56,897 nt of DNA from a virus (lineage: Duplodnaviria; Caudoviricetes), in IMG/VR virus record IMGVR_UViG_3300031673_000051, positions 1 to 56,897 of that record, one strand, 5' to 3'. The stretch's first letter is position 1; the number at the start of each line of letters is the position of its first letter. This document shows positions 1 to 56,897 of the stretch, piece after piece. The notes beneath the pieces are model-generated. The model was not told the origin of the DNA. It worked only from the letters and a program-made list of their open reading frames with translations, and ran no database searches. Made by a program: the position numbers and the translations under genes.

Positions 1-241
1 CTTGATTGTGTTCAACTAAATTAGCAAGAGATACATTCTCTCGTTCAGTTGATTCCTTATCATGAAGCAACATCTTAACTTGAAGTCTTATAAACTGAAG
101 AAGGTACTTAATCTCATTTGGTCCACAATCCTCAGGTCGTTTAAAGTATTCTTCTGGTGTAAACTGCGGCTCTATGACAGTCACGATATTCTCCGCCTCA
201 AGCCAACAATCGCGGAAATGTTTTCTTTCTTCCTTTGTCAT
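1..241 (-). CDS. Partial hypothetical protein (runs off window end)
   Basis: Manual translation from ATG at 241 is open to position 1: MTKEERKHFRDCWLEAE...LLQFIRLQVKMLLHDKESTERENVSLANLVEHNQ. Confidence 0.65.
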   Translation of the reverse strand, partial: MTKEERKHFRDCWLEAENIVTVIEPQFTPEEYFKRPEDCGPNEIKYLLQFIRLQVKMLLHDKESTERENVSLANLVEHNQ

Positions 242-257
242 CGTAATTCTTCCATCC

Positions 258-584
258 TCAGTTCCCAATTATATTAGGACCCCTACCTGTATGACCTAAT
301 TTAAACTCTCCCTCGGCAGAAATCTTTTTAGTATTGTACGCCTGAACTGTCTTCTCAACACCATTTTCATAAAACACGCCTATCCATATTCCCTCCGTGT
401 AAAAATTTACATCAGCAAAATAGGCGAAGATTGTCCCTGGAACTTTAATAAACTCATAGTGATCGGCTGTAACTAAACTTGGGTCAAGGAACTCTGCTGT
501 TACTACCAGATTATCTTTGACGGAGGTTTTGTAGAAAATCCTCTGAACTCCAGGAGAGTATAACTCAGCCACGGATAACACCAC
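258..584 (-). CDS. Hypothetical beta-rich protein, possibly virion-associated
   Basis: 108 aa ORF; alternating hydrophobic pattern and motif (Y.A...F.TEG.W...F) similar to the N-terminal domain of the neighbouring gene. Confidence 0.5.
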   Translation of the reverse strand: MVLSVAELYSPGVQRIFYKTSVKDNLVVTAEFLDPSLVTADHYEFIKVPGTIFAYFADVNFYTEGIWIGVFYENGVEKTVQAYNTKKISAEGEFKLGHTGRGPNIIGN

Positions 585-699
585 TTTCTTACTGTACGAA
601 TATACAAATGTACGAAAGATGCCAAATTAATCTAGTACCATTCTAAGTTTGCCTAGATATTATTGTCCACCTTTCGTATTATTACCAGTACCATTGCTA

Positions 700-1368
700 C
701 TAAAATGCTTGTGGAGGAGTATCCAATGACGCCACGGAAAGAGCAATTGCGTCAACCACAGTCTTAACATCAGCAACAGCCGAAGCAGTTGCAAGACCAG
801 CAGCACTTATCGCGGCAGCGGCAGCGGCCTGTACGGCAGCAGCATCAGGTAAAGCATTAATTAAAATAGCAAGAGCACTTTGTGTATCTGACACATTTGT
901 AGCAGTAGCCAAACCAGCAGCAGTTATTGCCGCGGCAGCAGCAACTTGTACTCCAGCAGCATCAATGTTATTAAGAGCACCAATTGCATCTGTAATTATT
1001 GCCTGTGCCGTGGTTACATCACCATCTGTGGCAACATCACCAAGAGCAATGATAGCAGACTGCACAGCTGCCACGGCTACACCAACATCCTGCATATTAT
1101 AATTGCCTACGGAATAGGCTTTATTTACTTGACCATCTCCACCGGCTAAGTGCATTATAACTTGCCACACACCAAGTGCATCAGGAGTAAAAATGCCTCT
1201 GTAAGTTCCGCTATCTCCTACTTCCACCATTGTTACATCTGGAAAGTTGGAATCTTTTGTCCTGTTCGGAAGGTAAATCTCTGCTATAACATCAACCAAA
1301 CCAGTCGTTGCATTTGGTGCTTGATAACCAAATTCGATTTCTTCATTTAATTTAAATTGTTTGTCCAT
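700..1368 (-). CDS. Putative virion protein: Ig-like N-terminus plus Ala-rich repeats
   Basis: GTYRGIFTPDALGVWQV beta motif followed by two copies of DAA.VQ.AAAAAI.AAGLATA. Confidence 0.5.
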   Translation of the reverse strand: MDKQFKLNEEIEFGYQAPNATTGLVDVIAEIYLPNRTKDSNFPDVTMVEVGDSGTYRGIFTPDALGVWQVIMHLAGGDGQVNKAYSVGNYNMQDVGVAVAAVQSAIIALGDVATDGDVTTAQAIITDAIGALNNIDAAGVQVAAAAAITAAGLATATNVSDTQSALAILINALPDAAAVQAAAAAAISAAGLATASAVADVKTVVDAIALSVASLDTPPQAF

Positions 1369-1379
1369 CTTTTAATTCC

Positions 1380-1769
1380 CTAAAATTTCTGAGCCTCGAG
1401 CTCTACTTTTAATAATGTGACCCCATACTTGGCATCGTACACATTCTTACTCACTACTTCAAAATACATTAAGACAGGTTTAGACAATGCCGCGTCATTA
1501 ATGTAAAGGACTAATGGTCCCAATTTATTTGTATTTGCTGCAGTCAATGTCAAATAATACAAACCAGCGCAACTTGGAATATTCCCCCAAGTATTAGATC
1601 CAATGTTAACAACAGTATCATCAGACTTTATAAGGTACTTCCAGTAATACCAACTAAGTTGTGCCCCCACAACGGGTGTAGGTGGAATATTAATTCTAGT
1701 CTGTATTCCAAGAAATATCCCCACTCTAATTTTCTGTAATGTTTCATGTCTTATTTGGTAAGTGAACAT
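1380..1769 (-). CDS. Hypothetical protein, possibly virion-associated
   Basis: 129 aa ORF with GLYYLTLTAANTNKLG beta-sandwich-like motif; context. Confidence 0.45.
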   Translation of the reverse strand: MFTYQIRHETLQKIRVGIFLGIQTRINIPPTPVVGAQLSWYYWKYLIKSDDTVVNIGSNTWGNIPSCAGLYYLTLTAANTNKLGPLVLYINDAALSKPVLMYFEVVSKNVYDAKYGVTLLKVELEAQKF

Positions 1770-1996
1770 ACTATAACGTCTGACTTAACTACAACACTTT
1801 CTTGAGCTATTTTTATTTGACCTCTTTCCACAGCTTTTAAATACTGCTGCCTGCCCCATTCTTCTAACCACCCCAATGGAGTTAAAATTGAATCAATGGG
1901 AATTGGATTCTCTTTTAAAAAAGCATTTTCAAAATTGGGGTAATCCTCCTCCTTTATGACAAATGATATACTGGGCACTACATACTCCTTATCCAA
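1751..1996 (-). CDS. Hypothetical protein
   Basis: ORF in a tightly packed minus-strand run. Confidence 0.45.
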   Translation of the reverse strand: MDKEYVVPSISFVIKEEDYPNFENAFLKENPIPIDSILTPLGWLEEWGRQQYLKAVERGQIKIAQESVVVKSDVIVCSLTK

Positions 1997-1997
1997 A

Positions 1998-2240
1998 TTA
2001 TTTCAAATAAGCGATCTTTGAATCTCGTCTCTGCTGCTTAACTTGATATTCTAGTTTAAGAGCAGCACTTCTTGACATAAATCCACTTGCTACCACCAAA
2101 ACCACGGGCAGTCTGGAACTTGTATATTTAGCACCTTTCCCACTATTGTGCGTAGCTATCCTTTTCTCAAGGTTGTTAGTCACCCCACAATAGAGGGAAT
2201 CATCTCGGCAACGAATTAAATAGACTACCCAGTTATCCAT
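1998..2240 (-). CDS. GIY-YIG nuclease (small YhbQ/UPF0213-like)
   Basis: WVVYLIRC.D.SLYCGVTNNLEKRIATHNSGKGAKYT..RLPV and ALKLEYQVK motifs. Confidence 0.9.
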   Translation of the reverse strand: MDNWVVYLIRCRDDSLYCGVTNNLEKRIATHNSGKGAKYTSSRLPVVLVVASGFMSRSAALKLEYQVKQQRRDSKIAYLK

Positions 2241-2241
2241 A

Positions 2242-4143
2242 TTATTTCTTTGCTATCTTAGGTATGTCTCCCCACCAAATTCTACTACCTGCAGGAAGTT
2301 TCTCAATCTTAGCCCACTTAAGATAAACTGCCTTAGCTTCTTCTTTGGAATCACCATCATATTTTATTGGCCAATCACCTTCTTCTGGAATGTAAATGAA
2401 CCATTGTTTCTTCCTGGAAATATCCTTTTCAGTCACATTTTGTGCCTCGTCAACTTCCGTGTCTTCCTCAACAGCTTCTTCTGTAACCGCCTCATTATTT
2501 ACCTTGTAATTCCCCTCATGTAGTAAAGCACTGATCAAGTTAATAACTTCTGTAGGATCAAGCATATCGACCGTACTTGCTCCTGCTCCTGACCAATCTC
2601 CAGTAGCTATCTCGGCTTCATCCGCGGTAATACTGAGCTTACCATCACCTGTAAAAGCTATTCGGTATGATACGCTGTCTGACTCGAACACATAAATATC
2701 ATCTTCCTCTGAAGATTCTTCAGCAACTACGTGCATGTCTGCGACTGCTTCTTCCTTAACTTAAGATTCACTGGTTAGGTGTCCCCAGGCAACCCCACCG
2801 GTTTCATCTTCAACAGCCACCCCTCCCGCAGCTTTAACTTGACTTATGGCCGAATCTAAAGTGGTAAATACCACCTGTTTCTTTCCATCCTTCATAATCA
2901 GAGTATATTTCTTTTCCTCCTCAGTGTCTGACACAGACTCATCCGCCGTCATTTCTCCTGCGTCTTCCTTATCTGTGTGTCTGGGCCTAAATATCCTTCC
3001 ACCTAAAGGATATTCTGTTTCATCCTCTGGCATTTCCTCTTTATGCCTTGGATCTTTATCACCATGGAAATTACCACCAATAACATCAGCAATCTTTTGG
3101 CCAGCTTCTTCTGCTTCTGTTGAAGTATCAAAAGTAAACATCACGGTGGAACTCCTACCACCCGGCCGAACTTTCTGTACATCCCAGCCGTCTCCGAGGG
3201 AAGACTTACTTATGAAAATTTCTGTATCAGAATGAGCAGCTATTCCTTCTTCAACTTCAGCTTCTTCCTCAACTGTATCTTCTGCCACATGCTCCTTGCC
3301 GCACTTCTCATCAGTAACTTCTTCCTCAGGCATGATTTCTGTATCAACGTCTTCCTCTTCCTCATTACATTCTGCTACCTTAGATTCAAGAACACTGGGA
3401 TCACCTAAGCCTTCTCCGACCCATGCCTCAATAGCCTCAGCAGTAGCAATTGATTCCGCATCTTTTCGAGATTTAACAAATGCATAAATCATTTTAATTG
3501 CATTGGGGTTTAACTCAGCAGCATCAATTCCTTCAGGTGTAGGATCTTCAAGAATTTTTTCTAACTGCTGGGCTACCGCCCAACCTAATCGAGTATGAGC
3601 AATATCCGCAAGATCACTATCTGATTCTTTTACTTGTTGACAACTCTCCAATACCTTCTCAAAAGGAGTAACACTTTGAGCTGGCATAACTTGAAGAGCA
3701 TTATCATCAACATTCTTATTGGGATCTGCCTCGACCTTGCGGAACTCTTCTATTGTTTGATCGAAAAGAGATTCATCGGTAACTTTCTTGGTGGCTTTAT
3801 CTTTACAAGATTCTGCAACATCTGATTTCCATATCAATTCTGAACCTTCAACATGACCAAATTCACCCTTTTCATTAGCTTGCCACACCTCTACATAAGC
3901 TAAATCTTTTCCATTTATATCCCGAGCAAGTTCCACTGCAGAAGCTTTAGCCTCTTCATCAGTATCATAATGATAAGTAGCAGTAGCTATATCATCAATA
4001 CTATAACCAAAAGTGCCAAATTTTCCTGCAAGGTCTTTCTCTTCCTTAACTTCTTGCTCATCAACATTCTTATTTTCGTCCTTCTCTACCCGACTAAATT
4101 CATCTACCAAGTTTTCAAACATAGAATCATTACCCGTACTCAT
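2242..4143 (-). CDS. Large acidic putative head internal/core protein (ORFs 2761..4143 and 2242..2736 in frame across one TAA)
   Basis: Very Glu-rich; many V-x-E sites; internal repeat FENLVDEFSRVEKDENKNVD / FDQTIEEFRKVEADPNKNVD; 2737..2760 reads VKEEAVAD in frame between the two ORFs. Confidence 0.55.
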
Positions 4144-4145
4144 TC

Positions 4146-4547
4146 TTATCCCCTTTTTAGTGTAGCGTAAACCGCCTCATTTAATTGTTCAATTATTTTT
4201 GGAACTAATATGTTATACTCAGAATTCCCTTTCTCCACTTCAATGAAAATGTGGGTTAGGAGTGAACTAAGTGCCTTCGCCGTAATTAAGTTATCCTTGC
4301 TTTTCCCTTCTTGTATTTTCTTGAGCGTCCTACCTATACTCTTTCCTTGGAGCTTTTTAATAAGCCACCCCAATAAGTCCCCACTACTAGGAAGTTTATC
4401 CAATTCCTCACTACACTTATCAAATTGTCCTTGTTCAAACAATTCCCTTGAAAGTTTCACTACACCAAGGTATTCTTTTTTAATGAAGTATTTCTCCACC
4501 TCAAATAACCTATCCATCAATTTTAAATCACAAGGATTAAATGTCAT
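4146..4547 (-). CDS. Hypothetical helical protein
   Basis: 133 aa ORF whose start overlaps the upstream stop. Confidence 0.6.
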   Translation of the reverse strand: MTFNPCDLKLMDRLFEVEKYFIKKEYLGVVKLSRELFEQGQFDKCSEELDKLPSSGDLLGWLIKKLQGKSIGRTLKKIQEGKSKDNLITAKALSSLLTHIFIEVEKGNSEYNILVPKIIEQLNEAVYATLKRG

Positions 4548-4771
4548 TAGTCTAACTCCCTACCCTCTTCTGCTCTTTTATTTTCTGCGTGCCGAATATT
4601 ATCCGCCAAACACAAGTCTTCTACTACCATACCGTCCTTTTTCTTCTTCCTCTTAAAACCACAACCACCGCAAATATCATAAAAAAAACCATCCCCAATA
4701 TCAATATTTATATTCAACATATTCTTGCATTTAGGACACACTGATTCTTCGCCGATGATTTGGTTTATCAT
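4547..4771 (-). CDS. Small zinc-ribbon protein
   Basis: CPKC...CGGC pairs. Confidence 0.55.
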   Translation of the reverse strand: MINQIIGEESVCPKCKNMLNINIDIGDGFFYDICGGCGFKRKKKKDGMVVEDLCLADNIRHAENKRAEEGRELD

Positions 4772-4772
4772 A

Positions 4773-5060
4773 CTACTCTCCTTCTACTTCATTTATCTCT
4801 TCTGCACGTAATACTACCACGGCAACTTTCTCTTTCAAACTTAACCATTGAGCCTTGCCTGTATCTAAACAAACTACAGGAGTTTTTCCTTCTGGTATTT
4901 CAACCTTAGTACCTGGAGACATATCCGCACCCTGTGGAGTAGTCAAACCCACCACATCCATTTTCATATACACAAAACTACTCTCGGGTATCTTAAAAGT
5001 ATCCCGAGCAACCAACTCACTTAATACTTTCACCATCCGCTCTCTCAATTGAATATCCAT
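4773..5060 (-). CDS. Hypothetical protein
   Basis: ORF with AGGAG ribosome-binding site. Confidence 0.55.
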   Translation of the reverse strand: MDIQLRERMVKVLSELVARDTFKIPESSFVYMKMDVVGLTTPQGADMSPGTKVEIPEGKTPVVCLDTGKAQWLSLKEKVAVVVLRAEEINEVEGE

Positions 5061-5284
5061 CTTTTCTCCTACTTATTGATTCTCTTCTGCTTTAGCCTGC
5101 TCTTGTCGCATCTTCCATTGAACGACTTCATCCCGAGCAAATTCCGCTTGTTGCTGCCTAACCAGCATCCTGCCCCATTCGAGCAGTACTTCACCAGGTC
5201 TACTACCCATCACATCCGGCCATACTCGAAATAAATGAACTTTAATTTTCATTTTATGACCTGGTTAGATAACCATTTTAATAT

Positions 5285-5668
5285 TTACTTTCTACTGATG
5301 GTAAAAACAACCCTGCCACAGACATCCAAAAGATTCACCACCACCTCTTGATATAGCTTCTCCCTCAGAATGTCTCCATTTTCATCTCTCTTAAATTGTA
5401 CTTTAGTAAAAAACTCTGCGGGCGTAAATGAATCATATTCTTTTGGGTATGGCTCAACTATAAGACATTCAATCCAACCCTCCGCCACATTGCACCCCTG
5501 AATAAGTAAAGGATGAATGCAACCTGGATTAGCTATCTCAAAAAGAAATATCTTAAGAATGATATTCTGATGACAACCTACAATTGTATTTTCTGCATAA
5601 TTCCAATTAACTTTTCTTAATTCGTCTAACGTAATTTCTTGCACTTCCGTCTGCATTTCATTAGTCAT
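5285..5668 (-). CDS. Hypothetical protein
   Basis: 127 aa ORF preceded by GA-rich leader. Confidence 0.55.
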   Translation of the reverse strand: MTNEMQTEVQEITLDELRKVNWNYAENTIVGCHQNIILKIFLFEIANPGCIHPLLIQGCNVAEGWIECLIVEPYPKEYDSFTPAEFFTKVQFKRDENGDILREKLYQEVVVNLLDVCGRVVFTISRK

Positions 5669-5851
5669 CTTACTCTCTCTCTTTCTCTCTTTACGTTGAG
5701 GTTATACTACCTTGTAATACACCACCTCCCGCAGGAAAGGACTCTCGTAGCCATCTGGCCATTCTTTCCTTGTAACACTTGTCACAGTGGCAGAATTGGG
5801 CATAATGATCATGCTCTATAGGGAACACACCCTTTGGTACCTCAGTGTTCA

Positions 5852-6442
5852 TTACTCAAATACTCCTAACAACCTATCAATCAACTCCTCCTGATGTTTG
5901 GAAAAGTGCCAACGTACATCCTTGACTTTATTGAACCACTCCCTTGCTTCATTTCCCAGTTCTTCCCCCATTGCGGCCCAATCGGCAACCATCTCAGCAA
6001 CATCCATATCTGGCATCTTTGAGGCATCCACACACTCAATAGAGTCATCCCTATTTGTACCGAGGTTAGCTTTTGTCTTATCATCTAACCAATGCTCTGG
6101 ATGATGTTTAGCATTCCGAATATGGTGAAGCGTTGCATCATCCTCCTCTTTCTTTTCCAATTTACCTGGCGTTTGATATCCTTTGCCTTTAATAGGATCA
6201 AACTTACCACTTTCCTTTTCTAACTTGTGTCTCCAAGTTATGGCAACATACGGAGTCAACTCTGGCTCCTCTAACTTGGAACTATCATGATCCTCTGCCT
6301 GCTCAACCAACCCAGCAAACTCTTCTGAATAAGCCTTTTCTATCTTAGCTGCTGCACCCTGGACCAATCCAATATGCTTGTTAGTTCTCTCCAAGTAATA
6401 ATCCATGAGGATCAACTGGTACCTCACGTGCCACAGTGGCAT
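5852..6442 (-). CDS. HD-like metal-binding protein (DUF5662-like); likely start near 6406
   Basis: RT..HI..V, HDSSK, HH...AKHHPEHW, EMVADW.AM motifs. Confidence 0.7.
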   Translation of the reverse strand: MPLWHVRYQLILMDYYLERTNKHIGLVQGAAAKIEKAYSEEFAGLVEQAEDHDSSKLEEPELTPYVAITWRHKLEKESGKFDPIKGKGYQTPGKLEKKEEDDATLHHIRNAKHHPEHWLDDKTKANLGTNRDDSIECVDASKMPDMDVAEMVADWAAMGEELGNEAREWFNKVKDVRWHFSKHQEELIDRLLGVFE

Positions 6443-7157
6443 CAGGTATCACAGGAGCTACAATTGCCACGGGTTGCACTCTTGCCATCATGGGATGGAT
6501 CATTGGTACCATTGACCTTGGTGGTGCTGGTGGTAAAGGTTTAATGGGTTGTATCTCAAAATTTATAAGACCGTAACCTATTGTTGTTTCCTTAAACACC
6601 AATCGATATTTTCCGTAGTTACTTATCTGCCCGGAGACATCCTGACCTTTAACTTGACCATCTTCATTTCCTTGACCCAACAACATTCCACCCATTGTTG
6701 TAACAGTCAATTTCTCCTTATTCACCACCTCATATCCTGCCGGTATAGGAAGCTCACCTTGGCACCAACCGGCCTCATGATCCACTGCCACCTTAGCTGT
6801 TCGTTTTCTAGGTTGTTCAACTGCCAACTGAGCTATTGGACGAGCTACTTGCTGAACCGCAGGAACCTTAAGAGCAACAGGAACCGAGGAAACAGGTACC
6901 TTTGGCATAGGTGGTGTTTCTAAATTTGCTAATGACTCCTCTAAACTTATCTTACCCAGCCTAACCTCTTCGTAAGCTTCGATAATCTCCATCACCTCTT
7001 CTACAAGTATGACCAAATCTGCTTCCCTATTTACCCCATCAACAGAGTAAAGACCCGTCACATCCTTACATAACTCCCTTAGTGTTTCATATAAAAAATT
7101 CTCCCAACCTCCAGAAGCATTAATCAATTTCATTAGAAGTTTATTATTTTTTGCCAT
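6381..7157 (-). CDS. Hypothetical protein with Pro/Val-rich linkers
   Basis: 258 aa ORF with AGGAG ribosome-binding site. Confidence 0.6.
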   Translation of the reverse strand: MAKNNKLLMKLINASGGWENFLYETLRELCKDVTGLYSVDGVNREADLVILVEEVMEIIEAYEEVRLGKISLEESLANLETPPMPKVPVSSVPVALKVPAVQQVARPIAQLAVEQPRKRTAKVAVDHEAGWCQGELPIPAGYEVVNKEKLTVTTMGGMLLGQGNEDGQVKGQDVSGQISNYGKYRLVFKETTIGYGLINFEIQPIKPLPPAPPRSMVPMIHPMMARVQPVAIVAPVIPDATVAREVPVDPHGLLLGEN

Positions 7158-7286
7158 CTCTCAATCTCCTACTTATTTTCTCTCTCTCATTCTACTTTAA
7201 CATCCTATTTAATCTACCTAACACCGCCATCCTCGGGTGATCTGGTACAATAGGTATATAATTTGCTACTTGTAAATCTTTTTGCC

Positions 7287-7694
7287 TTAAGGCAACTTAG
7301 TGTATACTTTTCTAAACTCCTCCCAGGAGGAACCCTCCTCAGCGTACATACCCGTCTTTAACGACTTTACTGAAAAATAAAAATCACCCGTCCCTTCTTT
7401 TATACCCTTTCGAATAGTTCTCATCTGGGATTCTGTTGGCTTCCGCATTAACTCAATATTGAATCCACGTGCTGCTTGGATATACCGAATATGACCTTGC
7501 TTCAAATAACTGGTGTATTCCGTATAAAAATAGCGCCCTGAAGGTACTTCTACCCCGGGATGCGCCTTATGATAAGCATCCCGATCATGTTGCCCTGCCC
7601 GGTAGTTTGGAATCTCCTCAAACTCACCATTTGGATGAATCCAACCACCTTCTTTTATCCCCCAGATAGCTTGAAGAACTGCTGACGTCTTCAT
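7287..7694 (-). CDS. Fourth W-x-x-P-x-G repeat domain; probably the frameshifted C-terminus of 7624..9408
   Basis: GWIHPNGE...H...GHIRY...KPTESQMRTIR matches the repeats upstream; removing one base near 7653-7663 fuses the frames. Confidence 0.55.
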   Translation of the reverse strand: MKTSAVLQAIWGIKEGGWIHPNGEFEEIPNYRAGQHDRDAYHKAHPGVEVPSGRYFYTEYTSYLKQGHIRYIQAARGFNIELMRKPTESQMRTIRKGIKEGTGDFYFSVKSLKTGMYAEEGSSWEEFRKVYTKLP

Positions 7695-9408
7695 CTACCC
7701 CACTGCTGGGCATCATAACATGCAATGCCTCAGGTGGAATATCCTGAGAATACGTAAAAGTCATAACCTCGGTATCCCGCACATTTAGATCATTTGCTAT
7801 TTTACTTTTATCCAACTGAGCTGTTTCTATCTTCAGAACAACTATCTGGTCTATCCACTCATCAGGAACAGTCTCACTAACTTCTGCAAAAGCTTCCGCC
7901 TCCTCAAAAGTCTTAGCCAAATAAATGAAACCCTCTTCTGAATCAGAATAATTCTTTTCCGTACCACTTATTTTCAAACCCACAGAATTTATTTTATCTA
8001 ACAAAGGCTTAAAAGTACCATGATACAAATACTCAGGAACCTCAACACCCTCGTCAATTGATTCATCCAAACCGTACTCTAAAGCATAACTAAGATCTTC
8101 TGATGAAACAATATCCTTATGAAAACACCCAATCGTATGTCTACCAGGAAAATCAACAAACAAAATATCCGGTTTGTATTCTATATAAAACTGCCTTATC
8201 CTGGCAATCTGATCATCCGTAAGACTTCCGACGTCACCACGTAAATTCAACTGACGGGCTCCAAGTTGAATACCGCCGGAAACCAAACCCATCCTATTTG
8301 AATCAATAAACGTAATGCCACTATCTAATATAGTATCCAAATGAGCATGAACCACTGGAACATAATCACCATTTCTGAGCAATAAAAACTTCAACCAATC
8401 AGATTCACTACCCCAGGTACTTTTTGTCAATTTACCATTTATCTTCTTTGCATAGTATTTCCTAAATTGCTTTTCAGGAGATAACTTAGTATCTACTGCT
8501 TCGTGAACCTTCTCACCATATTCAAGGAAGTACTCAAGTGCCGTTGTACTTGACACTTCCCGACCAAAATTAGTCGTATCCGTTTCTACCCATAATGTAT
8601 CAATCTTGTATTCAATAAAAAGACTTCTAAGCTTTTGCATCTGTGGCTGCGTGGGTGGTCGTCCGTTTTCCCAATGAACACCCATATCCTCGCCTTTTCT
8701 AACGTACCCACGTATAGCTCCTTGTTGTAGCAGCTCTACTACGTCCGCATTTGCTTTATCCGCCAACTGTGTATGTGTATTGCGCCCAACTGAAATCATC
8801 GTACCATCAGGCAATAACCAAAACTTATATTGGTCTTCTTCAGAAGGACAGAAACTAGACTTCACCAACTTTGTACTACAATTTTTATATTTACGAGCCA
8901 TTTTATCTATAGAAGATACTTTAACTGCGGCTTCATCAACCTCATCTTTACCATACTGAAGGAGGTATTCTAAGTGATCTGCAGACTTTATATCTGAATA
9001 CATAACATCTGGTAAACTGTCTACCTCCAAAACCACCGAGGTGGGTTTGTATTCCACATACAACTGCATTAACTTTGAAATCTGTTGAGAAGAGAGCCTG
9101 ATTGCCTCTATATTCAAACTCTCTGTGTTCGGATCAATAAGACCTCTTACTATTCCGCCATTGTAGGCCTCGGAATACCGAACGCCTGCTGCACTAAGAA
9201 CAGCATCATGTGATCCCACTACTGGAATAACATCCCCGGAAGGCAGCATCCAAAACTTATACCATTTTTCCCATGGATAACTACTAAGGGCCAACTTATT
9301 ATTGAGTACCTTCCTGCTGTAAGCCATTAGTTTCTTTACAGGAGATGCCTCTGTGGAAACAGCGGCTTCACCAACCTCAACAAGTTTTTCAACCAAATCT
9401 TCGTACAT
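7624..9408 (-). CDS. Multidomain protein: three ~145 aa repeats plus ADP-ribosyltransferase-fold (Tpt1/KptA-like) domain
   Basis: KFWMLPSG / KFWLLPDG / KFLLLRNG repeats, each ending L.Y.L.YG; C-terminal LYHGT...GL...FIYLA...VVLKI...IPPEAL. Confidence 0.7.
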   Translation of the reverse strand: MYEDLVEKLVEVGEAAVSTEASPVKKLMAYSRKVLNNKLALSSYPWEKWYKFWMLPSGDVIPVVGSHDAVLSAAGVRYSEAYNGGIVRGLIDPNTESLNIEAIRLSSQQISKLMQLYVEYKPTSVVLEVDSLPDVMYSDIKSADHLEYLLQYGKDEVDEAAVKVSSIDKMARKYKNCSTKLVKSSFCPSEEDQYKFWLLPDGTMISVGRNTHTQLADKANADVVELLQQGAIRGYVRKGEDMGVHWENGRPPTQPQMQKLRSLFIEYKIDTLWVETDTTNFGREVSSTTALEYFLEYGEKVHEAVDTKLSPEKQFRKYYAKKINGKLTKSTWGSESDWLKFLLLRNGDYVPVVHAHLDTILDSGITFIDSNRMGLVSGGIQLGARQLNLRGDVGSLTDDQIARIRQFYIEYKPDILFVDFPGRHTIGCFHKDIVSSEDLSYALEYGLDESIDEGVEVPEYLYHGTFKPLLDKINSVGLKISGTEKNYSDSEEGFIYLAKTFEEAEAFAEVSETVPDEWIDQIVVLKIETAQLDKSKIANDLNVRDTEVMTFTYSQDIPPEALHVMMPSSGVDEDVSSSSSYLGDKRRWLDSSKW

Positions 9409-9628
9409 ATTATAATTCCGCTCCTACTCTGGCCCTCGGAGCATATTAAAGTTTTGCTGTACTGTACCGGACGCATCATCTAACATTATAATATTAACAA
9501 TCTTCTCAACAACTTTTACATATCCTCTGTTTTCTTACGGAGTTTATTAATGAGAATCTTAATCACTGGATTCAAAATATAACCTACACACATTCCTATC
9601 AGTACTAGATGCATCATTTCCTCCTATC

Positions 9629-10180
9629 TTAAAGTTTTGCTTTGATTTTAGCTACGAGTGCCTTTGTTGAATCCGCCTGTCTTGTAAGTACCTTCTTTAT
9701 ACTATCTTGAATACTTTCCTTAGTACCACCATTAGCTGCAGATTTTTTTATCTCTTGAACATTGCAAATGACATCTTTCAATGCCTTATTCTTAATGATA
9801 ACACTAATGGCTACTGCGGCTACTGCTCCCACCATTCCAAAGATTGCTAACCACAGAGCAAATCGAGCAACCGCCAGTGCCATAAATAGTGACACTGCAC
9901 AGGCAACAACAACTGGGATACCAATCTTGCTACCATTCACAAAGGCAAATACACCCGCCCCTATGCCCAGTATAGAAAAAGCTACCAACCAATTAGTTCC
10001 CTTCGCTGCATTAAGTAATTGTTCTTGTGGACTCTTTGGATCTTTATCCTCAACCTTAGCACTTGGATCTGCAAATATAAAATCCAATATGGGTCTCGCT
10101 ACCCTACAACCAGACGTAAGTAAAACTACTAACAAAAGACAAACTATCCAAATGTTTTTAATATTCATTTCTTTTCTCAC
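9629..10180 (-). CDS. Membrane lipoprotein-like protein (possible lysis component)
   Basis: Signal peptide ending in lipobox-like LTSGC, three hydrophobic helices, basic tail. Confidence 0.6.
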   Translation of the reverse strand: MRKEMNIKNIWIVCLLLVVLLTSGCRVARPILDFIFADPSAKVEDKDPKSPQEQLLNAAKGTNWLVAFSILGIGAGVFAFVNGSKIGIPVVVACAVSLFMALAVARFALWLAIFGMVGAVAAVAISVIIKNKALKDVICNVQEIKKSAANGGTKESIQDSIKKVLTRQADSTKALVAKIKAKL

Positions 10181-10535
10181 TCTCCCTCTTGCAAGCTCGC
10201 AATGCCCTATTCCTTGCCCGCTCTAAAGTTATTGGATACCTACTTGACGGCTTAGTATCCAATAATGTGGTACTTAAAGATGACCAACTCACTGCTGCGT
10301 CTGCCTTAACTATTCCATTACTATACATCATTCATCTTCTCCCTAATCCTTTTGTAGCAAAGATATAACCGCCATATGATAATTGGAATAAAAACTACTG
10401 TGATTATCTTTGCTGCTACTAGATGCATGTCTTTCCTTTATAATGACAGCCACAATTTCCACCTTAGAATGTGGCCAACTATCATAATCAATTTAGCAGG
10501 TTGGCGTCTGGTGGGACGTTTCCCTGAATGGGACT

Positions 10536-10994
10536 TCAATCATCCTTATCATCTAAATCTTTAAACAACTCTTCCACAGTGTCAACTGTTTTAACATCCT
10601 CACCGTGTTCCATTTTTTCAATCGTCTCACGTGTTAGTGCATTTGGTTCCGATTGGTAGCCTTTCTGGGACACATCAACTTCATCAGGATGACTTGCGTA
10701 AGCTGCTGCGGTGACCATTTGCAAATCAAGTAAAGTATTTGCTGGGGCATTCTTTACAAAACCTGTAGAATGGTATTCAAAACACTCTTGTATAATATCC
10801 TTAACATCCTCAAGGGGTATACATCCTAACCCATCCACTAGCTTATAATAACCTGCCAGTGATGTGTCCCGACCGGGTGGTTTGAAAGTAATTTTTCTAG
10901 TATGAATCAATACCCGGAAGAAGTTCAAAAACCATCTTCCCTTTACTCGTTCAACTGGCCAACCGAACTTATCTAAAGTATATAACCTTTTCAT
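10536..10994 (-). CDS. Hypothetical protein with DinJ/RelB-like C-terminal tail
   Basis: Likely start at 10994 (ATGA overlap); ends PNALTRETIEKMEHGEDVKTVDTVEELFKDL. Confidence 0.55.
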   Translation of the reverse strand: MKRLYTLDKFGWPVERVKGRWFLNFFRVLIHTRKITFKPPGRDTSLAGYYKLVDGLGCIPLEDVKDIIQECFEYHSTGFVKNAPANTLLDLQMVTAAAYASHPDEVDVSQKGYQSEPNALTRETIEKMEHGEDVKTVDTVEELFKDLDDKDD

Positions 10995-11476
10995 GGGGAT
11001 TTCTCCCCATGACATCCACAGTCTTCTCCAGAACATTCTTCCTCATCCAAAGTAACCTCAGTTTCACTACGTTCTTTACCCGGAATATTCCGAGAATATT
11101 TAATAGATTCTTCAATATAATCTTTCACCCCACACTCCTCTTTAACCAACTCTTCCTTGAAAATATCTGGTGGTGGAACTAATCCAGCGTGCTTTTCACG
11201 GGTATCCTTTGCTGCATGAGCCACAACATCTCTTATAAGAGACTTAATTTCTGGGAACTTTACTTCTACAAACTGTGGGCATTCCCAAACTGGGGTAACA
11301 ACACCATGAGCAAGACATACTGCATACAATAAATTTGCAATAGGACAATTTGTTTCCGGCTTTCCTGGATTAAACTTTTCACAGCTAAAACAAAGACAGT
11401 ATTCTCTATGTTTGCCTTGTAAATCTGATCTTACACTAACCATTGTTCCATGGTGGGTGTAGGTAATTACATTCAT
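10991..11476 (-). CDS. Cys-rich hypothetical protein
   Basis: CLCFSC, NCPIA, WECP motifs. Confidence 0.6.
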   Translation of the reverse strand: MNVITYTHHGTMVSVRSDLQGKHREYCLCFSCEKFNPGKPETNCPIANLLYAVCLAHGVVTPVWECPQFVEVKFPEIKSLIRDVVAHAAKDTREKHAGLVPPPDIFKEELVKEECGVKDYIEESIKYSRNIPGKERSETEVTLDEEECSGEDCGCHGEKSP

Positions 11477-11885
11477 CTTTCTCTCTCTCTTTCTCTTAAC
11501 TCAATACACACTATGGTACTATATTGAATCCACCCGCGTCAACTGCCAGTGCTTCTAGAATAAGTTTATATTTTTCTATCCTATCTACTACAATAGTATT
11601 AGGATCAACCTGTGGCAGTTGCTTTATAAACCATCCTATATCAACTAAAAATGAGAATTAACTACAACATTTTTATATCCACACTTCCGCCCACCAGCAT
11701 TCAACTCATCCAAAATCTTTTTAGCTTCTTCTTTATTCATCTTAATCTTTCTCTTTCTCTTTCTCTTTCTCTCTTAATGTTAATCCCTACCCACAGCACT
11801 CGGGACTCTTTATCTATCTGCCAATCTCATACTGGGTGCAGCAAAGCTTTCTGATCCTTAGAAAGTTATAAATTCTCACTCATAG

Positions 11886-12991
11886 TTACTGTGCATATGA
11901 TCTAGGTAATGGTGTGAGTAACTCCGCTACACCGCCTGCCACCTTCAAATACCATTCATACAATTCCTGCAAACGCCCATCCTGTTGCAAATAGGACATT
12001 TGCCGTTGAAGTTCCATAACTTGATTCCTCATCATTTCCAAGGTATCATCTTTAGGCTTCTCAATTTGGTACTTACCCTGAACAAACATTAACATAACCG
12101 AGTCAATGTCATCTACAAAAACATCCACTGGAACCGCGTAGTGTAAATTAGGTTGATTGCTTCCAACCCAAATACCTATAACCTTACCGTCCATTGTAAA
12201 TACCGGGCAGCCACTATTGCCACCCCCACCTTCTGGAGTCATACCAAATAGAATGGACCATCCGTAACTTTTCATATCATCCGTTCTGCCAATACCGGGA
12301 TCCAACGTTTGGATACTTCCTTTGGCAACAGCATTAAAGTTTTCACTACCTGCTGTACTACCAATAGAAAATACTTCCTGACCCAGTCTACAATCTTTTA
12401 GCCTGCCGAGTTCCAACACATGAAGCTTTACAGCATGACCACCTTTCCTACAAGAAATATCTTCGGCTTTCTCACTAACACAAGTCAAGTCATCAATATA
12501 AATAAATCCAGTGTCATGACCTTTATGTGAAATAGCTCTCGTTGCCTTTATTACATGTCCACCATTAGTGGTTATAGTAAAATCTGTAACTCCATCAACT
12601 ACATGTCTTGCAGTTTTAATGAGCCGGGGACCAATAACAAAACCAGAAGCCTGAAAACCGCCAGTACCAATATGCACCACACCTTCCGCAACTTCCTCTA
12701 CCAAATCAGGGAAGGAAAGGGGCACAACTACCTTGGACGTAACCTCTGATTCTTGCCCTTCGTTAACCTTCTGAAGTTTCTCCTGCAACCTACCTATTTC
12801 GTAGCACAATTCATCATTCTTTTCATCAATTTGATCCCCATACTTTTCCCAGGCACGAACATTATATTGTAAATCTTTATTTTTCTGCTCCAACTGGGAG
12901 TTATTTAAACCTGCTAATATGGATGCTACTATAAAGGCCCAACAACTATTGATGTAATTGTCAACAAAATGCTCTTTAGTACTATCTTCAT
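11886..12991 (-). CDS. Trypsin-like serine protease with N-terminal membrane anchor (apparent 1-bp deletion at ~12938)
   Basis: Catalytic triad motifs TARHVV, HDTG, GNSGCPV; restoring one G joins MKIVLKSILLTITSIVVG(A)FIVASILAG (start 12991, AGGAG RBS) to the ORF. Confidence 0.8.
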
Positions 12992-13224
12992 TTTCCCACT
13001 CCTTGGTAATTTATCTATTCTCTCTTAACAGATATCATTTTTTTGACTTATTCACCCTGTCCCGAAAGGTTATCTTCCGATGGGTACACCTCAAACAAAC
13101 TGCAAATACTTTACCTTTTACTGCGACAACAACTAATGGTTTCCCGCACTTAGAACAACCTTCACCCGCTTTAACTTCTCGGTAATATTGTAAACTATTA
13201 GTCATTTCATCACCTCATAAATAG

Positions 13225-13776
13225 CTATTCCTCAGCTTCAATACGTGCCTTAGTTAACTCCGCCTCTAAAGCATCAATCTTTGCATAAAGACTGGATTGC
13301 TCTTGACCTTTACGACAACCCTTTGCCATCTTATCCAACTCGGCAATCTTAGCTTCTAAGTTTTCAATCCTATCTGCTACGAACATATTTGCTTCAAATA
13401 AACTCCGATACTGTTCCAACACTTTTGTAGTAGCTGGTAGTATCCTCAAATCATCCCTACCCACTAAACCTAATTCTGGGTCGGTTTTCATTTCAATAAA
13501 AAGATGCCGTCTGTCAGCTTTTGTAGGTTCATTTTCATACCCACAAAAATGGACAACCTCCCCCGACTCATCCAATACCATTAAGCCAAATTGAATATCC
13601 ATGTGCTTTGATTCAGTGGCCTTCGCTGTGTTATAAACTATCTCCTCAGCTTTTGTATGCTGAGGTTTAAGAATACCCTTTTTAGGTTTCTTATCAGCCA
13701 GGTCCTCTTCACGGTTGGTGGCCGGCTCATCTGCTTCATTCATCTTATCTAGTAAGTCTTCAAATTGATTATCCAT
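13225..13776 (-). CDS. Putative head internal protein with shared leader
   Basis: N-terminus MDNQFEDLLDKMNE nearly identical to neighbour; remainder unrelated. Confidence 0.55.
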   Translation of the reverse strand: MDNQFEDLLDKMNEADEPATNREEDLADKKPKKGILKPQHTKAEEIVYNTAKATESKHMDIQFGLMVLDESGEVVHFCGYENEPTKADRRHLFIEMKTDPELGLVGRDDLRILPATTKVLEQYRSLFEANMFVADRIENLEAKIAELDKMAKGCRKGQEQSSLYAKIDALEAELTKARIEAEE

Positions 13777-14162
13777 TATTCTTCCTCTTTCACAGGGAGC
13801 TCGGTAGTTGCTTGCTGTGCAATATATTTATCTATTGCTTCTTCTGTATAACGAAGGCTTAAATCACCTATTTGCTTTGTTACCTCATCTTCTCCTCTTG
13901 CAGTTTGGCTAATAATATTGCCCCGTATTCCTTGCTCCTTTCTTAGCCTTTTGCGTTCTGCATCAAGTTTCATGCCTTCAGGACTTTTCCAGGCGGCTTT
14001 CATAGCATCATCTATAATTTCATCTGGAACATTGCCTCCCATACTTTGTCGAGTACGCTTTTTAATAAAATCACGGTACTCCTTATCCGTCATATCCTTT
14101 GTTGACTTAACACTGCTACTCTCATTTATTTTATCTAATAAGTCTTCGAATTGATTATGCAT
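13776..14162 (-). CDS. Putative head internal protein with shared leader
   Basis: N-terminus MHNQFEDLLDKINE. Confidence 0.55.
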   Translation of the reverse strand: MHNQFEDLLDKINESSSVKSTKDMTDKEYRDFIKKRTRQSMGGNVPDEIIDDAMKAAWKSPEGMKLDAERKRLRKEQGIRGNIISQTARGEDEVTKQIGDLSLRYTEEAIDKYIAQQATTELPVKEEE

Positions 14163-14436
14163 ACTACCAACCCCTACCTAACAGTTTAATCAATGACTCG
14201 TCAATGACCTCAGCAAATCTTCTACTAAGTTCCTCAAGTACTTCTATTTCCTCTGCTGTACGGAATGCAAATCTCTTAGACTTGATTCCAATAAACCTAT
14301 ATAACAAATAGTGTTTCCACCAAACCAATTTATAGTTATAGTATCTAATCTATTATCCAATTTGTAAATCCTGCAACTAATATCAACGCCCAGCTACTAA
14401 ACATAATCGCAAGTAACCACTTATCCGCTTTATCCA

Positions 14437-14886
14437 TTATTCTTCCTCCGGTGGAGCTGTAAATCTTACCATTATCATTTCTGGTCTATCTGCATTTCGG
14501 AATACTTTTATCGCAACACCATCTTTACTAAGACGTACTGATGTTTTTGATTCACTATCCAATCGCCATCCTTGGGTAACCAATCCATTCCATATCTGCT
14601 TAAACAGTTGGTGGTCATGCTCACCTAACACGGCAAGATGCTCACTAACATAATCTACATATCTTTGTTCCTTCACCCACTCGGTAGGAAAGGATTGAGT
14701 CTTACCTGTAACAATGGCTCTCGTCTTCTCATAATCCTTCCCGGTAACATTCATCCTCTTCCGCGTTTGACCACAGGTTACATATTCAATACCCTTAACA
14801 TCAAGCTTACCTGAGTATCTATAATGGGCTTGATCGCACAATCCACACTTAGCTGTGCTCCACTTGTTTCCTGTCTTTGTTGCCAT
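14437..14886 (-). CDS. Hypothetical protein
   Basis: 149 aa ORF with CxxC..H and C residues. Confidence 0.55.
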   Translation of the reverse strand: MATKTGNKWSTAKCGLCDQAHYRYSGKLDVKGIEYVTCGQTRKRMNVTGKDYEKTRAIVTGKTQSFPTEWVKEQRYVDYVSEHLAVLGEHDHQLFKQIWNGLVTQGWRLDSESKTSVRLSKDGVAIKVFRNADRPEMIMVRFTAPPEEE

Positions 14887-15136
14887 GAAATATTTTACCT
14901 ATGAAAACTGAGGGGTCACTCAATATATCTGTCCCCTCTTCAATCTGTACTTCATTAACTAAACCCTCTATAAACTTTCCTACAAAGCCTACCGGGTCCT
15001 TTTCCGCGTCATCCAAATGTCGTAGTATATAATCCATTTCCGCGGCATACAAATGTCGTAGTATATAATCCATAGAACACTTCTTGTGCTTTCTAAGGAG
15101 TTGGACATCTGCCTTGCTTAGTCTGATATCATCCAT
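14849..15136 (-). CDS. Hypothetical protein with 12-aa tandem duplication
   Basis: MDYILRHLYAAE MDYILRHLDDAE. Confidence 0.5.
   Translation of the reverse strand: MDDIRLSKADVQLLRKHKKCSMDYILRHLYAAEMDYILRHLDDAEKDPVGFVGKFIEGLVNEVQIEEGTDILSDPSVFIGKIFHGNKDRKQVEHS
15014..15073. repeat. 24-bp perfect direct repeat, 36-bp period
   Basis: caaatgtcgtagtatataatccat at 15014-15037 and 15050-15073. Confidence 0.95.
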
Positions 15137-15475
15137 TCAATCCACCCTGTCGTAAGGAATCACTCGAATCGATTTTAAGAAGCCTCTAGGAATTACCAGT
15201 ATTGTCTTCTCCCCGTCACTTCCTACTATAGCAGATATTCGAATGAACCTTTTATCTTTATTAATAACCAACCACACACCACAACCTCGGCGCACTCAAC
15301 TGCTTGAGCTTGTTCATCAGATAACCAGTTATTATGGCCGGTTAAGTCCCACAACTTTATGACTAACAAATCTGCAGGTTTCATTCTAGGAAGTTTCATA
15401 CTTTGTTTCTCAAAGGCCCTAATGCTGTCAAACGTTTGATTTCTTTATCTTCTCTTATTATTTCATTCTGCTTAT

Positions 15476-15685
15476 CTACTTTCCAACGTCCCTTTTGTAA
15501 TGGTATGCCTTGCTTTTGCCCAGTAACACCCGCCAGGCATCCCTCATACGATCCCGTATACTGAATATCTCCATGGGTTTGGCAACGTACCACACATCAT
15601 CAAAACATGCTTGTGGTCCATCCTTAACTTGGCGAATAAGTCTATCAATTAATATACTCATCTCTTTCTCTCCCAATTCTCTCAT
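15476..15685 (-). CDS. Small phage hypothetical protein
   Basis: WYVAKP...R..DAWRVL.GK..A motif typical of small phage proteins. Confidence 0.55.
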   Translation of the reverse strand: MRELGEKEMSILIDRLIRQVKDGPQACFDDVWYVAKPMEIFSIRDRMRDAWRVLLGKSKAYHYKRDVGK

Positions 15686-15950
15686 TCATTAACAATCTAC
15701 TCATTTGTAATATCATCCTTACCACAAACATCGTCAGCAGTAGTACTAGTAGTTGTTCATTGCTTCCATCTTCACACATCAGTTTCTAATAACGCTTTCA
15801 ACTGAAATATGATCTTCTGTTCTTGCTATCATAGCATCCAGTCTATCCGCAGCATTAGCAAACTGCGTGAAAGCTCGTTTCCATAAAATATTAACAGAAC
15901 AAGCACTCTCCTGCATAGCTTCTTCTCTTATCTCTTGTAATCTTTCTCTA

Positions 15951-16352
15951 TCAAACATCTTTCTCTTCCTTAACTATGGGCTCACCTAATTTCTTTTCTC
16001 GTTCACCCTTCGTTATAATATAGAGAATATGATTTGCGAAGTTCCTGGCGTGATCCGCTTTCATTGTTACCATGTCTTCCCAAAAATGTTTCTTTCTGAA
16101 GACAAATAGGAAAGCCATCTTTATACGTAACCATAGGGTGAACCTGCTGTGTCTTGCATGTCCGAACTCCCAAAAAGATAGGCTTATATATGGGGACTCT
16201 TGAAACTCCCTCATCCAGGTGGACTCCTGTACCATCACCTCGTTATCAGATATATCATCCTTGTCGTAATCCTTGGTAACTGCTATTCCTTCTCCCATAC
16301 AGTCACACGGAAATACCTTCGTTGGTTCCTCAAACATTTCTCTACCTCTCAA
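15951..16352 (-). CDS. Hypothetical protein
   Basis: 133 aa ORF. Confidence 0.5.
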   Translation of the reverse strand: MRGREMFEEPTKVFPCDCMGEGIAVTKDYDKDDISDNEVMVQESTWMREFQESPYISLSFWEFGHARHSRFTLWLRIKMAFLFVFRKKHFWEDMVTMKADHARNFANHILYIITKGEREKKLGEPIVKEEKDV

Positions 16353-16532
16353 CTCTTACCTCTCACTCCGCAATAGCCACAATCTTATATGGCCAATGAA
16401 ATCTCCTACATGACCGGCACCAGTATAAGAAAAGTTTGGTGCCATGCTTATGGCAGTATTTAGATTTTATCTTTTTAAACTTCATCTCACTCCGCAAGTC
16501 TTCCGGAAGCTTGTCATTTATTTCTACTCCTG

Positions 16533-16754
16533 TTATGTAACTATTATCTCAAGTTTCTCATCATCAAAATTCACAAGAGCTTTAAAACCGGCACCATCAT
16601 CTAAGGGCGACACAGCCACCCCACAAGGATCATGTCCGTAGCGCATTACTATTGCTCCTACAGTACGACCAATGTCACTCTGAACTTTAGTAAACTCTTC
16701 AAACCTAAACTTACGTAAACCTTCTTCCAATGCTTTAATAAGTGCTTCATTCAT
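16533..16754 (-). CDS. Hypothetical protein
   Basis: ORF behind a GA-rich leader. Confidence 0.5.
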   Translation of the reverse strand: MNEALIKALEEGLRKFRFEEFTKVQSDIGRTVGAIVMRYGHDPCGVAVSPLDDGAGFKALVNFDDEKLEIIVT

Positions 16755-16778
16755 CTCTTTTCTCTCTCTTTCTTTCTC

Positions 16779-17255
16779 TCAACAATAATATACTGATGAT
16801 TGCCTACTTCGTAAATCCTGTACTTGGCAAACCATCTCAAGCATCTTCCATTGGGGCAAGTCATCAAAAGCTACTACTCCTAAAATCTTACTACAAATGT
16901 CACAATGAATAATTACTCTTCCTGGCTCCTCTAATCTTTTCAACTCGTAATGTTGCCAAGAAAACTTATGAAATCCTAACCTGCATACTATCTGTCTTCT
17001 AAAAGAAGACCCAGGAAAGTAAATCCATAAAAGAATTCCCTTATATAGCTTTAGCAAAGTTCGCTTTAACCAAGGATTCTTTTTATCTCCAATGTAAAGA
17101 AACTGTTTTAATGACCTTGAAACTCTCTTAACATCCCTTCTCTCTTTCTCAAAATTCTTTTGGATGTATCTGTTCATAGTATACTTAAGATTCCAAATAT
17201 ATGGGTGGTGTAGCAGACGTGGCCAGTTGATGACCTGTGAACGTTGCAACCACAC
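16779..17255 (-). CDS. Hypothetical protein (true start probably internal)
   Basis: C.LGFHK...HCDIC motif. Confidence 0.45.
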   Translation of the reverse strand: MWLQRSQVINWPRLLHHPYIWNLKYTMNRYIQKNFEKERRDVKRVSRSLKQFLYIGDKKNPWLKRTLLKLYKGILLWIYFPGSSFRRQIVCRLGFHKFSWQHYELKRLEEPGRVIIHCDICSKILGVVAFDDLPQWKMLEMVCQVQDLRSRQSSVYYC

Positions 17256-17520
17256 CCCTACCAGCGACCTCTATGTGTGGATCACTGGTGAGTACTGTCT
17301 ACACAATCACAACATTTTCATGCTGTGGATCATCAGACCAGAACCCTACAATCCTTGGAAGCTTCCTTCCTACCTTAAAGGGCTTCTCTGTTACAAGTGT
17401 CACAAATGTCTGGCCTTTTCTTCATTGGTAAATATGTACAATTTATTCCAAGGAGCAGTAACTGACACCATTTGACCACAAGGTCCTGATGGACCTTTAT
17501 CTTCATAAGCAACGTAGTAT

Positions 17521-17769
17521 CTACTCATTCTCTTCTTTCTTTCCCACTACCTCAAGAATATATCTTAAGTATTCCTCAGGTCCTTCAACTACAACATCTA
17601 TTTCATAATGACTATTTCGTTTAACTCTAACACCTATAACATATTTTATTCCATAATCTCTGGCAGCCTCTTGTTCAAACCGTTCCTTCGGCCAAGAACC
17701 CTCAACATACCGAAGACCATAATGATTATATACTGCTCTGTACAACTTCCATCCACTGGAGTTTACCAT
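17521..17769 (-). CDS. Hypothetical protein, paralogue A
   Basis: GWKLYRAVY...DYG...EGPEEYLRYILEVV. Confidence 0.6.
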   Translation of the reverse strand: MVNSSGWKLYRAVYNHYGLRYVEGSWPKERFEQEAARDYGIKYVIGVRVKRNSHYEIDVVVEGPEEYLRYILEVVGKKEENE

Positions 17770-17797
17770 CTAAGATCCCCATTCTTTAATAACTTAA

Positions 17798-18112
17798 CTA
17801 TACTGGTTCAGAATCAAGCGCGCATATCCCCTTATGCTGATTGAGGTCTGCTTCAGCCCTAGCCCTATCTTGCATCTTTACTAGTTCCAAAACATACTCA
17901 AGTATTTCTTTATCACCTTCTAATATTACTCTAACATGAACAGATGTGGCAAGTTTGATTGGTTTACCTATAATCCAACCCACACAACCATAATCTTTTT
18001 CTAAAGCTTTTTCAAATTGGTTATCCTCTTCTCCAGAAGAATCACCTTCGATGGCATACTGACCCATCTCATCATAAATACATCTGAGAAGTTTCCATCC
18101 CTTAGCTTTCAT
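17798..18112 (-). CDS. Hypothetical protein, paralogue B
   Basis: GWKLLRCIY...DYG...EGDKEILEYVLELV. Confidence 0.6.
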   Translation of the reverse strand: MKAKGWKLLRCIYDEMGQYAIEGDSSGEEDNQFEKALEKDYGCVGWIIGKPIKLATSVHVRVILEGDKEILEYVLELVKMQDRARAEADLNQHKGICALDSEPV

Positions 18113-18308
18113 TCTTATGACTCCTCAACAGTAAGCCGACTATTAGCACTGGTATCCAGAAATGTAATTCATTTGCCGCTAGTCCTAAGTTTACTCCAAC
18201 TTCTGCAGCCCATCGCTCAAACCAATAGGTGTAAATGGATATGAAAACTATAACAATTAAACATATCATAAAAACAATACTTTTCTTACTCATCTTACTT
18301 CTCCTCAT
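18102..18308 (-). CDS. Small two-helix membrane protein
   Basis: Two hydrophobic stretches. Confidence 0.5.
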   Translation of the reverse strand: MRRSKMSKKSIVFMICLIVIVFISIYTYWFERWAAEVGVNLGLAANELHFWIPVLIVGLLLRSHKNES

Positions 18309-18687
18309 TCTCTACATCTAAGTAGGGTTCTGTTGTAGGTTTATCCAGACCTAACTCCTCTGAACACCAATCAACAAAGTCTCTAACTTCTGCATAATCT
18401 CCATCCCAACCATAGGTACGCGCTAAATGAACTAACTTATCTAAGAACGCTTGATTCCCATCTGGCACATCCTTCGTACCGTTTCTAATCTTTGCCAGAG
18501 CCCAACCGAAGACATAACCTAGGTAGTACATCATGTGCAGAAAGCCTACTGCCGCTGACGCCAGTAATAGTATTGTGACATTTGATCTAAATCTATCATA
18601 TCTTCCTCTTCTTCTCAAATATCCAAAGCCACATAGCCAAAACAAATAACAGTCTTGCCAAATCCAGTAGTATCCAAGGTGATCCAT
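18295..18687 (-). CDS. Hypothetical membrane-associated protein
   Basis: Hydrophobic segment plus soluble C-terminal domain. Confidence 0.5.
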   Translation of the reverse strand: MDHLGYYWIWQDCYLFWLCGFGYLRRRGRYDRFRSNVTILLLASAAVGFLHMMYYLGYVFGWALAKIRNGTKDVPDGNQAFLDKLVHLARTYGWDGDYAEVRDFVDWCSEELGLDKPTTEPYLDVENEEK

Positions 18688-19106
18688 AGGCTACTACCAT
18701 AAATGAGTATAAAACTATTTGATGCGGCAGGGTAACTGTCCATAGCTGCTGCTTCAATGATAACTCACGCACCTGATTTACTCCCGGGAAGTTTTCTTAC
18801 ACTTGGGACAAATTCTTTTACCATCTTTCTTAGCCCCACACCAAGGACAATAAGGATGATTCGGATTGTAACTCCTATACATAACTCATAACCTCCGAAA
18901 AATCATGAGGAAATGATTCCTCACTATAGTCATCTTCAATTGTTGCCTCACCCAAATCCATTATGGACCTATCCTTTTGCTCCCTTATGGGGAACTCCTC
19001 CATTACATCAAGTAGTGTTACTTCACTCTGCCACGCTGGGGGTGTGAGTACATCCTGTCCTAAAAACATTGTAGTCTTCCTTTATTTCCTATTCCTTATT
19101 CAATTC

Positions 19107-19601
19107 TTTAATCTTCATCCACAAAAAGTCCGAACGTGCTTGCTTGATCCTTCTGCAGTCCATCAACACACAGCTCGGGATGATTCTCCCTAACCCAGCA
19201 GATAAAAGCTCCTCCTATAACCTTCAACCAGGGCACTGGAATTCCTGCCTGTTCAAACATATCAAAATAATCTGTAAACCTGACCTTGTTCTCGCCTCCT
19301 GTCCGACCTTAGGCCTGTTCATCCAAGTATGGCCCCATCGGATACGGTCTGATTCTAGTTGAGCTTTAAAGGCCTCTATAAACTCAGGTAGATAGTCTTC
19401 CAACTTAGGTTCTGCTGGCTTAAGTGCTTCTCTATTTCCTGCATACCTATAGAACTCAACCTTCTCAAGGGTACAACCAGCAAATACACACACTTTTTTC
19501 AGGGATTCGCAAACCTCATATTTCAAATAAAAGGGTTTCATTTCAGCAAGGGATTCACAAGTATGTATTATCCGACTACAACCATCATTCGGGCATATCA
19601 A
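19107..19601 (-). CDS. Hypothetical protein with apparent 1-bp deletion near 19284
   Basis: Adding one G continues the frame as RFTDYFDMFEQAGIPVPWLKVIGGAFICWVRENHPE...VDED to a TAA. Confidence 0.5.
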
Positions 19602-19949
19602 ACCAATCTTTTTTCAAACAATCCAAACTCAACTGCCAAATCACATATATCTCGAGCGGCAACGGAAGACATATCATAAAAACTTCGAATATTCTCTACG
19701 TAAATTCTGTCCAAATCCAAATCCGAAGAAAGCATGGTAGACCAGTCTATCCTCTTATACAAAGCTAAGCATCGTTCCTACTATTCATCTCTTCTCTCTA
19801 TCTCTCTCTTTCACTATTTTATCCTTTTGTTTTTGCTATATCCTCAGCAAACTCTTTCATGAAAAATGAAACAGGTCGATCGAGATGATCAAACTCACTT
19901 AAAAACTTAGCCAGTATCTTATCTATCTTGAGACTCATCTCTTCTCTCT

Positions 19950-22487
19950 TTAACTCTCTTTATCAAAAGGCAAAGTCAATTGACCGGGGGTATCCGCTAC
20001 CACAACTGAATCAACCCGGTGACTATCATCTACCTCTTTATCCAAAATCATAGCATTACCATATAAAGCGTTCCATTTCTCCATACATCTTTCTATTCCG
20101 AGCCAACCTCCACTACGTTCCAACTTCTTTAGTGCCACTTCATTTACCCGACCATCTGCATGCTGAGTTTGCGTCGGAACAAATGATTGTAAATCTGTAT
20201 CAAACAAACATGGTTTATTAAATACTCTATCCTTATCTTCCTTACTCATTGACTTATCTAACAACTCCTTAACTTTTATCTCGTGAGCCATTCTCCCTTT
20301 ACGCTTCTCACACAAGAATTTATTCTCGCGAAGTTCCCTGAGTGTCTTATCCCTAAGGGCCTGTCTCTTCCGTTCAAATGGTTGTTCTTCCTCAGGAAGT
20401 TCCTCAATAGGTGCTTCCTCAATTGGAGCTACTTCTTCCGCCACAAGATATTCTTTAAGATCAAAATCCTCTAACTTTAAAATCTTCTCATTTAAGTAAT
20501 TGAATATCTCAATCTTATCTAACTGCTTATCCGTCCCATCAACAATATCACTTATCACTTCCATCATTGAGGATACAACTTCCATACCATCCTTTAAGGA
20601 CGCTTTCAAGGACTCCTCTTCTGCCGTACTCATCTCAGGCATCTGAACATCAAAAAGATTTGGGTCGGGATCCATATTCATATAAGCTAAATGAATCTGA
20701 CAAATTCTTTTGATTCCTGTCCTAACCGTCCTCTGTAATTTTCTGGCCATCCTGGCAAAATTGATATCTACTTTTTCAATGGCCTGACTACCCAGTGCTC
20801 CTGTAGCTTCCTTTAACCATGCACCTAATAGAGGAAGTGGAGTTCTTAGGGCTGATGCCAACTGCTGGCGTAAATCCTCAATATCCTTAATCCATCGTAT
20901 ATCCGTCTCTCCACCTATCTTATCAAAAGTAAGATCACCCACGTTATCCCAAACGGGGATGAAAATATCTTCTATGCTTGACATAGGGTTTTCTTTGCTC
21001 TCGAGGTTTGGAGAGCCAGCACTTGTATCCATACTCCGTGCTTCTCTAAGCACTCGACTATACTGATCTATAAGTTCACCTACTGCCTCCATGTTGGCGC
21101 TATCTACTTTGAGCTTCCAAACGTAGCGGATTAGGCCCCTACTCAACCGGGCAATTAATAAGCTATCTTCTGCTAATCTCAACCTTCTATAAATTGCTAA
21201 GGCATTCATTATAACAGATGTACCATATCGGGTTGTCACCTGCTTTGATCTTAATCCTGTCAATAAATGTACAGTTCTATATTCTGCATAAGACTGATCA
21301 CCAAACTGTGGCCTTTGTTTCTTCCCACCTAACAATCTAAAGTGAACATACTCCCACGGGGCCATTAGTCTTTGTTGATCCCCTGCTTGACCTACAGGTG
21401 TTTTGTAATATCCTATCAATACTCCCTCATGATCCACCCTACTTATATTTATCGGATGGTCACTATCATCAATTGATATAACCCCCTGTCCTGGAATTCC
21501 ATTTACCTTAACAAACATATCTCCATATGAACCTGCTGTAAATGCCCAATCAAATATCTTCTCCTCTATACCAATCCGGTCCATCAATTTTGTTAATTCC
21601 TTTTGGTATGTTGGACTCTCACTTGTTACCCATATGGTGGCATTATGCATGGGAGAAAAGACCGTATTGGAAATATAAATACCTACATCCAAACCAAACA
21701 AGTGACTCCCAGTTACCTCTATGTCATAAACTACCTGTTCTCCAATACATTCTATCTTTGTAATTTTATAATTACACGGTGATGTTGTAAGAAAATAAGC
21801 ATTTTGTAAGAAAAAAGAGACATCTGTGTACCTCACCCAGTTACCATGTGCATCCAGGGTAGGTACATACATACCACCTGCTACATCCCACACCAATTCA
21901 AACCTATTGTCAGTCAGGCACCGGGCGAACGGCATTAAAGAATCACCAACTACCAATTCATCCGTCCTACACAGGCTGCCATCTCTCTTAATAAACTTGT
22001 GGTTATCGCTGGCATCTACAAACTTCCCATTATCCAACCATACTCTATAAGTCTTGGGTGTATGTTTTTGTTTAACTGCATTTACAATCTTAGCAGGTTG
22101 GGGTTTTCCATTAGTATCACAAGAATAAACCCAATTCTCTTTACCTACCTTGTGCTCTTCTAAAATCTCTCTAATTGTCAACGTTCTGCCATCAAGAAGA
22201 GGTATTCTAGTATCTCCCGTTAAACAGCAGTAATTTGCGTATAACTCTGTTGCTGCGCCTACAATAGGATGTTCCAGGGCTTTCTCCACCTGATGGTAAA
22301 TATTATACCTATCATAAAATATCTGAGCATCGGCGAGTAAGTCGTGTTGTACTTGAGTTGATGTAAGACCTATCCTTCTCAATAAAGTCTTATCTTCTGG
22401 TGATAAATGATCTACCTGAGAAACCTCTCCAGGAAGCATCAATGGCTTATTATAAAGATTGTTGAGCTGTGCAAACGGATTATTCAT
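19950..22487 (-). CDS. Portal protein (T4 gp20-like) containing a mini-intein
   Basis: YGDMF, YVHFRL, YGTSV, RLRLAEDSLLIARLSR, EDIFIP, ALRTP motifs typical of T4-like portals. Confidence 0.88.
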   Translation of the reverse strand: MNNPFAQLNNLYNKPLMLPGEVSQVDHLSPEDKTLLRRIGLTSTQVQHDLLADAQIFYDRYNIYHQVEKALEHPIVGAATELYANYCCLTGDTRIPLLDGRTLTIREILEEHKVGKENWVYSCDTNGKPQPAKIVNAVKQKHTPKTYRVWLDNGKFVDASDNHKFIKRDGSLCRTDELVVGDSLMPFARCLTDNRFELVWDVAGGMYVPTLDAHGNWVRYTDVSFFLQNAYFLTTSPCNYKITKIECIGEQVVYDIEVTGSHLFGLDVGIYISNTVFSPMHNATIWVTSESPTYQKELTKLMDRIGIEEKIFDWAFTAGSYGDMFVKVNGIPGQGVISIDDSDHPINISRVDHEGVLIGYYKTPVGQAGDQQRLMAPWEYVHFRLLGGKKQRPQFGDQSYAEYRTVHLLTGLRSKQVTTRYGTSVIMNALAIYRRLRLAEDSLLIARLSRGLIRYVWKLKVDSANMEAVGELIDQYSRVLREARSMDTSAGSPNLESKENPMSSIEDIFIPVWDNVGDLTFDKIGGETDIRWIKDIEDLRQQLASALRTPLPLLGAWLKEATGALGSQAIEKVDINFARMARKLQRTVRTGIKRICQIHLAYMNMDPDPNLFDVQMPEMSTAEEESLKASLKDGMEVVSSMMEVISDIVDGTDKQLDKIEIFNYLNEKILKLEDFDLKEYLVAEEVAPIEEAPIEELPEEEQPFERKRQALRDKTLRELRENKFLCEKRKGRMAHEIKVKELLDKSMSKEDKDRVFNKPCLFDTDLQSFVPTQTQHADGRVNEVALKKLERSGGWLGIERCMEKWNALYGNAMILDKEVDDSHRVDSVVVADTPGQLTLPFDKES
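21666..22226 (-). mobile_element. Mini-intein (187 aa) in portal
   Basis: Starts CLTGDTRIPLLDG; block B ASDNHKF; ends VYDIEV...HLF...YISN followed by Thr; no endonuclease motif. Confidence 0.9.
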
Positions 22488-22638
22488 ATCAACCCTACTT
22501 TAATCACTGTTTTTAACTTAAAAGACGGCCTACATTTCACCAAAACATGATCCAAATATACCTCTGGTACATTATAATATAAAGGTACTTGTCTATACAC
22601 CTATATAAATAAAGAACCAAATAAAAAATTTTTTGAAA

Positions 22639-22890
22639 CTATTTTAAATCTTCCCAGTATTTCTTATAGACTTCAATTTGTTCATCAAGCTCTATACTTA
22701 ATCCATGAGTACTCCGATAGTATGATGTTAAGATGATTCCGGACATATCATCTGCATGCTCAATGCCCCTTTCCTTAAACCACTTGTAGAGGGCGCCTTC
22801 TTCATCCCACAATTTCCAGTTATTGCGTATCCACCTTCCGAGGCTATGATGTAAGGAACAGGTAAACTTTTCTTCACTCCACTCCTTCAC
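22639..22890 (-). CDS. DUF6794-like protein
   Basis: HHSLGRWIRNNWKLW and HADDMSGIIL motifs. Confidence 0.7.
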   Translation of the reverse strand: MKEWSEEKFTCSLHHSLGRWIRNNWKLWDEEGALYKWFKERGIEHADDMSGIILTSYYRSTHGLSIELDEQIEVYKKYWEDLK

Positions 22891-23148
22891 TTCTTCTGGA
22901 TTTACGGATAAGTACAGTGGTCGAACAATCTCATCTACCTCTTCTATACACTCGTCTAAATTGGTAGGGAGTTATTTATTTCTTCCTCTGGTTTACTTAC
23001 CTGCTCCCTATGTCCAACACACCAGTTATCTATTTGAGTCAGCACACCCATTAAATCTGGTAAAGGTTCACACTGGGGAGCAAGACTTTTGAATAACCTA
23101 CTTGCATACCCATAGGCTTCTTTATACATCTGTTCGTTTCCTATCATA

Positions 23149-23784
23149 TTACCCTCTCCTCTCTCCCATCTCCTTGGACAACAATTGTAATGTCTCATCT
23201 ACTTTCCTACTTGCACAGTAATCCGCTAAATGAACCAACTGAGCAAACGCCTGCTCTTCGCCCTTTAAGTTACTCGGTCGGTAAGCGACATCTGTGGTCC
23301 ACTGACCCATGTGACCTGCTATTCCCATAAGAATCCTGTGCCGTGTGGGCTCAGATAGATACGAACCCATGTTGGCCACCCTTATTGCCTCAGCCAAGTA
23401 CACACCATGGGTACCTGTTGTATTTCCACACCGTTTGTAACTGACGTCCGTTGGGCCGTTCTTGTGCATATCATGCATCAATAGGGCCGCAGTAACTTCA
23501 TCCTTTAGAAGAGCCTCTGGAATACCTTTTAATGCATCAAAAGTATTGACAGCTCGAATCAACCCTTCACCCCACCATACAGCCAACTTGGTATGCCGTA
23601 CTAATCCACCTTTACCTATGGAAACAGCCGGGTGATACTTCCCTGAAAGACTGGCAGGACAAGTCCAAAAATATTCAGGACACAGGTCATCAAAACAATC
23701 CAAAACAAATGACATTATATCATCATTTTGAATGCTTGCTATTTCTTCTACAAAAACTTCTTCAGCTTTCATTTCTACCACCAA
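23149..23784 (-). CDS. HD-domain phosphohydrolase
   Basis: PAS.SGKYHP...GGLVRHT, LMHD, HMGQW, HLADY. Confidence 0.85.
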   Translation of the reverse strand: MVVEMKAEEVFVEEIASIQNDDIMSFVLDCFDDLCPEYFWTCPASLSGKYHPAVSIGKGGLVRHTKLAVWWGEGLIRAVNTFDALKGIPEALLKDEVTAALLMHDMHKNGPTDVSYKRCGNTTGTHGVYLAEAIRVANMGSYLSEPTRHRILMGIAGHMGQWTTDVAYRPSNLKGEEQAFAQLVHLADYCASRKVDETLQLLSKEMGERRG

Positions 23785-23864
23785 ATGACTTTAATTATTT
23801 TTTTCTCAATCTACACAACGGACAACGATAGTAATCCACCACTTGAAATTTCTCCCAACCATCC

Positions 23865-24265
23865 CTACCAAACATCAATGGTAAAACAATCGCGTCTCTT
23901 TATCCATTCTTGAACGTCAATTGTTTCTCGCTTCACAAGCTCACACGCCCAACTTGTATATTCGTCTAATATGACATCAACAAATTCCTTAGCCGCTACT
24001 TTCATTTTATCTGTGTAGACTGTACCATTACCTTCGGGATTACTGTATTCTTCATCCAAGTCTTCTATGAGCCTTTCTAAAACGGAAAAAGCTAATAAAT
24101 CCGCTTTGGTAAATCCATGTGTGCATAGCCACACACCTCTATAGTCTCAGGTAGGTCTTTAATATTTTCTATACCATCCAGCACAGACTCAATTGCATCA
24201 TCCATTTCGGTGTAGGTCAGATATTCGTCGCCTTCTGAACCCCAAAATTTTATTTCTTTACTCAT
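23865..24265 (-). CDS. Hypothetical protein with apparent 1-bp deletion near 24105
   Basis: Start MSKEIKFWG at 24265 with GAGGAG RBS joins ORF 23865..24134 if one A is restored. Confidence 0.5.
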
Positions 24266-24498
24266 TGTTTAAGCTCCTCACGTTTAATAAAACTATCTTT
24301 ATCACCCACAAATCCAAACACTTCAAGCTGTAACCAATTTGGCCATTCTTCCTGATGATGAAATGCACTGCAAGCACACGGGCCAGAAAGCATATCACAA
24401 GGTTTGGTGCAGGCGTTATAGAATTTACCTATATATTCAATCGGCATATTTGCAAGACCGTTTTTTTCGTTGTAGCAATCTTTATGCTTACCTATCAT
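24262..24498 (-). CDS. Cys-rich hypothetical protein
   Basis: NAC..PCDML.GPCAC.A.H motif. Confidence 0.6.
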   Translation of the reverse strand: MIGKHKDCYNEKNGLANMPIEYIGKFYNACTKPCDMLSGPCACSAFHHQEEWPNWLQLEVFGFVGDKDSFIKREELKQ

Positions 24499-24514
24499 CT
24501 TTTGCTCCTTTGTG

Positions 24515-24697
24515 TTATTGTTCTAATTCTCTATTAATAACTTCTTCACCTGTAATAGGCATATCATGTTCTTCTATTTCATCCATTGTGTTCTTAAACC
24601 ACTCTAAAGCTGCACGCCAACTTTCTTCTCCAGAAGGTAGGTTTGAAGTCAGACTCTTTTGTTGGTATTCCTTTTGATATTTCTTAAATGCTTTCAT
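24515..24697 (-). CDS. Small hypothetical protein (W.AALEW family)
   Basis: Paralogous to 24807..25004; ends RELEQ. Confidence 0.55.
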   Translation of the reverse strand: MKAFKKYQKEYQQKSLTSNLPSGEESWRAALEWFKNTMDEIEEHDMPITGEEVINRELEQ

Positions 24698-24806
24698 ATT
24701 ACCCTCGATAAAATAGATACAATTAATCCTGCAAGCATGCCCATTAAAATAGACGGCAAAAGCAGTACAATAAAAACAAATAATGCATACCCTAAGTATT
24801 CCTTAA

Positions 24807-25004
24807 TTATTGTTCCAACTCCTCTTCTATATCCCAGGGGTCAATATAATCTTGTCCTGTATCATTTGTATGTATACTTTTTAATGCCCATTCCAAAGCC
24901 GCTTTCCAAGCCATTTCTGCAAACTCTTCATTATCTTCGCTTACATAATCTTCCAACCAAAATTGGTTATCTGGATTTTTCCACCACTTTTCAAAATTTT
25001 TCAT
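24807..25004 (-). CDS. Small hypothetical protein (W.AALEW family)
   Basis: AWKAALEW...EEELEQ; GAGGAG RBS. Confidence 0.6.
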   Translation of the reverse strand: MKNFEKWWKNPDNQFWLEDYVSEDNEEFAEMAWKAALEWALKSIHTNDTGQDYIDPWDIEEELEQ

Positions 25005-25477
25005 TGTTCAAGCTCCTCTTTCTTTCTTCAAAAAATGTATTCAAATCTTCATAATTATCATAAACATATTGCAAAGGCGTTTCTTTTTCAAAAAATTTTG
25101 TAAGAGTTCTGTGTAATATTTTTAATTGATAATCGGGTATCCTTTCAAAATATATCCACTCATTACATCTTTTACAGGTAAACTGCTAACAAATACCAAA
25201 GAATACAGGAAACAGGAATATTAGAACGGTACGCACAAAAAATCTCTTCTTTCCAAACCCGTTTTAAACCTGCTCTACTACGCCACCTTTGAATCAGCAT
25301 TTGAGTAGATTCTTTACTTTCGCCCGGCCAATACATATTTATTTCTCTCCCTCTCTTTAACTTCCAACTCTTCTATATAATCCCTGAACGGGCACACCTG
25401 ACAAATCTTAGCCTTAGCCTTTCTTTGTCTCTTACAATTTTTGTAAAACCAACTATCAAAATCTATCTTAATAGCTT

Positions 25478-25669
25478 TCATTCTATTTCCCTGAAGTTAT
25501 CAAAACAATAATTTGAAATATGCATATACAATCTCTTGTCACCAAACTTACTTTCAAATTCAGAATCATCATCTGTTTCTTCCTGTTCCAACAAATTGGT
25601 AAAAAGATCTTTATCTTCTAACTCAATAAGATACCAATGGCAATTTTCATCCTGTTTCAAACACTTCAT
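25478..25669 (-). CDS. Hypothetical protein
   Basis: ORF with AGGAG RBS; QD...HWYLI motif. Confidence 0.55.
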   Translation of the reverse strand: MKCLKQDENCHWYLIELEDKDLFTNLLEQEETDDDSEFESKFGDKRLYMHISNYCFDNFREIE

Positions 25670-25682
25670 GATATTCTCCTAT

Positions 25683-26935
25683 TCATACTAAAAATTCTTT
25701 TATAAAGTACTCCTGAGCTTTACCTTCTAATACTTTTTGTTGTAAACATGCCACCGTGATTTTGTTGGGTTTTAATTCAATTTTATTCTCATCTAAATCC
25801 AAATCAAAAAACCTTTTCATGAATTCACAAAATACTTCTTTGTTGACATAACCTAATTTTAACTTTAAATCAATACGCCCAGGTCGAAGAAAAGCAGAAT
25901 CGAGCTTATCTATATAGTTAGTTGTAAAAATTACAATCCTCCCGTGAGAAGATATCAAACCATCCATTGCATTTAAAATATCAGAGATACCCAAAGAAAA
26001 GAAATCCTGTAAAGATGTTCTTTTTCTGCAGCTTTCTTTACCGGACTGACGGTATCTTCTTTCTTTTCTTTACCTCCCATTCTTTGGTGTATTGAATAAT
26101 TAGCATCTATATCTTCCACTACTAAAATTTGAAATTCCTCATTTTCACAATCATCAAAAGCTTTTTCTATAGAACCTACACACTTTGCAGGAAGAATTTT
26201 AATATCATAATCAAATTCCGCAGCGATAGCTTTGATTAAAGAAGTTTTTCCTGTTCCAGAAGGACCATATAGTAAAATACCTAGATGATAGGGAATTCCA
26301 TTTTCAATATACCAAGTTTCTTTTTCTTGAAATTCTGAAATGGTTCTTAAAATTAATCGCTTTTCTTTCTTCGGCATAAACACACTGTCCATAGACCGTT
26401 TTGGCTGATCTCCCGCCCTCTTCCAATATTCATCTCTATAAACAAATGTCCTTGTTTTAGAACTGTCTTTTATAAAACCTCTCTTTATTTCTTCCACCAT
26501 TTCATCAAAAAATCTATGAGACCGACCAATTTTCAATATCGACAATTCTAACTTATCTCTTTCTGTTGCGCTACTTTCTAAACGATTCAATTTCAAAATT
26601 AACGGTCGATTCCTATACCAAATAACATGAGTTCCCATGCCTATTGATTTTGTTGATTCCTTATCACCATATCTTCCATTTACAATATTAATTTTACGAA
26701 GTTTCTTTAAGTATCCCTGCTTCATAAACCAAGTCATAATTAAATAATAAGATTCATTAGAAGACATTACTGTAAATGTGGTTGTAAGATGTTTCTTTAA
26801 AAGCCCAAAAACTTTTCTTGGTATATTTCGACAAAAGAAAGTTAATACTCCTAATATCCAAGCAGAAATAGCTGTAGTTAAAAACTGATTACCCCCAGAT
26901 ATTTCTGTAATGTACTGAACAATTTGAGTAATCAT
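25683..26935 (-). CDS. BCS1-like AAA+ ATPase (apparent 1-bp deletion near 26021)
   Basis: N-terminal TM, WY...GIPYHLGILLYGPSGTGKTS, VVEDID, then in the second frame ILNAMDG, FTTN..DKLD.AFLRPGRID; adding one A gives EKRTSLQDFFSLGISDILN. Confidence 0.85.
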
Positions 26936-26957
26936 TTACACCTCCTAAGTTATAAAG

Positions 26958-27032
26958 GGTGACTGAGGAGATTTGAACTCCTGACCCCTGGATCCACAAT
27001 CTAGTGCTCTAACCAACTGAGCTACAGTCACC
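26958..27032 (-). tRNA. tRNA-His (GUG)
   Basis: Cloverleaf G-1 GTGACTG / TAGCTCAGTTGGTTAGAGC / CTAGA-TTGTGGA-TCCAG / AGGAG-TTCAAAT-CTCCT / CAGTCAC C; one A.C mismatch in anticodon stem; CCA not encoded. Confidence 0.9.
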
Positions 27033-27049
27033 GTTACAATCACCCTAAA

Positions 27050-27133
27050 TGGCCCAGGAGGGAGTTGAACCCTCACATCCAGAAGGATACTGGAGCTTAA
27101 ATCCAGTGCGTCTGCCAATTCCGCCACCGGGCC
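27050..27133 (-). tRNA. tRNA-Leu (UAA)
   Basis: GGCCCGG / TGGCGGAATTGGCAGACGC / CTGGA-TTTAAGC-TCCAG / long variable arm / GAGGG-TTCAACT-CCCTC / CTGGGCC A. Confidence 0.92.
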
Positions 27134-27351
27134 TACTTCTTAAAACCCATATACCCAACAATCATTATAGAATCAATTACAAACTTAATCCCCAACCATA
27201 AAAGATAGTAAAAATCCCCTTTATGTCCATGTTCTTCACCCCGGGAATTTCTATGGTGGGTCAACCTCCAAAATATAAATACTAAACTAACCAGATCTAC
27301 TATAAATTTAACTGCCAACCAAAACAAGAAGTATAAATCAAAGTCATACAT
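27133..27351 (-). CDS. Small membrane protein with duplicated TM helix
   Basis: DLYFLFWLAVKFIVD / DFYYLLWLGIKFVID. Confidence 0.55.
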   Translation of the reverse strand: MYDFDLYFLFWLAVKFIVDLVSLVFIFWRLTHHRNSRGEEHGHKGDFYYLLWLGIKFVIDSIMIVGYMGFKK

Positions 27352-27381
27352 CCTAAACCTTTCTTTTACGGAGTCTACTGG

Positions 27382-28011
27382 TTAGTCTGCCATCCTCTGT
27401 GGACAATCTGCTTTTGAAATATCACACCATTTACATTCCCCGCTGCTGGGAACTTTTCTACAAGGAGTATCTCCACCTACCCGCTTTACAAGGTCCCAAA
27501 CCACTTCTTTCAAAAAGTCATCTATGTCTGACCAATCTACTGGAACCAAATTATCATTATAAACAACCTGGCCATTAAAAGTAGTATCTTTATACTGTGG
27601 ATGAGCTAAAGGTAAACATATCAAGTAGAGCATCACCTGAACTAAATCACTATTCTTAGCTCTACCAGTCTTACAATCAACTACAATACACCTACCATCT
27701 TTTTCAGCATTCAAACCTACAATGTCTGCCTTACCTGAAACAGTAATATTAGTTTCGGGAACCTCCACCTTAAAACTATTCTGATCTTCAATCAGTACTT
27801 TATATCCTAAGCGTTCCAATTCATCCCTACGCTTATGCAATAAGTTATTATGATTTATTGTCCATTTGACCAAATTGAACTGTGTCGAAGAGGACTTCTC
27901 ACTCTTAAAATGAGCCTTAAACCAAGAAGCCCACTCACACTGGGATTCTCCTGCTATCAACTTCGTCAACCAAGTACACCAAATGTAAGGTTTGTCACGT
28001 TTCTCTGCCAT
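27382..28011 (-). CDS. Cas4-like PD-(D/E)XK exonuclease with Fe-S cysteines
   Basis: Probable start 28011 (GAGGA RBS); SQCEW, GKADIV, VVDCKTG, QVMLY, CKWC.....DCP. Confidence 0.8.
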   Translation of the reverse strand: MAEKRDKPYIWCTWLTKLIAGESQCEWASWFKAHFKSEKSSSTQFNLVKWTINHNNLLHKRRDELERLGYKVLIEDQNSFKVEVPETNITVSGKADIVGLNAEKDGRCIVVDCKTGRAKNSDLVQVMLYLICLPLAHPQYKDTTFNGQVVYNDNLVPVDWSDIDDFLKEVVWDLVKRVGGDTPCRKVPSSGECKWCDISKADCPQRMAD

Positions 28012-28828
28012 TATTTTCCTCTTCAAAAAGTCTCTTACAATATTCTGCACAAGCATCCTCTGCTTGCTTCTGAGTGTCATAAGGTCCGGTTCTCCCTGAC
28101 CGAGTCTCATCCCACCAATACCAAGCGCCATCTTCATATCTTACTGGGTCAAAATCATAAGACTCAAAAATAGCCATATCAACAAGCTTATCCAACACCT
28201 GCCTAACAAACTCTCGACTCATTGTTTCACTACTACAATGAATCTTTCCATCCCTCTTATCAAAACTTATATGACCAAAACCTAATGGACCAGGAGAACC
28301 CCAGCTAATATCAATCAAACCCTCCCGATAATCTTCGGGCAACTCCACACTATCTATGATGTAAGTAGAATCAGGTGTCTTCTCTGCCGCTTTTATCTCT
28401 GAAATCTTCTGTTGTATTGGTACGAGCTCAGCAAGGTCATACACCCCTGTAACATAAAAGATAGGTACACCTGCTTTATTTGCTGCATCAATCTCCACAG
28501 CAATACCTCCACCAAGCCAACCATCCTCCATAAGAACAATGTGAAGATCCTGTACTGCCAATATCTGACAATCCACAGCAAGAATTTGCTGTTCAGTTAG
28601 TAACTTTTCTGTGTAGCAACGCTGGACAAAATCCTCGTGCTCCGCTGGAACATACAACTTAAGATTGGGTATATTTACTCGAATCCAATCAGCCACTACT
28701 TGAGCCTTTACACAATTGGCATCCATATCCTCAAGAGTAGCTTTTATACCCTTCTTTCCTCTAATAGTGTGTGAAAAATATGCAGTTACCATACTCATAA
28801 CATTCTCCCAATAATAAACTGTCTCCAT
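27995..28828 (-). CDS. Nucleoside 2-deoxyribosyltransferase/nucleotide hydrolase-like domain fused to small unknown domains
   Basis: AYFSH.IRG, LYVP.E, ILAVD, GGGIAVEIDAA..AGVPIF pattern of the NDT fold. Confidence 0.65.
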   Translation of the reverse strand: METVYYWENVMSMVTAYFSHTIRGKKGIKATLEDMDANCVKAQVVADWIRVNIPNLKLYVPAEHEDFVQRCYTEKLLTEQQILAVDCQILAVQDLHIVLMEDGWLGGGIAVEIDAANKAGVPIFYVTGVYDLAELVPIQQKISEIKAAEKTPDSTYIIDSVELPEDYREGLIDISWGSPGPLGFGHISFDKRDGKIHCSSETMSREFVRQVLDKLVDMAIFESYDFDPVRYEDGAWYWWDETRSGRTGPYDTQKQAEDACAEYCKRLFEEENNGRET

Positions 28829-28835
28829 ACTTTAA

Positions 28836-29306
28836 TTATTCTTCCTTGACAACTTTCCATTTTTCAAGAAAAGGTTTAACACAATTTGGATACTTATCTA
28901 TTATCTCTGAAGCTTTTGCATTCAATCTTTGCATATCTGGTCCATTTGGATGCCGGATAGGTCGATCATCCTCCCAGTTACCCATCAACATTGAATCTCT
29001 AAGTACCACCAAAGAAGCAATAGCTTTAGTAATATGTGACAGACCACTATCCCCGTCGGTATCTTCACCTTCCCACCACTGTTCAAACACATGCCGCCAC
29101 ACGGCATCAACGTATACTGAAGCTCTCACTCCGGCGTCTCTGTAATTGTGGGCACCATACTTTCTACCACCTTCCAACATAGCAAGTCCGACCTCGGACA
29201 TAACCTGCATAGGTACCAGGTGTATGGGAACTTTACGGATACCCAGGGCATCCTTTGGATTCGTTGCTTTCTTTCTAGGTGGAACTATTTTAATTTCATC
29301 CTGCAT
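28836..29306 (-). CDS. dATP/dGTP diphosphohydrolase (DUF5664-like)
   Basis: TNPKD..G.RK.P..LVP, EG..KYG.HNYR, Y.DA..RH...WWEGED.D.DSGLSH, DDRP. Confidence 0.85.
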   Translation of the reverse strand: MQDEIKIVPPRKKATNPKDALGIRKVPIHLVPMQVMSEVGLAMLEGGRKYGAHNYRDAGVRASVYVDAVWRHVFEQWWEGEDTDGDSGLSHITKAIASLVVLRDSMLMGNWEDDRPIRHPNGPDMQRLNAKASEIIDKYPNCVKPFLEKWKVVKEE

Positions 29307-29310
29307 ACTA

Positions 29311-29775
29311 TTATTCCTTCCGAGGTAATTGCTCTACTGTCTTCTCAATAGCAGCTCTACGTCTTATGTACCCTGCCACAACTTTATCAACAGCAGCTCT
29401 CTCAGCTGCTTTATCCCGGTTCTGGGTTATACCACACTCAGGAGTAAATCCTTCTGGAAAACGAGTTGTAAGTTTTGCCTCATTTATATCCATGAGTTCA
29501 TCAGTAGATGACTCGTACACAATCAAAACATACATCATAAAATGAAGTATATCAGACAACTCAATCAACACATCAGTCCGGGATAATGGTTCACCAGGAT
29601 ATGCCATAAATTTCTTGTAGTTATTAAGTAACTCACCTGCTTCACACAACATTCCCGTAAGTCCATGAAGTAAATTTGGGTCAAAAATCTTACCAAAATC
29701 AGGACTTTGTAAACGCTTGACTAAGGCCATGAACTCTTTTTCTTTACTTGGCATTATTAAACTCCCACACCTCAC
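29311..29775 (-). CDS. mazG: MazG-like NTP pyrophosphohydrolase
   Basis: LHG..G...EAGE....KK, EL.D, N..KL..RFPEGF. Confidence 0.8.
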   Translation of the reverse strand: MRCGSLIMPSKEKEFMALVKRLQSPDFGKIFDPNLLHGLTGMLCEAGELLNNYKKFMAYPGEPLSRTDVLIELSDILHFMMYVLIVYESSTDELMDINEAKLTTRFPEGFTPECGITQNRDKAAERAAVDKVVAGYIRRRAAIEKTVEQLPRKE

Positions 29776-30235
29776 TTACCTGACTGAAACCCTCTTCTTC
29801 AGTTGGTCTTTCATAAATGGCAGTAAACTTATCCCATACACCCTCCCATAGAGCTCTGTCGTCCTGACCATGAGGATTTTGCATCCGCCTATCCACACTA
29901 GTTTTCTTATCCAGTACTGGCATAACTATTGCCACAGCTTCATAACCATAGCGCCTTGCCAAAGTAAGATACTCTTTTCTATGTGCTGAAGACATGTTTG
30001 TCTCATCAACAAGGATATCCACACCAAGAAGCATAAACTGCTCTATAGCTTGCTCGGCAGTATTAAAAATAGTTGGTTCCAATTTGGGATTAAAGACATA
30101 ATCTCCGCCCCCAATCATATATCGAAGAGCATCCCTGGCTATGACAACAATATTTGGGTTCTTAGCCAAAAGTTTCTTTACCAAAGTAGATTTACCGGAA
30201 CCAATATTTCCTACCATTATGTAAAGTCTCATCAT
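29744..30235 (-). CDS. P-loop kinase (polynucleotide-kinase-like)
   Basis: GNIGSGKST, RDALR, VDETN, PT.EEGF. Confidence 0.85.
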   Translation of the reverse strand: MMRLYIMVGNIGSGKSTLVKKLLAKNPNIVVIARDALRYMIGGGDYVFNPKLEPTIFNTAEQAIEQFMLLGVDILVDETNMSSAHRKEYLTLARRYGYEAVAIVMPVLDKKTSVDRRMQNPHGQDDRALWEGVWDKFTAIYERPTEEEGFSQVSEVWEFNNAK

Positions 30236-30522
30236 TACCTCGCTATCGCCAGAATGTCCGCCTCACACATGATTAAACACTCTTCACCGTCTATTGTTAC
30301 CTTCGTTCCAACAGGACCAGGAAGAAGAATTACATCACCCACCTTTACAGTCATAGGCCGCAAAGTACCGTCATCAAGCAATTTACCCTCACCAACACCC
30401 ATAACTTTTGCTTGCTGTGATTTTTCCTGAGCACTTCCCGGGATAAGAATACCTCCACGAGTGGTCGTATCATTTTTAAGTCTCTTAACCAGCACCCTAT
30501 CACCCAATATTTGTAACTTCAT
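30235..30522 (-). CDS. groES: Co-chaperonin GroES
   Basis: LGDRVLVKR...T.GGILIP..AQEK....V..VG.GK...G...P..VKVGD...E.DILA. Confidence 0.95.
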   Translation of the reverse strand: MKLQILGDRVLVKRLKNDTTTRGGILIPGSAQEKSQQAKVMGVGEGKLLDDGTLRPMTVKVGDVILLPGPVGTKVTIDGEECLIMCEADILAIAR

Positions 30523-30678
30523 CTTTATTCTCCTCATCAGGTTTCACTGCTTTAAATTTCTTTTGCTCAGCTTGCTTTTCTTTAAGCTTTGCCACATCTC
30601 GTTCCACTAATTCTGCTATCTCTACAACTGCCAACCTCTGAAAATACTCTATCGTACGTTGTCTCTTTGCCGCCCCCA

Positions 30679-31287
30679 TTATCCTTCCTCCCAATGCCGT
30701 CTTCTGAATTCAAATCTTAACCGATTCAATGAATCTCTTACTTTCTTTGAAATGGTACCCGTCGAGTGCCTACCTCGCCTTGCAGTATCTTTATAAGACA
30801 CACCTTCAACAAAATGTTTGTGTACCTGAGCAAACTCTTCCTGACTAATAACTCCATCCTTAATAAGTTTCTCAAATCTATCCCTAATAAATTCCCGCTC
30901 AAGATCAGCATAAACTTCGGTTGTATCAAATAACTCATCCTGGACAACATCAAAAGGAACACATACTAGAGACCTTGACGGATCCTTATAATCCTTTACT
31001 ATCTCATTATCAATGTATCTCCTTATATTGTAAATTAACTTACCTCCAGGTTCATCTTCCCTAACTTTTGCCAGTGCTCTGTATAATCCTATCACGGCTG
31101 TTTGATAAAGATCATAAAAATCTACTTCACATAAGTGGGGATTACGCCGCCTAATTTGCCATATCTGAAATTTTAGTAACTTATCTACCTTCAACAGTAC
31201 CCGTACAAAAACCTGTGGGTCACTACTTTCATCAAACTTGAGCGCCAAATCTTTAAGTGCCTGATGTTTGTCTACTGCTGTCTCCAT
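30679..31287 (-). CDS. Phage RNA polymerase sigma factor (sigma70 family)
   Basis: Region 2 DLYQTAVIGLYRA; region 4 HTH EGVSYKDTA...STGTISK...SLNRLR. Confidence 0.8.
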   Translation of the reverse strand: METAVDKHQALKDLALKFDESSDPQVFVRVLLKVDKLLKFQIWQIRRRNPHLCEVDFYDLYQTAVIGLYRALAKVREDEPGGKLIYNIRRYIDNEIVKDYKDPSRSLVCVPFDVVQDELFDTTEVYADLEREFIRDRFEKLIKDGVISQEEFAQVHKHFVEGVSYKDTARRGRHSTGTISKKVRDSLNRLRFEFRRRHWEEG

Positions 31288-31292
31288 TCTAA

Positions 31293-34200
31293 TTAACCTT
31301 TCCTTTGAGATTTATTAAACAAATTCTTAAATTGTGTAGAAGTCTTTTTGGATACAGTATCTTCCTTCACACCTTCCTTAGGTGGCACTGGCTGATTTAT
31401 ATCCAAAAGTGAACGTATTGTTCCAACAGGTTTAAGATGCTGGACCATTTTCTTTGTTGCCGCAATAAATTCTGCTGAAGGAGGAGCGACTGATGCCTGC
31501 AGGGCATTTTCTACTGAACCCGCCACGGCATCAGCAAAATCTTTACTCCCAAATCGAGGTATGTCTCGAGTTTCTCCATTCTCCAAAATCTCCATATCTA
31601 TAACCTCAGTAGGATGATCTATCTTATTCTTATCTGGATCATCTTCAAGGTTAACCAATTCAAAATGTAGATACTCATTCCGATGGCAGCACCAACGTTT
31701 ATCATGTACCAAATCTCGAAAACTCCGGTAAATCTGAGGATTTTTATCCAACGAAAGTCCTTTATCTGGACAATTAATTCCTGCTCTTTGAAGTATCTGC
31801 TTTGAATCTTCACTTACCTGACCTAAATCATATGTAACTAACACAATATTAAAATTATATACCTTTTTAAGATCAATGATAAATTTTCTAACCTTATTCA
31901 ACGGAATCTTATCCCCAGGACGTCCAATTATGCGCATCCCAAAATCTGTCTCCACTACAGGTGCTTTCTCCACCCGCATGGATCCCCCATCTTCCAAATC
32001 TTCAACAGTTCTATCTGTCCAACCACTAACACAAGACATAGCAATACCCAAAGCATCCCCCATACCTGATTTATTGCTATAAGCTATATCCACGTGCAAA
32101 TACCGAGGAACACGTCTTGGAATTCGAATGGCACTAAAATCCAGATACCCAGCAAAATCCACATCATCATGTAACCCGGTCTCAATTGTCAACATGCTAA
32201 CTGGATCTCTTTTAGTGGAATCATAGCAATCCACTATCAATGCTTCAGAAGGAAATAGCTTACTCTTTCGTAGCCCCGTTATTGATACTCCTGCGTAGTC
32301 TCTCAATGCGCCCACGATATCACGTTGATGGGCTTCCAAATATTCTATAGGAACCCAAAGAATTTGAAAACCATTCTTCGCAGCTAAAACTATTGCCTCT
32401 TGATCCGGCACAAACGCAGTACCCTCTCCTTGACCCAGAATTTTAGATGGTACATACACATTACCCAACTGCACCGGGAACTTAACACCACAGTACTCCG
32501 CGGCTTCTTTTGCTTCCCAAACGGGGATATCCACGATATACACATTGGGTGAACTTTTCATCTTTGCCACAAATGTATTCAAAAATGATAACGTTTCCTG
32601 CTTAGAAGCAACTAAGAAAAACTTACCCAAAGTCAATTTTCTATCATCCATCTGAGATCTAAGAACAAATCTGTTTTCAAATCGTCGATAGCCCGCCTCA
32701 AAAGCCTGAAGAACTCGAATTCTTTGCTTATCTGACTCTGAAGGAGAATCAACCTCATCCATCAACGCAGCAATGATATCATGACCTTGAACACCAAATC
32801 CCTTTGAGTAAGGAGAACCAGAAACGTATTCAAAAATAGGAAATTCTATCTTTGGATTTTGTTCAGATCCGCACACTCTACCTCTTTCCTTAAACCAAGG
32901 AGACTGCAAAAGATAACTTTGAAGAAGACCAAATCCACGAGAGGCACCAAGTGATGTCGTTAGGTTGAAAAATACTACAGCCATCTTACCTGCAGCAGTC
33001 TTTCCAAAAAATGCCCAAGGATCGCGAAGACAATTATGAACAACAACCCCTTGACATATAAAATTCTTTGGACTACCCTCTGCCATAACAACATCATAAG
33101 TATTCTTTTTACCCCCATACTCTATTGACTCAATTTTACCAAACAGTGTTTTACTAAAATTTGAATTGGTATACTTAGTCAAAAACCCTAGCTTCTCTTC
33201 AATTTCCTTATCAGATCGTACAATAATATAGGGTAAACCTTTTAATTTCTTATCAAAAAAGCTATCAGGTCTATCTAAACCATCAACCTCAATATACCAA
33301 CCTCCCACAAGAAAATCAACTGATTTAATATAACCATTATTCTTAACTATAACGTGTATGTCATGATCCAATCCATTTTGAGTAAGCCAATCGTCTACTC
33401 TCCCTTCAAATTTACTATCACAAAAATGACCATCTTCCGCCTCAAAGGGCTTACCATACCCCCAACTGGAACGCTTAGCAAAATCTCCACATTTTCTTTT
33501 TGTTTCTAATTGCTTTTGAACTATTTCATTCTTCTGTTCTTGACTTAATGAATTTCTCCACTTCTTCCAACCTATAACAGCTTTTGCAACAGCTTCTGGA
33601 GTATGTAATTGTTCAATAAGTTGCTGTCTTTCTTCCGGAGATAAATTTTTCAATCTTTTCTTAGTAGCTGCTGCACATTTAGCATTCCTTTCCGAATTGC
33701 TCCAAACTTTTTGTTCCATAATCCGACACCATTCTTCCCAATCCATAGAATCCAATCGCTTGAGTACCCTCCGAGCCACATCCTCATCAGAAATATTCTT
33801 CCAATGTTCAATAAGTCCTTGAACAGCTTTCACCCTAACCTCTGGTATACGCAAATGTTTGGTTTTTTCCTTACTCTCATCTAAAGAAAACAACTCCCAA
33901 TAAGCCAAAGCAATACCCTGCATTATCTCATGAAATTCTGTACTCTGCTTAGCCTTGTTACACTTAACTACCCCTTCCGGAGACTGCACTGCCAACAAAC
34001 CCTTTTCACAAATCCGATATCTTTCTTCTTCTGTCCTACTCGCCCATACCTTCTTGGTAGCATCACTTATTATTCCGGATACATCACTCCTGGAAAGATG
34101 AAGATCATCACCATATATAAGAACTTCATCTCCAACAAGAATATCTTTAAGAGGTTTCCAACCATCTTTTGTCCAAAACTTATGATCAAGAGTTGTCCTA

Positions 34201-34736
34201 ATTTTTTTATATCTCCCACCCTTAGAATTAGTGGTATCCTTACGATTAAATAAAAGATCTGCAAACTTTATAACTACTTCATAAACAGGTTTCTTCCCCG
34301 AAAAAATAACCTCATCTACCTTATGTGCTCCAACATTACCCCTCTCATCCACAGCCAAAGTATAATTCAACCCATTTTTATAAGCTTGATTTAAAGCAAC
34401 CCACTTCTTCTTTTCACAATCGTAAACAGGACAGTAACCATCTATGCATAAAATCGTATGCATTACGTGAGCAATGCCTAAAATTGCAGAAGTCGTTTTG
34501 CCAGTTCCAATTGCGCCTGTAAATATTGGGAGGTTCTTTTCAGGCAAATTAGAAAGCTCAGATAGAACCCTATGCCATATTGGGTATAATGCCTTACCTC
34601 CTCTCAAAGAAACTCCAAGATAATCAGTATCCGTCAAAAATTTACGCATTGAAACTGGTATTTCCGCGTAATCAGTACCATACGCAGCCGTCAACAATGT
34701 TTCCATCCGTATTTTTTGGTTACTCTTCTTTGCCAT
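31293..34736 (-). CDS. terL: Terminase large subunit containing an intein
   Basis: Walker A TGAIGTGKT, Walker B ALMDEVD, nuclease motifs LHVDIA, TYD, KIDHP, SKD.ADAV. Confidence 0.9.
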   Translation of the reverse strand: MAKKSNQKIRMETLLTAAYGTDYAEIPVSMRKFLTDTDYLGVSLRGGKALYPIWHRVLSELSNLPEKNLPIFTGAIGTGKTTSAILGIAHVMHTILCIDGYCPVYDCEKKKWVALNQAYKNGLNYTLAVDERGNVGAHKVDEVIFSGKKPVYEVVIKFADLLFNRKDTTNSKGGRYKKIRTTLDHKFWTKDGWKPLKDILVGDEVLIYGDDLHLSRSDVSGIISDATKKVWASRTEEERYRICEKGLLAVQSPEGVVKCNKAKQSTEFHEIMQGIALAYWELFSLDESKEKTKHLRIPEVRVKAVQGLIEHWKNISDEDVARRVLKRLDSMDWEEWCRIMEQKVWSNSERNAKCAAATKKRLKNLSPEERQQLIEQLHTPEAVAKAVIGWKKWRNSLSQEQKNEIVQKQLETKRKCGDFAKRSSWGYGKPFEAEDGHFCDSKFEGRVDDWLTQNGLDHDIHVIVKNNGYIKSVDFLVGGWYIEVDGLDRPDSFFDKKLKGLPYIIVRSDKEIEEKLGFLTKYTNSNFSKTLFGKIESIEYGGKKNTYDVVMAEGSPKNFICQGVVVHNCLRDPWAFFGKTAAGKMAVVFFNLTTSLGASRGFGLLQSYLLQSPWFKERGRVCGSEQNPKIEFPIFEYVSGSPYSKGFGVQGHDIIAALMDEVDSPSESDKQRIRVLQAFEAGYRRFENRFVLRSQMDDRKLTLGKFFLVASKQETLSFLNTFVAKMKSSPNVYIVDIPVWEAKEAAEYCGVKFPVQLGNVYVPSKILGQGEGTAFVPDQEAIVLAAKNGFQILWVPIEYLEAHQRDIVGALRDYAGVSITGLRKSKLFPSEALIVDCYDSTKRDPVSMLTIETGLHDDVDFAGYLDFSAIRIPRRVPRYLHVDIAYSNKSGMGDALGIAMSCVSGWTDRTVEDLEDGGSMRVEKAPVVETDFGMRIIGRPGDKIPLNKVRKFIIDLKKVYNFNIVLVTYDLGQVSEDSKQILQRAGINCPDKGLSLDKNPQIYRSFRDLVHDKRWCCHRNEYLHFELVNLEDDPDKNKIDHPTEVIDMEILENGETRDIPRFGSKDFADAVAGSVENALQASVAPPSAEFIAATKKMVQHLKPVGTIRSLLDINQPVPPKEGVKEDTVSKKTSTQFKNLFNKSQRKG
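33033..34448 (-). mobile_element. Intein (472 aa) with helical repeats and PD-(D/E)XK/Vsr-like endonuclease
   Basis: Starts CIDG; block B TLDHKFWT; ends TYDV...NFI..GVVVHN followed by Cys; internal DSKFE...VDFLVGGWYIEVDG. Confidence 0.9.
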
Positions 34737-35436
34737 CGTCCATACTTTCCAAATTCTGTCGTATCCTGCTAATTACAACTTCCCTATCCATTGAGGGCAA
34801 TTTTTTAAGATCGGCAACAATTTGCTGGTCACCAGACATCAAACGTTTAACAGGGTTTCCACCAGAGTTATCACCCAAACTTAACTGGTAATTGGTTTGC
34901 TTGATCAGAGCTGGTTTTTCTACACCAAATCCCAAATCTTCCGCAGCCTTAACTATTTGCTCTTCATCGTTTCTTTGCTCCACCCTTAACTTTCTTATAG
35001 TTTCAAACACCCCAAGATTTGGAACTCGATAAGCATTACATATCTTTTCACATTTCAAACAAACAAAAGTTATCTCCTTCTGTTCATTAACCCTTGGTTG
35101 AGCAGCAGCATCGCAACAAGCTGATCGGTAACTAAACCTGTGCTCAGAAAGTTCTACGTCATCCTCATTCCAAAGCAATTCCCTCTGCTTTGTACCCATG
35201 AATACATAATCCATAATGTATGTAGCAACAAAGGGAGAATTCACCTTCTCTTCTTTCTTAAACTTCTTAATAACTTTTTCAACAAAGTCTATGGTAATCC
35301 TATCGCCAGGGTTATCAACCTCATCCTCATACTTTTCTCTGAGCGCTTTCAAAACTTCAGCTAAGTTGCCCCGGTGTCTGAAGTACAGTAGTCGGGTGGT
35401 ATTTTCTAATTCTAATTTTTGAATTGACTTAGTCAT
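34720..35436 (-). CDS. Possible terminase small subunit
   Basis: Immediately upstream of and overlapping terL; helical with Cys pairs; assignment is positional only. Confidence 0.4.
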   Translation of the reverse strand: MTKSIQKLELENTTRLLYFRHRGNLAEVLKALREKYEDEVDNPGDRITIDFVEKVIKKFKKEEKVNSPFVATYIMDYVFMGTKQRELLWNEDDVELSEHRFSYRSACCDAAAQPRVNEQKEITFVCLKCEKICNAYRVPNLGVFETIRKLRVEQRNDEEQIVKAAEDLGFGVEKPALIKQTNYQLSLGDNSGGNPVKRLMSGDQQIVADLKKLPSMDREVVISRIRQNLESMDDGKEE

Positions 35437-35445
35437 ACTTTCTTC

Positions 35446-35817
35446 CTAATCTACTAATCCAAATACATCCTGTGCTCCACAAAGAACAGTGTAGTACTTG
35501 TGTCCATCCAATCCAGTAATATTTAGACCCCAAGGAACAGAAATATCAAATAATACTCTAACTCCTGCACTTAACTTTGGGTGTGTAGGATGACATTTCC
35601 CTTTAAGATCTGTGTATCCCGGACCTATAGATAGTATAGTTCCCGTTCCATTGTGATACTTCTTTCGAATACTTTCAGGAAGAACTATTACATTATCCTG
35701 TCCCATCTTCTCAGGAGGAGAATCTGGACAAATGAAAACTAAATCTCCCAACATCTGATAGGGGAATTGAAGTTCACCCTTCTTATTGTGCCAGGGTGTT
35801 TTATACTCAATACTCAT
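35446..35817 (-). CDS. Divergent GroES-like co-chaperonin
   Basis: LGDLVFI, IVLPES, GTILSIGPG, GVRVLF, DVFG mirror the GroES fold. Confidence 0.75.
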   Translation of the reverse strand: MSIEYKTPWHNKKGELQFPYQMLGDLVFICPDSPPEKMGQDNVIVLPESIRKKYHNGTGTILSIGPGYTDLKGKCHPTHPKLSAGVRVLFDISVPWGLNITGLDGHKYYTVLCGAQDVFGLVD

Positions 35818-35826
35818 AACTCTCCT

Positions 35827-36090
35827 TTATCTCAAGTGTGACAAAGCCTCTGCTTTGGCAGCTACTATTGCTTTCTTCTTTTCAATGAAATAATTCCGGA
35901 TGCCTGATGCACAACACACAAAACCCATAAGTGCATACCCATACTTCTCGGCTTCTATTGAAACTATGGAAAAAGGAATATTAGCTAGGGCATAAAACAA
36001 CCACCATCTATAACTCCGACCAAGCATAAAAATGGCAGTGGTAAGCCAAATTGCTCCAACTATTTCTATTACACGTATAGTAGACATCAT
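35827..36090 (-). CDS. Small three-helix membrane protein (PnuC-like half transporter?)
   Basis: Three hydrophobic helices; W....AN...Y......G..NY pattern. Confidence 0.4.
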   Translation of the reverse strand: MMSTIRVIEIVGAIWLTTAIFMLGRSYRWWLFYALANIPFSIVSIEAEKYGYALMGFVCCASGIRNYFIEKKKAIVAAKAEALSHLR

Positions 36091-36464
36091 TCCTCCTCGT
36101 ATGTAGCCATATTACCCGTTGATTCTTGAACATCAACCCGGTAACAACTTGGTATTTGCATACATATCCATCTGGCTATTCTTTCAGCTGTTGGATTTAA
36201 ACCACCTTGATTTAATGGTGTTTTTGTTGCAGAATCCCAACCTACCCCTTCTATGTCATTCAAGTACTGATGATCCAATTGACCATGTACCACTCTCTTT
36301 ATCTCAGTAAAATCTACTACCATACCATTTTCATTGAGCTCTTCAGCTGAGCAATAGACCGTGATTAAAAGGGAATGGCCGTGATTCCTGTTACAAGCAC
36401 TTATATAGGGTAGATTGAGCTTGTGAGATACTGCCACTTCCAGTGTTTTCTTAACCTTAAACAT
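36087..36464 (-). CDS. queD: 6-carboxy-5,6,7,8-tetrahydropterin synthase
   Basis: SHKL...C...HGH, GMVVDF, LDHQYLND, NPTAERIA, VQES. Confidence 0.95.
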   Translation of the reverse strand: MFKVKKTLEVAVSHKLNLPYISACNRNHGHSLLITVYCSAEELNENGMVVDFTEIKRVVHGQLDHQYLNDIEGVGWDSATKTPLNQGGLNPTAERIARWICMQIPSCYRVDVQESTGNMATYEEE

Positions 36465-36557
36465 GTTACACTCCTCTTATAGAATATAGTAATAAAACTA
36501 GTAAAACTGCTACTATTAGCAACCACCAATCAACACTCGTTAAAAACTTTCGAATCA

Positions 36558-37133
36558 TCATTTCTCCACCTCGTATATTTCCGGAAATCCCCGATAAGCT
36601 TCACCAGCACCCATGCCAGCTCCCACCAAGAAGCCTTTGTCCAAATACCGCCATCCAATAATATCCGGCTCTAATGCACCTTGCTCAGCTCGTAGAAAAA
36701 CCTTATCTACTAAAACTGCAGTATACACTTCTAAAGGATCATACCCGGATATGATTTTCTTTGCCTCAGCAAGGGTGTTTCCCGTTTCTGCACAATCGTC
36801 CACAATGATAACATTTCTACCACAAATATCTTTTCTTGATAAATCCAGAGGTGTCATCAATTTTACTTCAGCCCGAGCCTTCATTTCTTCTCCATAAGAT
36901 TCAAGACCTATATGCCCGATTACTACGTCTGGTTGATGCCAAAGTGAACCAACCGGATTAAGTGTGTATAAAATTTGTAACAATTGGTATGCCGTGTAAG
37001 CTCCACCTTTCAACACAGCAATAATGGCCAAAGGATATCCTACCATATTTATCTCCCCTGCCATCTTCCTCAAGGCAGCATCTACACCTTCTTGATTCAA
37101 AATTTGATTAAGTTTAGTTGACATCACTCCCAT
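36558..37133 (-). CDS. hpt: Hypoxanthine-guanine phosphoribosyltransferase-like protein
   Basis: VLKGG, ESYG, VIIVDDCAETGNTL (PRPP loop), FLVG.GM....YRG.P.I. Confidence 0.8.
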   Translation of the reverse strand: MGVMSTKLNQILNQEGVDAALRKMAGEINMVGYPLAIIAVLKGGAYTAYQLLQILYTLNPVGSLWHQPDVVIGHIGLESYGEEMKARAEVKLMTPLDLSRKDICGRNVIIVDDCAETGNTLAEAKKIISGYDPLEVYTAVLVDKVFLRAEQGALEPDIIGWRYLDKGFLVGAGMGAGEAYRGFPEIYEVEK

Positions 37134-37788
37134 CTCCTAACTGTGGCGTAAACTCAATATTATCCACCAACTTCTCCAGAAGTTCAACACTACTCACACC
37201 TTCCAACTTTGTAACCATAAAAGCTGCGTCTGCTATTTCAACTAACCCCTCATCTTGACTTATTATAATGAATTGCATATTCATTGTCTTAGCCAAGTAT
37301 TGAGTCATTTCCCTCACAGCTTCTGCATTTTTCAATCCATGCAAATTTCTGAACGGCTCGTCAAAAATGAGTACAGGGCGTGTCCTCTCATACTGAATTG
37401 CCCATAAGATTATCCTAAGAGCAAAAGATACCACATCGGCTTGGCCACCACTAAACTCATCATCCTTTGGAGAAAATCTCTCACCATCAATAACAATATA
37501 CATATGAATTTCTGGTTGGTTGTGTGATATACTACCTTCTAATTCAAACGAATGATTATCCCCAAATACAAATTTAAGGGCCTGAGTAACCAAAACCTCG
37601 ACAACCTCCTCAAACTCCTGTTGAACCAAAATACCAACAGTATTCATCACCTCAAGAGCTTTTTCAAGGTCTGCAAGACAATTCTGATGAGATACAATCT
37701 CAATTCCCAGATCTTCAACCTTACTCTTAAGAAGTTTCTGAGTAGCCTTCTTCTCGCTTAAGAAATCAGTGTATTTTGTCAGATTCAT
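37114..37788 (-). CDS. Rad50/SbcC C-terminal half (coiled coil plus ABC signature)
   Basis: FSGGQ signature, LIFDEPF Walker B, QFIIISQ. Confidence 0.85.
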   Translation of the reverse strand: MNLTKYTDFLSEKKATQKLLKSKVEDLGIEIVSHQNCLADLEKALEVMNTVGILVQQEFEEVVEVLVTQALKFVFGDNHSFELEGSISHNQPEIHMYIVIDGERFSPKDDEFSGGQADVVSFALRIILWAIQYERTRPVLIFDEPFRNLHGLKNAEAVREMTQYLAKTMNMQFIIISQDEGLVEIADAAFMVTKLEGVSSVELLEKLVDNIEFTPQLGDGSDVN

Positions 37789-37801
37789 TATTTAACTTTC
37801 T

Positions 37802-38077
37802 TTACAAAGGTCCTACGACAAACATAGTTATCTTGAAACGTCCACGACCAGATTCTGAGTATTCTCTTAAAAAATGTTGATTACCATCTTCACCTGGCTG
37901 CATTGACCATCTGCCATAAATATGACTTGCTCGTCCTACTTCGTAATCATGATCTATTGCCCCAGCATCAAATAATATTTCAATTCCTTCTTCATGGCTC
38001 ACATGGCCTTTAATGTAGTAAGCATCTGGCGTGCCATACCAGTTCAGTGGCATGTATTCACCATCATTACATTTCAT
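37802..38077 (-). CDS. Hypothetical protein
   Basis: 91 aa ORF in operon. Confidence 0.55.
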   Translation of the reverse strand: MKCNDGEYMPLNWYGTPDAYYIKGHVSHEEGIEILFDAGAIDHDYEVGRASHIYGRWSMQPGEDGNQHFLREYSESGRGRFKITMFVVGPL

Positions 38078-38078
38078 C

Positions 38079-38255
38079 TTATTTCTCCTTATCCAACTTC
38101 TTTAAATTGGTCTCAAATTTTTCTAGAAATAGTTGAACATTTCCTTTGTTTGCAACTACCCTATGTGCTCTAGATTGTAGATGCTTCCGATGTTCCGGCC
38201 AGGTAGAAAAATCAATTCCACACACGCTACATCTGTATCTACTTACCTTTGCCAT
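38079..38255 (-). CDS. C2H2 zinc-finger protein (U1/matrin-type spacing)
   Basis: Probable start 38255; YRCSVCGIDFSTWPEHRKHLQSRAH = C-x2-C-x12-H-x5-H. Confidence 0.65.
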   Translation of the reverse strand: MAKVSRYRCSVCGIDFSTWPEHRKHLQSRAHRVVANKGNVQLFLEKFETNLKKLDKEK

Positions 38256-38446
38256 CTTAATCTTTATCCTTTGGTAGTAGTAAATAAACTCGAGTTCCAG
38301 GAGGTAACTCCCTCGGAGGAAACACCAGTGGTTGCTCCTCAGTAAAGGATACCTCATCATACACCTCTCCACGATAGGAGACCCAGTACTTCTTACCCAT
38401 TAAATCATCCTTCACAAGAATTGCATAACCCGCTATATCTGATAGC

Positions 38447-38731
38447 TTAATCTTTTTGTGGGGTGGCCGCTGAAATAATTGCAGACATCTCTTCATCCAA
38501 TTTTTTGAGCGTGCTTTCATGTATAATAAGCTCCAAACTTAATTCCTCAGATTTTTTCTCAGCGGCAGCAACAGAAGTCGTTCCCGACACATCCTTTAAT
38601 TGCTTGAGTAATTGTGTCTTTTGTCCATCCTGCTGTGCTTGCTCCCGACGCAGTTCTTCAATCTTCTTTACTTTTTGCTTAACCTCAGAAATGATATCAG
38701 CCATTTTTAACCTCCTCCAAAATTTCATCAA
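38447..38731 (-). CDS. Coiled-coil protein, possible middle segment of split Rad50 (likely start 38704)
   Basis: Heptad-like K/E/Q/L-rich sequence directly after sbcD. Confidence 0.55.
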   Translation of the reverse strand: MMKFWRRLKMADIISEVKQKVKKIEELRREQAQQDGQKTQLLKQLKDVSGTTSVAAAEKKSEELSLELIIHESTLKKLDEEMSAIISAATPQKD

Positions 38732-39635
38732 TAACCTGACGAACCCCCATACTTGCTTTCTTTTCCTCCAAAACTTTCAAAAGAAAACCTTTCCAACCGA
38801 GTATCTTCTCATCCCCTTCTTTTAATCGTTTCACAAGTTCAACAAGAAGAGAATTATCCTTCGTCCTAACATCTCTCTTAGTAAGATCGAATATCTTCTC
38901 AATTGGCTCTATACCAAGTTCAATAACTTCTGATTCATTTGTATCCGTATCAAATATAACAACTGCTGGTTGATGTTCCAAATCAAACCTTGAAATCGTC
39001 TTTCGAATTACCGCTCCGGGATTGATAATTATTCGCCCTTGCCAAGTTTCAATGAATCTATAGTGATAATCTCCTGCCAAAATGAGAGCATAGTCTGGAC
39101 ACTGCCGAAGAAATTGTCTCGGACCAGGCAACACCTGCCCTGGCCACAAAGCTCTATCCCCCACCATCCTATGAGTTACAAGAATATTGTAAGCATCTTT
39201 ATCTAGCACCTCAGGAACGGGCTCACCAAATGACGCTCCGTAAAAGAATACACTGGCTTGCTGGGGTCCTGCTATAACAGGATTATCACCCAGTATCTTA
39301 ACAACTCTTGCCGATTCCAATTCAACTAATGGGCTATTAGGTAAAGTAGCTTTTGAATGGCCTGAGATATCATGTTGGCCATAGACACAAAGCATCCGCT
39401 CATCCCCAAATCTCCCAAAGCAATGTAACAGTTGCATAACTTCTGACTTGACTTTATTTGCTACTGTGGGAGCATCAAAAAAATCACCCACTTGTATAAT
39501 GATATTACATTTCCTACCATCAAATATATCCAAACTTTGGGACACTTTCCTACATAGAGTCTTCCAGTAATCATCTATACGCCGCTCAGGCGATTTATTT
39601 GTTAAATGAAGATCTCCTATAATTCCTATTCTCAT
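38697..39635 (-). CDS. sbcD: Mre11/SbcD nuclease
   Basis: GDLH, GDFFD, GQHD, TH, GDYH, NPG motifs. Confidence 0.9.
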   Translation of the reverse strand: MRIGIIGDLHLTNKSPERRIDDYWKTLCRKVSQSLDIFDGRKCNIIIQVGDFFDAPTVANKVKSEVMQLLHCFGRFGDERMLCVYGQHDISGHSKATLPNSPLVELESARVVKILGDNPVIAGPQQASVFFYGASFGEPVPEVLDKDAYNILVTHRMVGDRALWPGQVLPGPRQFLRQCPDYALILAGDYHYRFIETWQGRIIINPGAVIRKTISRFDLEHQPAVVIFDTDTNESEVIELGIEPIEKIFDLTKRDVRTKDNSLLVELVKRLKEGDEKILGWKGFLLKVLEEKKASMGVRQVIDEILEEVKNG

Positions 39636-39771
39636 AGCCCTACTTTCCGTTTTCTAATTCAACAAAATTATCCATATGAATACAAATTCTTCCCCAGTTT
39701 TAAATGGATATTTATCCTCATATCCTTCGGGAAGATACGCTTTACACAAGGTCATATTTTCATTATCTTTC

Positions 39772-40881
39772 TTACTTCCCTAATAAAATTTGCTTTGATT
39801 CCGATGTAAGCCCTGTTCCACACATGGGACAATTCTCAAGTTTTTCTTTGAGCTCAATTTCCTCAAGTTCTAACTGTTTCAATCGAATATCGCTCTCAAC
39901 AAGCCCTACCTCAATTTTATGGATATCTTCAAGAAGATTAAGAACTGTTTCCAACTTGGTATCAATATAATTATACCTTTCTAAAGTACCTTCCACAGCA
40001 GTTATCACCTCAAGATTTTTTGGAAGAACTATTTCATGAGCTTTAATACTTTTTATCTTAACTATCAAAGGTTTAAGAGCATCTATGCACGTAGTTACCT
40101 TAGCAATATCCTCAGAAGATTGCCTCACATTATCAAATATCTGATCAATATTGTCTGGAATGTGTATCTGACACTTTTCGAGGACTCTTAGGGCATTGAC
40201 AATAGCATTTAACTGCTCTACCTCCGCCCTTAACCGCCTAACTTCTTCAATGTGAACCTTGGTCTCTTCAATTTTACTTTCAAGCAGGAGAAGGTTTATG
40301 GCGCCTAAGACAGCTAACTTCTGATTGGTGGCTTCAAGCTCTTTTTGCTTAGAAGCTACATCACCTTTCTCTATTCGAATCTTACTGGCCAATGACTTGG
40401 TGACCCGATCTATTTCATCCAATTTTGTTATAGATCTGATATATGTAGCAATCTGACCTGGTGGAGTATAAACAAGAAAATGCTGATCTCGCTGCTTTTG
40501 AACATTCAAATCTGATAGATTAATTACCTCAGAAATCATTTCGGGAGGACTATTTCCAAATCCTGTGAATGGATCCAGCCTATCCCCATTATGCTCCAGG
40601 GTATAACTATTCTCAGATGTGCCACGACTCCGAGTTATCTTATATACATCCTTATCCTCACTGACCACCATCTCTACAACACTAGTATCCTGACCTCTTC
40701 GTACATAATTACTGCCCAATGGACGATTGGTGGTAACCCAATTCAGACCCAACAATATATTCGTTTTTCCGTTACCAGAGTTACCCGTGAAAACGTTTAT
40801 TCCAGGAGATAACTCCAATTCAGTATCCTTATAAGTCTTAAAGTTATTTAAAATAATCTTTTCAATCATTTTTACACTCAA
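39772..40881 (-). CDS. sbcC: Rad50/SbcC N-terminal half ending at the zinc hook
   Basis: LNNFK, Walker A GNSGNGKT, Q-loop VQKQ.D, coiled coil, terminal CPMCG. Confidence 0.88.
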   Translation of the reverse strand: MSVKMIEKIILNNFKTYKDTELELSPGINVFTGNSGNGKTNILLGLNWVTTNRPLGSNYVRRGQDTSVVEMVVSEDKDVYKITRSRGTSENSYTLEHNGDRLDPFTGFGNSPPEMISEVINLSDLNVQKQRDQHFLVYTPPGQIATYIRSITKLDEIDRVTKSLASKIRIEKGDVASKQKELEATNQKLAVLGAINLLLLESKIEETKVHIEEVRRLRAEVEQLNAIVNALRVLEKCQIHIPDNIDQIFDNVRQSSEDIAKVTTCIDALKPLIVKIKSIKAHEIVLPKNLEVITAVEGTLERYNYIDTKLETVLNLLEDIHKIEVGLVESDIRLKQLELEEIELKEKLENCPMCGTGLTSESKQILLGK

Positions 40882-41651
40882 AAAAGGTCAATAATTTACA
40901 CCTTAACTTATGAACTTCCTTAAGCTCATGTTGCCAAACAATTAAAGTTTGATAACCATATTGAACAAATGAACCTATTCTTTGTTGTTCCTCTTCTCCT
41001 TTTGTTCTCCCAGTAAACTTTTCTCCATGCCAATAATCACCAAACATCTCAATAATTTTCTTTTGACCACCAACATTATGAAATCCGGAATCTTACCCGC
41101 TATAATAAAATCCTTATCACCAGCATCACCTGTGTACTTCCATTGGTCAGGGAATAATCCTTGAAGAAGTTCATATAACTGTTTCTCAGGTACCGTTTGT
41201 TTATTTCTTGAATTCTTACTTACAACGTGTAACCTTTGTTTCTTGTTCGCTGGATCTGCCCAAAAATGTAGCATTCTATCAACATGTTTCTTTTTGACTT
41301 CTGGCCTATTCTGAGATTCTTTCGAGGATGCACTAAATCGTGCCTTTACTTCTGGTTGACTTGCAGTAATTTTCAGTGAAGCACTCCTTTTTGCATTCAC
41401 TTCAGGCCGATTCTGTGCTATCCTTTGCATAGCTTTTGGGCGATAATCTGTTTAATCTGGTATTCTGGATCCGTCCACACCTTCTGCAAAGATACACTTT
41501 TCTTAGCTTTTACTTCTAGACGATTTTGTATTTCTTTTTGTCTCTCACTCTGCTTTCTACGTTCTTCAGGATCTTTCCAACGTTTTCTTTGAGCTATACG
41601 AAGATTTTCTGCATACTCTTCTCTCTTCTTTGGATCTTTAGGTGGAGGCAC
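40862..41651 (-). pseudogene. Free-standing homing-endonuclease-like gene (helical repeats plus Vsr-like nuclease) broken by two 1-bp deletions
   Basis: QNRPEV repeats; PEKQL, IPDF..., IEMFGDYWHG, GYQTLIVWQHE; adding one A at ~41435 and one at ~41077 gives one ORF. Confidence 0.75.
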
Positions 41652-41652
41652 A

Positions 41653-42387
41653 CTACTCTCCCTTTTTACATATAAATGAGCGAGATAACAAATTCACCGG
41701 AAACGCTTTTGTAACCCGAAGGAATATCCTTCTTTCATTCTCCCCTAATTGATTCAACCTAACGTCACCATTCCTAAGTGTCAACTCCCTATACACCATC
41801 CGAGCCAGAAAATAAGCATCTGCTATGTCTGTGGCAGGTCCATCAAACTCTTCAATCGAGGCAAGAAGCTTTTTCTTCTTAATCATCTTCTTCTTTATCA
41901 AACCCTCAGGGATATCAAAAACAAGTTGGGCCTTCTCCACCACGTCCTTCTTCAAACAATTCCCCTTATTCGTAGCAAAAAGCTTTACACTAAGGGGGTC
42001 ATGTACTCGAATCTTCCCGCCACCTTCAAATATCATATGTTTTAAGTAGCCGGTAAGTTCAGCTATCTGACAAATTGAAGTAGTTTGGGATGCATAGGAG
42101 TATCCTTCAACAGAATAGTAGTCTTGACCTACCATAAATTGTGGGGGTAAATTACTTAAGTGGAGAAAATTATGGAGGCCTTTTTGATACTCCCCCATTC
42201 TCCTTAACCGAAAAGTCTCTTTAGGTTCACCCTTCCCTATCTTACTAAGAAGAATTGAGTGTTCAGGATCAATGTCAGCACTCTTTTTGGTAGATGTGAT
42301 GTAGGCATAGTTTAACACATTACCCACCTCATCAAGAATAACAAATCCTCCATGATCCAATGATATATCTAGTCCGTAAATCCTCAT
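41653..42387 (-). CDS. ruvC: RuvC-like Holliday junction resolvase
   Basis: IYGLDIS, VEGYSY, AE..G..K, K.FAT.KGN..K, DIADAY.LA. Confidence 0.82.
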   Translation of the reverse strand: MRIYGLDISLDHGGFVILDEVGNVLNYAYITSTKKSADIDPEHSILLSKIGKGEPKETFRLRRMGEYQKGLHNFLHLSNLPPQFMVGQDYYSVEGYSYASQTTSICQIAELTGYLKHMIFEGGGKIRVHDPLSVKLFATNKGNCLKKDVVEKAQLVFDIPEGLIKKKMIKKKKLLASIEEFDGPATDIADAYFLARMVYRELTLRNGDVRLNQLGENERRIFLRVTKAFPVNLLSRSFICKKGE

Positions 42388-42711
42388 GCTTTGCCTCTTC
42401 TCTTCTTATTTAACTGAGAAATCTTTCGCCTAAACTCCTTTGGATTCGTCAAATAACTGTAGTCAGATGTTACACAGTCAAACTTGGGATCAATCTGAAC
42501 AGCGGGACAATAGTCACACATGAATCCGGAAGTTTCAGGCTTGTCATATTCATCCTTGGCAAACTGACAAAAGAAGCAATCATTCCACACCTCCTCAAAA
42601 CCATTCTCCGCCATCCAGTCTGCTTTATTTTCTAAAACACTACCAGGTAAATCAAATGTCGTTCCACATCTTTAAGCAGTATTCCCATACCTTATCCAAT
42701 GTCATACTCAT
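42384..42711 (-). CDS. Cys-rich hypothetical protein (apparent 1-bp insertion near 42654)
   Basis: CFFCQF, CDYCP; upstream MSMTLDKVWEYCLKMWNDI joins if one T is removed. Confidence 0.45.
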
Positions 42712-43499
42712 GTTATGCTCACCTTTTCCATCACTTCATAAGTAAGTCCATCTCTTAACTGTACTTCATCTTTTGTGACTGCTACAAATGTTGGGTATTC
42801 ATCATCAACCCAACTACCCGTGTTTGCATAGATTCTTTTAAAAGATACATGTGGCCATCTACCCTCAGGATTTATGGCAACAATCTCCTTAAGTTCAGCA
42901 TTATGGCTATGTCCCATAATAGTAATAGGTGCTAAATTTTGTTGTCTAAGGTTTTCTATCACAAAAATATGCTGATCTAAATCAGTTATATTGTATTTCT
43001 TATTCTGCAACAAAGCTGCTTTAACTTTAAAATCACCAAACTTATCGTACATTTTCTTAAGCCAGACATCAGAATCTGGATGAATAATTCTTTCCAACCC
43101 AGCCACCAACACAGTAATATATTTACCTATCGGCCATTTTAAACTAAGCAATGGATTCTCAAAATTATTGAAAGTATCAAACTGATGCCCGTGCACCGCC
43201 CATACACCATCCTTACTATATTGAGAAGGTGTGAGTTTAGAAAATGGAAGAGCATCATGATTGCCATGTACAAAATAGACCTTATCCCTTCTCTCATCTA
43301 ACGCCCGTATAACAGCAGCGTGTGCCCAGAAGATCTTCTCCAATTTTGACTGCCAGAGTTCATATAAATCTCCAACAATAACAATCTCGTGTGCTCGTTT
43401 ATCTGTCCACTCTAAGAATTTGATTAACTCTGCATCTCTGTGAAAGTCATCTGACTTAGAGCCGTCACCTAAATGTATATCGGATAAAAACACTCTCAT
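42708..43499 (-). CDS. Calcineurin-like metallophosphoesterase (LpxH-like)
   Basis: SDIHLG, GDLYELW, GNHD, HGH, GHSH, NTGSW. Confidence 0.88.
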   Translation of the reverse strand: MRVFLSDIHLGDGSKSDDFHRDAELIKFLEWTDKRAHEIVIVGDLYELWQSKLEKIFWAHAAVIRALDERRDKVYFVHGNHDALPFSKLTPSQYSKDGVWAVHGHQFDTFNNFENPLLSLKWPIGKYITVLVAGLERIIHPDSDVWLKKMYDKFGDFKVKAALLQNKKYNITDLDQHIFVIENLRQQNLAPITIMGHSHNAELKEIVAINPEGRWPHVSFKRIYANTGSWVDDEYPTFVAVTKDEVQLRDGLTYEVMEKVSIT

Positions 43500-43747
43500 T
43501 TTCTATTCAACTCCTCTCTGATATCAAAACCAAACAAATCTTCCAACACCTTTTCCGAAGCATTCTGAGTAAGTTCAAATTTATGGCCGCAAACACAGTA
43601 TTCTATTGCATCAGTATCAGGATAGGTATTCTTACATTTAGGACATATTTTTATTTTTTCATGTGAAGCCACAATTTCCTCTAAAATGTGTTTAATTTGA
43701 CCTGGGCCACATACTTCACAATCCTCTGATATACCCCAACGATCCAT
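43496..43747 (-). CDS. Small zinc-binding protein
   Basis: CEVC, CPKC, CVCG. Confidence 0.55.
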   Translation of the reverse strand: MDRWGISEDCEVCGPGQIKHILEEIVASHEKIKICPKCKNTYPDTDAIEYCVCGHKFELTQNASEKVLEDLFGFDIREELNRK

Positions 43748-43875
43748 AACTATATTCCTTCCTTAGTTTCTTTCATCAAGTGGTGACATTTTTTCCATAA
43801 AGTTATCTAAAGTCTTTGCCCATAAATGTCCATTTCTTTCTTACAAATTGGACAAGCTACTCTTGCCATAATGCC

Positions 43876-44064
43876 TTACTCCAATTCTTCTATGAATGTT
43901 GCTACTCTTACTGGAATACATTTTTCTTTTCCGTAAACAGTCATTGGATAATTACAAAAACCAGCGTTAAATATATTTTCTGTATATCCAAAAAAACATG
44001 TCCTGTATTTACTACCCGATTTGGCAACATATTGAATTTCTTCTTCTACTCTTTCAGTTTTCAT
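43876..44064 (-). CDS. Hypothetical protein
   Basis: AAGGAG RBS, downstream of predicted promoter. Confidence 0.5.
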   Translation of the reverse strand: MKTERVEEEIQYVAKSGSKYRTCFFGYTENIFNAGFCNYPMTVYGKEKCIPVRVATFIEELE

Positions 44065-44101
44065 TGCTTTGCTCCTTTAAACTCTTTTGCCACTGTATTA
44101 C

Positions 44102-44129
44102 ATTATACCATGCTTTCGGCATAAGTCAA
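44102..44129 (-). promoter_or_regulatory. Sigma70-type promoter with extended -10
   Basis: TTGACT-N16-TATAAT with TG at the extended -10 position (TGGTATAAT), intergenic. Confidence 0.7.
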
Positions 44130-44137
44130 GAGAAATA

Positions 44138-44437
44138 TTAAATTTTCTCTCTAATATTGAATAGAAATTTGGCACCATCAAGTTGAATGTAAGGTGTGCC
44201 ACCCATATTGGACATTTCAAGCCAAGAGACAATAGGGCCGCCTGCCAGTACTAAGTATATCCACATTCCTACGGGGTTCTCAAACACATCCCCATGCTCC
44301 CAAACATGCTCTGGTTTTGGGTAGAACTTATCCAGTATGGCTTGAGCATCTTTTTTAGTAGGCCACCACTCTGGGCACGCATCATACGTATTGCCGTCAG
44401 AGTGTAAAAATTGACCATGCTCCCCCTTCTTCATCAA
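44138..44437 (-). CDS. Hypothetical protein
   Basis: 99 aa ORF. Confidence 0.5.
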   Translation of the reverse strand: MMKKGEHGQFLHSDGNTYDACPEWWPTKKDAQAILDKFYPKPEHVWEHGDVFENPVGMWIYLVLAGGPIVSWLEMSNMGGTPYIQLDGAKFLFNIREKI

Positions 44438-44566
44438 ACAAATATTCCGTCAAAAGATCTGTTATCTTCTCAGGACTTGCAGCACACATTAGACCAAGTA
44501 TTGAAATGAGATGGGCTATTGTTCCATATTCTATCTCTTGTTTTGATGGCATGGAAATAACTCCTA

Positions 44567-45622
44567 CTAACTAAAGGTTCTGGGCTTCCTATCTGAAGGT
44601 CTATAAACTTCCTGCCAAACTTTCCATATCTCTTCTCGTAATTTCTCCTCCAAATTTTCGCCTTCAATCTTAGTGACCCAGGATTTCATTTGTTTATCTT
44701 CACCCCAAAGCTTAATATGCTGAGTTTTATTCTTAGCCGCAGCCTTACCATTTTGTACCTCACTTAGAAAATACAAATTGGAGGAGATGTCATCCATGCC
44801 GTAGTCGAATAAAATTTTAAACTGCCCGTCTCTAAAAGGAGGACCCACCTTATTTTTTACGGCCTTAAAGCTCGTCCAAACACCGATTACCTTTTCTTGG
44901 GTATTCGTTACAGCAGGACCGTGCTTCAAATGTATACGAACTGATGGATAAAACATTTGAGCTTTTCCACCAGGAACAGTCTCACCACCAAATGCAGAAC
45001 CAAAATTATCTCTTGTTTGATCAATAACCACCAAAGTTGTGTTGCTGTACGAAAGGGCCTTCAAATACTTTCGGTATCCCAGTGACATCTGCTTTGCACG
45101 GTAGGCGCCATAACCTTGATCGTCCATTTTCTTATCAGCTTCAATCTTAGCGGGAAGAGCAGTAATGGTATCCGTAACAACTATCTTAGGCTTCTTATCC
45201 AGAATAGTGCACTTTGTATCTTTAAAGATAATCTTGGAAAGCCAGACATCAAAAAACTCTTCAATGGTTGCCGGAAAAGCATCATCGGTATCAAAGTCTT
45301 TTACATTGGTTAGCTTCTTAAAATCCAAACCATAATAGCTGGCAAATCTAGGATCCAGGGTGTGCTCAATATCACCATAATATGCACCCATCTTCGCCCT
45401 CTGAGCAAACCCCAGAATAGACGAAGCTATTACAGACTTACAGGTACTTGATCCTCCAAAAATCTGAACGATTCTACCAATGGGAATGCCACCAGGAAAT
45501 CTATTTGCAATAGCAAAATCCAAAACAGTGCATCCCGTCTGCAAAAAATCAGTGACGTCTGGAATACCTATAACTTTGCTTGCAGCTTTAGAAGTTTTTT
45601 CAATATCGGATTCTTGTGCCAT
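44567..45622 (-). CDS. recA: RecA/UvsX recombinase
   Basis: TG...LD.AI...GGIP.GRIVQIFG.SSTCKS, DIEHTLDP, IDQTR, PGGKA..FY.SVR, VKNKVGPPFR. Confidence 0.95.
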   Translation of the reverse strand: MAQESDIEKTSKAASKVIGIPDVTDFLQTGCTVLDFAIANRFPGGIPIGRIVQIFGGSSTCKSVIASSILGFAQRAKMGAYYGDIEHTLDPRFASYYGLDFKKLTNVKDFDTDDAFPATIEEFFDVWLSKIIFKDTKCTILDKKPKIVVTDTITALPAKIEADKKMDDQGYGAYRAKQMSLGYRKYLKALSYSNTTLVVIDQTRDNFGSAFGGETVPGGKAQMFYPSVRIHLKHGPAVTNTQEKVIGVWTSFKAVKNKVGPPFRDGQFKILFDYGMDDISSNLYFLSEVQNGKAAAKNKTQHIKLWGEDKQMKSWVTKIEGENLEEKLREEIWKVWQEVYRPSDRKPRTFS

Positions 45623-45625
45623 GAT

Positions 45626-45886
45626 CTATTCTTCCTTTCCAATCACTTCTTCGGGTGCAGTATTTGAAAACCATTCAATACTGTCATCATCAAACTTTAG
45701 TTGAACTTGACTAAAGCAATGATAGTCAGATTCTACCTGCAGTACCTCTCCTACCTTATCAATAAATTTTTCTTTACCCTTATCATTATCACCAAAGTTA
45801 TCTTTAACTTTAGCATATTGGATACCTTTTTGTTTAGCCAAACCCCAGGATGTACCCCTATTAAATCCAGCACAAAAAAGCATCAA
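45626..45886 (-). CDS. Hypothetical protein
   Basis: ORF in operon. Confidence 0.45.
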   Translation of the reverse strand: MMLFCAGFNRGTSWGLAKQKGIQYAKVKDNFGDNDKGKEKFIDKVGEVLQVESDYHCFSQVQLKFDDDSIEWFSNTAPEEVIGKEE

Positions 45887-46017
45887 CTATTTCTTCCGCA
45901 GTACTCCTACCAATAATTGAAGGTAAAGAAAAATAAGCCTCCATAGCGTGTAATCGAGCGGTTATATCCTCATCGTCCGGAAGATACCCCTGGAAATTCC
46001 AATACTCTGCTTTCATA

Positions 46018-46587
46018 CTATTCCTCTCTATTATCCTCTCCTAGGTCAGTTGAAGTCTCAGCTCTTTTCCTTCTTGTATCCATAATTGCTTTTTCACCTT
46101 GTTCCCAGCCACTTGTATCAAGCCCACTCTGTTCCTGTGAATAGTAATTATTGACGTACAATCGAACAAGATCGCGTAATCCAGATTGCCTCTGCTGAGC
46201 AGAATCCAAAAGAATAGAGGCTTCAGAAGCTAATCTGTCCGCCTCTACATAATCCAGAAAAGCTTTTCGATACCTCTCATGAATGTTAACCGTGGACCTG
46301 ACGGCATCCACGGTAGACTTCTCCGGTAAACCATACTCTTTAGGATCTTTTCTAATGGCCAGGAGCAGCTCTGACTCAACAAAACTAATATGCTCCTTAG
46401 CAATCTTGGCCTGGGCCTTGACATCGGCAACCCAACTTCCGATGTCGTCATAAACAATGGCCTGCTGACAGCACTCTGTCTCCAACTCAAGTCGATCCAA
46501 GGGTAACCTTGATCTAAACTCTGAAAGTATTTCTCTATCTTCATCAGTCATGTTTTTACTCCGTCCTTCTCCTGCGACTTTGAACAT
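46018..46587 (-). CDS. UvsY-like recombination mediator
   Basis: Long helical protein (LETEC.QQA..Y, K.TVDAV, QR...L..LV.LY...YYS) between SSB and RecA. Confidence 0.55.
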   Translation of the reverse strand: MFKVAGEGRSKNMTDEDREILSEFRSRLPLDRLELETECCQQAIVYDDIGSWVADVKAQAKIAKEHISFVESELLLAIRKDPKEYGLPEKSTVDAVRSTVNIHERYRKAFLDYVEADRLASEASILLDSAQQRQSGLRDLVRLYVNNYYSQEQSGLDTSGWEQGEKAIMDTRRKRAETSTDLGEDNREE

Positions 46588-47503
46588 CTGCTATCTTTGC
46601 CTTGATAACAGCAGCTTGTTCCGAATCTTCAACAACCTCTTTAGTAGATTCAAACTGAGTGTCACTGGCACTAACTCGTTCTCTACGAGATGCTCGAGTA
46701 GTTTCCTTTTCAAGGGGTTCCTGGGCAGTTTCCTTTTCAGGTTCCCTGGATTCTCGGCGTGAACGTGAACCTTCCGTACTCGACTTCCCAGCTGATTCAG
46801 AAGTAGTAGGAGTGGCTTTCACACCACTAACAGCTAAAGCCATTTCATCCGGATCTGGCTTTAAAAGAATATCCTCAAAAGGAGGAAGATCCTCATACCA
46901 AGATTTTGGAATTGGCTCGGTTTTCGTGAGTACAAATCCAACATATTCCGTTCTCTTACCGTCTTTACGAGTAAACTCAATATCCCTGCCGTCAACTGGA
47001 TCAGTAGGATCTACCTTTTCACCTGTTCTCCTATCCTGAGACAGAGTGCACACTGCTTTGTAAATTGAAGGCGGACAATCAAACCAATGAGTACCTTCAT
47101 CCTCAGAAGCAACATCAGTTGTATCCACTACATAAAGAAGGAAACGACGACTTGTCTTAAGATCGTTTATAACGTCTGAACTTATATTCTGCCGACGTAA
47201 TTCCTGTGCATGATTGCAGATAGGACAATCCATATTAAACATCTCTTTCATACACAAAAAGGTCGACTTACCAGAACCTATTTGAGTATGTATGTGTATC
47301 TCCATGGCAAAAGGTCCTGTAGTACTCGGAGCCACTATCCGAATAAAATTATTGCCCTTCGGCTTTTTGGTATTGTACTTAGTAATACCCAATCGCTCCA
47401 ATTTGCTCGTATCCACGAAATCAAAATTAGATCCACCTGTACTCATATTAGCTCCTGCGTTGAGGGCTTTCATTCTTGCTTCGTCCATCAGTTTTGTCTC
47501 CAA
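46556..47503 (-). CDS. gp32-like single-stranded DNA-binding protein
   Basis: N.IRIV.P, H...C......CPIC, DP.DGRDI...R.G..TEY, charged low-complexity tail. Confidence 0.75.
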   Translation of the reverse strand: METKLMDEARMKALNAGANMSTGGSNFDFVDTSKLERLGITKYNTKKPKGNNFIRIVAPSTTGPFAMEIHIHTQIGSGKSTFLCMKEMFNMDCPICNHAQELRRQNISSDVINDLKTSRRFLLYVVDTTDVASEDEGTHWFDCPPSIYKAVCTLSQDRRTGEKVDPTDPVDGRDIEFTRKDGKRTEYVGFVLTKTEPIPKSWYEDLPPFEDILLKPDPDEMALAVSGVKATPTTSESAGKSSTEGSRSRRESREPEKETAQEPLEKETTRASRRERVSASDTQFESTKEVVEDSEQAAVIKAKIADVQSRRRRTE

Positions 47504-47737
47504 ATCAAAATATTAGTATTGTTTATCTTTTAACTCTTAATATCTTTTCAAACACTTTACCAATCTCTTTTAAGTACCATACCTGCTTCTTTCCATCCGG
47601 CAAAGAGTAATACCATGACAACAAAAAGTATCAAACAAATAACTACTCCAGGGAAAAAGATAATTCTTCGTATAATGGTGTACCAGGGATTACATTCCGG
47701 ATGCTCTTTACTATTAGGCCATTTCCAATTCATCTCA

Positions 47738-48691
47738 TCACTCCTTCCAGGTTTCAAAACAGGCTCTTGCAATAAGAGCACCCATCAAACTTTTCTTACC
47801 ATAAAAAGTACTATTAGAAAAAATCTTCAACAGGTGTGTAACGTCTAACGCGTCCTCCACGTTATCATACTTCTTTAACTTATTATACAAAAACGTCATG
47901 AGGGAAAACCTAATTCTCTCAGAATCTTCATTAATAGCATCAAAAGTTGTAATAATCGTTTTCCATTTCTTTCTTCGAGCAGCAGGACCCATCGATATAA
48001 GATTAAACAAGTCAAAAATAGTTTTCTCCTGCTCTGTGCCATTTACTATAAGTTCAACAACATCATCCAAGTTAGTCATCTCAGCAACTTTTTCAAGTGC
48101 AACTAAAGCAGCCCTCGGAGATCCATCATTAGTTTGCACTAAAGCTTCTATAATACCCAATGTAATTATCCATCTTTTCTTTATGCAGGCCCGTGTAAGA
48201 ACTTCCCTTATCTCCTCTTTCTGTAACAAGCTAACTGTATACTCGGCACACCTATTACGAAGAGTTGGTATGAGACTTTCCGCATCCGTTGTACAAAAAA
48301 TGAAGTAACAATGAGGAGGATTATCCTCTATCACTTTCAATAAACATTCTTGTGCTTTGCCTGAGAATTCATGGCATTCGTCAAATATATAAACTTTAGC
48401 CCCACCTCCAAAACCTATCAAAGGAGCGTTTTCAGCAATACCTCTAACCGTACCAATTCCATTTGTATTAGCTGCATTTAATTCAAATATAGAATCAGAT
48501 AAAGCTCCGAATTCCCTGGACAAAATACGTCCAATGGTTGTCTTGCCACAACCCGTTGGCCCTTTCAAAAGAATAGCATGTGGCCGATGTTCCTTAGACT
48601 GTTTTAACATAGCCACTAAAGCCCCAACAACGGCTGAATTACCTACTATATCCTCGAAAGTTGTGGGCCTGATTTCCTGATAGAGCGACAT
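47738..48691 (-). CDS. dnaX: Clamp loader ATPase (DnaX gamma/tau-like)
   Basis: LY...RP.TFEDIVGN, GPTGCGKTT, ELNAA, DECH, LLK.IE.PP, FIFCTT, TLRNRC, GSPR. Confidence 0.88.
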   Translation of the reverse strand: MSLYQEIRPTTFEDIVGNSAVVGALVAMLKQSKEHRPHAILLKGPTGCGKTTIGRILSREFGALSDSIFELNAANTNGIGTVRGIAENAPLIGFGGGAKVYIFDECHEFSGKAQECLLKVIEDNPPHCYFIFCTTDAESLIPTLRNRCAEYTVSLLQKEEIREVLTRACIKKRWIITLGIIEALVQTNDGSPRAALVALEKVAEMTNLDDVVELIVNGTEQEKTIFDLFNLISMGPAARRKKWKTIITTFDAINEDSERIRFSLMTFLYNKLKKYDNVEDALDVTHLLKIFSNSTFYGKKSLMGALIARACFETWKE

Positions 48692-48710
48692 AATTACCTC
48701 CTATAAAATA

Positions 48711-48719
48711 ATTATACCA
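48711..48719 (-). promoter_or_regulatory. Extended -10 element upstream of the clamp loader gene
   Basis: TGGTATAAT just upstream of the AGGAGG RBS; no clear -35. Confidence 0.45.
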
Positions 48720-48745
48720 TCAACTCTGCTATACCACTGTAATTA

Positions 48746-51307
48746 TTACATGCCTGACATTTCATACCAATTCTTAGCTCCGTACTCCCAAGAAACACTC
48801 ATCGGAACATCTCCCTGCCAATCAAACATTTTTGAGCACAGAATTTTTTCACCCAACTCAATGACATCTTCCATCTCATCAAGATGAGTATCCAAAATAA
48901 TAGCATCATGAATTTCTGCAACTGACAAAGTTCTAAACTCCCGACGGACTAATTCTGCATCAATTCTATTACCACCAGCTTGTAACAAATGGTACGCTGG
49001 CCCTTGTATTGGAGTATTATACAACTTATTTATATTAAGTGGTCCTGGACGTCTTGCTCCTGTGACCAATTCAACATAACCATTTTTCTGATAATCATGA
49101 ATAGTTTTGAGTTGCCATTCTTTAATATAAGAATATTCATCCCAAAATCTGGCCTGTACCGAAGCTATATACTCCGGATCAAGACCCATTGAGCGGGCTA
49201 TGGAGGCGGGTATTGCTCCATAAATACTGGGGAAAAAGAATCCATTCTTTGATTTATTTCTTATTGCCTTTTGCTCTACTGATTCAGTGTAAACCTCCCC
49301 CTCCCGGCCATAAGCTCTACTCGCCCACATCCAATGTACATTATAACCATCTTGAATCTGTTTTGTGAGTATGGGATCTTTTGAAATCATCGCAGCAACA
49401 CAAATCTCTGCACCAGAAAAATCCGGTTCAAGAAATATGTGTCCCGGCCTTGGAACAATACACCTTCTAAACGTTTTCTGCCGTAAATTATGCTTAAAAA
49501 CATTCTGAATGTTCGGACCGTCACAAGCAGACCGATAAGACCTTGTTATATTAAGACTGTAAGATGGGTGAGCTTTCCAACTGGGATCAACAAGTCGACG
49601 GTACTCCGCAGCTCTTTCCAAAACTTTTAAGCCACTACGGTAAGTGGTGACATTTGTTAAAATCTTCTTAACCTGGAGATCATCTGTCGTACTAAGTATT
49701 TCTGCGAACACATTCTTATCAGTACAGGGTTTCTTACCCGCAGTCATACGCTTTGATGTAAGGGGAACACCACAAATCTCATAGAGCACCTTACCAATGT
49801 GTGCGGGTTTACCTATATCAAATGCTACTCCTTTAGGATCATTTTTGATACTCTCATTATATTTAATAACAGCTGGAGTACCCTTAATGGCCTTCACACA
49901 ATCCTCTATCTCAGTCGTAAAATCATCTTCAACAGCTTTCAAAGCAGTTTCATCTATTTGAATACCATTATATTTATAATTAGCCAATGTGCGGAGGCAT
50001 TGGATGAAAAAATCATTAAACTTCTTTAAATTCCCATCCAACATGGCTTCTTGCTTATAGTAAGCCATTAAAGTATACCGGGAATCCCAACAGTTATAAT
50101 CACACACCTTTTCAAGGGGTTGGTCAAATATCTTAGTGACGTCAACCATCTTCTTGTACACATGCCCCGTCATTTCAAAAACCTGGTAGGCCAATCCGGT
50201 TGTCCTGGCACTACAATTAATCACATGAGCAGTTACCATGGTATCATGTATAAAGTTCGTCATTGACTGTCCAAACTTGTTGCGCCCCCACAATTCCTCC
50301 ATATAATAATTCTGACAGATCTTAGGTGTACTACTTTTCAAAAAATGTTTCCACGCAGCAGATATCCTAACCTGTTCTCCTGAACTAAAAATGCCCTCAA
50401 AACCAAGAGGAATGAAATCCGCATACTCGATGCTATCAGTAAACGATATAGAAGCCACCTGGGCATCCCGTTGAAAAGAATCAAGCATATTAGCTTCATA
50501 ATCAAAGGATACAGGCTTATCATGATCACAATACCCCTCTATAGCAGCAATTGCATCATCAACATTAGTTAAGCACCTATTACCTTCTGCAGTCAATGGT
50601 TGAGGAAGAGGCTCACCAAGATAACTTATTACATTAGCCAAATCATATGCAAGAATCACCTCATCATCGGGAACATCAGCCCTACCCTTTCTCTCCAAAA
50701 AGAAAGCAGGTCGATGTGCACAGCCAACCCAGCAATTTCGTTCGTGGTACGGAAAAATCTTACCATGTAGCAGACCTTCATCTGGTAATTTGCTAAAAGC
50801 CTTGGATTTCAAAACAGCTTGGATCGCAATTGTTCCAAGACAAATAATCAATTCCGGCTGTACTTCTTGTATATCTTTTTCAAGATTTGTAAGACAACAG
50901 TTAATTTGATCCTTCGTTGGAGCCTTATCCCGTCCCCGAGAATCTCTTCCAGGAAAACACCGAACAACATTGGTTCTCGTGCAATCCACATCCAAATCAA
51001 TACCCGAGTAGCCACAGAATTTAGTGAGGAGCCTACCTGCACCCCCTGAAAAATTTCGACCTGCTCTGTCATCCACACCTGAGGGGCTTTGACCAACAAT
51101 CAAGATTCGCTTTCTTCCTTCTCCAAATCTTTTCAATTTGGGATGTCTACACTTATCACAGAGACCACAGGTACTGCAGTCATAAATTTTTGCTGGACGA
51201 GCAGCTTTCTTAACACCGGAGCCCCCGCGTTTTCGCGTGAACCTCTCAGGGTGCTCCTGTTGAAATAACTCCCAACTGTCCATAAAAAATGCAGGTTGTT
51301 TTGACAT
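48746..51307 (-). CDS. polA: Family A DNA polymerase with N-terminal family-4 UDG-like domain and 3'-5' exonuclease (SPO1-like architecture)
   Basis: CxxC.LC...ILIVGQSP...F.G.AG..TNVVRC; exo FDYE, YNCWD; polymerase PNIQN, DFSGAE, K...F..IYG, NTPIQG, IHDA. Confidence 0.92.
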   Translation of the reverse strand: MSKQPAFFMDSWELFQQEHPERFTRKRGGSGVKKAARPAKIYDCSTCGLCDKCRHPKLKRFGEGRKRILIVGQSPSGVDDRAGRNFSGGAGRLLTKFCGYSGIDLDVDCTRTNVVRCFPGRDSRGRDKAPTKDQINCCLTNLEKDIQEVQPELIICLGTIAIQAVLKSKAFSKLPDEGLLHGKIFPYHERNCWVGCAHRPAFFLERKGRADVPDDEVILAYDLANVISYLGEPLPQPLTAEGNRCLTNVDDAIAAIEGYCDHDKPVSFDYEANMLDSFQRDAQVASISFTDSIEYADFIPLGFEGIFSSGEQVRISAAWKHFLKSSTPKICQNYYMEELWGRNKFGQSMTNFIHDTMVTAHVINCSARTTGLAYQVFEMTGHVYKKMVDVTKIFDQPLEKVCDYNCWDSRYTLMAYYKQEAMLDGNLKKFNDFFIQCLRTLANYKYNGIQIDETALKAVEDDFTTEIEDCVKAIKGTPAVIKYNESIKNDPKGVAFDIGKPAHIGKVLYEICGVPLTSKRMTAGKKPCTDKNVFAEILSTTDDLQVKKILTNVTTYRSGLKVLERAAEYRRLVDPSWKAHPSYSLNITRSYRSACDGPNIQNVFKHNLRQKTFRRCIVPRPGHIFLEPDFSGAEICVAAMISKDPILTKQIQDGYNVHWMWASRAYGREGEVYTESVEQKAIRNKSKNGFFFPSIYGAIPASIARSMGLDPEYIASVQARFWDEYSYIKEWQLKTIHDYQKNGYVELVTGARRPGPLNINKLYNTPIQGPAYHLLQAGGNRIDAELVRREFRTLSVAEIHDAIILDTHLDEMEDVIELGEKILCSKMFDWQGDVPMSVSWEYGAKNWYEMSGM

Positions 51308-51310
51308 CTT

Positions 51311-51541
51311 TTACCTACCTCGTAATGCTTCTTGACAACAAATATCGTCTAATTGATTGAGCTCTTCCATCGTTGCCTCGGCAATGGCCTCTTCATAAAG
51401 ATAATATACATCTGACCTATTAGAACCTGTGCGTAACCTTAACTGATGTCCAGATTCGATTCTATCAAGAACTTTATTGACCCAACAAGACTGATTACAA
51501 TCAAGTAAGTCAACCCAAGAATCTCTATCACAACGAGTCAT
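51311..51541 (-). CDS. Hypothetical protein
   Basis: 76 aa ORF. Confidence 0.45.
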   Translation of the reverse strand: MTRCDRDSWVDLLDCNQSCWVNKVLDRIESGHQLRLRTGSNRSDVYYLYEEAIAEATMEELNQLDDICCQEALRGR

Positions 51542-51616
51542 CTGGCCAAGCCATCGGTTCCACCGAGTCCTATACTTCTCAAGATTAGATTTAGACTTTT
51601 CATCTACAACACCTTT

Positions 51617-51835
51617 CTAGTAATATAATGAGGTTACTCGATGCTTATCCTCTTTGGAACCTTTAAGGTACCAATCAGTAGTCATTGAAATGGCTTTTCT
51701 ACCGAGAACCTCACCTTTAATCTTAAAGATGGCCCCACCAGCACTAATGAATTTCTTATCCTCTTCCTCAGTTAAAGGTTCAGACAATACCTGATGAGAA
51801 ACACCCTGCACGTATAAAAAGTTAATTCCATCCAT
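51617..51835 (-). CDS. Hypothetical protein
   Basis: 72 aa ORF directly after the clamp gene. Confidence 0.5.
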   Translation of the reverse strand: MDGINFLYVQGVSHQVLSEPLTEEEDKKFISAGGAIFKIKGEVLGRKAISMTTDWYLKGSKEDKHRVTSLYY

Positions 51836-52897
51836 TTAATCTGCACCTCCTGTCCGCATTAGATACTGTAACTTTTCTGCTTCAAACAAAATCAAACCAT
51901 CAGCATAAAACTTGAAACTTGAACACTTACTTGCTATCTCTCTCAAAAAAGTGGGATTGACTGAAAAGGCTAACTTCAAATCCTCCCTTACCTTAACATC
52001 TATCTGCTCAACAAGATTAGCTTTCTCCGGCACCTTAGAAGTAAGAGTACAAACTCCTCCTTCAATTTCAATTAACATTATCCGATCAAGCGGATTTATA
52101 TCTCCAAGTAAAGTTGAGTGCCGTTCAATAATTGAAGTTAATTTATCACCAAACTCGATCTGTTCATACGTATTGGAACTAGAAAAATATTGTAAAAGTT
52201 CCGGGTATTTTCCTGGAATTAGGCAGGTAGTAATGCACATACCATCCTCCAGGATAGCCATAAGAATATTATCACCAACTGCGGATAAAGAAACAATATC
52301 ACGTTGATACCTCTTTAACAAGTCAATAAACTTAACTGGTATTGTACAGGTAATACCTGAATCCTCTTTTAACTCCCATTTTGTAACTCGGTATCTATCT
52401 GTACTAAAAATTGTATCCTTGTTAAGCTGAACACCACAGTATGGTCCTGCCACAATATCCTTGGAAACTCCAAAGCGGCAAAAACCAAGTGCCTCCACCA
52501 CATCAGACAACAGAAGTGGATCTATACTCACCCGCTCTTCATTATCTGCAAAGGGTGTGGATTGAAACGTAGGCGGAGTTATCACAAAAAACTTTCCCAC
52601 AATCTTATTAGTCTTTATCTTAAGTTCATTCTCTTTAACTTGCAAATCAACTTCTTCTGCACTAAGAGAGATTAAAAGATCAAGAACTTCTTTAGATATT
52701 GAACAGCATAAACCAGTATCAATTGAACAAATTAAATCCGCCAAAATAATTCCATTAGTAGCCTGGATATGATTCCCCTCAATTTGAAAATACTGAAGCT
52801 CAGGCATAAGGGGATTACTTCCAAGCATTGGCGCCATCTTTTCAAGAATCGCCACAAATGTACTTCTATTAATTTTCATCAATAACTCCTCAATCAA
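51836..52897 (-). CDS. dnaN: DNA polymerase III beta-type sliding clamp
   Basis: ~350 aa; MKINR, IQATNG, STDRYR, GKYP, FSVNP.FL, YLM motifs of the three-domain clamp. Confidence 0.85.
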   Translation of the reverse strand: MIEELLMKINRSTFVAILEKMAPMLGSNPLMPELQYFQIEGNHIQATNGIILADLICSIDTGLCCSISKEVLDLLISLSAEEVDLQVKENELKIKTNKIVGKFFVITPPTFQSTPFADNEERVSIDPLLLSDVVEALGFCRFGVSKDIVAGPYCGVQLNKDTIFSTDRYRVTKWELKEDSGITCTIPVKFIDLLKRYQRDIVSLSAVGDNILMAILEDGMCITTCLIPGKYPELLQYFSSSNTYEQIEFGDKLTSIIERHSTLLGDINPLDRIMLIEIEGGVCTLTSKVPEKANLVEQIDVKVREDLKLAFSVNPTFLREIASKCSSFKFYADGLILFEAEKLQYLMRTGGAD

Positions 52898-52902
52898 ATT
52901 TA

Positions 52903-53844
52903 TTAAAATACTGGGGGCTGAATATTCTTATTTAATTTTGGTGGTATGTGCATCAATTCTTCATCCTGTAGTCGGGCATAAAACAAAGTATTCGCCTTCA
53001 ATCTTTCAGCCTGTTCTGTCTTAAGTTTTTCAGAATCAACACCTATCGTCCTAAAATATTCTTCTATCCTTTCAACTATCACAGCAGGATAAGTAATACT
53101 GTAGTGTGAATGCACAGTATCCGTCTTAGCTAGGGAAACATCAGATGCAGATACCACATATGGTGTACACATAAAGTTGTACTTCTTTGTTCTTACATCA
53201 AACTTAGGAACCATAATCCTTCCAAAGCCAGCCTGCTTCAACCAAGTAGTTGAATCAACACTATAGAATGGATACCTTACCATGAATTGGAATCCAGTAA
53301 CTCCGAAACCATGAACCCTGGTACCCAAATTTTTCTGCTCAATATAATCAAAAACTCTATCAAACAAATTCCTGAGACTTCTTACGGGTATTCCACGAGC
53401 AATACCACCAACACCAATGTACTCATATTCGTTAACATACCTCTCTGCCCACTTAAAATCCTCACCATAATGGTACACTGGAACAGGACGAACCCCCCTA
53501 CTCTCCATGTACTTTTGATTCACCCAACCTGCTTCGACATCTCCAATAGCATCAAGATTTGCATAGGCATATAACCTGTGATTCCATTTCAGAATGTAAT
53601 CAATGTAGTCATCCAAATATTTTTGAGTATCCTTAACTTGTACATTCTCCAAAGTAAACGACCCCGAATCCAAGAAAATCTTCACCTCTGGAAGCTCCTC
53701 TAATATCTGGGTTACTTCAGTATGAGCAAAAAATGATTCCAAAGCAAGAATCTTACCCTGACGACCCATTTCTATAAGTTCATCTGTATGCTGTCGCTTG
53801 GATGCAGTAAGGAATCTGGCTAAATATATTCTATTGAAAGACAT
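52903..53844 (-). CDS. dpdA: TGT-fold transglycosylase, DpdA-like (7-deazaguanine insertion into DNA)
   Basis: IFLDSGSFT, YANLDAIGD, PVYHYGE, IGVGG, VHGFG, YSVDSTTW; queD present in the same genome; the DNA substrate is inferred. Confidence 0.7.
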   Translation of the reverse strand: MSFNRIYLARFLTASKRQHTDELIEMGRQGKILALESFFAHTEVTQILEELPEVKIFLDSGSFTLENVQVKDTQKYLDDYIDYILKWNHRLYAYANLDAIGDVEAGWVNQKYMESRGVRPVPVYHYGEDFKWAERYVNEYEYIGVGGIARGIPVRSLRNLFDRVFDYIEQKNLGTRVHGFGVTGFQFMVRYPFYSVDSTTWLKQAGFGRIMVPKFDVRTKKYNFMCTPYVVSASDVSLAKTDTVHSHYSITYPAVIVERIEEYFRTIGVDSEKLKTEQAERLKANTLFYARLQDEELMHIPPKLNKNIQPPVF

Positions 53845-53853
53845 ACTACTCCC

Positions 53854-54078
53854 CTATTTTCGTTCTTCTGGAGCTCCACAATAAATGCAGTTATCCTTGG
53901 CCCGATCTAGTTTATTAAATACACAACAACCAACTGGAGACTTTTGACAAGTCCAACTACCTAATGAATGATATTGACCTACATCCTCTCCAAGATATCT
54001 ATCGAGAATGGTTGATATCTCCTCACGCAGAGTCTGCTGCTCTTATAAAATTTCCTTAATTCTATCTGGATCAGTCAT
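53854..54078 (-). CDS. Small Cys-rich protein interrupted by an in-frame TAA at ~54044
   Basis: MTDPDRIKEIL*EQQTLRE...WTCQKSPVGCCVF...DNCIYCGAPEERK. Confidence 0.5.
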
Positions 54079-54101
54079 TTCAATTTACTCCATCTTAAAT
54101 A

Positions 54102-54167
54102 AAAGCAAAGCTCAGGACAGGAATGGTGTTCCCTGAGTGTACACATCATCATGTGGTTCTTTGCTTT
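54102..54167 (-). ncRNA. Candidate three-way-junction RNA or branched terminator
   Basis: AAAGCAAAG/CTTTGCTTT closing stem, CACAT/ATGTG and CTCAGG/CCTGAG arms, followed by a T-rich tract. Confidence 0.5.
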
Positions 54168-54470
54168 CTATTCAGTGTAACCTCTGGCTCTATCCTCAAC
54201 GTTATCCGGCTCGAAGAAGTATGAATTATAGTTATCAGTTATGATATCCCTATCCTTAAATACTTGCCGCATATCTTTCCACCCTATAGATTGACCAGAT
54301 TCTGCATCTTCAGCTTCAATAAACACGTCAAGTTCTTTGATATACATGCTGTCAGACCCGCCCTCGCCTCCATTATCTGTCCAGAAGCAAATGACTTCAC
54401 CTAATCCACACATATTAAAACGACTTGAACACATTCCATATTCAGAATGCTCTTTCTCTCTAACTTTCAT
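54168..54470 (-). CDS. Hypothetical protein
   Basis: 100 aa ORF; SSRFN..GLGEV, I.DNYN..FFEP motifs. Confidence 0.6.
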   Translation of the reverse strand: MKVREKEHSEYGMCSSRFNMCGLGEVICFWTDNGGEGGSDSMYIKELDVFIEAEDAESGQSIGWKDMRQVFKDRDIITDNYNSYFFEPDNVEDRARGYTE

Positions 54471-55521
54471 CTAACTCTCCCATATACTCCACACATCTTT
54501 TAATCGTAGACTCATACTGCTTTATATCAATGTAGAAAGGATTGAATTTTAATTCCATCAAACGAGTCAGTTTATCCACAAGATCATCCTCACTCGAATA
54601 CAGCAACCGTTCATCACCTACCACTTCTGGATAAGCAAACTGGTTAGGACACAAAGGAATACTATGCAAAACATAAGCTTCTAACTGCCCAATTCCGAAC
54701 GTTTCTTCAGTTTTCAACGAAAGAATTACTTTCGCTTTATTTAAAAGTTTGTAATACTCTTTTCTACTACTGGCCTGAAGAACAGAAACGTCAGTAAACT
54801 TCTGCTTTATTGTATCTATAAGACGAGAGTTACTTTGTTCCAATCTCCCACTAATAAGTATTCCTTTTTTCTCCTCAAAGGGTATGGGTTTGGCATAGGC
54901 TACAACATCCTCTTGATAGAAAGGAAAACCAACCACTACCAAATTATTGAATTTCCTTCCAAAGTAATCCTCAATCTTTTTCGTATGATAGTACGTAGCC
55001 ACAAAAACCTTATCATAGGTGTCAAATATCATCCTATCTATCCATGGCCTACCCTTTGTCCTACTCCAAACATCCCCGTCACACCAGCAACCCGCGTGTA
55101 GGTATCCGCAGGCTTTCAACTTTGGATTCGTCAGTCTCAAAAGCTGGATCGCGGGTGTCATCAATCCTGGAAACTCAACATCTAAACAGAGTATCTTATC
55201 CGGTTTAATTACAGTTAACGCCTGTATTTGTGCACATTCATACTCCAAAGCCTTATAAGGATCAGTGAAATATTTAGTTACCTTGGCAAGAGGAAAGTAG
55301 GGATTATGAGGATCTACCATTTGAAAAGATACATCCAACTTTCTCAACTCACGCCTCCACACTTGGATCCAATCAGCCGTGTATCTATTTTCACAAGGTA
55401 ATTGAGGTAGTACTGTAATCATATTAATCATCCTCAGTGAAACATCTGTCCGTAATTCTTGGTGTAATTCCTGAGCCGTTATCCTCACACGAACAACTTT
55501 CTCTTTTCCATACAAATTCAT
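54460..55521 (-). CDS. GT-B (GT4-like) glycosyltransferase; probable start 55431
   Basis: RYT..W, HAG, FVAT.YH, VVGFP, SRKEYY.LL..AKV..S...EETFG...LEA, P.CPN...YPE. Confidence 0.85.
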   Translation of the reverse strand: MNLYGKEKVVRVRITAQELHQELRTDVSLRMINMITVLPQLPCENRYTADWIQVWRRELRKLDVSFQMVDPHNPYFPLAKVTKYFTDPYKALEYECAQIQALTVIKPDKILCLDVEFPGLMTPAIQLLRLTNPKLKACGYLHAGCWCDGDVWSRTKGRPWIDRMIFDTYDKVFVATYYHTKKIEDYFGRKFNNLVVVGFPFYQEDVVAYAKPIPFEEKKGILISGRLEQSNSRLIDTIKQKFTDVSVLQASSRKEYYKLLNKAKVILSLKTEETFGIGQLEAYVLHSIPLCPNQFAYPEVVGDERLLYSSEDDLVDKLTRLMELKFNPFYIDIKQYESTIKRCVEYMGELDES

Positions 55522-55644
55522 CTCGTGCGGACTATTGTATAAAATGCTCTACACATATTCTTAGTATACCCAAGATTAACCGTTCGAAATACATTTCCGG
55601 TTTTAACCACCCAACAAATTCTAGAAGCCATTATATTCTCCAAT

Positions 55645-56136
55645 CTATACAAAATCCAAAACTATACCTTCAAACAAGAAATATTTCCAATCACTTTCCC
55701 ACAAGGATTTTTGGTCCGGGTAAAACTTGTTAAGTGCAGCTCTCTTTTCTTCCTTATCCTTCTCACTCAACTCTCTGATAAAACTTGCTTCCATACTCAC
55801 GGAATAGTATCCCAACCCACATCCACTTAATCGTGCAATACTATTAACCGCCTTGTGCAGAGGATGATGGTCAGTTACATCAGGTACCAAACAGGTAAAC
55901 CTCTGAGCTCTAGCCAACTCCAAATATTTGTATAACCCCTCAAACTCCAATTGATCTACAGAAAATCCTAACTCATAACCTGCCTTCTTGGCCAATTCGT
56001 AACGTTCTGGAGTTGCATCAAGATATACCACCCAATCAATCAAACCTTTTTTGATTAAGGAGTAACAGCCGATCAAACAATCATCCGGATGGGGAGCAAT
56101 AATAATATTCATATTGTGTACCCTATTCCTTCCCAA
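55645..56136 (-). CDS. PIG-L/LmbE-family deacetylase; probable start 56112
   Basis: IIAPHPDD..IGC, HHPLHKAV, EKR..L...YPDQ. Confidence 0.8.
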   Translation of the reverse strand: MGRNRVHNMNIIIAPHPDDCLIGCYSLIKKGLIDWVVYLDATPERYELAKKAGYELGFSVDQLEFEGLYKYLELARAQRFTCLVPDVTDHHPLHKAVNSIARLSGCGLGYYSVSMEASFIRELSEKDKEEKRAALNKFYPDQKSLWESDWKYFLFEGIVLDFV

Positions 56137-56514
56137 CTACACATTAGTAGCAAAGTTCAGTAACGCGTACAGTTCTATACGATTGGGTGTAGCATTCATG
56201 AAATCCCCGGCCAAACTCGAAATAGTGCACTTATCTGCCTGCATAATGACGGCAACTCCTTCCGTTTTCGGGTAATGTGTAATAAGAACTTCTGACAGTA
56301 TTCCCGCCACATCTCTCATTCCCTGAATGGAATTTGGCAACTCCTTACTATTAAAATACCCATTTACCACATCATCTAAATCATCCAAATTATCATCCGT
56401 AATTAATGCGACAAATGTGAGTATAGGAAGACTGTACCTTCGCATAATTAAAGGCGAATACTCTTTCCCAACTAACTTGGTATTGGGCACTGCTTTTGTT
56501 TTTTCTTTACTCAT
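56137..56514 (-). CDS. Hypothetical protein
   Basis: 125 aa ORF abutting the deacetylase gene. Confidence 0.55.
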   Translation of the reverse strand: MSKEKTKAVPNTKLVGKEYSPLIMRRYSLPILTFVALITDDNLDDLDDVVNGYFNSKELPNSIQGMRDVAGILSEVLITHYPKTEGVAVIMQADKCTISSLAGDFMNATPNRIELYALLNFATNV

Positions 56515-56535
56515 GTAAAACTACTCGCTTTCTAA

Positions 56536-56874
56536 TTATATCTTGTCTCTATGTCTGATTAAAAATTCTTCTTCAGTTTCCGGATGAAAATGGAAAAGCT
56601 CAATGGCAACTTGAGAATGTAAATAGAATGCCATTGCCCGAACAGATGAATCGGGATGATGGTAGGCCAATACCGCAAAGCTATCAGCAAGATGATGAAC
56701 ATAATGCACCGGGCAGTACTCTAATTCGTCCAATGCTTTATCTATCAACGTACTACCCATATCAATTGTTTTCATGTAACTTTGCTTGGTTGGATCAGCA
56801 TCTATTTGACACTTAGATCGAAGCCAACGAGTACATTTCTTGACATTCTGAGTATACTGGTCTGGTGCTCGCAA
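56536..56874 (-). CDS. Hypothetical protein (start may lie further upstream)
   Basis: P.HYVHHL....VLAYHHPD motif. Confidence 0.55.
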   Translation of the reverse strand: MRAPDQYTQNVKKCTRWLRSKCQIDADPTKQSYMKTIDMGSTLIDKALDELEYCPVHYVHHLADSFAVLAYHHPDSSVRAMAFYLHSQVAIELFHFHPETEEEFLIRHRDKI

Positions 56875-56897
56875 ACCACTTAAAAGAATAGACTGCA

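Follow-up and report, generated by a model that had tools for sequence, protein, structure and literature searches.

A conserved phage gene cassette best explained by hypermodification of 7-deazaguanine in DNA

One end of the window, by which we mean the whole 56,897-nucleotide viral record analysed here, is best explained as the downstream half of a conserved cassette by which phages would place a hypermodified 7-deazaguanine in their DNA. Four intact, co-oriented minus-strand open reading frames (ORFs) encode a predicted tunnelling-fold (T-fold) protein, a putative PIG-L/LmbE-like de-N-acetylase, a GT4-type glycosyltransferase (GT) and the transglycosylase DpdA. All four can be placed in a fold or family, and their genes are very strongly and repeatedly linked. 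The record covers about 37% of a genome. Because the cassette lies at the end of the record, its upstream portion is missing, with the QueC, SDR and second radical SAM genes beyond the contig end. QueC, QueE and FolE are all absent from the window, and this counts against the explanation that we prefer.

Proteins encoded at the end of the window

The preliminary description reported PIG-L, GT and TGT-fold genes that run into clamp and polymerase genes, with queD elsewhere in the window, and every one of these genes is borne out. The same range holds two further genes: that for the T-fold protein, which the description left unnamed, and an acidic 100-residue ORF between GT and DpdA (54168–54470, minus strand). 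The ORF lies outside the conserved module, has no Pfam or PHROG family match and no homologue in any fetched locus, where the gap between GT and DpdA is filled by different inserts or by none. A 112-residue ORF at the contig end (56536–56874, minus strand) is not conserved in relatives, with no Pfam or PHROG family match and no homologue among the fetched loci.

DpdA (52903–53844, minus strand, 313 residues) is a TGT-fold DNA guanine/7-deazaguanine transglycosylase (phrog_887, E = 2.5e-52). Its gene is directly upstream of those for a β-type sliding clamp (51836–52897, minus strand; phrog_947, E = 2e-32, with weak matches to Pfam DNA_pol3_beta_2 and _3) and an 853-residue UDG-fused family A DNA polymerase (PolA; 48746–51307, minus strand; Pfam DNA_pol_A, E = 4e-40; UDG, E = 2.5e-19; 3'-5' exonuclease). 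A tblastn search with DpdA matched 247 of 50,697 phage records, including Vid5, BcepGomr and EC151, at about 30–35% identity among the matches listed. Ten aligned orthologues share the invariant residues D59-S60-G61, D98, H178 and D197-S198, and all ten end in a short hydrophobic tail, QPPVF in the window protein, which we hypothesize may tether DpdA to the clamp.

GenBank names relatives of this enzyme 'queuine tRNA-ribosyltransferase', and animal tRNA is described as containing glycosylated queuosine, which would fit a TGT-fold enzyme that modifies tRNA within a cassette making a glycosylated queuosine-like tRNA base. We regard this as extremely unlikely, because the enzyme falls in phrog_887, the phage DpdA group, and has no Pfam TGT match, its gene sits within the replication module, and some phages among its relatives, such as MED16 and 9g, are reported to contain deazaguanines in their DNA.

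QueD, which acts at an early step of 7-deazaguanine synthesis, is encoded at 36087–36464 (minus strand; 6-carboxy-tetrahydropterin synthase; Pfam PTPS, E = 1.2e-23). Its motif CNRNHGH fits the canonical CxxxHGH, so by the motif definitions given in PMC10516641 the protein is QueD, and its assignment as a DpdL variant was rejected.

The product of 56137–56514 (minus strand) is, judged from its AF2 model (pLDDT 89), a T-fold protein, and the small family to which it belongs has no name. It has no match in Pfam, PHROG or NCBIfam, yet VIA-align superimposes the model on the T-fold domain of FolE (4uqf; Z 11.2, r.m.s.d. 2.8, 99 aligned residues), on QueF-L (5jyx; Z 8.8) and on QueF (4f8b; Z 8.7). 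The phage protein thus has a fold in common with these enzymes while standing outside their sequence families, and no FolE zinc-ligand pattern is found among the invariant residues of its family. As with QueF and QueF-L, its gene comes after that of QueC, and QueC–T-fold fusion proteins occur. The family is closed, with 98 representatives among 1.84 billion proteins, and it is the most strongly conserved member of the T-fold/PIG-L/GT trio (identities to the window copy of 74% in L005, 55% in L006, 51% in L007 and 43% in L010-15). A cysteine found in 99 of 102 members is replaced by asparagine in the window copy, a point against the best explanation.

The GT (54460–55521, minus strand) is a retaining, GT-B-type enzyme that matches Pfam Glycos_transf_1 (PF00534) at 25.7 bits, slightly below the cut-off of 26.4, as well as phrog_4356 (E = 6.7e-7); Glyco_trans_1_4 is the only other Pfam family matched. 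Its homologues begin near M34, which makes 55422 the probable true start and gives a protein of 320 residues. The AF2 model (pLDDT 91.2) has a complete GT-B fold whose joint best structural matches are BshA (6n1x) and sucrose-phosphate synthase (both Z 22.6), followed by LmbT (Z 21.1) and the BH4 glucosyltransferase (5zer; Z 20.5); Foldseek matches it to MshA (E = 4e-10). The motif EETFGIGQLE fits EX7E, and E240, T241 and G243 are nearly invariant. BshA and MshA are UDP-GlcNAc enzymes that are partnered by LmbE deacetylases in their own pathways.

The PIG-L-like protein (55645–56136, minus strand) probably starts at M9 (position 56112), giving 155 residues, and an identical 155-residue protein (P0076) is present in the database. 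Alone it matches Pfam through the N-terminal motif only (E = 0.016; score 16.1 bits, cut-off 28.2); that both this protein and the GT fall below the curated Pfam cut-offs on their own counts against the best explanation. A profile of five sequences, however, finds diacetylchitobiose deacetylases of the PIG-L family in the PDB (E = 4.6e-4; 3wl4 and 3we7, about 5e-4), and the alignment covers both metal motifs. The invariant residues are H16-P-D18-D19 (HPDD) and H91-P-x-H94 (HPxH), in line with the HxDD...H metal motif described as defining LmbE enzymes (PMC4101496). Among its homologues, one has a PF02585 assignment, and JGI lists another as 'LmbE family N-acetylglucosaminyl deacetylase'. We therefore annotate the protein from these sequence features as a putative de-N-acetylase. 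Its short length and a ligand spacer of 75 residues, compared with 97–148 in the characterised enzymes described in PMC4101496, mean that another amide, for example a 7-carboxamide or a formamide, could be the substrate, which speaks against the best explanation.

Recurrence of the cassette

A neighbourhood survey, as the preliminary description proposed, shows that in dozens of independent viral contigs the PIG-L and GT genes are flanked by those for QueC and DpdA. The survey was seeded with the T-fold protein and comprises 58 loci, 55 viral and 3 from genome bins. PIG-L and GT genes stand beside the T-fold gene in 49 of the 58, and in 38 of these 49 DpdA is also present, directly following in the same orientation. 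QueC is found in 51 of the 58 loci and a second radical SAM gene in 37. Dereplication at about 90% leaves 40 lineages; PIG-L and GT occur together in 31 of them, joined by DpdA in 24. The usual gene order is QueD-QueE-FolE-(SDR)-radical SAM-(MTase)-QueC-Tfold-PIGL-GT-DpdA-PolA. When loci are seeded with the GT instead, 24 of 25 contain one or more of the other cassette genes; the single miss is a 1.2-kb contig. The grouping of T-fold, PIG-L and GT genes with deazaguanine genes is not due to chance.

There are exceptions. Judged by profile detection, PIG-L is lacking from 9 of the 58 loci, 8 of which also lack GT, and one complete 277-kb record (G003) has the trio without a phrog_887-type DpdA; both observations count against the best explanation. 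In another locus (L027) a Vut_1/YhhQ-type transporter and an integrase accompany the trio, and DpdA is absent from the vicinity.

Among 50,697 GenBank phage records, 18 contain a member of the GT family, and in all four representatives examined (the cultured jumbo phages BUDD/X1, BCSR5, PA5oct and PhiXhv-15) the GT gene is inside a deazaguanine cluster. The DpdA-like proteins of these phages have no BLASTP relation to the window DpdA. The clusters read FolE-PAPS-like-PIGL-x-GT-TGT-DpdL-like-QueE in BUDD, TGT-like-GT...QueE in PA5oct and Gat-QueC-PIGL-GT-GFO/IDH/MocA oxidoreductase in PhiXhv-15; those of BUDD, BCSR5 and PA5oct lack QueC and have a DpdL-like gene. Cassettes that share the GT thus differ in the 7-substituents open to them, so a single 7-substituent as common acceptor is not obvious, which also counts against the best explanation.

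Recurrent linkage, non-homologous DpdA-like partners and BshA/MshA as structural neighbours together support a functional tie of the GT and the PIG-L-like gene to 7-deazaguanine DNA modification, as the preliminary description had suggested. GT4 enzymes do have very diverse acceptors, and the two proteins could instead act on an unrelated target (a hydroxymethyl-pyrimidine, a virion protein or a host envelope glycan) and merely neighbour DpdA. One clade of UDG-fused PolA is described as belonging to phages with glycosylated thymidine (PMC13697223), which would suit such a target, but the same source places UDG fusions in several clades, the window PolA having 853 residues, and the window (an incomplete record) has no thymidylate-synthase homologue. 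The recurrence of the pair between QueC and DpdA across dozens of lineages, the unrelated DpdA types involved and the other cassette genes beside all but one of the GT-seeded loci make an unrelated target very unlikely.

A proposed route to the modified base

In the pathway that we propose, FolE, QueD, QueE and QueC would make preQ0; QueD is encoded in the window and the other three in close relatives. A tailoring module made up of the T-fold protein, the GT4 enzyme and the short PIG-L/LmbE-like hydrolase, to which most relatives add the second radical SAM and SDR proteins, would then act on the base. The GT would attach an N-acetylhexosamine, most likely from UDP-GlcNAc, the PIG-L-like enzyme would remove the acetyl group, and DpdA would replace guanine in the phage's DNA with the resulting base. 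We judge it somewhat better than even that the module adds HexNAc to a 7-deazaguanine derived from preQ0 and then removes the N-acetyl group, probably at the free-base stage, with DpdA inserting the product in DNA; the donor, acceptor atom, order of steps and final structure are what we infer from the gene families and their linkage.

For the order of events, we lean towards sugar work on the free base and insertion of the finished, bulky base by DpdA, over work on DNA after insertion. The GT is closer to the small-molecule GT4 enzymes (Z 20.5–22.6) than to T4 α-glucosyltransferase (1y6f; Z 16.9), the pI values of the T-fold protein, PIG-L and GT are acidic to neutral (5.0, 5.7 and 6.5), and both the QueC–T-fold fusions and the transporter-linked trio with no nearby DpdA point to free-base chemistry. 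The tailoring genes also precede DpdA in the gene order. These features argue against a scheme in which preQ0, preQ1 or a similar base enters DNA through DpdA before the GT flips it out to glycosylate it and PIG-L deacetylates it on DNA. T4 glucosyltransferases do flip out and glycosylate 5-hydroxymethylcytosine in the polymer, and T4 α-glucosyltransferase has the GT-B fold in common with the phage GT; DpdA adjoins the clamp and polymerase genes; QTMAN is described as glycosylating queuosine within tRNA; and for the known tailoring enzyme DpdM, action on deazaguanine in DNA is what PMC10516641 proposes, which counts against the free-base order. On balance we hold glycosylation on DNA to be rather unlikely.

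The nearness of the GT to small-molecule enzymes is also compatible with a trio that acts on 7-deazaguanine without the sugar ending in DNA. The sugar could be a transient handle or carrier, or part of a free huimycin-like glycoside used against the host, with DpdA inserting plain preQ0 or a simple derivative. Huimycin-type clusters are described as glycosylating preQ0-derived bases without any DpdA (10.64898/2026.04.15.718813), and L027 and G003 have the trio without a detectable DpdA. Against this stand the co-oriented DpdA directly after the trio in most PIG-L- and GT-containing loci and the DNA of the PA5oct type, which behaves as G-modified and for which the authors infer some modified form of G (10.1101/2025.03.31.646159), a point that also favours the proposed pathway. 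Both variants seem unlikely to us. We know of no use that phages make of a free deazapurine glycoside.

Relation to known systems

Phage 7-deazaguanine systems are described as consisting of FolE, QueD, QueE and QueC with DpdA1-4, and of the tailoring proteins QueF, Gat-QueC, DpdL, DpdM and DpdN (PMC6884629, PMC10516641). The cassette resembles them in having preQ0 genes and DpdA in a replication or nucleotide-metabolism region, with additional tailoring genes between the pathway and DpdA. It differs in its T-fold family, PIG-L-like hydrolase and GT4 enzyme, usually accompanied by the second radical SAM and SDR proteins, a set outside the eight derivatives and their enzymes described in those papers. 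The string 'glycosyl' occurs seven times in PMC10516641, in the occurrences viewed always as part of 'transglycosylase'.

Mycothiol and bacillithiol synthesis (MshA/MshB and BshA/BshB) likewise pairs a retaining GT4 enzyme of the GT-B fold with an LmbE-type metal hydrolase carrying the HxDD...H motif, and BshA is a joint best match to the phage GT. The phage hydrolase, however, is shorter (about 155 residues) with a shorter ligand spacer, a Cys ligase is lacking, and the genes sit in a viral nucleobase pathway with a putative acceptor. A precedent for the proposed chemistry comes from the huimycin/dapiramicin-type glycosides, which carry a sugar on a preQ0-derived deazapurine. HuiG is described as transferring GlcNAc from UDP-GlcNAc onto such a 7-deazapurine, and its likeness to the phage GT lies in this described reaction; these actinomycete secondary-metabolite clusters are defined as lacking dpdA, and their product is a free molecule (10.64898/2026.04.15.718813).

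Two systems place a sugar on a base within nucleic acid. QTMAN and QTGAL, a further precedent, are described as glycosylating queuosine, a 7-deazaguanine derivative, in animal tRNA, but there the nucleic acid is RNA and the sugar is on the cyclopentenediol of queuosine. Glucosylation of 5-hydroxymethylcytosine in T4 also uses a GT-B enzyme to decorate a phage DNA base against restriction; its target is a pyrimidine and not a deazapurine, and the T4-type system has no deacetylase, T-fold partner or DpdA. The literature searched holds no description of an amino-sugar-bearing 7-deazaguanine in DNA. If the proposed pathway is correct, a guanine substitute bearing an amino sugar would be a hitherto undescribed type of DNA base.

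Organization and conservation of the gene cassette

The record is linear (56,897 bases, an estimated ~37% of the complete genome), with all plausible genes on the minus strand and a negative GC skew throughout. Read along that strand, an ORF of 112 aa with no assigned function (56536-56874) precedes the T-fold protein (56137-56514, 125 aa), the PIG-L-like protein (55645-56136, 163 aa) and the glycosyltransferase (GT; 54460-55521, 353 aa). These are followed by a 100-aa ORF without assigned function (54168-54470), DpdA (52903-53844, 313 aa), a beta-type clamp (51836-52897, 353 aa), two small ORFs (51617-51835 and 51311-51541, 72 and 76 aa) and a UDG-fused family A polymerase (48746-51307, 853 aa). 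An ORF of 317 aa (47738-48691) may encode a clamp-loader ATPase, and QueD, with its canonical CxxxHGH motif, is encoded at 36087-36464. The preliminary description, which had co-oriented PIG-L, GT and TGT-fold genes running into the clamp and polymerase genes with queD elsewhere, is thus correct. Scanning 51500-56897 for promoters and terminators gave 10 promoter-like sites (15.5 expected) and 6 terminator-like sites (3.1 expected), with no clear excess over shuffled sequences.

Single-protein scans of viral contigs with the GT or the PIG-L-like protein returned no relatives, and alignment-based scans were required. Those seeded with a GT alignment recovered 11 viral and 14 metagenomic loci, all but one of which (24 of 25, the exception being a 1.2-kb contig) contain at least one further gene of the cassette. 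Scans seeded with a T-fold alignment yielded 55 viral loci and 3 from genome bins. These 58 loci were annotated with our own profiles and a reference protein panel, and correspond to 40 lineages after dereplication at ~90%. PIG-L and GT directly follow the T-fold gene in 49 of the 58 loci (31 of 40 lineages), and a recognizable DpdA is present as well in 38 loci (24 lineages); QueC is found in 51 loci and a second radical-SAM gene in 37. Across loci the genes repeatedly run QueD-QueE-FolE-(SDR)-radical SAM-(methyltransferase)-QueC-Tfold-PIGL-GT-DpdA-(clamp)-PolA. The grouping is conserved, not accidental. The earlier proposal that the GT and PIG-L genes are functionally tied to deazaguanine DNA modification is therefore supported by the neighbourhood survey, which shows a conserved module of at least four genes; the chemistry and the co-replicative action are proposals made from sequence.

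Two close relatives, L005 and L024, share 55-79% identity per protein with the window and encode QueC, an SDR and a second radical-SAM protein upstream of the T-fold gene, together with QueE in L005. Such a set of upstream genes is very probably what the end of our record has cut off. Against NCBIfam, the radical-SAM and SDR proteins gave generic MoaA/SPASM-like and FabG-like matches alone. An identical copy of the window GT occurs on a 121-kb contig, and a megablast search of 52000-56897 against phages found no match.

The cassette is not uniform. By our profiles, PIG-L is absent from 9 of the 58 T-fold loci, mostly distant jumbo-type contigs, and 8 of these lack the GT too. DpdA was not detected by our profiles in 5 GT-seeded loci with enough flanking sequence, and a complete 277-kb record contains QueC, QueE, T-fold, PIG-L and GT and lacks both a phrog_887-type DpdA and FolE. 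An integrase-bearing element (L027:7013-13347) encodes a T-fold protein, PIG-L, a second GT4, a radical-SAM protein and the GT, followed by a Vut_1 transporter (PF02592, E = 6.5e-35), an ERCC4 nuclease and the integrase; our profiles detected no DpdA nearby. Vut_1 corresponds to YhhQ, a family that imports preQ0 and preQ1.

GT and DpdA are separated by a variable distance, from abutting genes in L005 to 500-900 bases in three other loci (L017, L018 and L024); in the window (53845-54470) the spacer holds the 100-aa ORF, which has no homologues, and 323 non-coding bases. In L005, DpdA and the clamp are further separated by a gene for an N6/N4 DNA methyltransferase (L005:7710-8399), and a second such gene follows PolA; the window has neither at those places. 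Further along the window, a phosphoribosyltransferase gene (36558-37133, Pfam E = 1.2e-16) adjoins queD, and one also lies beside queE in phage PA5oct; the enzyme might conceivably help to form a deazaguanine nucleotide. A Rad50/SbcC-like ATPase is apparently split into N-terminal (39772-40881) and C-terminal (37114-37788) parts, with one Mre11-like phosphoesterase between them and a second further on (regions 37114-40881 and 42708-43499). A GroES-like co-chaperonin (Cpn10, 21.9 bits, barely over the cut-off) is encoded near QueD at 35446-35817.

Predicted activities of the module proteins

DpdA clearly belongs to the phage DpdA group (phrog_887, E = 2.5e-52 across residues 26-295), and the Pfam TGT family gave no match to it at E ≤ 0.1. 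A tblastn search with the protein matched 247 phage records, with ~30-35% identity among the matches listed. D59-S60-G61, D98 and D197-S198, presumably the catalytic acidic residues of TGT type, are invariant in 10 orthologues. The deazaguanine synthesis proteins that accompany this DpdA are QueD, within the window, and QueE, QueC and FolE, in relatives that share the module; the part of the genome covered by the window yielded no QueC or FolE. From its family and neighbours, the enzyme is predicted to act on DNA, not tRNA.

The clamp and PolA genes regularly come after DpdA. The C-terminal tails of the 10 DpdA orthologues are QPPVF (window), KLFF, GALFE, NMLF, KSFF, RAFF, QVFLEE, GIFV, AGFFI and KGFSL, and such a hydrophobic pattern ends only 2 of the 103 ORFs in the window. 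The tail fits a candidate clamp-interaction peptide. A complex prediction for the clamp and DpdA residues 250-313 scored 0.06 against a mark of 0.32, with controls not run, and weighs neither way.

The GT falls just short of the Pfam Glycos_transf_1 cut-off (PF00534, 25.7 bits; cut-off 26.4). The same domain is precomputed on the identical protein P0001 and on 14 of 29 other homologues, and the homologue in phage BUDD scores 45.7 bits. An AlphaFold2 model built from 26 sequences (pLDDT 91.2) has a complete GT-B fold of two Rossmann domains. Its best structural matches are sucrose-phosphate synthase and Staphylococcus aureus BshA (6n1x), both with Z = 22.6 (for BshA, rmsd 3.6 over 298 aligned residues), followed by GlgM, LmbT, PimA and tetrahydrobiopterin glucosyltransferase (Z = 20.5), with T4 α-glucosyltransferase lower (Z = 16.9). 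Foldseek placed GlgM, MshA and BshA at the top (E = 3e-11 to 4e-10 for MshA and GlgM). The EX7E motif is a feature of the GT4 C-terminal domain, and the window GT has a motif of this type, EETFGIGQLE; across the 26 sequences E240, T241 and G243 hardly vary, and either E or D occupies the second acidic position. Homologues start near residue 34 of the ORF. From the likeness to BshA and MshA, together with the adjacent PIG-L-like gene, we infer that the donor is UDP-GlcNAc.

The PIG-L-like protein has the weakest Pfam assignment (PF02585, E = 0.016, 16.1 bits where the cut-off is 28.2, residues 12-30 alone being matched). The domain is precomputed on its homologue P0102, and the neighbour of the GT in phage PhiXhv-15 exceeds the cut-off at 31.2 bits. 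Within the alignment of the family, H16-P-D18-D19 and H91-P-L-H94 are invariant, and a small PIG-L profile aligned both motifs with those of the PIG-L-family diacetylchitobiose deacetylases 3wl4 and 3we7 (E = 4.6e-4). The LmbE family is marked by an HXDD plus H metal motif, in which His-Asp-His bind the metal and an Asp serves as general base (PMC4101496), in a Rossmann-like fold with a C-terminal subdomain, and 97-148 residues separate ligands 2 and 3 in its characterized members. The window protein, a short form of ~155 aa, lies outside that range, with 75 residues between these ligands. For every characterized member of the superfamily, according to the same review, the hydrolysed bond is an amide on a GlcNAc/GlcN core (PMC4101496). 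From this family rule and from the paired GT4, we infer a substrate with an N-acetylglucosamine core.

The 125-aa protein encoded upstream matched nothing in Pfam, PHROGs or NCBIfam and gave no usable match in the ESM Atlas. Its model (pLDDT 89) is a T-fold whose closest structural match is the corresponding domain of GTP cyclohydrolase I (4uqf, Z = 11.2), with QueF-L (5jyx, Z = 8.8) and QueF (4f8b, Z = 8.7) further away; a Foldseek search of the PDB returned nothing at E ≤ 0.001, the best match being human GTP cyclohydrolase I at 1.1e-3. The place of the gene after QueC and the fusions of the family to QueC suggest that the protein may, like QueF and QueF-L, have preQ0 or ADG as its substrate. 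It shares a fold with these enzymes, which act on the preQ0 nitrile through a catalytic Cys that forms a thioimide, but not membership of their sequence families. However, the one conserved Cys of its own family, present in 99 of 102 members, is replaced by Asn (residue 111) in the window copy and in its 95% identical twin P0031.

Some T-fold proteins of this family are fusions, either with QueC or with nucleoside-2-deoxyribosyltransferase/SLOG-like domains, and those of the latter type lie next to dGTP diphosphohydrolases. On distant jumbo-type contigs with no PIG-L, GT or DpdA nearby, the T-fold gene lies beside genes for a dGTP/dATP diphosphohydrolase (MazZ-like), dCMP deaminase and ribonucleotide reductase. 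The fusions and neighbourhoods together involve P0155, P0177, P0194, P0165, P0172, L066:7572-8393, L073 and L081. These neighbours and fusions hint that some jumbo phages may use a nucleotide-level, pre-replicative deazaguanine route.

Cultured phages with the same glycosyltransferase family

Among 50,697 GenBank phage records, the GT family is present in 18 and PIG-L in 3, and tblastn found no match to the T-fold protein. All four representatives examined have the GT amid deazaguanine genes. In Xanthomonas phage BUDD the order is FolE, a PAPS-reductase-like protein, a PIG-L-like protein, a 143-aa protein, GT, a 437-aa 'TGT', a DpdL-like protein and QueE, and Burkholderia phage BCSR5 has the same arrangement. 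Xanthomonas phage X1, like BUDD, has PIG-L, GT and a TGT-like gene. PA5oct encodes a 540-aa protein, in which ADSGGFQ and IHFLGLG are TGT-like motifs, then GT and a DpdL-like protein and, further on, the phosphoribosyltransferase and QueE. In PhiXhv-15, a 'GlmS' containing a QueC domain (Gat-QueC-like) is followed by PIG-L, GT and a GFO/IDH/MocA oxidoreductase; PhiXhv-12 and PhiXhv-16 likewise carry Gat-QueC, PIG-L and GT. QueD is present in all four genomes and a QueC domain only in PhiXhv-15, where the CDS at L004:5600-7123, annotated as an L-glutamine-D-fructose-6-phosphate aminotransferase, has a strong one (E = 5.5e-51); its product is more likely a Gat-QueC-type enzyme.

By BLASTP, the window DpdA shows no similarity to the TGT-like proteins that PA5oct and BUDD encode, nor to the product of the ORF that follows GT in PhiXhv-15, which is the oxidoreductase. 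BUDD, BCSR5 and PA5oct, the genomes without QueC, have in common a small ORF in which LxxPHRHLFxF occurs (L001:11481-11852, L002:7042-7410 and L003:9195-9572). A comparison of the small ORFs of these phages with the T-fold profile by hhalign found no relation (probability ~1%). According to Cui et al. (PMC10516641), LxxPHRHLFxF is the signature of DpdL, a proposed CDG decarboxylase. A preprint (10.1101/2025.03.31.646159) describes PA5oct DNA as resistant to five restriction enzymes, deduces an unspecified modified G and points to the QueE and PTPS genes.

Proposed order of steps and implications

The cassette belongs with DpdA-type deazaguanine DNA modification systems: it combines a preQ0 route and a DNA guanine-exchange enzyme, and between them stand a BshA/MshA-type GT4 and an LmbE-type hydrolase. 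The GT would add a HexNAc from which the hydrolase would strip the acetyl group, and the deazaguanine would bring the resulting amino sugar into DNA. We favour tailoring of the free base before insertion, because the closest structural neighbours of the GT act on small molecules, because the T-fold, PIG-L and GT proteins are acidic to neutral, because the T-fold domain occurs fused to QueC, and because L027 pairs the T-fold, PIG-L, two GTs and radical-SAM genes with Vut_1, with no DpdA nearby. Work on preQ1 conjugates reportedly shows that TGT-family enzymes accept large 7-substituents. Such tolerance is also consistent with the abstract of PMC10103133. The alternative, glycosylation on DNA after the base has been inserted, has an analogy in T4 glucosylation, where the sugar is placed on a DNA base; given the features that favour free-base tailoring, we consider it unlikely. 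The acceptor atom cannot be deduced, because cassettes with this GT differ in the 7-substituent that they can make.

The nearest analogy for the paired GT and hydrolase is MshA/MshB and BshA/BshB. A speculative and rather improbable reading would apply mycothiol-type logic to the nucleobase. The GT would build a GlcNAc glycoside and the PIG-L-like enzyme would free its 2-amino group. The amine would then be joined to the preQ0 nitrile by the T-fold protein, through QueF-L-like chemistry, to give an N-glycosaminyl amidine; alternatively, the adjacent QueC-type PP-loop enzyme would form an amide via CDG-adenylate. DpdA, held by its tail on the sliding clamp at the fork, would finally insert this very bulky base into nascent DNA by exchange.

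Tunicamycin biosynthesis, likewise built around a nucleoside, brings together a radical-SAM protein, an SDR, a GT and a PIG-L-type deacetylase. The nearest analogy for GlcNAc on a preQ0-derived base is huimycin HuiG (10.64898/2026.04.15.718813), and QTMAN and QTGAL offer one for sugars on queuosine in tRNA. Thymidine hypermodification was rejected as the main reading of the GT target; the window, a partial record, has no ThyA homologue. UDG-PolA fusions also occur outside T-modified phages (PMC13697223).

Eight deazaguanine derivatives and the enzymes DpdL, DpdM and DpdN are named in the abstract of PMC10516641, with no sugar among them; Supplementary Data S1 of that paper, a catalogue of phages with their gene neighbours, may already contain some of the phages discussed here. 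Our literature search, which covered few subscription journals, found no description of a deazaguanine/DpdA base or gene set with a glycosyltransferase, sugar or deacetylase, and none of these genes is discussed in the genome paper on phage X1.

The cassette leads us to predict a DNA base of a new class. Should the product be a 7-deazaguanine that bears a sugar, no glycosylated base of purine type would have been reported from DNA before it, and the phage deazaguanine series would gain a ninth, far bulkier member. Such a base would explain the G-linked restriction resistance of some phages, including those like PA5oct, may be the reason why some phage DNA gives poor sequencing results, and would present modification-dependent defences with a new class of target. 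A permissive DpdA and a base-specific GT would also provide enzymes for site-directed DNA decoration. The cassette is widespread in uncultured viruses (40 lineages sampled), and its relatives in cultured phages make the prediction directly testable.
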